A stretch of 35,562 nt of DNA from Planctomycetaceae bacterium (GTDB lineage: Bacteria; Planctomycetota; Planctomycetia; Planctomycetales; Planctomycetaceae). Positions 1-35,562 of this stretch are shown piece by piece. The number at the start of each line of letters is the position of its first letter. The stretch's first letter is position 1. Both the position numbers and the translations under genes were made by a program. Below the pieces are notes generated by a model. That model had not been told where the DNA came from. It made no database searches and saw only the letters and a list, made by a program, of their open reading frames with translations. Location: NCBI GenBank assembly GCA_023262145.1, contig JALRDR010000147.1, positions 1-35,562 on the forward strand, given 5' to 3'.

Positions 1-2
1 TG

Positions 3-170
3 TACACCATCCGGCATTACAAGAAGGATTTTTCCAACCTGACCGTGGCCATCGTGGGCGACGTGCTGCATTCGCGCGTGGCGCGCTCCGACATCCACGC
101 GCTCACCACCTTGGGCTGCGCCGAAGTGCGTGTGGTGGGCCCTAAAACCCTGGTGCCCGCCGACATGGCC
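3..170 (+). other. Aspartate carbamoyltransferase (PyrB)-like gene fragment, about 56 codons, in frame with the downstream ORF
   Basis: Frame +3 translates to [56 protein letters not shown]. The VAIVGD-x-LHSRVARS motif is the ATCase catalytic-chain signature of the Pseudomonas/betaproteobacterial type. GC3 is about 85% and all Val codons are GTG, unlike the rest of the window. Confidence 0.6.
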
Positions 171-968
171 ACATCGCTGCTTACGGTACTGCCGATGTCG
201 GGTGCATTTGTGGTGATGCGAATGGTGCTGCCGATTGCCCCTTCGTGGGCACTGCAGAGTATTGCGCTGCTGTCGCTGATCACGGCCGTCTATGCAGCGG
301 GCATGTCATTGATTCAGACAGATCCGCGACGATTCTTCTGCTATCTGTTTCTGAGTCATGCGGCGCTGGTCCCAGCAGGTCTGGAACTGCTGAACCCCCT
401 CGGCCTGACGGGAGCTCTCTGTGTCTGGATTTCCACAAGCCTGGCCATGACCGGGCTGGGAATCACTCTTCGCGCTGTAGAGGCTCGCTTCGGGCGTCTG
501 TCGTTGCAGCAGTACCACGGTCTGGCAGCACGAGCACCGTTTCTGGCGGTGATATTTCTGGTCACCGGACTGGCGGCCGTGGGGTTCCCCGGAACCATCG
601 GCTTCATCGGATCTGAACTGCTGATTGAAGGAGCAGTCTCGGTCTACCCGCTGATGGGCACTGCGGTGGTTGTGGCTGCGGCCCTGAACGGCATCGCCAT
701 CATGTCGGCATTCTTCCGAATCTTTACAGGCCTGCGTCCTCAGGCGGGAATCGCCATGCCTGTGCGTCGTCGCGAACGTATTGCATTGCTGTTGCTGCTG
801 GTCGCAATTCTGGCAGGCGGGCTGTATCCGCAGCCCGGAGTCGTCTCTCGCTACCACGCAGCCATCGAACTGATTCGCCATCGAGATACGGACGCTGCGG
901 CGGGGCAGGATTCCCTGTCAGTTGCCAGCACCGTTCCCACCCCCATTTCGCAAGTAAACTCCCCGTGA
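3..968 (+). CDS. Proton-conducting membrane transporter subunit (NuoL/M/N, MnhD, DabB-type), C-terminal part. The CDS is partial at the window edge and its first ~56 codons are the PyrB-like fragment.
   Basis: The frame is open from the window edge to TGA at 966-968. From about nt 171 the protein is polytopic and hydrophobic, with [24 protein letters not shown]...[40 protein letters not shown]. This matches the conserved C-terminal half of the Proton_antipo_M fold (G-x-P-x-x-x-GF-x-GE). Confidence 0.7.
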
Positions 969-984
969 AAGCAGATCAAAATCT

Positions 985-2973
985 ATGAACCATAGATCCA
1001 AACCGGCAGGCGCTGCCGGACCGGGCACGTATGCAGAATGCTTCCGCAATGACCTGATTTCAGGATTTCTGGTCTTTCTTGTGGCCTTGCCGCTCTGTCT
1101 GGCAATTTCCATCAGTAGCGGCTTTCCGCCGATCGCGGGGATCTTCACAGCGATCATCGGCGCCATCGTGACCACCTTCATCAGTAACAGTGAACTGACC
1201 ATCAAGGGGCCGGCGGCCGGGCTGATTGTGATTGTTGCAGCATGCGTCAAGGATTTTGGCGGGCCGGGAAACGAAAACGCATATCGAGCCGCACTGGCGG
1301 TGGGTGCCGTAGCAGCAGTCCTGCAGATCATTTTTGGTCTGTTTCGTGCGGGGATTCTGGGGGAATTCTTTCCCACCTCCGCAGTGCACGGGATGCTGGC
1401 AGCGATCGGAGTCATCATTCTGGTCAAGCAGATCCCGTTTGCCCTTGGTGTGATTGATCCTGTAACCGGAGCAGTCCCCAGTGCACCGCCACTCAAAATG
1501 ATCACTCAGATTCCTCATTACCTGCATGAGGCGAATCCGGCGATTGCGTCCATCGGGATCGTGAGTCTGCTCATCATGTTTCTGTGGCCTGCTGTCAAGA
1601 ACCGGCTGGGAGTACTGCGACTGATTCCGGCACCGATGATCGTGCTGCTGGTTGCCGTCCCCATGGGGATGGGCTTTGATCTGCTGCATGCGCATACGTA
1701 TGAGCTGGCCGATGGCAGTTACCCCCTCGGTGAACAGTATCTTGTCAGAATGCCGGACCGCATGTTTGGTATGTTTGACGAGATTACAACTCCGGACTTC
1801 AGCGTGCTCACGCAGATGCTGGCGTGGAAGTCGATTCTGATGTTCTTCCTGATCGGCAGCCTCGAATCGATGCTCAGTGCCAGGGCTGTGGATCTGATTG
1901 ACCCGTGGAAACGCAAGACGAGTATGGATCGCGATGTGATCGCCATCGGTGTTGCCAACCTGCTGGCAGCACTGGTTGGCGGACTGCCGATGATCTCTGA
2001 AATCGTCCGCTCCAGAGCGAATATCGACAATGGTGCTCGCACACGCTTTGCAGACTTCTGGCATGGGATCTTTTTGCTTCTATGCGTGGCACTTATCCCG
2101 ACAATTCTGCACCGCATTCCGCTGGCAGCGCTGGCAGCGATGCTGGTCTACACCGGATCCCGACTTGCTCATCCCAGCGAGTTCATGCACGTTTATCGAA
2201 TTGGTAAGGAACAGCTGGCGATCTTTCTGACCACACTGGTGGTGGTACTGCTGACCGACCTGCTCGTCGGAGTCGCGGCCGGGATCGCCCTGAAAATGGT
2301 GATCCATGTTTCCAATGGTGTTCCGCTGCGTTCCTTGTTCAAACCGTTCCTGGAAGTTCAGGACGTCAATGCAGACACCAGTCTGATCATTGCTCGCGAA
2401 TCAGCCGTGTTCAGCAACTGGATCCCGTTTCGTCGCCAGATTGAACAACTGGGACTGGTACAGCGACGAAATCTTGTCATCGATGTCTCTGACACCCACC
2501 TGGTTGATCACAGCGTGATGGAGAAACTACAGGAGATGGAGCAACAGTTTGAACAGGAGGGCCTGCGATTTGAAGTGCTCGGGCTGGACACGCTTCGTCC
2601 GTTGTCCACGGATGCGCACGCAGCTCGAAAACGCGGATTGACCCGGGTCAGGCGAATCACAGTCGTTGCCGGCGAATCACTGCAGGAGTGGCTGCTCGAA
2701 GGCTTCTGTCGCTGCGGAATTTCCGGCTACACAATTGTCCCGTGCTTCGGGGCCGGACGGAAGGATCTGGCCAATGGGCAGTACCACCCCGGCGACAACA
2801 TTCGCATTGAGATCATTGCTGACACGACAGTCTCGAATGCGATCATGGAGTTTCTGCGACAGGAAGTCCACGCGGAACATCACGTCACCTGCTGTGTTGA
2901 GAACGTTGATGTCGTTCGCGTGGGAGATTTTGCACCGCTTGAGTCTGCACATCTGCAGCCTTTGCATAACTAA
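985..2973 (+). CDS. SulP-family anion transporter (BicA/sulfate permease type) with a STAS domain and an extra C-terminal PII-like domain
   Basis: 662 aa, ATG 17 nt after the upstream stop. The N-terminus [43 protein letters not shown] is the SulP signature region, and there are about 10-12 TM helices. The STAS-like segment is [21 protein letters not shown]...[22 protein letters not shown]. The last 107 aa (nt 2650-2970) align by eye to GlnB-type PII: [35 protein letters not shown] ... [23 protein letters not shown] ... [13 protein letters not shown]. Confidence 0.85.
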
Positions 2974-3169
2974 GCGGTGGATACCCCTGCAGCAGCCAGG
3001 CGATGCAGACCTTCACAAAGGCTGCAGAGCCTGCGCTGCTGCGCAGGGAATTCCGGGCATCATGTTTCCGCTCCGTCCCTGATCCGTTACATTCCGAGCG
3101 TCATCCCGCAGGCAGCGGGAGTATCGGGTGATTGCAGGCACCAGCCTGTACAGCGAAGGACGGACGGCA

Positions 3170-4150
3170 ATGACGGCGGCAATTTCACTACGGGACGGTG
3201 GTTCTCTTCCCGCAACCGGCTTCGGTTTCTGGAAAGTGGATCCGGGTGCGGCAGCGGACGTCTGCCAGACCGCGATTCGCGCGGGTTATCGACATCTGGA
3301 CTGCGCCTGCGACTATGGCAATGAAGCTGAGACAGGAGCCGGAATCAGCGCCGCAATCTCCTCTGGAGCCGTAACTCGCGAGGATCTCTGGGTTACTTCC
3401 AAGCTGTGGAATACCTATCACGCTCCGGAGCATGTGGGGCAGGCCTGCCGCAGATCACTGCAGGATCTGCAGCTGGACTATCTGGATCTGTACCTGATTC
3501 ACTTTCCCATCGCACAGGAGTTCGTGCCCTTTGAAACAAGATATCCTCCGGGCTGGTTCCACGACCCGGACGCTGCCCAGCCTCAGATGAAGGAAGTACG
3601 AATTCCGATTCGCGACACATGGCAGGCGATGGAGGAACTGGTTGAGTCGGGACTTGTTCGCAGAATCGGAATCTGTAATTTCGGCACAAGTCTGCTGCGG
3701 GATCTGCTGGCAACAGCTCGAATTGCACCTGCGGTTCTGCAGGTGGAGTCTCATCCACTGCTGGTCCAGGAAAAGCTGCTGCGGTACTGTCAGCAGGAGC
3801 AGATTGCGTTTACGGCGTTCTCACCGCTTGGTCCTGCCAGTTATTACAGTCTGGGAATGGCTTCTGAGTCCGACTCGCTGCTGCATCACCCGGTCATTCT
3901 TGCTGCTGCAGAGCAGCATCAGAAAACCGCCGCTCAGGTACTGCTCCGCTGGGGCATTCAGCGAGGTACTTCGGTAATCCCCAAGACGTCATCGGAGGAG
4001 CGCATGCAGGAAAACCTTGCCACTGCTGACTTCGAACTGACGGAAGCAGAAATGTCAGCAATCAGCGGACTGGACCGAGGTCAGCGATTCAATGACCCGG
4101 GAGTCTTCTGTGAATCGGCATTCAATACATTCTGTCCGATTTATGAATAA
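3170..4150 (+). CDS. Aldo-keto reductase, aldose/xylose-reductase-like (AKR2-like)
   Basis: AKR motifs DCACDYGNE, KLWNTYH, LDYLDLYLIHFPIAQEFVPFETRYPPGW, IGICNF, LQVESHPLL and IPKTSSEERMQENL. ATG at 3170 gives the typical AKR N-terminus (326 aa). A GTG at 3128 with GGGAG 6 nt upstream is an alternative start. Confidence 0.85.
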   Translation: MTAAISLRDGGSLPATGFGFWKVDPGAAADVCQTAIRAGYRHLDCACDYGNEAETGAGISAAISSGAVTREDLWVTSKLWNTYHAPEHVGQACRRSLQDLQLDYLDLYLIHFPIAQEFVPFETRYPPGWFHDPDAAQPQMKEVRIPIRDTWQAMEELVESGLVRRIGICNFGTSLLRDLLATARIAPAVLQVESHPLLVQEKLLRYCQQEQIAFTAFSPLGPASYYSLGMASESDSLLHHPVILAAAEQHQKTAAQVLLRWGIQRGTSVIPKTSSEERMQENLATADFELTEAEMSAISGLDRGQRFNDPGVFCESAFNTFCPIYE

Positions 4151-4204
4151 ATGCTGCGGCATAAGTGAAATAATGAACGCTCTCAGGCTCGGGAGAATTC
4201 CACA

Positions 4205-6160
4205 GTGTGCGGGATAGCAGGTGGAGTCTGGTGGAGTCCCCAATTGCGGATTTCACCGGAAACCCAGCGAACCATGACCGACAGCATTCGCCATCGCGGC
4301 CCGGACGCTGATGGTCACTGGCGTGCCGATCCCAGATCCGCAGCCGCCCCCGAGTCGCCGGGAGTCACATTGGGGCACCGTCGTCTGAGCATCATTGATG
4401 TCTCCGGAAGTGCTCAGCCACTGGCCAACGAAGACAACACTGTCTGGATTACATTCAACGGGGAAATCTACAACTACAGGGAACTGCGAACCGAGTTGCT
4501 GGCCCGCGGGCATCGCTTTCGCACTGACGGTGACACCGAAGTCATCGTCCACCTGTATGAAGAATATGGAACGGACTTCGTAAATCACCTCCGCGGAATG
4601 TTCGCGCTTGCCATCTGGGACACCAGTCAGCAGTGCCTGCTGCTGGCGCGTGATCGGATGGGAAAGAAGCCACTGTACTACCGCATGGAGGAGGGCCGGC
4701 TGTGTTTTGGCAGTGAACTGAAGGCATTGCTGCAGATCCCGGGGATCTCCCGTGAACTCGACCCGCAGGCTGTGCTCAGCTTTTTGACTCTGCAGTACGT
4801 GCCTCACCCGCACTGTATCCTGCAGGGATACAGTAAACTTCCGCCGGCGTCCGTGGCTGTCCTGCAGCGTGGTGAGCTCACAGTCTCCACGTACTGGAGC
4901 CCCCCTTACGCTGAACCGGAACTCGGTCGAAGTGCTGTGGCAGACTGGCAGGAAGAACTTGCAGCGACACTTCAGGAAGCGGTCCGCCTGCGACTGCGAA
5001 GTGATGTTCCGCTGGGAGCGTTTCTGTCCGGTGGTATCGACAGCACAATCATCTGCGGACTGATGCAGGAACAGCTCAGCGATCCTGTGCACACTTTTTC
5101 GATGGGTTTCCCAGTCGCGGCGTTTGACGAGCGGGGATACGCGAGGGATGCAGCAACGCATCTGGGCACCAGGCATCGCGACGCTGAAGTTACGCCCGAC
5201 GCGCTGCAGATTCTGCCGGCGCTGATCTGGCACTACGATGAACCATTCGGAGACAGTTCTGCAATCCCCACGATGCATCTGTCCCGCATGGTCCGGGAGC
5301 ATGTCACAGTTGCGCTCACCGGTGATGGCGGTGATGAGCTGTTCTGTGGCTATGATCGTTATCGGGCTGCGCGGGCAACCGCCGCGATGGACTGGATCCC
5401 CGCCTTCATCCGACGTCAGATCTCCAGCGCCGTTTCACTGATCCCTGCTGCGGTTGAGCAACGTTCGTTTCGCAGACGACTGCAGCGTCTGTGTGAAGCT
5501 CTGGCGCAGGATCCCGAGCGTCGTTATCTGAACTGGATCACCATCTTCAATTCCGCGAAGCTGGAATGGCTGATCAGTCCTGCGCTGCGGGACAGGCTGC
5601 GGCTGCAGGACCCGGCCGCTGCGATTGTGGAAAGTTACCAGCGGTATCCACAACGGGATTTTCTCACACGAACCACGGCTGTTGATGTCCACACATATCT
5701 TCCCTGCGACATTCTGACGAAGGTGGATATCGCCAGTATGGCGGCTTCTCTTGAATGTCGTTGCCCGCTGCTGGATCAGAAAGTGGTCGAGCTGGCGGCG
5801 CGGATGCCACTGGAAGTCAAGCAGACAGCGACGCAAAGCAAGAAGGTGCTGACAGAGACGTTCGGCAGGTTTCTTCCGCCATCGTTGCGGAATCGCCGCA
5901 AGATGGGATTTGGCGTGCCGATCGACCACTGGTTCCGCGGCGAGCTGCAGCCACTGCTGCGGGACGTGCTGTTGTCCGAACGCACCCTCTCCCGCGGTCT
6001 GCTCAGACCAGATGCTGTGCGTGCTCTTGTCGACGAACATACCAGCGGCGCGGTGAATCACGCCTATCGGCTCTGGTCACTGCTGTGTCTGGAATTGTGG
6101 CAGCGCATGTATCTGGACCAGCCAGCACCTTCATCCGAGCCAACAGTGCTTCCTGACTGA
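4205..6160 (+). CDS. asnB: Asparagine synthase (glutamine-hydrolysing)
   Basis: A GTG start gives M-CGIAG, the class-II amidotransferase N-terminal Cys nucleophile. Also present are [15 protein letters not shown] and the PP-loop FLSGGIDST. 651 aa. Confidence 0.9.
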
Positions 6161-6380
6161 CAGTTTTGAGGTACGTCGGCAGATGCTGCAGTTCTGTGAG
6201 GGCCGGAACAGCGTACCGGCCAATTCAGTCGCGATTACCGGAATCGCCCTTTCCGGAAACGCGAATTCGCAGCGACTTCTGCTGGAATCCCGTCGGATCT
6301 GTTCTGACAGCGCCGATCTCTTTAGAATCCCGCATTCGGTCAATTCCCTGTCCTGTTCCGCAACTGCAGACCCAAGTCTT

Positions 6381-9300
6381 ATGTTTCAGCCAGTTACCGA
6401 CAGTAATTTTGTCTCCGGTGAGCATTCCGTGCTGAGATTCTGGGAATCGCAGCGAATCTTCGATCAGCTGCGTCAGCAGAACGAAGGCAAACCTCGTTGG
6501 AGCTTCCTGGACGGACCGATCACGGCGAATAACCCGATGGGGGTGCACCACGCCTGGGGACGCACGTACAAGGATACTTATCAGCGGTTCTTCGCCATGC
6601 GAGGGCATCAGCTGCGGTACCAGAACGGATTTGACTGCCAGGGCTTGTGGGTCGAAGTGGAAGTTGAGAAACAGCTTGGCCTGGGAACCCGTAATGCCAT
6701 CGCAGAGTTCGGCCTGGATCGTTTTGTGAACGAATGTAAGCGACGTGTGCTGAAGTTTGCCGCTCGACAGACTGAGCAGTCAGTGCGTCTGGGCTACTGG
6801 ATGGACTGGGACCTGCCGGATCAGCTGCGTACCCTGGCAGAGAATATCGGCAGCGAGAATGAGGTCTCGGTCACAACGCCCACCGGTCTGCAGGTTTCTG
6901 ACAGTGCCGACCGCATTGTTGAACGGCTTGGAAATCCCGCATGGGGCGGCAGCTACTTCACATTCAGCACCGAAAACAATGAAACCATCTGGACGTTTCT
7001 GAAGAAGTGCTGCAGCCGGGGCAAGATCTACCAGGGGCACGACGTCATGCCCTGGTCGGGCCGTGGGGGCAGTGCCTATTCCCAGATGGAGATTGCTGAA
7101 GGTCGCAAACTGACGACTCACAAGAGCGTGTTTGTCAGATTTCCGCTGCGCGACCGCGGCACGACTGATTCGCGTGAGTATCTGCTGGTCTGGACAACCA
7201 CCCCATGGACGCTGACCAGCAATATCGCCTGTGCCGTAAATCCGGATCTCGAGTACGTTCAGATTCGGGCCGCTCGAGACGGTGCAGTGTATTACTTCGC
7301 GAAGGAGAATCTTGAGTTTCAGCGACTGGCAACGGAGTTTCGTGAGGGCTTTGGCCGACCGGAATGGAAATGGCCGGAGGCGGTTCCGAAGCTCAGGACA
7401 CTGGCACAAATCTTCCGGGAGCAGGGCGGTTTTGAGGAGCTCGGGGTCATCCGTGGGGCGGATATGGTCGGCTGGGAGTACGACGGCCCCTTCGACGACC
7501 TGCCGGCGCAGCAACAGGCGGGCGGAGTACCGATTGACGAAAGCAATCCGGACCGCAGCGGGGTCAGCAGTCACCGGGTGATTGACGGTGGTCGTGACTC
7601 CCGGGGAAATGCCAACGTGGTCGCAGGCGAGGGAACCGGGATTGTCCACATCGCTCCGGGCTGCGGAGATATTGACCATCGGATGGGCATTTCACTCGGA
7701 CTTCCTGTGATTGCTCCGCTGAAAGAAGACGGCACTTACCGCGAGGAGTTTGCAGATTTTGCGGGGCTGGAGGCAATCGCGCCGGAGACTGCAGAAAAGG
7801 TGTTTGCACGTCTGCGGGAAAAGGAACTGCTGGTTTCAGTGGAAGTCTATCCGCACATCTATCCGCACTGCTGGCGAACGGGTGACGAGCTGGTCTTCAG
7901 ACTGGTCGACGAGTGGTTCATTCGCATGGACTGGCGAGAAGAAATCAAGGATGTAACCCGCTGCATTCAATGGTTGCCGGACACCATTGACGGACAAACA
8001 CGCGAGCTGGAGTGGTTGTCCAACATGGGCGACTGGATGATCAGCAAGAAGCGGTTCTGGGGACTGGCTCTGCCAATCTGGGTGGATCAGGAGACCGGCG
8101 ACTTTGAAGTCATGGGATCGCTGCAGGAATTGCAGGAGCGTGCGGTCGAGGGCTGGGATGAATTCGCCGGCCACAGCCCGCATCGACCCTGGATCGACAA
8201 AGTTCAGATCCGCAATCCGAAGACAGGTAATCTGATGCAACGGATCCCGGACGTCGGTAATCCGTGGCTGGACGCCGGGATCGTTCCTTTCAGTACCATG
8301 GGTTACAACCATGATCGTGAAGAATGGCAGAAGTGGTACCCGGCTGACCTTGTAACGGAATGTTTTCCCGGGCAGTTCCGCAACTGGTTCTACTCCATGC
8401 TGTCTCTGTCCACGATGATGCGTTACGACGAGGCTGAGACGGCAGAAGACAAGAAGCCCTTCCACACGCTGCTTGGACACAGGCTGGTGCAGAACGAGCA
8501 GGGGCAGCCGATGCACAAATCAGACGGCACAGCCATCTGGTTTGAGGAGGCAGCCGAACAGCTGGGTGTGGATACCATGCGCTGGATGTACCTCGCACAG
8601 AATCCCGCAGTCGATCTGCGATTTGGCACACGCCACCCGGACCAGGTAGTCACCCTGGAAACGCCGCAGGGGCCGGTGCGAGAAACTGCGGAAGGTATAC
8701 CGACCTGCCTTGTCACCAGCAGCCCCGCAGACGAAACGCGGCGACGAATTCTGATTCCGCTCTGGAACTGTTACAAGTTTCTGGTGGATTACGCTGTCGC
8801 TGACGGTTTTGTTCCGACACAGGAACTGCGGGCACGTGCTGCCGGACAGTCGAATCTTCCTGCCGATGTCAGCTCACGCCCGGAGATCGATCGCTGGATT
8901 CTGTCCAACCTGCAGTCTCTTACTGAGACCGCCGTGCAGCAGATGCAGAATTTCAACGCACCCGGATTCTGCCAGGCAGCAGCGGAGTTCATCGACGATC
9001 TGAGCAACTGGTATATTCGCCTGAATCGCCGTCGGTTCTGGCGTTCGAAGGATGCCAGCGACACCGATAAGCTGGCAGCTTATGAAACTCTGTATGAAGT
9101 TCTGGTGACCCTCTGCCGTCTGCTGGCACCCTGCATGCCGTTTCTGACCGAACGCATGTACCAGAATCTGGTGCTGGGACGGCAGCCGGACACCGCCGAT
9201 GCCAATGGAACAGATGTGCCTGTCTCCGTTCATCTCTGTCAGTTTCCAGACGCTGACCAGCTGCTTCTTGACCAGGCGCTGAACACGCGGATGGCGGCTG

Positions 9301-10022
9301 CTCAGCGGATCGTCCGTCTGGGACACAAGCTGCGTGAAGACTGCAACCTGCGCGTGCGGCAGCCACTCTCCGAACTGCAGTATTCCTGCAGCACTGCCGA
9401 AACCGCAGCGGCTCTGGAAACACTCACCGATGTGATCTCGGAAGAGCTGAATATTCGCAGTGTTGTGCGTCGAGAAAACCTGGATGAGCTTGTCAGTTAC
9501 ACCTACAAGCCAAATCTGCGTACGCTCGGGCCACGCTACGGAAAACTGCTCAAGGACCTGCGGGCTGAAATTCCGGAAATGAGCGACGATGTGCTCGGTC
9601 CCCTTCGCCGTGGCGAATCCGTGACTGTCAGCATTGCCGGGCAGGACGTCCGGCTGGAATCCGATGATGTGCTCATCAGCACTCGTCAGGCGGCTGACTG
9701 GGCCAGTGCTGACGATGCCGACATCCAGGTTGCCATCAGTACGCAGCTGAATCCCGAGTTGCTGCGTGAGGGAATGTCGCGTGACTTCGTTCGTCAGGTT
9801 CAGAAGTTGCGCAAAGATGCTGATCTGAACATCCAGGATCGCATCTCCATCAGCTATTCGGCCGCGGACCCTGAAGTGGTCGTGATGGTGCAGGAGTGGT
9901 CCGATTACATCTGTTCAGAAACACTGGCCGATCAGCTCAGCTCGGATCAGGCTACGGAAGGCCACTCCGGGATGGTCGGCGACTGTAAGGTCTCGATCGC
10001 CATCCGGCGCGCAATGGGCTGA
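6381..10022 (+). CDS. ileS: Isoleucine--tRNA ligase, type 2, long form (1213 aa)
   Basis: [20 protein letters not shown] is the HIGH-region variant of type-2 IleRS. Also present are [44 protein letters not shown], the KMSKS-position variant PMHKSDG, and the C-terminal DRISISY...[12 protein letters not shown] typical of type-2 IleRS. ATG at 6381 (MFQPVTDS...) precedes the conserved core. The ORF-track start at 6183 adds 66 non-conserved residues. Confidence 0.85.
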
Positions 10023-10033
10023 TCGGTATCATT

Positions 10034-10098
10034 CTGCCGGCCCGACTGTTCCGGCAGGGGACCTGACTGGCAGTTTCAGGGCAGGAAGCGTTCTGCCC
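10034..10098. terminator. Two GC-rich hairpins between the convergent ileS and peroxidase genes; possible bidirectional termination region
   Basis: CTGCCGG(10034-10040)-N10-CCGGCAG(10051-10057) and GGGCAG(10079-10084)-N8-CTGCCC(10093-10098). There is no clear U-run on either strand. Confidence 0.3.
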
Positions 10099-10139
10099 CA
10101 CAGCCGTCGCAGGTTCACGCTGCGAGCGGGTTCATTCCG

Positions 10140-10173
10140 TGCGCGGCAGCGTGCACTGCGCGGCAGCGTGCAC
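10140..10173. repeat. Perfect tandem duplication of a 17-mer (TGCGCGGCAGCGTGCAC x2)
   Basis: Positions 10140-10156 and 10157-10173 are identical. Each copy contains the GTGCAC palindrome. The element is intergenic, 24 nt from the stop of the minus-strand peroxidase gene. Confidence 0.9.
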
Positions 10174-10196
10174 ATCGCGACGAGTGGCTGCGGCGG

Positions 10197-12050
10197 TCAG
10201 AGTGATTCCAGATATGCTTTCAGCAGACCGATCTCTTCGACGGGCAGTGGTGCAGACTGATCATGATGAGATGATCGCAGCACATCTTCCAGTGTGTCGG
10301 CTCGACCATCATGAAACCATGGTCTACGCTGGCTGACACCTCGCAGGGATGGCGGGTTAAAGTGAGTCACTCCCAGTTCATCGTGCAGTCCGGTATCCCA
10401 CGAATCAGTTGAAGTCAGGTGCACGCCGGCATGACAGTCAATGCACCCGCGCTGCTGAAACAGTTTTCGCCCGGCCTCCAGCAGCTGCTGATTCACCTGA
10501 TCGCGACGGGCAGCCTGCACAGAAGGAGGCGGAACAAGGGTCCTGAGGTAGGAGCTCAGTTCCACCACCGGCAGTTCCTCAGTCTCAAGCTGGCACTGCA
10601 TGGAAATGATCAGTGACGTCGTCACCTGCTCCTCCAGTTGCCCGCGGCCACCGGTCCATGCCCATGGCCCGGTATCACCGGTTCCCAGTAACGACAGTAC
10701 CTTCTTGGGAGCCCCGAGATCTTCATCACCAAAGGTATCGGAGAGCAGACCGTTGGTGTGTCCGTCAGTGTGGCAGGAATGACAGCTGTACCAGCCATCA
10801 AGAGACAGCGATGCGTCATAGAAGGCACGTTCGCCCTGTTCCACAGGAGTCAGTTCTCGTTGCGTGCCGAGCGAGATGATCTGACGCAGAGCAGGGGACT
10901 TGCCTTCAAGATCAATTACGGAAACTGAATCATCAAACCGGCCGGCAACAAAAACCAGCCTGCGATCAGCATCAACACAGAGTGATTCCGGGCGACGCCC
11001 AACTCGCATTCGTTCGAACGGCAGATGCCCGGCGACCCGATAGGCCACCTGGTTTGTTCCGGAGACCACCAGCATTGTGATGTCATCTGCAGTGACGATC
11101 AGCTGCCCGGGATCTCCCGAACCGATCGACGGTGTTCCCAGCGGATAGAGCCCGAATGCTGCAGCATCCGCAGTGACATCGGCGGTATCTGAACGATCTG
11201 AAATGCCGGAGTAGGATCCGCCTGCGTAGGTTTCATTGATCCGGGTCGGGCTGGAAACTGCAGCGGACTGGAATGCTGCCAGCGGGACCGTATGCAGGCT
11301 GTTTCGCATCAGCACACCCCAGAAGACGCGTTCGTAAGTCGTGAACGTGTCTGAATTGAGCGTCTGCGCTGTGACCAGAACTGAACGGCCATCGGGTCCG
11401 TGGGCCAGCCCACGGATATTGTGGCCGTTGATCTGCAGAACTGCACCTGCCTTTCCGCTGACCGTATCCACAAGACACAGGCTGCCGCCAAAACTATCCG
11501 CGACCAGCAGCTGCTGATCCTGCGTAAAGAGCAGCCGACGTGGAGCAAAATCGAGTGGGACAGCGTTGCGGATCTGTGGCAGCCCGGCGCTATTCGGCTC
11601 CAGCAGCGTCACCATTCGTGACCACAGCGAACTGACCGCAATCAGAGAACCATCATCACTGATGGCAATATCGACAGGATGATCCGCTACGGTGCAGCGG
11701 TCCAGAATCCGCATTTTTCCCTCGGCCGCAGAATACTGCAGCGTGAGCAGCTGATGCCGGCTGTTGTCCAGCACCAACAGCCGGGTTCCCCAGGATTCCA
11801 GGGCGGCGAGATGTTTCCCTGCATGGAACTCCTGAACCGTCAGCAAGCGATCGGCGTCGATCACTGAGATCGACCCGCTGCCATGATTCGCGGTGAACAC
11901 AAATCCTTCGCTCTGACAGATATCCACCGGGCGGCGAACTGCCGGCCGCTGCGGGTTGAGCTCAGGGACTGATTCGTCTGCTGCCATTGCCGACAAGGTG
12001 ATGGACAGCAGGAACGCTCCTATTTGGCAGATTTCCAGCTTGATTCGCAT
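10197..12050 (-). CDS. Di-haem cytochrome c peroxidase (CCP/MauG family) fused to an N-terminal beta-propeller-like domain; secreted
   Basis: 617 aa from ATG at 12050 (MRIKLEICQIGAFLLSITLSAMAADE, a signal peptide). The two CXXCH motifs are CHSCH (nt 10770-10784) and CIDCH (nt 10431-10445). CCP-family motifs NPPSLRGV and PWFHDGRADTLEDVL are present. The first ~400 aa are repetitive strand-rich segments (GSISVIDADR, VSVIDLEG) typical of YVTN/lactonase-type propellers. Confidence 0.8.
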   Translation of the reverse strand: MRIKLEICQIGAFLLSITLSAMAADESVPELNPQRPAVRRPVDICQSEGFVFTANHGSGSISVIDADRLLTVQEFHAGKHLAALESWGTRLLVLDNSRHQLLTLQYSAAEGKMRILDRCTVADHPVDIAISDDGSLIAVSSLWSRMVTLLEPNSAGLPQIRNAVPLDFAPRRLLFTQDQQLLVADSFGGSLCLVDTVSGKAGAVLQINGHNIRGLAHGPDGRSVLVTAQTLNSDTFTTYERVFWGVLMRNSLHTVPLAAFQSAAVSSPTRINETYAGGSYSGISDRSDTADVTADAAAFGLYPLGTPSIGSGDPGQLIVTADDITMLVVSGTNQVAYRVAGHLPFERMRVGRRPESLCVDADRRLVFVAGRFDDSVSVIDLEGKSPALRQIISLGTQRELTPVEQGERAFYDASLSLDGWYSCHSCHTDGHTNGLLSDTFGDEDLGAPKKVLSLLGTGDTGPWAWTGGRGQLEEQVTTSLIISMQCQLETEELPVVELSSYLRTLVPPPSVQAARRDQVNQQLLEAGRKLFQQRGCIDCHAGVHLTSTDSWDTGLHDELGVTHFNPPSLRGVSQRRPWFHDGRADTLEDVLRSSHHDQSAPLPVEEIGLLKAYLESL

Positions 12051-12093
12051 GATGAAAGTCTCTGTGCACAGGGAACCTGGCAGAATGTCGCCC

Positions 12094-12125
12094 ACCTTTA
12101 TAATAATCTTCATAATAATCATTCG
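12094..12125. promoter_or_regulatory. AT-rich divergent promoter region with direct repeat ATAATAATC x2 and a perfect TATAAT
   Basis: This is the only strongly AT-rich patch in the window. TATAAT lies at 12099-12104 (+). ATAATAATC occurs at 12100-12108 and 12112-12120 (12-bp period). The reverse strand reads TTATTATAAA. It sits between the divergent peroxidase (start 12050, -) and yggS (+). Confidence 0.45.
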
Positions 12126-12269
12126 AGGCATGAATTCGGAACGCAGTTTTGAGGAATCGGGAAGCCGAATGCAGACAGTCAGCAGCGGGCAGCTATGATC
12201 TTCGTGGAAACCGAACCGCTGACCGACAGCAGACCGTTCCAGCAGAACATGAAGGCACAGCAGATGCAG

Positions 12270-12974
12270 ATGTCTGAAATACTGAAGCAGAATCTGACCA
12301 CTATTCTGGACGAAATTGAACAGGCACGACGAAGATCCCCTTGTGCAGCAGGATCGGTACGTCTCGTGGCCGTCACCAAATATGCGCAGCCGGAATGGGT
12401 CGCAGCTTTGAGCCTGTTGCACCCCGTCTTCGGGGAGAATCGCCCGCAGCAACTGGCTGATCGCGCCGCGGAACTACCGCAGCAGGAATGGCACCTCATT
12501 GGCCACTTGCAACGCAACAAGGTCCGTCTGGCGGTGAATTCTGCGGCTCTGATCCATTCTGTGGACTCCATTCGCCTGCTCCAGGCAATCGACACGGCTG
12601 TGACTGCCACCAGCACTGTGCCCTCAGTCCTGTTACAGGTCAACCTGTCACGAGAGACTGAAAAAACAGGCTTCTCGTCGGAGGAGATTCAGGAGCTCTG
12701 GCCGGAGATCCTGAAATCTGCCCCTCGTGTCCGACTGCAGGGCCTGATGACCATGGCGGCCGCAACAGACGATCCGGAAGAGGCTCGGCCTGTGTTTCGT
12801 GAACTTCGAGAACTCCGCGACAAGCTGAACCAGCATCCGCATTCAGCAGCGTGCAAGGTGCGTTTGTCAGAGCTTTCAATGGGCATGAGTGGCGACTTTG
12901 TACCTGCGGTGGAAGAAGGGGCAACTCTGGTGCGAGTGGGAAGCCGGCTGTTTGCCGGGCTGCAGAGCGAGTAA
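12270..12974 (+). CDS. yggS: YggS-family pyridoxal-phosphate homeostasis protein
   Basis: VRLVAVTKY (PLP Lys), HLIGHLQRNK and LSMGMSGDF..AVEEGATLVRVGSRLFG are present. The start is ambiguous among ATGs at 12195, 12249, 12264 and 12270. I chose 12270 (MSEILKQNL...) from the typical family N-terminus. Confidence 0.8.
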   Translation: MSEILKQNLTTILDEIEQARRRSPCAAGSVRLVAVTKYAQPEWVAALSLLHPVFGENRPQQLADRAAELPQQEWHLIGHLQRNKVRLAVNSAALIHSVDSIRLLQAIDTAVTATSTVPSVLLQVNLSRETEKTGFSSEEIQELWPEILKSAPRVRLQGLMTMAAATDDPEEARPVFRELRELRDKLNQHPHSAACKVRLSELSMGMSGDFVPAVEEGATLVRVGSRLFAGLQSE

Positions 12975-13148
12975 TTTCCGGCCGTTTCTGCCGATGCATC
13001 CTGATGCACCTCCAAAACACAGCAGTCACCTCGAACAGAGATGACAGAGGATCCCGAAAATGCCGATTGTAACACGGGGGATTCTCCGGCTGACGCGGCG
13101 ATGGCGCGCTGCTGTTCCAGGTCGAATCAGAAGACATTCAGGGGCCAG

Positions 13149-14216
13149 ATGACCATGTCTACTCGTCGTATGCTGCACTGTTCTGTAATTGCTGTATTAC
13201 TGACGATGGTGTCGTCCACAGGCATGGCCGGTGAGGACCAGCCGCTGTTTTCGGACAACGCACCAGCATGGCTGCAGCCCGCAGGCAACTCCGGGCTGGT
13301 CATGATGGGCTCAACGGAGGAGACGGCAGATCAGACTTCGGAGTGGGACTTTCGCCCACTTGAACTGAACCTGTCTCCCCCGAGTACAGCAGACAACTCC
13401 TGCGGCAGCGAAGGATGCCCGGCACCATTGCAGAGATTTCGCAACGGCATGCTGCAGGGGGTGACCGTGATCGGTGGTTATCTGCATGACGACGGTCCGG
13501 AAAGCATCGCCATGTCATCCATGGATCTCTCTGCAACACTCGCGTTTCCGCTGGGAAGTTTTGACAACCTGCTGATGGTAACACCGTTCTTTCGTGCCGA
13601 TTACCTTGACGCGTCCGCAGTGCTCGATCTGCCATCAGAATTGTATGAAACGGGAGCACGGTTTTTCTGGAAGAAGAAACTCAACGATCGCTTCGGGATT
13701 CTGGGTGTCGTCACCCCGGCCGTACGAACTGACTTCAACAACTCCGAGGATGCCTTAAGGATCTTCGGACTGGGTCTGCTGACATGGCAGATACGGCCGG
13801 CAACTTTGATGCTCTCCGGAGGTCTGGTCCACACGGGTCGGGACGACTTCCCCATTCTGCCCGCTGCAGGTGTGCTCTGGACACCTGACAACAACTGGAA
13901 GATCGATCTGCAGTTTCCTTCACCAAGGATTTCTCACAGGCTCAGCCGCGAGGGAGACTGTGCCGAAACCTGGGGCTACCTGTCCGGCGTCTTCGGCGGC
14001 AACACGTGGTCGGTTCAGACGGCCAGCCGCGGAGATACACAACTGACGCTGCGGGACTACCGTCTGATGGCAGGACTGGAGCACGTGCAGACGGAAAACC
14101 GCAGTCTTTTTGCCGAATTCGGCCTCGTGTTCGGACGCAGTATCGAATTCGACGAAGTTGAGCTGGATGCTGACCTGAGCAGCACCTGGACAATTCGCGG
14201 CGGGATTTGTTTCTGA
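13149..14216 (+). CDS. Secreted hypothetical protein, putative outer-membrane beta-barrel
   Basis: 355 aa with signal peptide MTMSTRRMLHCSVIAVLLTMVSSTGMA-GE. The body has alternating-hydrophobicity strands. The C-terminus ...STWTIRGGICF ends in Phe, as in OMP beta-signal motifs. I recognise no family motif. Confidence 0.55.
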   Translation: MTMSTRRMLHCSVIAVLLTMVSSTGMAGEDQPLFSDNAPAWLQPAGNSGLVMMGSTEETADQTSEWDFRPLELNLSPPSTADNSCGSEGCPAPLQRFRNGMLQGVTVIGGYLHDDGPESIAMSSMDLSATLAFPLGSFDNLLMVTPFFRADYLDASAVLDLPSELYETGARFFWKKKLNDRFGILGVVTPAVRTDFNNSEDALRIFGLGLLTWQIRPATLMLSGGLVHTGRDDFPILPAAGVLWTPDNNWKIDLQFPSPRISHRLSREGDCAETWGYLSGVFGGNTWSVQTASRGDTQLTLRDYRLMAGLEHVQTENRSLFAEFGLVFGRSIEFDEVELDADLSSTWTIRGGICF

Positions 14217-14235
14217 CAATCTGCTGCTGCCGGTG

Positions 14236-17200
14236 TCAGCTGTCAGTACCAGAACCGCTGACCAGATCATTGCGACCGCCGATTACTTTGGTCTTCGCCC
14301 TCGCATTCGGGCGGTTGAATCCGGAATGTGAACGCGACTCCTCTTCCATCCATGCGGGATGCAGTTCCGATTCAGCCGCAGCTGTTTCACCGCCCAGCGG
14401 CTCTCCGGTAATGACTGTCACGGCCTCCGCTTCCAGCCGGCCGGCGGTCGCCACAGTCGCAACAAGCACCACAAAGAGCCCCAGTCCAATGGGAATAATG
14501 GTGGATAACTCCAGCCGACGGCGATAGGAGATCTGGATCGTATCAAAGGCCACGGGACGCTGCCTGACTCGCCGCATCTGTCGCTCAGCACCCTGGGTCG
14601 TCAGAAACGCCTGCGACTGCCCTGCGAGTGCTGCAGCCTGCTCGTTGCCGCGCAGAATCAACTGGCCACCGTCGGCTCCCACACTGTTTTCAAGCAGCCG
14701 ATAACCCAGCCGCAGGTCTTCTTCCAGCCGCTGCATCTGTTCCTCGGCAGTGAGCGATACTGCGGTACCACTGATTGATGGAACTTCCTTGTAGGAAGAA
14801 ACCATCGACAGGGAATGTCGCATCTCACAGTCACGCACCGCTGGGAGCGAGAAACTGAACTTCATTGCGAAGGGAGAAACGTCAGCTCTGGTTCCCAGCC
14901 AACGCAACCTCAGCGCTGTTTCCGGTCCCTCAATTTTCAGAAGCAGATGACGTCGTTGCGAATCCTCCCAGCGCACATTTTCGTCCGTCGGGAGATCCAG
15001 AATGACAGTGTTCTCCGGGATTGAGACCACACACCGAATGGGCCAGCGACGGCTGAAAATACGAAAGTCAGTGATCGCTCCGGGGGAGTCATCTTCCTGT
15101 ACAAACATTGAAGTCATTGCCACCGCATACAGCTTATCTGCAGCAGACTCAGAGGGACTTTGTTCCCGCCGACGAGCCAGAACCAGTTCCGTAGGTTCTG
15201 TGAGCTGCGCCCGGGACATCGTCAGCACTTCCTGCAGCTCGCGATCCGCCGGCAATAAGCCAAGATTATCTGCTGCAGCGATCCCCCACACCTGCTCCTC
15301 CGGCGTTTCAGCTGTCAGCTGTGCCGACGCTTCTGAAACAATCAGATGATCCCAGCTTTGCCACTTCAATGAGGAGTCAAACTCCGGCCACGGACACCGG
15401 CTGGAATCCTCGGCTCCGCTGGACTCACCTTCTGCCGGCAACACCCACGCCACGAAGAACTGAGTCTGCTCGGACAAATCCGCAGCACCGCTGCCCACCG
15501 GCACGAATTGACCATCAGCCATGGCCAGCGGGATCCGTGTCTGATCTGCCAGGATGAGTGGCTCCGCCAGCAACCCGGCATCGTCCGGGAACTTCATACC
15601 AAAGCTTCCCTGCTGACCAGACCAGCGAGAAACCCTGGCCACAAAGACAATCCGATCCGGTAATGCAATCGAAATCAGCTGTCCCATGGCATCAACAGGA
15701 TTGGCTCGCCGGAGCACAAGCGGACGCTGTTCATTCAGAATCTGCAGACGCAGTTCCATACCAACCGGCAAGGAGTCTCCGGGCTCAAGCGATGGATCCG
15801 AGACGCTGTCACCCGGATCATCCAGGATGAGTCCGAGTCCGTCATTGTCTCGCAGAGACAGAGATGACTCGAGGATCTGTGAATTCGCCAGCGTAGGGCT
15901 GGAGAGTTCAATGACATCCTCATTCGGAGACAACTGGCGGTCACCAGCAACAGTAATCGCATGCAGCCCAAGCGTTCCCTCACGTAGAATGACAATCAGA
16001 TCATTGCCCTGAACATGCCAGCCGGCCAGACGGTTTGCCTCACCAGCATTCACGGTCACCGAACGCACGCGAATGCGTTCCGGGATACGAATGCTGTGGC
16101 GAAATACCGGCAGGAACGACGTTTCCACATCCAGCTGGCAACTCCAGCTCAGCAGCAGTTCAGAAAGTTCACAGGTCTGTGCAAATCGCACCTCATGGCG
16201 GCTTTCACGGGATTCCGTGCGTAATTCAAAGGCCGCATCGGCAGGTACGCGAAGCAGCGTGTCCGAGCGGCGAATCAGGTTACCCCACTCCTCAGATGCA
16301 GTACTGTACTGGGCCGGAACAGCCGCCGTGCGCTCGGGAAGCGAAGTGGAAAACACGGAATCAAAACGCGACGCAACCAGTGAACTTCCGGAAAACCGTA
16401 CCCCCCTGATCTGTTGCAGCTCGTTGATCGGTATCGTCTGGCTTGTCAGCGAGACCTCAAGCCGCGACTGCAGCTGCAATTGCAGAAAAAATGCCTCTGA
16501 AACTTCCGCAGGCATCGTAATCGTCACCTGAGCGTCTTCCGCTCGCCACAGTGCTTCGGCAGAGCTTTCTTCGTCGACCACCGTCACTCCCCTGAGGACA
16601 TAACCGGAAGGAATCTGTAATTGCAGATCACCTTCGAGGGAAGACCAGCGGGAGATACGGTAGTAACAGGTCAGTAGCTGCAGGCCCGTAGTATTCTCGC
16701 AGACGATCAGCGTATTTGCCTGCGGACGCTCAGTTTCAACCGTGACCTCACCCGCCGCTGCGTGCAGCAGACTGACGTCAATACCGGCGCTCCCGGCAAG
16801 GGTATTCAGAACAACAGGCTGCGCGAGTGATTCCCATGCGATGGTCGTGTCCGCGGTTTGTATTCTGGCAGCAGCAAACAGCTCGCGCGAACCATCCATC
16901 TGCAGCTGAAATCGAGGGCAGGGCAATGCGGGCAGACGCAGACGAAGTCCGGAGACCTGTCGCTGAATTCGCGGCCGCATGCGACACACGATTTCATGAT
17001 CAGTGAATGCTGCCACATCGTCCGCAGATGACTCCACAACCTCCGGAGTATTCGACAGTGGCTTCACTGGCAACGGCGATGACGCAGGCAGGGGAATAAG
17101 CAGCAGATCATCTCCTGCCGGATCAGGGAATACTCTGGCCCCGTCCACCTCGCATTCCACAAGCCGACAGTCCCCGGCGGGAAGTGGCAGATATGCACCC

Positions 17201-20200
17201 TGCTGCGAACTGGCCACCGTGGCAGTGATCTTCAGGATGACTTCCAGTGATTCAGCGGCATCAGGACGCAGCACCACTTCACAGCCCGTTGTCAGTGCCT
17301 GTCGAGCCAGCATCGATTCGCGGCTGGCCTGATCTCGCAGGGCATTGATTTCATCCACCGGCAGATAAATGACTCCGGCATCCGAGATAATTCCGGAGGC
17401 TGTCAGTGGAGGCCCCTGTGCCGGGCGAGAGGACTGCTGCGCGTCTGCCGTCGCACAAGGAACAACACTGAGCAGGAAGACAGTAGTCGCTGACAGAAAG
17501 CGCCGCCTCAGAGTGAAATACCGAATCTGTCGAAGTATGCCCTGCAGACCTATCAGCAACAACAGGCCAGCCCCGCTCCCCCAGAATGTGCCCTCGACTG
17601 CGACGGCAATCAGAACCGGAAGATTCAACAGAGACCCACAGGACAGCAGGAGCACAAATACTGCAAACAGCCGCTGCCGCCCAAGCACAAGACGCTGCAC
17701 GGCAAGGCAGAATCCGAGGCTGAACAGAATACTTCCGGCCAGTACTGCAGAACGACGTCGTTTCTCTGTCAGCTCCAGTTCCATCTCCTCGCGACCGGAA
17801 CTCCCCGACACCAGTGACTGCATCATCCAGCCCTGAGCCTCCGCCAGTTTCCACTCCACCAGGAATCGTCGCACTTCAACCGCATCGGCGAGACGCTGAG
17901 TACCGGTGCTGCGACTATCCACATCGCTGAAGATCGTCTGCATAGCCATGCCACTGCTGCCGTAGTGGGTGCGAAAACGCGACGTCGGAATGCGTACATC
18001 AAGGTCAGGTGAAATCAGCAGATGATGGACCGTCATCACATGCCGCGCTCCATTCAGCAACGGGGACTTCAGCTGCACTCGTCCATTGAGCGTGTCCAGA
18101 CTGCGGACTGGGTTTTCCCAGACCAGCACCAGTTGCAGGCGTTCCTGCTCTGTGGGAAGGGGAATAATCAGCTGATTCTCTTCCAGCGATGTATGCACAC
18201 GTCGCCCCGCCACCAGCACGGTTGGAATAACCCCATTCTGCACGGTAACGCTCAGCCGATCAGCAGCACCACGTCCCGAAACGTCTGCAACGGCGAGGAC
18301 TCGATGGTAAATGTCGGCGTTACGAATTCGCAGCAGGTGATACAGATGCAGGTCGACCGAACGCTCCTGCTCGGTCGCTGTCGCTGATGCAACATTGAAC
18401 TCCACGCGCCCCTGTCTCTTCGGAAGCGTCCAGCGACGCATTGCACTACTTCCGTCAACCGGCAGTTCCACGAGCGGATCAGTGCAGGCGAAAATGTCTC
18501 TGTCGTTCTGCCCGATCTCAAGTACGGCTTCGGCGAGCAGCGTCGCGTCCGGCCACGCCACCGCGGCTGTAAATCGGGAGGTTGCCGGCAGACGTGAGAC
18601 TGCAGTGACCACGATGTCCGACTCCGCTGCCCGCGGTGGAATCGGTATCTGCACGCGTACCATGTTGTCCTGCAGTTGCTCCACCTGATCCTGCGGCAGA
18701 CTGACCGGGCTGGAATCCACGGACCAGCTGATTCCTGAAAGCAGTTCCTCCGGAACAACCAGTGACAACTGTTCCCCGGCAGAAGGTGCTGGCAATTCCA
18801 GTCTTGATTCCTCGACGATGAATTCCTCGTCCATACGGAGTCGATGCCGCAGACGAATACGTCCGCGAGCGGGCGAAGACTGTTCCGGCAGCAAGGCCAT
18901 ATCATCGCCGCCGGACAACAGAATCAGCTTATCCGCCGGCAGTCTGTCCCTCGGAAACCAGCCTGCCTGCTGCTCCAGTTCCCGCTGCGTGATCGAACGA
19001 GTTGTCTGCCCCACCAGCCGAGCTGTCCCGATACCACTTCCGACTTCCGCAGAAGCCACGACAAAACTGCCCTTGCGTTCGCTGGATTGAGCCGACAGCA
19101 GCGGGATCTGCAGACGAGAGTTTCGACTATCCTGCGTATTCTGCACCAACATCTCAATCACACGGGAAGACTCCGGTTCCAGTGTTTCCGGCAGATGCAG
19201 GGTGAGCAATTGACTGGCGTCAGGCCGCTGCTCCAGCTCGTGATACAGCACTCGCTGATTTGACGCGTAGCGAGCAGAAACAATCTGCCACCCCGGGCGG
19301 ACAAGCCAGCTGACTTCGATGACGGAGGCATCGCGACAGCTGAGGTTTACAAAACAACGCACTGCCGCCGCCCGTCCTGACTGCTCCACAACAGCAACGA
19401 CAGTATCCGTGAGCTGCGCCTGCTTTCTGGAGGTCCTGACCTGTACGGTGGCATCATTCCGATAACGCAGCAGCTCAAACGATCGAGCCTGATCCGGGCC
19501 GGTAACAACATCACGTTCTACGACCCCGAACATCATCCATTCGTCCACATTGACCGTGGGCGGAAATGCGACATTGATGACGCCATGCGGGGAAAGTACT
19601 GGTCCCTGAGCGGTTTCACCCACTCGCTCCCAGCTTTGTGGGGACAGAATCGGTAACGCCCATGTTTCACTGTCCGAAACAACGGAAACTCCGGTCACTT
19701 CGAGCTGCCCGCCTGCTCCACCGCCCGGAATCCGAACCAGCACATCCTGGCTGGAATCAGCAGACTCCAGCTGCCAGTCAACCGTAGCACGGGAATTGAA
19801 TGTCACTCCGGATACTCGAGTTCCCGGAGTCACATCCAGCCGGAGTACCAATGGCTCACCGCCTGTCGCTGGCACGCCGATCGTCCAGCGGGAATTCAGA
19901 ATGTCACCGCGCAGCGTGTGACCGGCATTCAGCGACGTCAATGAGAGCGGATCCTCCGCCAGCAACTGGCGACGACGACGACAACTGAAGGTAATCCGGT
20001 CGGGAACAGAAGGCAGAATCGTCCACTTCAGTCCTTCAGCCACCGGCTCCGGGCCCACCACCAGACTTCCAGTGCCGGAAACCTCGATTGTCTCTTCCGT
20101 AATGATCTGCAGCGAAGACTGAGTTGCCTGGGGAAGTTCCAGCCGAAAGCCAACCGTATCCCCTGCCACCAGACCAGCAGCGGTCCACGTTCCTTCAAGA

Positions 20201-20658
20201 TCACCGGCAAGTCCACGTCGGAGCACATAGAGATTTCGCTCCAGATCCGCTGCCAGCGGGGCAATTCCCGACGAATCACGCATGCGGAGGTCCTGCAGAC
20301 TTGTTTTCCCAAGTGGCAGTGACTGCTGTGAACCGGTGGCCAGGTCCTCGTAGAGACTGAGTTTCATTGAGCCGGCTGTGAGTCGTGTTCCCGTGAGGAC
20401 TGCGGTGTATTCCGCCACTCGAATTCCCGGTCGACGCACCGGCTGAGGCGTTGACCTGCGTCCCTGCTGTTGCAGCTGCTGCAACTCCTCCTCACTGATT
20501 GCCTGCCACGTTCCTGACTGAATCAGATCAATCAGATCCTCAGGAGCAGTCAGTCGCGACGCATACGGCAAATCATCTGCAACTGGCGCAGATTCATCGC
20601 CGCGGGTTGCGTTACCCGCAGTCAGGACCAGCAGCAGCGTCAGAATGAGTAACCACAT
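14236..20658 (-). CDS. Giant envelope protein (2140 aa) of unknown family, made of two ectodomain modules joined by a TM cluster
   Basis: One uninterrupted ORF. ATG at 20658 (MWLLILTLLLVLTAGNA, a signal peptide) lies 1 nt after the upstream gene's stop. Hydrophobic cluster at aa 967-1071 (nt 17446-17760). One C-terminal TM (IIPIGLGLFVVLVATVATAG) is followed by an acidic tail. No known catalytic or adhesin motifs recognised. Confidence 0.8.
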   Translation of the reverse strand: MWLLILTLLLVLTAGNATRGDESAPVADDLPYASRLTAPEDLIDLIQSGTWQAISEEELQQLQQQGRRSTPQPVRRPGIRVAEYTAVLTGTRLTAGSMKLSLYEDLATGSQQSLPLGKTSLQDLRMRDSSGIAPLAADLERNLYVLRRGLAGDLEGTWTAAGLVAGDTVGFRLELPQATQSSLQIITEETIEVSGTGSLVVGPEPVAEGLKWTILPSVPDRITFSCRRRRQLLAEDPLSLTSLNAGHTLRGDILNSRWTIGVPATGGEPLVLRLDVTPGTRVSGVTFNSRATVDWQLESADSSQDVLVRIPGGGAGGQLEVTGVSVVSDSETWALPILSPQSWERVGETAQGPVLSPHGVINVAFPPTVNVDEWMMFGVVERDVVTGPDQARSFELLRYRNDATVQVRTSRKQAQLTDTVVAVVEQSGRAAAVRCFVNLSCRDASVIEVSWLVRPGWQIVSARYASNQRVLYHELEQRPDASQLLTLHLPETLEPESSRVIEMLVQNTQDSRNSRLQIPLLSAQSSERKGSFVVASAEVGSGIGTARLVGQTTRSITQRELEQQAGWFPRDRLPADKLILLSGGDDMALLPEQSSPARGRIRLRHRLRMDEEFIVEESRLELPAPSAGEQLSLVVPEELLSGISWSVDSSPVSLPQDQVEQLQDNMVRVQIPIPPRAAESDIVVTAVSRLPATSRFTAAVAWPDATLLAEAVLEIGQNDRDIFACTDPLVELPVDGSSAMRRWTLPKRQGRVEFNVASATATEQERSVDLHLYHLLRIRNADIYHRVLAVADVSGRGAADRLSVTVQNGVIPTVLVAGRRVHTSLEENQLIIPLPTEQERLQLVLVWENPVRSLDTLNGRVQLKSPLLNGARHVMTVHHLLISPDLDVRIPTSRFRTHYGSSGMAMQTIFSDVDSRSTGTQRLADAVEVRRFLVEWKLAEAQGWMMQSLVSGSSGREEMELELTEKRRRSAVLAGSILFSLGFCLAVQRLVLGRQRLFAVFVLLLSCGSLLNLPVLIAVAVEGTFWGSGAGLLLLIGLQGILRQIRYFTLRRRFLSATTVFLLSVVPCATADAQQSSRPAQGPPLTASGIISDAGVIYLPVDEINALRDQASRESMLARQALTTGCEVVLRPDAAESLEVILKITATVASSQQGAYLPLPAGDCRLVECEVDGARVFPDPAGDDLLLIPLPASSPLPVKPLSNTPEVVESSADDVAAFTDHEIVCRMRPRIQRQVSGLRLRLPALPCPRFQLQMDGSRELFAAARIQTADTTIAWESLAQPVVLNTLAGSAGIDVSLLHAAAGEVTVETERPQANTLIVCENTTGLQLLTCYYRISRWSSLEGDLQLQIPSGYVLRGVTVVDEESSAEALWRAEDAQVTITMPAEVSEAFFLQLQLQSRLEVSLTSQTIPINELQQIRGVRFSGSSLVASRFDSVFSTSLPERTAAVPAQYSTASEEWGNLIRRSDTLLRVPADAAFELRTESRESRHEVRFAQTCELSELLLSWSCQLDVETSFLPVFRHSIRIPERIRVRSVTVNAGEANRLAGWHVQGNDLIVILREGTLGLHAITVAGDRQLSPNEDVIELSSPTLANSQILESSLSLRDNDGLGLILDDPGDSVSDPSLEPGDSLPVGMELRLQILNEQRPLVLRRANPVDAMGQLISIALPDRIVFVARVSRWSGQQGSFGMKFPDDAGLLAEPLILADQTRIPLAMADGQFVPVGSGAADLSEQTQFFVAWVLPAEGESSGAEDSSRCPWPEFDSSLKWQSWDHLIVSEASAQLTAETPEEQVWGIAAADNLGLLPADRELQEVLTMSRAQLTEPTELVLARRREQSPSESAADKLYAVAMTSMFVQEDDSPGAITDFRIFSRRWPIRCVVSIPENTVILDLPTDENVRWEDSQRRHLLLKIEGPETALRLRWLGTRADVSPFAMKFSFSLPAVRDCEMRHSLSMVSSYKEVPSISGTAVSLTAEEQMQRLEEDLRLGYRLLENSVGADGGQLILRGNEQAAALAGQSQAFLTTQGAERQMRRVRQRPVAFDTIQISYRRRLELSTIIPIGLGLFVVLVATVATAGRLEAEAVTVITGEPLGGETAAAESELHPAWMEEESRSHSGFNRPNARAKTKVIGGRNDLVSGSGTDS

Positions 20659-20659
20659 T

Positions 20660-23600
20660 TCAACGTGAGACCTCGGCTGAAAGATCTGCTTGCGGGGAAA
20701 CAGCAGGGCGGCGCTCAGCGGGAAATGGCTGCTCGTACTCCGAGAAGCCAAAAATGGACGGAACTTCGCGAGCACTTTTCCATAACCGCATTCGCATTCG
20801 CCGACGGCCCAGCTGGCGGTTTCCCCAGACAGCGACCAGCCCCGGAAACAAGCCCAGCAGAACCCACGGAACCGCTGGCTCCGCCCACGCCGGCTGCAGT
20901 ACCCAGATCGCCAGGCAGGCAGCAGGGGTGAGCAATACGGGGACCAGCAGCGGAATTCGAGGCAGTATTGAGAGCACCAGGAAGACTGCGACGCAGATCG
21001 AAGAGGCCCCCAGCAGCAGTGAGACACGAGGGATCAGCAGCAATCTCGGATTGACCGCTGAACCGGGAGAAAAGAACAGATCAGGAGCAGCTCCTGAAAC
21101 AAGCCATGGTGCCACGATCAAGCCAGCCTGCTCCTGCAGTGTCGGTGGAAACGGAGCGAGCACTGCATCCAGATAACGCCGTACCCGATCCTCAGCGGGC
21201 TCCGCCCCCGGAAGCAGACTTAACAGCCCGCCGGAAACGGGATCAAAATCATGATCCGGCATCACTGCACTCAATTCGCTGCCGGTGGCGATACTCCAGA
21301 TGAGCGGCGTTGCAGGAACAGGATCGGGAAACAGCGGTCGCAGCAGAATCTCATGGCGATACAGCCTGCCAGCAGCAATCACAGTCTGTCGACAGGCGAT
21401 CTGCAGCACAGCTGGCTCTGCCTGCAGTTCGGCCGCACCCGTGAATATGCTCCACACCGTGTTGCCACTGGCAGCATCAACACTGGTACTCAGAAGGCGA
21501 GCTCCCGCCTCGACGCGAGTCAGCACCGTGCCCCCCCAGCGAATTGACTCGACATCCAGTTGCCGGGGAATTTCAACAGTAATCGACTCCGGCGTCTGCT
21601 CATAAACTGCTGTCTGTGTGGTGCGATAAAATCCCGCAGGGAACTCAGTGGAAAGCAAGAGCAGAGCCGGACCGGTTTCCCCGTCACGCACATAACCGGT
21701 CGCCCGATCGACAGGCAATAGAATTCGGCTGCGTGCCGCAATCACATCTCCGAAGGTTCGCTCACCGGCCGCCTCATACTGCCACGCTGCATCGAACATT
21801 TCGGAATAGACAGGCAGCCAGTTGTCATTTTTCGCAACTCGCAGACCGCTCCAGGACGATGTCCCCGCACGAATCTCGCCCACAGTGCAGTCAGCCGGAA
21901 GAATCAATGGTATCTGCGTCTGCAACGACCGCTCTGATTCGGCTGTCTGATTCAGCGGCCACAGCCAGTCTGCCTCAATGAGAATCTGACCACGCACGGA
22001 CTCCGGCAGTCGAAACACTCGTTTGCCCGGGGGACCTCCGATCGTCGGCCGCAACGGCTCGTTTGTGCCGGCGATTCGCACCACCGGACGAATTTCCGGA
22101 GGAACAAACAGTGCCACTTCCGTCAGGTCACGAAAGTCGATCGCATACTCAAATCTCTGATGAATACGCACGCCCGCAGCATCCGGTCGGAGTTCGACCT
22201 GCGTCTTCACCTCCACCACCGGCTGCTGCTGCTCCAGGCCAATATTGATCGCTGTTTCCGGATCGCTGGGTAACCATCCCCCGGGCGGCAGATCGCGATC
22301 AATTTCCGGCATTGCAGACCGCGTTACCGGCACGGCAACGAGTGCATTCCCGGAGGCACTTTCGGTCAGCGTAATTCGATACTCGTCAGAATCAGCCAGT
22401 CGGAACAACACAGGCTGTCCGCGCTGACGCATCACCTGTGGCGCGGAAAACTGCAGGGAACCGCCGGCAAATGCTTCAGACGAGACAAACGCCTGAAACT
22501 CAACCACAAACTCGCCGGACTGCCGCTCGGCAAACGCCAGCGTCAGCTGATTCTCCTGATCCTCCCCACGGCGAATTGTAATCGGCATTGGATTGCGATC
22601 AGCACGATACAACTGTGGACCAGGCAGCACCGTCCACCTGCTCGCTGACTCCTCACTCCATACCAGAGGCAGTTCCAGCAGCGAACCACGCACCACGTTC
22701 ACTCGATAACGAGCCTTCAGGATGACCAGCTGTTCTTCAGGACTGATCACCATTTCAGTATCCACCGCATACTGCGACTCAATCTCTTCCACGTGCAGTG
22801 TAATCAGCGACTCCGGAGAACGCAGACGAAACGCTGTGGCTGCTACCGCCGGGTCAGTATCAGCAGCCACCCTCCGCCGCTGCGCGCCGCTGACCTGTGT
22901 CTGCTGCACAAGCAATCCCGATGGAAACTGAATGTCCAGGTCTCCCGTCTGAATGTTGGCTGATCCGATCGATGGAATCCTGATACTCACATCACCCGGA
23001 AAACGCCCCTCCGCAACCTCCAGCTCAAAAGGAAGATTCAACGTCCCTTCAACTGGTGATGACAGGCGAATCAATGCTCGTGAGGAATCAGCCTCGCTGA
23101 TCACCTCATAGTTGCTCATTACGGAAATATCAGCCGCATTTCTTGCATCCACCTCTTCCAATGCAAATCCGGCAGGATAATCAACGGTGAGCTCTGTAAT
23201 CGGGGCCCCACTGATCTTCAGCGTCTGAACTCCATTCAGACTTGCCGGAATCGTTGTCAGATCCAGCCGCATTCTGTTCTGCACCTGAATTACGGCTGTG
23301 GCATTCACCGGGGGCAGCACCTCATTCCAGGCAACAGAGACAGACTCATCAAGACCCCAGAATTCCACCTTGCGAATTCCACGCTCGTCCCGCTCAACAC
23401 GATCAAATCCATCCGGCGGCAGTCGCTGAAACTCCACTGGCACAGAAAAACCAAGTTCTGCATGCGAAGCAGTCGCTCGGGGCAGGGACAATGCGAGTTG
23501 CAGGGTACCCGGGGCAGTCGTACGCACTCGGGCGGCAAGTGTCATCTTCAACGTGTGCATCCCGCGTCCCAGCAGGTGCCATGTTCGCATGTTTTGCTTT

Positions 23601-24049
23601 TCTGCCGTCAGGACGGCATCGGCCCCATCCGCTTCTGATCCATGCTCGAAGTCACGCAGAAACGTCTCACCGAGAGCAAGAGGAACCGATACCCAGTCCG
23701 CCTCACTCCGCACGCGCACCTGCATGACAACTGTCAGTTCCGCCACTTCACCTTCAATCTCACCGGTCAACTCAAGACCGGCGATGATGTAGTCCGGGAT
23801 CCGCTGCTGCTGCAGACTGCGTCGCAGCAGGTCGGCAGCGACATCGGGTTCCACCAGATCGGAGAGGGGAATGAGTTTTCCGGTCTCCGTACGAATGAGT
23901 ACATCCGCTTCATCTGCGTTCACCGCAACGGCCGCACGACTCGCGGTGCCGGCAGGACCGGCTGGTGCTGTGGGATCTCCCGCAGTCTGCGCGCGAACTG
24001 AGGCACTCAGCATCAGCAAAATGCCCAAAAGTACCGCACGCAACAACAT
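20660..24049 (-). CDS. Giant envelope protein (1129 aa) of unknown family, paralogous to the modules of the downstream gene
   Basis: ATG at 24049 (MLLRAVLLGILLMLSASVRA-QT, a signal peptide) is preceded by GGGAGGGG 8 nt upstream. A ~980-aa ectodomain is followed by a three-segment hydrophobic anchor (aa 1003-1076, nt 20822-21043), then an RRRMRMR cluster and a 39-aa tail. Confidence 0.8.
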   Translation of the reverse strand: MLLRAVLLGILLMLSASVRAQTAGDPTAPAGPAGTASRAAVAVNADEADVLIRTETGKLIPLSDLVEPDVAADLLRRSLQQQRIPDYIIAGLELTGEIEGEVAELTVVMQVRVRSEADWVSVPLALGETFLRDFEHGSEADGADAVLTAEKQNMRTWHLLGRGMHTLKMTLAARVRTTAPGTLQLALSLPRATASHAELGFSVPVEFQRLPPDGFDRVERDERGIRKVEFWGLDESVSVAWNEVLPPVNATAVIQVQNRMRLDLTTIPASLNGVQTLKISGAPITELTVDYPAGFALEEVDARNAADISVMSNYEVISEADSSRALIRLSSPVEGTLNLPFELEVAEGRFPGDVSIRIPSIGSANIQTGDLDIQFPSGLLVQQTQVSGAQRRRVAADTDPAVAATAFRLRSPESLITLHVEEIESQYAVDTEMVISPEEQLVILKARYRVNVVRGSLLELPLVWSEESASRWTVLPGPQLYRADRNPMPITIRRGEDQENQLTLAFAERQSGEFVVEFQAFVSSEAFAGGSLQFSAPQVMRQRGQPVLFRLADSDEYRITLTESASGNALVAVPVTRSAMPEIDRDLPPGGWLPSDPETAINIGLEQQQPVVEVKTQVELRPDAAGVRIHQRFEYAIDFRDLTEVALFVPPEIRPVVRIAGTNEPLRPTIGGPPGKRVFRLPESVRGQILIEADWLWPLNQTAESERSLQTQIPLILPADCTVGEIRAGTSSWSGLRVAKNDNWLPVYSEMFDAAWQYEAAGERTFGDVIAARSRILLPVDRATGYVRDGETGPALLLLSTEFPAGFYRTTQTAVYEQTPESITVEIPRQLDVESIRWGGTVLTRVEAGARLLSTSVDAASGNTVWSIFTGAAELQAEPAVLQIACRQTVIAAGRLYRHEILLRPLFPDPVPATPLIWSIATGSELSAVMPDHDFDPVSGGLLSLLPGAEPAEDRVRRYLDAVLAPFPPTLQEQAGLIVAPWLVSGAAPDLFFSPGSAVNPRLLLIPRVSLLLGASSICVAVFLVLSILPRIPLLVPVLLTPAACLAIWVLQPAWAEPAVPWVLLGLFPGLVAVWGNRQLGRRRMRMRLWKSAREVPSIFGFSEYEQPFPAERRPAVSPQADLSAEVSR

Positions 24050-24209
24050 CACAAGAGCCCCTCCCGAGCCGTCCACGACGCAACACGGGGGACACCTGAA
24101 CAGAAAGACAGCAGCTTTTAGACTGCGTCCGTGCATTCAGGACGTAGAATCCCCCCGCTCACTATACTCTACGCAGAGCACTCTGGCGGGAGAAGTTCTC
24201 CTGCTTATC

Positions 24210-24989
24210 TCAAGGGAGGACTTTCACGATCTTTCGCCCGAGTTCCGGGCTGGCGGCAGCCAGCAGACTGGGTACGAAAATATCGATTGCATCACCTTTC
24301 AGGTTTGAAACGAAGCCGCCTCCCTCCTCGACCATCAGCACTCCAGCCGCAATATCCCATGCATTCAGACTTGTCGACCAGAACGCGTCAGTGCGACCGC
24401 AGGCGACAGCAGCAAGATTCAGAGCCGCTGACCCGGTGCGTTGTACCGTGCGAAAAACTCCCAGTGCCGTGGTGAACCGCTTCACTGCAGGATCGTCGGG
24501 CGTCGTCCCCGGTGGCAGGCTCGCCATTCCAAACGCAGCGTCAATCTGAGTCTCACCACTACAAGTCACCGGGTTGCCGTCCAGTTGTACCCCACACCCT
24601 CTGACAGCCGTGAACGTCTCGTCCCGCGTTGGATCATGAATCACGCCGACCTCGACCCGTCCCCGCACCTGCAGCGCGATGGAAACCGCATAGTAGGGGA
24701 AACCATGTACATAGTTGGACGTGCCGTCGAGCGGATCGATGATCCAGAACAGCTGGTCATCAGCAGCTCGACTATCAAGGTTCTCTTCAGCCAGCACACT
24801 GATCTGCGGAAATCGCTCAGCCAGCAATTCGACGATTGCCCGCTGCGAGGCCTCGTCTGCTTCAGTTACAAGGTTGGCCCGACTTTTCTCCCGGACGGAA
24901 AAGCGTCCGCGCCAGTCCTGCAGAATTCGCCCGCCCACCTGCGCCGCGGCGACAGCAGCCTGCAACCATTCTTCCTGTTCTGAATTCAT
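24210..24989 (-). CDS. suhB: Inositol monophosphatase family protein (SuhB/IMPase-like)
   Basis: VTEADEASQ, WIIDPLDGTSNYVHGFPYYAVSIAL, GSAALNLAAVACGRTDAF and AWDIAAG are present. ATG at 24989 (MNSEQEEWLQAAV...) gives 259 aa. The longer ORF-track start at 25163 adds a non-conserved, Arg-rich extension. Confidence 0.85.
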   Translation of the reverse strand: MNSEQEEWLQAAVAAAQVGGRILQDWRGRFSVREKSRANLVTEADEASQRAIVELLAERFPQISVLAEENLDSRAADDQLFWIIDPLDGTSNYVHGFPYYAVSIALQVRGRVEVGVIHDPTRDETFTAVRGCGVQLDGNPVTCSGETQIDAAFGMASLPPGTTPDDPAVKRFTTALGVFRTVQRTGSAALNLAAVACGRTDAFWSTSLNAWDIAAGVLMVEEGGGFVSNLKGDAIDIFVPSLLAAASPELGRKIVKVLP

Positions 24990-25451
24990 CCTGCGTTGCT
25001 TTCTTCGTGTGCGGCGAGCGAGTGCATTGGCGGCAGAGCTTAACGGTTCGAGCAGAACGGGGCGTCCGGGCTGCTGAACATGGTGCCGAAGGAATACCCG
25101 CCAGGACAGCTCGGGCATCAGCCGGCGGAGCTTTACTGTCAACGACCACATACAGTTCAACAAGGGGATTCCTGTCCAGCCGTCATAATCCCTATTTTCG
25201 GAGAGATCTCACCAATTTCCCCCCGAGGCGAGCATTTCCTGACCTGTCCGTGGGAATCATGCCGGCTGAGCAACTCTGACTGCCATAATTGTTGATGCGA
25301 CCGGCAATGCCTCCATTTCTGCAATGTCAGACCAGCTGATATCGGCCTTTCTCTGCAGTTGTCATGGCGCAGCTGCCGATTTCGCCGAAGTCTGTCGGTC
25401 TCGCCGAACAGGTAACCCCTTTGTTCCGTTTCTACGGCTCGACACAGAAAC

Positions 25452-25907
25452 ATGAATCTTCCTGGCAATAACAGCAGGCAAAAAAAGCAACTGCGGCTCG
25501 GGGCAATCCTGACCATGGAGCTGGTGCTCGTTCTGCCTGTCTTCCTGATCATCATTTGTGGACTGATCGAATTCATCATGATTTCGGCAGCACAGTCCCG
25601 GATGGATCAGGCAGCTCATGCCGGGCTTCGCATGATGAGCGTTTCCGGCATCGACAAGGAAACGTGTCAACAGCAGGTGGAACGTCTGCTCGGCCCGCGT
25701 CTGGCACTGAATTATCAGCTTGAAATGAACCCTGCGGAATATCCCGGGGAAATTGGTGAGTTAGCTTTGCGAATTCCAATGCAGAATGCCTGCCCGGACA
25801 TGCTCTGGATGTTCGGCTTTGGACTTCAGGGAAGGCAGCTTCATTCATCTGCAGCGATGGTAATGGAGCGTGTTACCGAACACGCTGACACTGCACAAAT
25901 GCAGTAG
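25452..25907 (+). CDS. TadE-like pilus assembly (pseudopilin-like) protein
   Basis: 151 aa. The N-terminal LRLGAILTMELVLVLPVFLIIICGLIEF matches the TadE-like domain pattern (G-x-x-x-V/M-E-x-x-L-V-L-P-V-x-L). Confidence 0.7.
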   Translation: MNLPGNNSRQKKQLRLGAILTMELVLVLPVFLIIICGLIEFIMISAAQSRMDQAAHAGLRMMSVSGIDKETCQQQVERLLGPRLALNYQLEMNPAEYPGEIGELALRIPMQNACPDMLWMFGFGLQGRQLHSSAAMVMERVTEHADTAQMQ

Positions 25908-26014
25908 TAATCACAATGGTTGTCAGACGCACGCGTTCTGTGTTTGTCCGGATTCGGTGCCGCGATGACTTCATCAGGGTTTTGTTCCTGACCAAGAATT
26001 GACTGGAGTTTTCT

Positions 26015-26995
26015 GTGAAACTTACACCCTGGATGTTATCGGTAGCGACGTTTGGCATGATCGCACTGCTGGTCGTCGGGTACTTTGTGAAGCTTGCCTT
26101 CAGTGGCCCCGAAGTTCAGGAGGTGGCCCGCCGCACGACTCGAACCCTGCCCATGGCTCTGGCTGAGATTCCGCCAGGAACGCTGGTGACACGTGCTCAC
26201 GTGGGCAACGGTCCCTGGAAACTGGACAGTGGCGAACTGGCCCCGGATACGCTGACCCGAGTCGATTCGCTGATCGGGCGGATCACGAAAGTGAAGATTG
26301 AGCCGGCAACTCCGATAGAGAGCTCGATGTTTTATCCACCTGGTGACTTTCCGGATCTGCAGGTAGACGAAGGCAAACGAGCAGTTGTGGTGGGCATCAG
26401 CCAGACGACAGCCCCGATTACGGCAATCCTCAAGGACGGGCAGTACGTTGACGTCCAGCTGACTGTCGATTCCGTAAATGTCACATCCGCAGGCGCTCGC
26501 CGAAACGCCAGCCCGAACAGTGTGCCACAGCATCTTGGCGATGCGATGACGGCAACTTTGTTTCGGGGAGTCAAAGTCCTGGGCATCGCCGGAGGTGGGC
26601 AGGCTGTAACTCTGGAACTGGACGAAGAGCAGGCGCGGGTGGCACTGCTGGCTCAGAAGAAGGGCGAAATCGACCTCGTTTACAGCAGCAGCCAGAACCC
26701 GCAGCCCGGCGGAATTCGAATTGCTACCAGCGAACAGGATCGCATCTACTTCGAAGAGATTCTGGGACTGCGGCCGGGCGCTCCGCGACAGGACAACGTC
26801 TTCAAGACAGAGCAGTACCGCGGCACGAATTATTCAGACAGCTACTTCGAAGATGGAAAGCGAATTGGCAACGACATGGGTCAGGGAACCCCACAGACAG
26901 CCCCGCTGGATCAGCGGCGCCAGAACGTCGACAACTCATCACCTGCCACCGGCGATCTCGCGGAAGTATTTGACGACACGGCGACTCGCCGCTGA
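26015..26995 (+). CDS. cpaB: Flp pilus assembly protein CpaB/RcpC-like, with a long low-complexity C-terminal tail
   Basis: GTG start with GGAG 8 nt upstream. It has an N-terminal TM (WMLSVATFGMIALLVVGYFV), a SAF-like segment (LPMALAEIPPGTLVTRAHV ... LIGRITKVKIEPATPIESSMF) and an RcpC-like segment (VDEGKRAVVVGISQTTAPITAILKDGQYVDVQLT). Confidence 0.7.
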   Translation: MKLTPWMLSVATFGMIALLVVGYFVKLAFSGPEVQEVARRTTRTLPMALAEIPPGTLVTRAHVGNGPWKLDSGELAPDTLTRVDSLIGRITKVKIEPATPIESSMFYPPGDFPDLQVDEGKRAVVVGISQTTAPITAILKDGQYVDVQLTVDSVNVTSAGARRNASPNSVPQHLGDAMTATLFRGVKVLGIAGGGQAVTLELDEEQARVALLAQKKGEIDLVYSSSQNPQPGGIRIATSEQDRIYFEEILGLRPGAPRQDNVFKTEQYRGTNYSDSYFEDGKRIGNDMGQGTPQTAPLDQRRQNVDNSSPATGDLAEVFDDTATRR

Positions 26996-27067
26996 TGGCC
27001 GGAATTCAGTGGTTCGAAACACTCGAAGAATTCTGCTCAGGCCGCCGAACTCTGTTGGACAGAGAAC

Positions 27068-28285
27068 ATGCTTCGTACACAGCCACACCCTGTACATTCA
27101 GCAGAGCAGTCAGCAAGGCAGGAGCGTCCTGCTGCGGACCGCTCCGGTGTTGTGTCGCTGTGGACGATCCTTGTCCTTGCAACAGTCGGCCTGATTGGCC
27201 TGACAACAGTGCATTTGCGTCTCTACGGCACCGCTGCCGGCCGTGCTCGACTTTGTTGTCAGTCTGCAGCACTGGCGGCCGGCCATGCATGGCTGTCTGA
27301 TCGACTGCTCAGCAGTAACCTGCAGACTTTTGAACTCGATGCGCTCGATATTCGAGGCACCGAAGCCGCGGTCGAGATCTCCGATTACTATCTGCCCGGC
27401 AGCGGAAGTTACGGTCACGAACGCGTGACTGTTCAGACCGACTGGGGCAACGCTGCAGATGTACTGCAGAAGCATGCGGCTGTTCCCAAAGGTCTGCGTG
27501 TGCTGTACAGCGAAGACGGTCAGCGTTCCGCTGGCAGTCCGGCTCTGTTTGGGGTGATGCCCTGCCGTGCTGCGGCAACGGTTGCAATCCAGAACTCCCC
27601 CAGTGGATTCTCCATTTCCCGTGATGGCTCACTGCCGGTGTTTCCGTTCACGCTTCCGGAAACAGCGACGGAATCCACCGGGGCTGTCGGTGAAAGCTCG
27701 TGGAAGGACCAGATTGAGCTGTTTCAGGGGCCGGATGATTTCGCGTGGAACCCGGATACTCACCGCTTTGAGCGGGGACCGGATGGTATTCCGGAAGTGG
27801 ACCTGACACTTTCCACCGATGATCTGTCCGGCGGCTACAAAGAATTGATCGCGCTGGAATTCAATGCAGCGGACACAAAGTCTCCACGTCCATGGACGCA
27901 GTGTCTGGCTGAGGGACTGAATCACCAGGACCTGGCTGATCGTGACTGGAAATCACTGGACCTTGCCGCACAGATGGATGCCCGGCGACTCAACTCCGCG
28001 GCTCTTTATGCAGCTTCGGAAACTCTGAGAACCATGAAGCCGGTTCCGGCCATCCTTTTTCTCAGCCGCTCCTCCAGCAGCACCAGTCCGGCTTTCTCCG
28101 GATCCGGCACTGTCACCCTGCAACGCCCCGTAGCGGCGCGCTGTGTGGAAGCAAAGATGGTGAACAGCAGACAACTGCGGATCCGACTGCAGCCCGGCAT
28201 TCTGATCACATCAATGGCCGTCGATGGCAAAGCCACCGCCGTTGCCGACAACCGCTATATCTACAGCGTCCGCCCGCTCGACTGA
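27068..28285 (+). CDS. TadG-like protein (Tad_N / TadE-G-like N-terminal domain)
   Basis: 405 aa. RSGVVSLWTILVLATVGLIGLTTVHLRLYGTAAGRARLCCQSAALAAGHAWL matches the TadG N-terminal pattern (TM helix, then R-x-x-LQ-x-AADAAALAGA-like). The remainder is not recognisable. Confidence 0.6.
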   Translation: MLRTQPHPVHSAEQSARQERPAADRSGVVSLWTILVLATVGLIGLTTVHLRLYGTAAGRARLCCQSAALAAGHAWLSDRLLSSNLQTFELDALDIRGTEAAVEISDYYLPGSGSYGHERVTVQTDWGNAADVLQKHAAVPKGLRVLYSEDGQRSAGSPALFGVMPCRAAATVAIQNSPSGFSISRDGSLPVFPFTLPETATESTGAVGESSWKDQIELFQGPDDFAWNPDTHRFERGPDGIPEVDLTLSTDDLSGGYKELIALEFNAADTKSPRPWTQCLAEGLNHQDLADRDWKSLDLAAQMDARRLNSAALYAASETLRTMKPVPAILFLSRSSSSTSPAFSGSGTVTLQRPVAARCVEAKMVNSRQLRIRLQPGILITSMAVDGKATAVADNRYIYSVRPLD

Positions 28286-28423
28286 ATCGTCCTGAGCTTT
28301 TTCGCACGCTGCATCTGATTTCGGTAGCGCCAGCATAATTGCTCCGAACTGCTTGCAGTTTTGATCTGATCGCGGCAGCATATTCAGGGTCCAAATGTTT
28401 CCAGTCCTGCCGGGGAGATCATC

Positions 28424-29866
28424 GTGAAGACAAAATCAGTACTGGCGTACCTGCCTGCATTCGCTCTGCTTTGTTTAGTGCAGACAACAGCGGCTCGCGC
28501 CGTTCCGGCAGCAGATGAGAATGACTCATTTACGGAACTGCGCACGTCTCTGCAGCAACTGCCTGTTGAAGAAGCACTGCAGAAATACACATCAGCTCTC
28601 GACAATGATTCCGACAACCTGCGGCTGTATGATCTCAGCTCAGCTGTTGCCAGCCGCCTTTATCGTGAGGGGCGTATCGCCGACGCAGTGGATCTCCTGG
28701 AATCGGTCTGTGAGCGACTGCAGACCCGAACTGACACTCCGGGCGAGGCCACGCTGCTTGGCAGAAACATCTCGTCCCTGCTTGCTTACAGCCGTCGTCT
28801 GGAGCTGGAGGGTACTGCTCAACGTGTCGCGACACGAATTGATGCTGCCGTGGAGATCGTCGGCAAACTTGCCGCTGCCGAAGACCCCGCACCGTATGTC
28901 AGCACCCTGGCCGGGCTGATATCCGCAAAGGCAACATCTCTGCAGGAGCAGGGCAGCATCGATGCAGCCGGATCACTGCTCACCGAATACGTGAACAGCT
29001 TTCGATCACAACTGGGCGACAACACTGAAGCGGCAATCCGCGGTGTCAGTATGCTGGTGCAGATGCAGATCTCAACCGCAGAGGATGCTCCGGCAGATGC
29101 ATTGCGAGAAGAACTGGAAGCCGATTTCGGCAGGGCCAGGAAACTCCAGCCGGACAATGCCGTGGTCATGGCTGAGTTCCTCCGCTACCGACTTTCGCAG
29201 GCCAGCCTGCTTTCTCGCGAACGTCCTGACTCCGCGACTCGGATGATCTCCGATCTGAAGGAAATTGTTGACGCCTCAACTGTGGCCGAACATCCTCTGG
29301 TTGCTTCGTCCGTGCGTTCCCTTGCCTCGCTGGAACAGCGTATTGCTGCAGCTCGCCTGCTGCTGGAGATGATTGGTAAGCCCGCTCCGGCATTTGATTA
29401 TGGCATAACCGCTCATGGCGACTCTGTCACTGCAGAATCCCTGCGCGGCAAGGTGGTGCTGGTCGACTTCTGGGCAGTCTGGTGCGGTCCCTGCATTGCC
29501 ACCTTCCCCCACCTCAACAGCCTGCACGATGAATTTCATGATGCCGGTCTGGAAATTGTCGGGGTGACGCGTCAGTACAATTACGAGTGGAGTGAAGAGC
29601 AGGGCAGGGCATCTCGTTCCACTGAAGAGGTCGCACTGGAGACAGAACTGGCCATGCTGGAGAAATTCATGGACCACCATGAACTTCGACACCCAACCGT
29701 TGTGGTTCCGAAAGAATCGCAGATGCACAGCAGCTTTGGAGTCACCGGGATACCCCATGCGGTTGTGATTGATCGTGAGGGCATCGTCAGACTGGTCAAA
29801 GTGGGGTCAGGTGACGCAAACGCTGCTGCAATTCATGATGAGATCGCCCGACTCGTGCGTCAGTGA
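28424..29866 (+). CDS. TlpA/ResA-like thiol:disulfide oxidoreductase with a ~330-aa N-terminal helical domain; secreted
   Basis: GTG start with GGGGAG upstream and signal peptide KTKSVLAYLPAFALLCLVQTTAARA. The C-terminal redoxin domain reads LRGKVVLVDFWAVWCGPCIATFPHLNSLHDEF...GLEIVGVT...GVTGIPHAVVIDREG, with WCGPC at nt 29480-29494. Confidence 0.8.
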   Translation: MKTKSVLAYLPAFALLCLVQTTAARAVPAADENDSFTELRTSLQQLPVEEALQKYTSALDNDSDNLRLYDLSSAVASRLYREGRIADAVDLLESVCERLQTRTDTPGEATLLGRNISSLLAYSRRLELEGTAQRVATRIDAAVEIVGKLAAAEDPAPYVSTLAGLISAKATSLQEQGSIDAAGSLLTEYVNSFRSQLGDNTEAAIRGVSMLVQMQISTAEDAPADALREELEADFGRARKLQPDNAVVMAEFLRYRLSQASLLSRERPDSATRMISDLKEIVDASTVAEHPLVASSVRSLASLEQRIAAARLLLEMIGKPAPAFDYGITAHGDSVTAESLRGKVVLVDFWAVWCGPCIATFPHLNSLHDEFHDAGLEIVGVTRQYNYEWSEEQGRASRSTEEVALETELAMLEKFMDHHELRHPTVVVPKESQMHSSFGVTGIPHAVVIDREGIVRLVKVGSGDANAAAIHDEIARLVRQ

Positions 29867-29884
29867 TTGTTGCAGATGATACTG

Positions 29885-29933
29885 GCGGCATCCGTGCGGG
29901 CTGGACACAGCATGGGTGCCGCTTTCTTTTTTT
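29885..29933 (+). terminator. Rho-independent terminator after the TlpA-like gene
   Basis: GCGGCATCC (29885-29893) pairs with GGGTGCCGC (29914-29922) in 9 bp including one G-U. It is immediately followed by TTTCTTTTTTT (29923-29933), 19 nt after the stop codon. Confidence 0.65.
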
Positions 29934-29964
29934 CACCTTAGTCCAGTGATGGAACAACCTCAGG

Positions 29965-31170
29965 ATGTCGTCAGAGATCATGCTCCCGGCAGGTTTTCGC
30001 GCTGCCGGAATCTGCTGCGGTATCAAACCCAGCGGCCGCCCCGACCTCGCCTTGTTTGCTTCTGATACAGCAGCTGTCGCGGCAGGCGTGTTTACGACCA
30101 ACCGCGTCTGTGGAGCCCCTGTGACGATTTCACGGTCGCGAGTCCCCTCGCGCACCGCACGCGCAATCATCATCAACTCCGGCAACTCCAACGCCGCCAC
30201 AGGTACCCCGGGGCTGGCCGATGCCCGTGCCATGACCGCAGAAACCGCGGCCCTGCTTGGTTGCGACGAACATGATGTCCTCGTCTGCTCCACCGGTGTC
30301 ATCGGTGTACCGCTGCCAATGGCCAGACTGCGGCAGGGAATCCCGGCAGCGGCAGACGCACTGGGTGCCTCCAGCGTCCACCTGCAGCAGGCTGCCACGG
30401 CAATGATGACTACGGACACCTTTCACAAGACTGCCTCACGGGAAATCAGAAACTCAGCCGGAATTGTCCGCGTCAGTGGCGCTGCCAAGGGTGCCGCGAT
30501 GATCGCTCCAAACATGGCGACCATGCTGGGCGTGATCCTCACAGATGCCTGCCTGACACCTGAAGAGGCAGATCTGATGCTGCGGCGCGGGGTTGACCGC
30601 AGCTTCAACTGCGTTTCTGTTGACGGTCACATGAGTACAAGTGACACCGTGCTGCTGCTGGCCAACGGTGCTTCCGGAGTTACGTTGAATGAAGCGGAAA
30701 ATGCTCGGCTTGCTGAGGCGATTCGTGAAGTCTGCGAAGAACTTGCCACCAGTATTATTCGTGATGCTGAGGGAGCTGACCATTTCATCACCGTGGATGT
30801 CGCCGGTTTTGAAACTCGCCAGCAGGCTGAACGCATTGCGCGGGAAATCTGCGAAAGTGCTCTGGTGAAAACTGCAGTGACCGGTGCCGACCCTAACTGG
30901 GGCCGCATCGTTTCTGCAGCGGGATACGCAGGTGTCGATTTCGAACCCGAGCATCTCTCACTGCGAATCAATGGCACAGAAGTTTATCGCTCGGGAACAC
31001 CCGCTGAATTTGATGCAGCAGACCTTTCCCGGCGTATGAGAGACAACCGAGATGTGCACTTCGAACTGACACTGGCCGGTGGCCCCTGCTCAGGATCCCA
31101 AAGTGCACGGTTCTGGACGTCAGATCTGACGGCGGAATACGTACGGCTGAACTCTGAGTACACTACCTGA
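29965..31170 (+). CDS. argJ: Bifunctional glutamate N-acetyltransferase / amino-acid acetyltransferase
   Basis: LPAGFRAAGICCGIK, the autoprocessing site PNMATMLGVILTDA, ADPNWGRI and the C-terminal LTAEYVRLNSEYTT are present. 401 aa. Confidence 0.9.
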   Translation: MSSEIMLPAGFRAAGICCGIKPSGRPDLALFASDTAAVAAGVFTTNRVCGAPVTISRSRVPSRTARAIIINSGNSNAATGTPGLADARAMTAETAALLGCDEHDVLVCSTGVIGVPLPMARLRQGIPAAADALGASSVHLQQAATAMMTTDTFHKTASREIRNSAGIVRVSGAAKGAAMIAPNMATMLGVILTDACLTPEEADLMLRRGVDRSFNCVSVDGHMSTSDTVLLLANGASGVTLNEAENARLAEAIREVCEELATSIIRDAEGADHFITVDVAGFETRQQAERIAREICESALVKTAVTGADPNWGRIVSAAGYAGVDFEPEHLSLRINGTEVYRSGTPAEFDAADLSRRMRDNRDVHFELTLAGGPCSGSQSARFWTSDLTAEYVRLNSEYTT

Positions 31171-31177
31171 TTCCTAT

Positions 31178-31813
31178 GTGAGCGGAGCCGCCGGTTCTGC
31201 TGCTCTCCAGACTGCAGGTCGTAGCATGCTGAGTCTTCTTCAACCTGACGAACTGCTGATCACTCGAACGATGCAGGCATCGCGGGATCAGCAACTGACG
31301 TACTCAGACCTGCTGGCAACTGTTGATTCAGTAACCCCCGCCGGATTCTCCCCGAATCACTGGAAAAGCAGAATTGGAACCGGGGAGCAGGCTTTCCAGC
31401 AGGCCTGCAATGCGATCAATGATCTGGCGATGCTGCAGCTGGGCTGGCTGCGGGTGGTCGCTGCTGACGGCACACCGCAGGTCGGTCGGCAGATCGCCAC
31501 ACTCGCACGCAGTGCCGGAGTCTGGTCCCTCAATGTGGCCCGTATTGTCGCTGTGGACAACGACACAGAACACCGCTACGGATTCTGCTATGGAACTCTG
31601 CCGGAGTATCCGGTCTGTGGAGAAGAGCGATTTACTGTCGCCTATGATCCGGGCACACGGGAAGTCAGCTTTGAGGTATTCTCATTCTCACGGCCGACAG
31701 CATTGCTGGCACGGATAGGCTGGCCACTGATCAGACGCACGCAGCGACAGTTCTGCAAGGATGCCGCGCAGGCAATGCGGCAGGCATGTGGTTCTGAACC
31801 ACGATCTTCGTAA
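31178..31813 (+). CDS. DUF1990-family protein
   Basis: LTYSDLLATV... and HRYGFCYGTLPEYPVCGEERFTV resemble the DUF1990 core (GF-x-YGTL-x-x-HP-x-x-GEE-x-F). The start is uncertain: GTG at 31178, 7 nt after the argJ stop, or ATG at 31226. Confidence 0.6.
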   Translation: MSGAAGSAALQTAGRSMLSLLQPDELLITRTMQASRDQQLTYSDLLATVDSVTPAGFSPNHWKSRIGTGEQAFQQACNAINDLAMLQLGWLRVVAADGTPQVGRQIATLARSAGVWSLNVARIVAVDNDTEHRYGFCYGTLPEYPVCGEERFTVAYDPGTREVSFEVFSFSRPTALLARIGWPLIRRTQRQFCKDAAQAMRQACGSEPRSS

Positions 31814-31832
31814 TCGTCGTACGGCAGCACCA

Positions 31833-31866
31833 CTGGCGCCCTGCCAGAATACTGGCGGACTGCCAG
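31833..31866. promoter_or_regulatory. Two tandem copies of the palindrome CTGGC-N5-GCCAG upstream of the nagA-like gene; candidate operator or paired RNA hairpins
   Basis: CTGGCGCCCTGCCAG at 31833-31847 and CTGGCGGACTGCCAG at 31852-31866. The spacing is 19 bp centre to centre, and the elements lie 32-65 nt upstream of the ATG at 31898. Confidence 0.4.
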
Positions 31867-31897
31867 CAGCTCCCCAGGCACCACACAGGAATGATAT

Positions 31898-33115
31898 ATG
31901 GGCGTCGAAGCAACAGCGGGTGCAATTATCAACGGTACAGTTGTCCTCCCGGACCGTCTGCTCAGGAACGCGGCCGTGGTCTGGGAAGATGGCAGGATCT
32001 CCAGTGTTGGCTGCACGCCCGAAATCCCCCCGGGCGTTCGGCCCATCGATGCCGAAGGCCATCTGATCAGTCCGGGGTTTATCGATCTGCATGTACACGG
32101 CGGCGGCGGTGCCGATTTTATGGACGGTACTGTTGCGAGCGTCATCACCGCGTGTTCCGCACATCTGCGCCATGGCACCACAACAATCTTCCCGACTACG
32201 ACCACTGGCGACGAACAGTTGCTCCTGGATATGCTGGATTCCTGCCACACGGCAGCTGCACAATTCGCAGCCTGCCCCGGGACAGGCCCGTGGATACCCG
32301 GCATTCACCTTTACGGCCCGTACTTTGCTGCGGGGAAGCAGGGGTGCCATGACCCGGCGGGATGTCGAGCACCGGACCCCGAAGAGTACCGCAAATACCT
32401 CTCCAGCAACTTCGTCCGCATTGCCACCTGTGCCGCAGAACTCCCGGGGGCAGAAGACTTCAGTCGCATCTTTCATGATGCAGGCTGCCTTGTCACCTGC
32501 GGTCACTCCAATGCCTCCTGGACAGAAATGCAGAAAGTCCACGATGCCGGCATGCGACACGTTGACCATTTCTGGTGTGCCATGAGTTCAGTACCGGCCA
32601 TGCGTCAGCGTTTTGGTCCGCCCATGCAGGGCAGCATGGCCGAATTTGTACTGATGCATCGCGAAATGAGCACAGAGGTCATCGCTGATGGCTGCCATCT
32701 GGCCCCGGAACTCCTCGAATTTGCATGGCGAATGAAAGGCTCTGACCGCCTCTGCCTTGTCACCGACTGCAACCGAGCGCTGGATCTGCCGCCGGGCGAA
32801 TACAAATTCGGACATCACGAACTTGGGACCACATTCCGGAGCGACGGAAGAACGGGCTGGGCTGCTCCTGACAGCCTGGCCAGTTCAGTGCAGGGAATGG
32901 ACTTCATGGTGCGACACATGCGTCAGGTCACCACGGCACCGCTGCATGAAGTTATTCGCATGGCGACTGCTACCCCGGCTGAACGGGCCGGTATTCAGGA
33001 TCAGACCGGGCGTGTGGAATGCGGGCTGCAGGCAGATCTGCTCATTCTTGATGATGATCTGCAGGTGCTCAGGGTGATCGCTCAGGGCGTGTCTGCCTCA
33101 GGACCTGAACACTGA
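31898..33115 (+). CDS. nagA: N-acetylglucosamine-6-phosphate deacetylase-like amidohydrolase
   Basis: ISPGFIDLHVHGGGGADFMDG is the metal-binding HxH of the NagA type. HLYGPYF, CGHSNAS, HFWCAMS and ADLLILDDDLQV are also present. AGGA lies 8 nt upstream of the ATG. Confidence 0.75.
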   Translation: MGVEATAGAIINGTVVLPDRLLRNAAVVWEDGRISSVGCTPEIPPGVRPIDAEGHLISPGFIDLHVHGGGGADFMDGTVASVITACSAHLRHGTTTIFPTTTTGDEQLLLDMLDSCHTAAAQFAACPGTGPWIPGIHLYGPYFAAGKQGCHDPAGCRAPDPEEYRKYLSSNFVRIATCAAELPGAEDFSRIFHDAGCLVTCGHSNASWTEMQKVHDAGMRHVDHFWCAMSSVPAMRQRFGPPMQGSMAEFVLMHREMSTEVIADGCHLAPELLEFAWRMKGSDRLCLVTDCNRALDLPPGEYKFGHHELGTTFRSDGRTGWAAPDSLASSVQGMDFMVRHMRQVTTAPLHEVIRMATATPAERAGIQDQTGRVECGLQADLLILDDDLQVLRVIAQGVSASGPEH

Positions 33116-33916
33116 TCGAAAACTGTCGATTGTCTGCTGAGCTGTCGTGATTGAATCGGGGACTGGAAACGCTTCGGCTGACGCATAACCGTCATACGCC
33201 AGCTCCTGCAATGCTGCGGCGATCGGTGCATAATTCATGTGGCCGAAACCCGCAGCCTGTCGATTGGAATCCACAAAATGAACGTGCCCCAGATGTCGCC
33301 CGGCATCCCGCAGCCCGGCAGCGATGCTGCGCTCTTCGATGTTCATATGGAACAGGTCTGCCAGAAGACGCACTGCACCTGTCGAGAGCGAATCAAGTAG
33401 CTCCGCTCCCTGTTTCATTGTCGTGCAAAGATTGGTTTCATAACGATTCAGCGGTTCGTAGATGAGTACAGTTCCGCAAGAGCTGGCGTGTTCACCCAGG
33501 ATTTCGAGTGACTCTGTCAGCAGCTTCAGAGCCTCCTCGCGAGGAACATCGTCTGACCAGCGTCCCTGCATGGATCCAATGATCGCCGGCGCACCGAACT
33601 CAGCCCCGGCATCAATGATGCCTCGAATGAATTCTCTCGCAGCGGCTCGCTTTTCAGCATGCGCATCACACAGACTCAGGCCATGAATCACCATGCCGGC
33701 GCCAGTGCCAACCGCAGCAAGTTGCAGACCGTGCTGCGACAGGAGCTCCGCCAGAGGCAGATTGCGGATGCATTCGGCCGCAGGAGCAAAGACCTCAATT
33801 GCGTCAAAACCCATCTCCGCAGCATGTGCAGCTGCTGCTGCCAGATCGTCATGGAAAACAAATGGTCCTCGACGCGCCTGCTCTACTAGACTGACTGTAA
33901 CTGCGGATTTGATCAT
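33098..33916 (-). CDS. Sugar phosphate isomerase/epimerase (xylose-isomerase-like TIM barrel)
   Basis: 272 aa from ATG at 33916 (MIKSAVTVSL...). GFDAIEVF, LYEPLNRYETN, DLFHMNIEE and HVHFVDSNR show the metal-ligand pattern of the AP_endonuc_2 / TIM-barrel family. Confidence 0.75.
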   Translation of the reverse strand: MIKSAVTVSLVEQARRGPFVFHDDLAAAAAHAAEMGFDAIEVFAPAAECIRNLPLAELLSQHGLQLAAVGTGAGMVIHGLSLCDAHAEKRAAAREFIRGIIDAGAEFGAPAIIGSMQGRWSDDVPREEALKLLTESLEILGEHASSCGTVLIYEPLNRYETNLCTTMKQGAELLDSLSTGAVRLLADLFHMNIEERSIAAGLRDAGRHLGHVHFVDSNRQAAGFGHMNYAPIAAALQELAYDGYASAEAFPVPDSITTAQQTIDSFRSVFRS

Positions 33917-34062
33917 GGTGTTTCTGACTGAGGTAAGAGTGCTGACTGCGGCAGCCACCGGGGCAGAGATGAAAAGCGTAGCGCGACCAGTGTACCAGGC
34001 TGGCAGCGGGAGTCGAGCTTGCGTTGCGGCACCGAGACAGTCTGGCCCTGCGACCGGATGTT

Positions 34063-34596
34063 CTACAGGAAACCCATGAGTGGGTCTGTTGAGCCCGCGT
34101 CATTGTCAGCGGGAGATACATCAGAAGCAGGAGCATTAGTTGGTGGAAGACCGAGCGACAACTTTACGAGCTGCTGATCTTCACACAGGGGTGTCACGGA
34201 GCCCGGCTGAGCCACCATGTCGGACACCCGCACTTCAGAAAGAATCCGTTGTGCTGCAGCAATGGCACCATCAACGGCGCGGTGCAGCGGGCACAGGGTC
34301 CCGGCGTGTGAACCAATTCCGAGTGGACATTTTTCGATTCGTTCAAGAGGCTCCAGCGAGTTGATCACATCCAGCAGGGTCACTTCTTCCGGAGCACGCG
34401 AAAGCTGGAAACCACCGTTCGGGCCACGCTGGGCAATCAGCAGCCCCGACTTGACCAGCGATTGCATGAGCTTGGAAAGATAGGGAGCAGGAACCCTCGT
34501 AATCTCTGCAATCTCACGAGACGGGCAGGACTGACCGCCAGCGTTGGCAATAGTTACTACTGCTCTGAGGGCATATTCAACAGATTGGCTGATCAT
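34063..34596 (-). CDS. Rrf2-family transcriptional regulator
   Basis: 177 aa from ATG at 34596. MISQSVEYALRAVVTIANAGGQSCPSREIAEITRVPAPYLSKLMQSLVKSGLLIAQRGPNGGFQL is the Rrf2 winged-helix signature. The cluster-region-like segment is CPLGIGSHAGTLCPLH. Confidence 0.85.
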   Translation of the reverse strand: MISQSVEYALRAVVTIANAGGQSCPSREIAEITRVPAPYLSKLMQSLVKSGLLIAQRGPNGGFQLSRAPEEVTLLDVINSLEPLERIEKCPLGIGSHAGTLCPLHRAVDGAIAAAQRILSEVRVSDMVAQPGSVTPLCEDQQLVKLSLGLPPTNAPASDVSPADNDAGSTDPLMGFL

Positions 34597-34642
34597 AAAC
34601 GAAAGTCTGTCATTGGGCGGCGTCTTCAGCGCCGCGGTTCTC

Positions 34643-34674
34643 TGCCACAGTGGCAACATCACAGTAAGTGGCAG
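34643..34674. promoter_or_regulatory. Palindrome TGCCAC-A-GTGGCA plus a repeated AGTGGCA half-site upstream of the Rrf2 gene; candidate auto-operator
   Basis: A 13-bp perfect palindrome lies at 34643-34655. AGTGGCA is repeated at 34649-34655 and 34667-34673 (18-bp period). The elements are 47-78 nt upstream of the Rrf2 ATG. Confidence 0.35.
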
Positions 34675-35484
34675 CATCAAATCCTGAAAAGAATGAGCGA
34701 ACGCCGACATCCCGCACTCTTCATGCAGCCGCTGGACCACAACAAACAAGAATCGCCCTGCTGTACATTAGAACATACAACTGGTGTTTGACAGGTTGAC
34801 TGAGCGATTTTCCGGGCCGAGCCGGAATGCATCCAAGAGATCGGAGGAATACGCTTCGTTGGCCGATCAATCTCACTGAAAATCCATAATCCCCCAACTG
34901 TTTTTGTGAATTTGCGGCATCCCGCATGAGTTTTGCGGGCGATCGGATTCTGGAAATCCGAGGAAGCTTCCCTGAGCGGGCTGCAAACCTGAACCTTCGT
35001 GGGATTGCCACGGTTGTAGAGACGTTGTGTTCCGGGACGGTTTCCTGCCGGGATTTGCTTCTGTTTTCGCGAAAAAATGGGGCCAATTGCAGAGCATCCA
35101 GGATGAGTCTAGAATTCGGCGAGATGCGTCAGCACCAAAGTCGCCTGCCGACCGGGCAGCAAAACCTCCTTTTCCCGTCGGCGGCGTGCTTGCGGAATGG
35201 TCCGCGTGCAGCGAAGTCAGCAGACAGCCATTTTCCGTTGCGGGCTGGTTCAGCATTTTTGCCCCTTTTTTGTATGCGGTGGACTTCGATTGGAATTCCG
35301 CAGCAGGGAAGTGGCAATTTGCGGCGTCTGGATACCCCCAGCAGGCTGCCTTGCTCCTGCAGACGGCTGATGCTGATTCATACTGGCTTTCCGTCCTGTC
35401 AGACAAACGGCTGTGACAATCCAGTGACTCAATCGTTCTGGTTGCTCAGCTGATTACTTCAGATTGCAGAATTCGGTGGAAGAA

Positions 35485-35562
35485 ATGCGTCCAGTGCTCA
35501 GAGTGTTTTCCCTGCTGTCCCTCGTTTTTATCATTTCCTGTCAGCCTGCGGCGGAAACGCCC
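35485..35562 (+). CDS. 5' end of a secreted protein or lipoprotein (partial, runs off the window)
   Basis: ATG at 35485 follows GGTGGAAGAA. MRPVLRVFSLLSLVFIISCQPAAETP shows a basic n-region, a hydrophobic core and a lipobox-like IISC. Confidence 0.4.
   Translation, partial: MRPVLRVFSLLSLVFIISCQPAAETP

Follow-up and report, generated by a model that had tools for sequence, protein, structure and literature searches.

Planctomycetes have an enlarged periplasm, crateriform pits and FtsZ-less division, and to our knowledge the protein components of their envelope are largely unknown. Several described systems resemble the gene pair analyzed in this study. GldM/PorM of the T9SS is an inner-membrane-anchored oligomer with Ig-like β-sandwich domains that spans the periplasm. 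The bacterial BatD family has a signal peptide, β-rich periplasmic domains and a C-terminal transmembrane (TM) helix, as does the pair described here. Ribophorin I/Ost1 is likewise built from a signal peptide, tandem non-cytoplasmic β-sandwich domains and a C-terminal membrane anchor, and the integrin α legs (thigh, calf-1, calf-2) are similar in combining a β-sandwich rod, a TM helix and a short, motif-bearing cytoplasmic tail.

In this study, a stretch of 35,562 nucleotides from a Planctomycetaceae bacterium (contig JALRDR010000147.1; hereafter the window) was analyzed. Two adjacent genes, A and B, encode giant proteins for which the original prediction proposed three copies of one module: A in the first gene, and B1 and B2 in the second. 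The coordinates and lengths it gave were right when re-read from the ORFs. The features of the locus are as follows.

24210 to 24989, minus strand: inositol-monophosphatase (IMPase)-family gene, SuhB-like, 259 aa from ATG (Pfam Inositol_P 4e-62; NCBIfam)
20660 to 24049, minus strand: gene A (= module A), 1129 aa, intact (ORF and translation)
23990 to 24049, minus strand: A signal peptide, aa 1–20, MLLRAVLLGILLMLSASVRA followed by Q (hydrophobic N-terminus; putative cleavage site)
21035 to 23989, minus strand: A ectodomain, aa 21–1005 (AlphaFold model and DSSP)
20822 to 21034, minus strand: A membrane anchor, three TM helices, aa ~1006–1076 (hydropathy and AlphaFold helices)
20663 to 20821, minus strand: A cytoplasmic tail, an RRRMRMR cluster and then a P-[ST]-x-F motif (EVPSIFGF) (sequence)
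20656 to 20662, minus strand: junction of A stop and B start, TGAaATG (read directly)
14236 to 20658, minus strand: gene B (modules B1 and B2 fused), 2140 aa, intact (ORF)
17764 to 20658, minus strand: B1 signal peptide (aa 1–~20) and ectodomain (to aa 965) (AlphaFold model and hhalign to A)
17533 to 17763, minus strand: B1 three-TM anchor, aa 966–1042 (hydropathy, family alignment, AlphaFold)
17500 to 17532, minus strand: cytoplasmic basic loop RQIRYFTLRRR, aa 1043–1053 (sequence and family alignment)
17440 to 17499, minus strand: internal signal-peptide-like segment, aa 1054–1073, FLSATTVFLLSVVPCATADA followed by QQ (putative cleavage site)
14512 to 17439, minus strand: B2 ectodomain, aa 1074–2049 (hhalign to A)
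14239 to 14511, minus strand: B2 single TM, aa ~2050–2075, and 65-aa cytoplasmic tail (hydropathy)

Protein A is laid out as a signal peptide, an all-β ectodomain, a three-TM anchor and a basic cytoplasmic tail. Q21, just past the signal peptide, was near-invariant in the close-family alignment. The AlphaFold model of A had a pLDDT of 75, with 53% strand and 10% helix by DSSP. In this model, the N-terminal part of the ectodomain formed a strand-strand-helix cap and a first β domain, and the C-terminal part formed β domains and a juxtamembrane helical hairpin. The middle held at least three tandem β units of ~175 aa with 20-residue strands, and the internal repeat was found at a shift of ~175 aa (E 5e-12). 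The modelled anchor helices spanned residues 1008–1028, 1035–1051 and 1053–1091. F1100 of the tail motif was invariant within the close family; distant clades had a related PSDF/PSDY motif.

The AlphaFold model of B residues 1–1200 had a pLDDT of 74 and 52% strand by DSSP. The third helix of the B1 anchor contained an invariant G-x-F-W-G. The internal signal-peptide-like segment showed a short h-region, a Pro in the c-region and A-x-A then Gln. All 41 B relatives kept it, and in nearly all of them the Gln came after a small residue; in the AlphaFold model, the segment formed no helix and had a pLDDT below 50. A small residue followed by Gln closed the signal peptide in all three modules: in A, in B1 of distant relatives, and in the internal segment ahead of B2. 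The loop RQIRYFTLRRR can be read both as the B1 tail and as the n-region of this internal signal peptide. Judged from its sequence, B unites two complete precursors in one ancient fusion and keeps a putative internal signal peptide. Every one of the 41 clusters of the B family was 2001–2258 aa long.

In A and B1, the third TM is followed by a basic cluster that is predicted to be cytoplasmic. A comparable basic patch was found ahead of the first TM in A, B1 and B2; since these residues are on the predicted periplasmic side, the simple positive-inside argument is weakened. The predicted topology, with three signal-peptide-led ectodomains outside, was self-consistent, as proposed originally. An anchor followed by an Arg cluster, expected for each module, was present in A and B1, but B2 had a single TM with YRRR before it. 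Cys made up 0.35% and 0.89% of A and B, which were rich in L, V, R, E and A, in agreement with the predicted Cys-poor, L/V/R/E-rich composition. In the relatives, the gap between A and B ranged from a 4-nt overlap to ~260 nt. The 1-nt spacing of the window was not conserved, and translational coupling was local to this clade rather than a family feature. The genes were closely spaced or overlapping in many loci, which fits balanced co-expression. Promoter and terminator scans gave nothing informative, and no Rfam or tRNA matches were found in the window.

The similarity of the three modules was evaluated by profile comparison. Pairwise BLASTP of module against module gave no significant match, and hhalign was marginal (E 0.002–0.03) when the profiles were shallow, at 21 and 40 sequences. 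Deep profiles were built by enlarging the shallow set with 150 representatives, obtained in an exhaustive HMM search, and with B genes extracted from the loci; significance was reached only with these additions. With them, the three ectodomains aligned end to end: A and B1 with E 2.2e-15 over 773 collinear columns, A and B2 with E 3.5e-12 over 792 collinear columns, and B1 and B2 with E 7.6e-9. Reversed-profile controls gave E 0.016–0.5. Among distant relatives, HMMER also linked one module type with another; the A profile, for instance, matched the B-like protein of locus L056 (E 1.3e-12). In the AlphaFold models of A and B 1–1200, the secondary-structure elements followed in identical order, as they did at the start of B2, whose first 115 residues were predicted to resemble the caps that open A and B1. 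The tandem ~175-aa repeats inside each module inflate the between-module similarity. Despite these repeats, duplication of the whole module is indicated by the homology of the caps and anchors. The three-TM anchors of A and B1, thought from the start to be parallel, were homologous (E 1.8e-6); similarity of the B2 anchor to either was not detected. The results agreed with the predicted triplication, and the view that A, B1 and B2 are paralogous copies of one ancestral module, derived from an ancient triplication, is well supported by the profiles and models.

Neither A nor B matched any family in Pfam or NCBIfam. The same Pfam search of diverse relatives, 42 of A and 17 of B, gave only scattered single chance matches and no family, and a sequence-profile search of the PDB with three alignments was empty. 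By sequence, the pair matches no described family, as predicted. CxEQ, HExxH, CxxCH and LPXTG sorting motifs were absent from A and B by motif scan. The families named beforehand as possible refutations also gave no profile match. BatD (PF13584) was rejected with no hit at E ≤ 1 in A/B or at E ≤ 0.1 in the 42 A and 17 B relatives, and the Bat aerotolerance operon with no MoxR/AAA, DUF58 or VWA (BatA/BatB) genes in the neighborhood. DUF4139/DUF4140 (MuiA-like, TIGR02231) had no Pfam or NCBIfam match in A, B or relatives. Alpha-2-macroglobulin was rejected by Pfam and by the lack of CxEQ, and complement C5 had a Foldseek probability of only 0.23. Beyond the families named beforehand, VWA/MIDAS was rejected because Pfam found no VWA and the one string of MIDAS type (DxSxS), a single DESVS in A, was a chance occurrence outside a VWA context.

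By HMM search, the A family comprised no fewer than 889 clusters at 50% identity and reached deeply divergent planctomycete lineages; the search for close relatives gave 21 clusters. The original term "lineage-specific" therefore understated its spread. Named A-family members were all planctomycete hypothetical proteins, and cluster look-ups returned "hypothetical protein" from MAGs only, with no cultured organism. A metagenome locus scan with a 4-sequence alignment gave 11 loci. A third homologue search, word-indexed and based on a profile, gave few additions. Literature on DUF6268, ribophorin in Planctomycetes and crateriform structures contained nothing identifying A or B. The order of A then fused B held in all ~60 loci examined, with fused B after A wherever the locus was long enough; the expected synteny was thus observed everywhere it could be checked. 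The anatomy of the pair (gene structure, paralogy, fold class, conservation and synteny) is well supported.

From this anatomy we infer topology, cleavage, 1:1:1 assembly and a structural role. A, B1 and B2 would be type-I membrane modules, each with a Sec signal peptide; each β-sandwich ectodomain of ~950 residues would be exported to the periplasm while the module stays in the cytoplasmic membrane. Past the three TM helices and Arg-rich cytoplasmic loop of B1, the signal peptide of the second precursor would restart export. Signal peptidase I probably cleaves B between A-D-A and Q, which would yield three separate polypeptides in a ratio of 1:1:1. Joined through their conserved TM bundle and through ectodomains lying side by side, the three could then form a hetero-trimeric rod or scaffold, rooted in the inner membrane and extending into the enlarged periplasm of planctomycetes, and the conserved cytoplasmic tail motif may be a docking site inside the cell. 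We give an even chance to this reading, in which A/B form a periplasmic complex anchored in the inner membrane, with three homologous arms at fixed 1:1:1 and a structural role. The envelope-spanning scaffold or surface structure of the original prediction likewise stands as a hypothesis. A wider reading is tentative and doubtful: the pair may represent an undescribed, phylum-wide envelope complex of Planctomycetota, a hetero-trimer of ancient paralogous arms encoded by two genes and matured by internal signal-peptide cleavage. It would account for one of the envelope structures of these bacteria that have no assigned proteins, such as a tether from the inner to the outer membrane across the enlarged periplasm, or the part of the crateriform structures that lies in the periplasm, and is perhaps tied to the IMPase.

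The pair is a defined envelope candidate, with ~3,270 conserved, family-less residues in a two-gene unit kept across deep planctomycete divergences. Its anatomy is unusual for bacteria, with one module triplicated, two copies fused and an internal signal peptide retained, and it predicts that B is cleaved at Q1074 and that the products form a 1:1:1 complex.

The models were compared with known structures by Foldseek. A and B 1–1200 shared one match list, headed for both by ribophorin I/Ost1 (E 9e-10 and 9e-8, ~420 aligned columns). The probability was 1.0, but the TM-score was 0.22–0.30 and the rmsd ~20 Å for these whole-chain models. The lists also held integrin α legs (E 1e-7, TM-scores 0.12–0.16), M1-aminopeptidase N-domains and streptococcal antigen I/II C-domains. 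Since the integrin legs and M1-aminopeptidase N-domains scored nearly as well, the ribophorin match is probably a generic β-sandwich match, as are the others obtained in this check, all with TM-scores ≤0.30. Both models had a low pTM (0.34–0.38), so they do not fix the overall shape, rod or compact.

The ribophorin match, together with the shared signal peptide, β-sandwich domains and C-terminal TM, raises the alternative that the modules act like ribophorin I, as accessory subunits of a periplasmic machine for undecaprenyl-phosphate-linked glycans (protein glycosylation, or assembly of the cell wall or of polysaccharides). Their task would be to keep substrates or partner enzymes close to the membrane, which is what Ost1/ribophorin I does in the eukaryotic oligosaccharyltransferase. 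BacA, an undecaprenyl-diphosphatase, lay convergently downstream of the pair in at least 17 loci, distant ones included. However, it was on the opposite strand and missing from the window, and no STT3/PglB-type oligosaccharyltransferase was found in the window or the flanks of the ~60 loci, nor was any other glycosyltransferase conserved beside the pair. The Ribophorin_I profile (PF04597) gave no match at E ≤ 1 in A/B or at E ≤ 0.1 among relatives. The low TM-scores and the probably generic match also argue against this alternative, which is considered unlikely.

The neighbors of the pair were IMPase, DUF6268, Tad genes or BacA. The IMPase-family gene was usually upstream, adjacent to the pair in both near and distant loci. 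The conserved neighbors IMPase and BacA are enzymes, which a purely structural role leaves unexplained.

The conserved cytoplasmic phosphatase gene upstream, the short conserved motif in the A tail and, in L056, a metallophosphoesterase between the A-like and B-like genes would suit modules that are independent paralogues outside any single complex, such as periplasmic binding or sensor proteins signalling via their tails, possibly to the IMPase. Yet the IMPase gene was absent in several lineages that retain the pair, and Pfam and NCBIfam found no recognisable signalling domain. The strict co-occurrence, fixed order and stable B1-B2 fusion over very deep divergence are explained more easily by obligate co-assembly, and independent paralogues are accordingly judged quite unlikely.

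Adhesins are typically giant, β-rich and repetitive with signal peptides; these traits, and the antigen I/II C-domains and integrin legs among the Foldseek matches, would fit a reading of A/B as adhesins or surface-layer components of the cell surface or outer envelope, exported past the periplasm. Such a role is very unlikely: the multi-helix C-terminal anchors have conserved G/W/P/Q, with Arg clusters behind them on the cytoplasmic side, and length and architecture were strongly conserved, whereas adhesins vary rapidly. No autotransporter, T1SS, T5SS or T9SS signatures were found by Pfam and NCBIfam. A sortase or exosortase substrate was likewise rejected, with no LPXTG or PEP (PEP-CTERM) motif near any anchor or C-terminus and three conserved TM helices in A and B1.

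The genes of TadE and CpaB/RcpC, together with one for a conserved 405-aa protein, stood divergently upstream in the window, where the Tad cluster was truncated, and in ~30 related loci (with prepilin peptidase, CpaF and TadB/C added in relatives). This would fit A/B as a periplasmic part of the neighboring Tad/Flp-type pilus machine, but the adjacency was limited to one clade, and distant loci (L003, L004, L048–L056, L059–L064) kept A-B without Tad genes; such a role is highly improbable. We know of no Tad system with proteins like A/B.

The proposed three-armed periplasmic complex was finally compared with the known systems. The A/B modules are about twice as long as ribophorin I and have tandem 175-aa repeats. 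Two of them have three TM helices, whereas ribophorin I has one. The A/B system consists of three paralogous copies, two fused, with no OST catalytic partner nearby. Unlike integrin α, A/B have no β-propeller head or FG-GAP (FG-GAP absent by Pfam, a propeller absent from the AlphaFold models); the phylogenetic context is unrelated, and the likeness is one of fold class only. GldM/PorM gave no sequence or Foldseek match to A/B, and no T9SS genes were found nearby. It differs from A/B in its N-terminal TM anchor, its length of ~500 aa and its homodimers, and as a periplasm-spanning oligomer held in the inner membrane it serves as the working analogy for A/B.

Genes A and B lie next to each other on the minus strand, and their starts were picked to agree with those of homologues. 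The two genes and their main elements were as follows:

20660-24049, minus strand: gene A, a long ORF of 1129 aa
A, N-terminus: signal peptide (hydropathy)
A, residues 1002-1076: three hydrophobic segments, then RRRMRMR (hydropathy)
14236-20658, minus strand: gene B, a long ORF of 2140 aa
B, N-terminus: short hydrophobic leader (hydropathy)
B, residues 969-1042: three-segment hydrophobic block, then RQIRYFTLRRR (hydropathy)
B, after RQIRYFTLRRR: internal signal-peptide-like segment FLSATTVFLLSVVPCATADA↓QQ (the arrow marks the segment end, here and below)
B, residues about 2050-2075: single TM segment, far beyond the internal segment (hydropathy)

Cys content was 0.35% in A and 0.89% in B, Lys made up only 0.9%, and L, V, R, E, and A were abundant, which bore out the predicted Cys-poor, L/V/R/E-rich composition. 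A motif check of both proteins found no thioester, HExxH, CxxCH, or sorting motifs.

Gene A encodes one module (A) and gene B two (B1 and B2). Pairwise BLASTP did not detect homology between the modules, and hhalign reached no better than E 0.002-0.03 when its profiles came from the first 21 and 40 homologues. The A alignment then served as query of an exhaustive HMM search; 150 diverse representatives from this search, together with B sequences of about 40 loci, went into deeper profiles, and signal peptides and anchors were trimmed off before hhalign. A then matched B1 with a probability of 98.5% and E of 2.2e-15 (773 columns, 31-917 vs 23-877), and B2 with 97.6% and 3.5e-12 (792 columns, 33-910 vs 17-890). 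B1 matched B2 out of register by one repeat unit (95.8%, E 7.6e-9); a second, collinear alignment of this pair had a probability of 62.2% and E of 7.5e-5. Column-reversed profiles of the same pairs, used as control, gave E values of 0.016-0.5. With plain HMMER, the A profile matched the B-like protein of the distantly related locus L056 (E 1.3e-12), and the B1 profile matched the A-like protein of L056 (2.4e-8) and the B2 halves of two other distant loci, L053 and L055. The juxtamembrane region and three-TM anchor of A aligned with those of B1 (E 1.8e-6); the single-TM end of B2 aligned with neither anchor. The PL-containing strand named in the original prediction was a conserved position in all three module families, as was a second strand about 60 residues further on, [F/L]-R-L-x-L-P-x-A/L-x-x-S/P. 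This significant module-to-module similarity supported triplication of one ancestral module, and the original observation as a whole was confirmed.

The length of B was 2001-2258 aa in 41/41 clusters, all of which kept the central three-TM block, basic loop, and short hydrophobic segment. This segment closes with a small residue and then Gln (ADA↓QQ, SA↓QE, A↓WQ, S[ACS]↓GQQ, and similar). The A signal peptide terminates in VRA↓Q with a nearly invariant Gln, and the B1 signal peptide of distant relatives in LHA↓Q or VYA↓Q. Since the A, B1, and internal B segments all end in this way, every module carries a signal peptide of one type. In B, two complete precursors are fused. The internal segment is laid out (n-h-c) as in a cleavable signal and not as in a TM helix, so cleavage by signal peptidase I can reasonably be predicted.

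AlphaFold2 models made with family alignments had a pLDDT of 75 for A and 74 for B residues 1-1200. The A and B1 ectodomains comprised about 52-53% strand and 10% helix. Both show the same succession of elements, which opens with a strand-strand-helix cap and a long hairpin, continues through many beta-sandwich strands (some >20 residues), and closes with two helices, another hairpin, and three TM helices. The cap and long-hairpin pattern recurred in the first 115 residues of B2; the internal segment of B was modelled without a helix (pLDDT <50). The A ectodomain contained tandem repeats of about 175 aa (225-643 vs 398-820, E 5e-12), and the same period was seen weakly in B1 and B2. Foldseek against PDB returned the same match list for both models: ribophorin I/Ost1 (E 9e-10 and 9e-8), integrin alpha legs, M1-aminopeptidase N-domains, ITIH1, and antigen I/II C-domains. 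Rival readings take the modules as ribophorin-like or as adhesins. All of these matches had TM-scores ≤0.30 with large rmsd, which puts the modules among membrane-anchored beta-sandwich arrays, a broad class, and in no family.

Gene B, fused, followed A on the same strand in every locus long enough to show it, including L056; the pair is syntenic in all of these loci. In the window, A ends ...EVSR-TGA and B starts one base on with ATG-TGG-TTA (junction TGAaATG). Across relatives the two genes overlap by as much as 4 nt or lie up to about 260 nt apart, so the predicted translational coupling is plausible here and does not hold as a family trait. The immediate neighbours in the window were:

24210-25163, minus strand: IMPase-family (SuhB-like) ORF as listed, TTG start, 317 aa
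13041-14216, plus strand: DUF6268 gene with signal peptide, convergent, ending 19 nt from the B stop codon

Because homologues have 258-267 aa, translation of the IMPase gene probably begins at the ATG at 24989 (MNSEQEEW...). An IMPase gene lay upstream of the pair in the window, all near-clade loci, and most distant loci; L053, L055, and some members of a marine clade lack it. It has been kept with the pair across deep divergence. The divergent L056 system (986-9069) has shorter modules: an A-like gene (979 aa, one TM), a 200-aa metallophosphoesterase gene, and a B-like two-module gene (1506 aa) in that order. A phosphatase of another family there occupies the place where relatives have a nearby IMPase. 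In at least 17 loci (including L001, L005, L048, L052, and L054) the undecaprenyl-diphosphatase gene BacA was the convergent gene on the downstream side of B, overlapping the B 3' end in some; in the window it was not at this position. DUF6268 adjoined the pair only in certain clades, in about 20 related loci and in one of two arrangements, convergent on the downstream side or, on the upstream side, divergent from the IMPase gene, and this recurrence hints at a link to the pair, possibly as outer-membrane partner.

Tad genes and HtrA-like proteases were clade-specific neighbours, and another rival reading makes the modules Tad-associated. In a marine clade (L059-L064), two convergent HtrA-like genes (Trypsin_2 + PDZ) follow the pair on its downstream side, and upstream of it lies a phytoene-desaturase-like FAD oxidase. 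The Tad clusters of L001 and L005 also hold prepilin peptidase A24, CpaF, and TadB/C. Other genes of the window were:

25452-28285, plus strand: truncated Tad/Flp-like cluster
25452-25907, plus strand: TadE-like gene
26015-26995, plus strand: CpaB/RcpC
27068-28285, plus strand: conserved 405-aa protein without family
28424-29866: thioredoxin-like gene, following the cluster in place of the further Tad genes that relatives have
10197-12452, minus strand: 751-aa protein with NHL/beta-propeller repeats and a di-haem cytochrome c peroxidase (CCP_MauG) domain
45-968, plus strand: Proton_antipo_M fragment
985-2973, plus strand, directly after it: SulP-family transporter with C-terminal P-II-like domain, an unusual domain pairing

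It is well supported that A, B1, and B2 are paralogous beta-sandwich modules, each led by a signal peptide, anchored in the membrane, and with its ectodomain outside the cytoplasm. They may assemble as a 1:1:1 hetero-trimer, whose stoichiometry would be set by tight co-expression of the two genes and by the B1-B2 fusion, which signal peptidase would probably resolve. By hypothesis, the complex would be anchored at the inner membrane and act as a scaffold in the periplasm; the remaining rival reading treats the modules as independent sensors. The TM helices carry conserved G/W/P/Q residues and the A cytoplasmic tail a conserved P-[ST]-x-aromatic motif, which suggests that the helices pack specifically within the membrane and that the tail has a partner in the cytoplasm.

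A and B had zero Pfam or NCBIfam matches even at E<=1. Pfam scans of relatives one at a time (42 diverse ones for A, 17 for B) gave only scattered single chance matches, and profiles from three alignments matched none of the PDB chain sequences. The prediction of no recognisable family therefore stands, and the family was also absent from the searchable literature. BatD, DUF4139, and alpha-2-macroglobulin identities all failed, with no characterised family matched. A word-indexed search found only 21 A clusters; with the exhaustive HMM search the number rose to 889 at E<=1e-3, of which 498 had E<=1e-10, and nearly all of the best 150 of the 889 were about 1100 aa. The nearest relative was a Planctomycetaceae MAG (86% identity). 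Named members were all "hypothetical protein" from planctomycete MAGs, bar one MAG labelled deltaproteobacterial. The proposed "lineage-specific" is too narrow; "planctomycete-wide" is the better term. The A/B family was rated as falling outside known kinds of system, with the caveat that its fold class is common.
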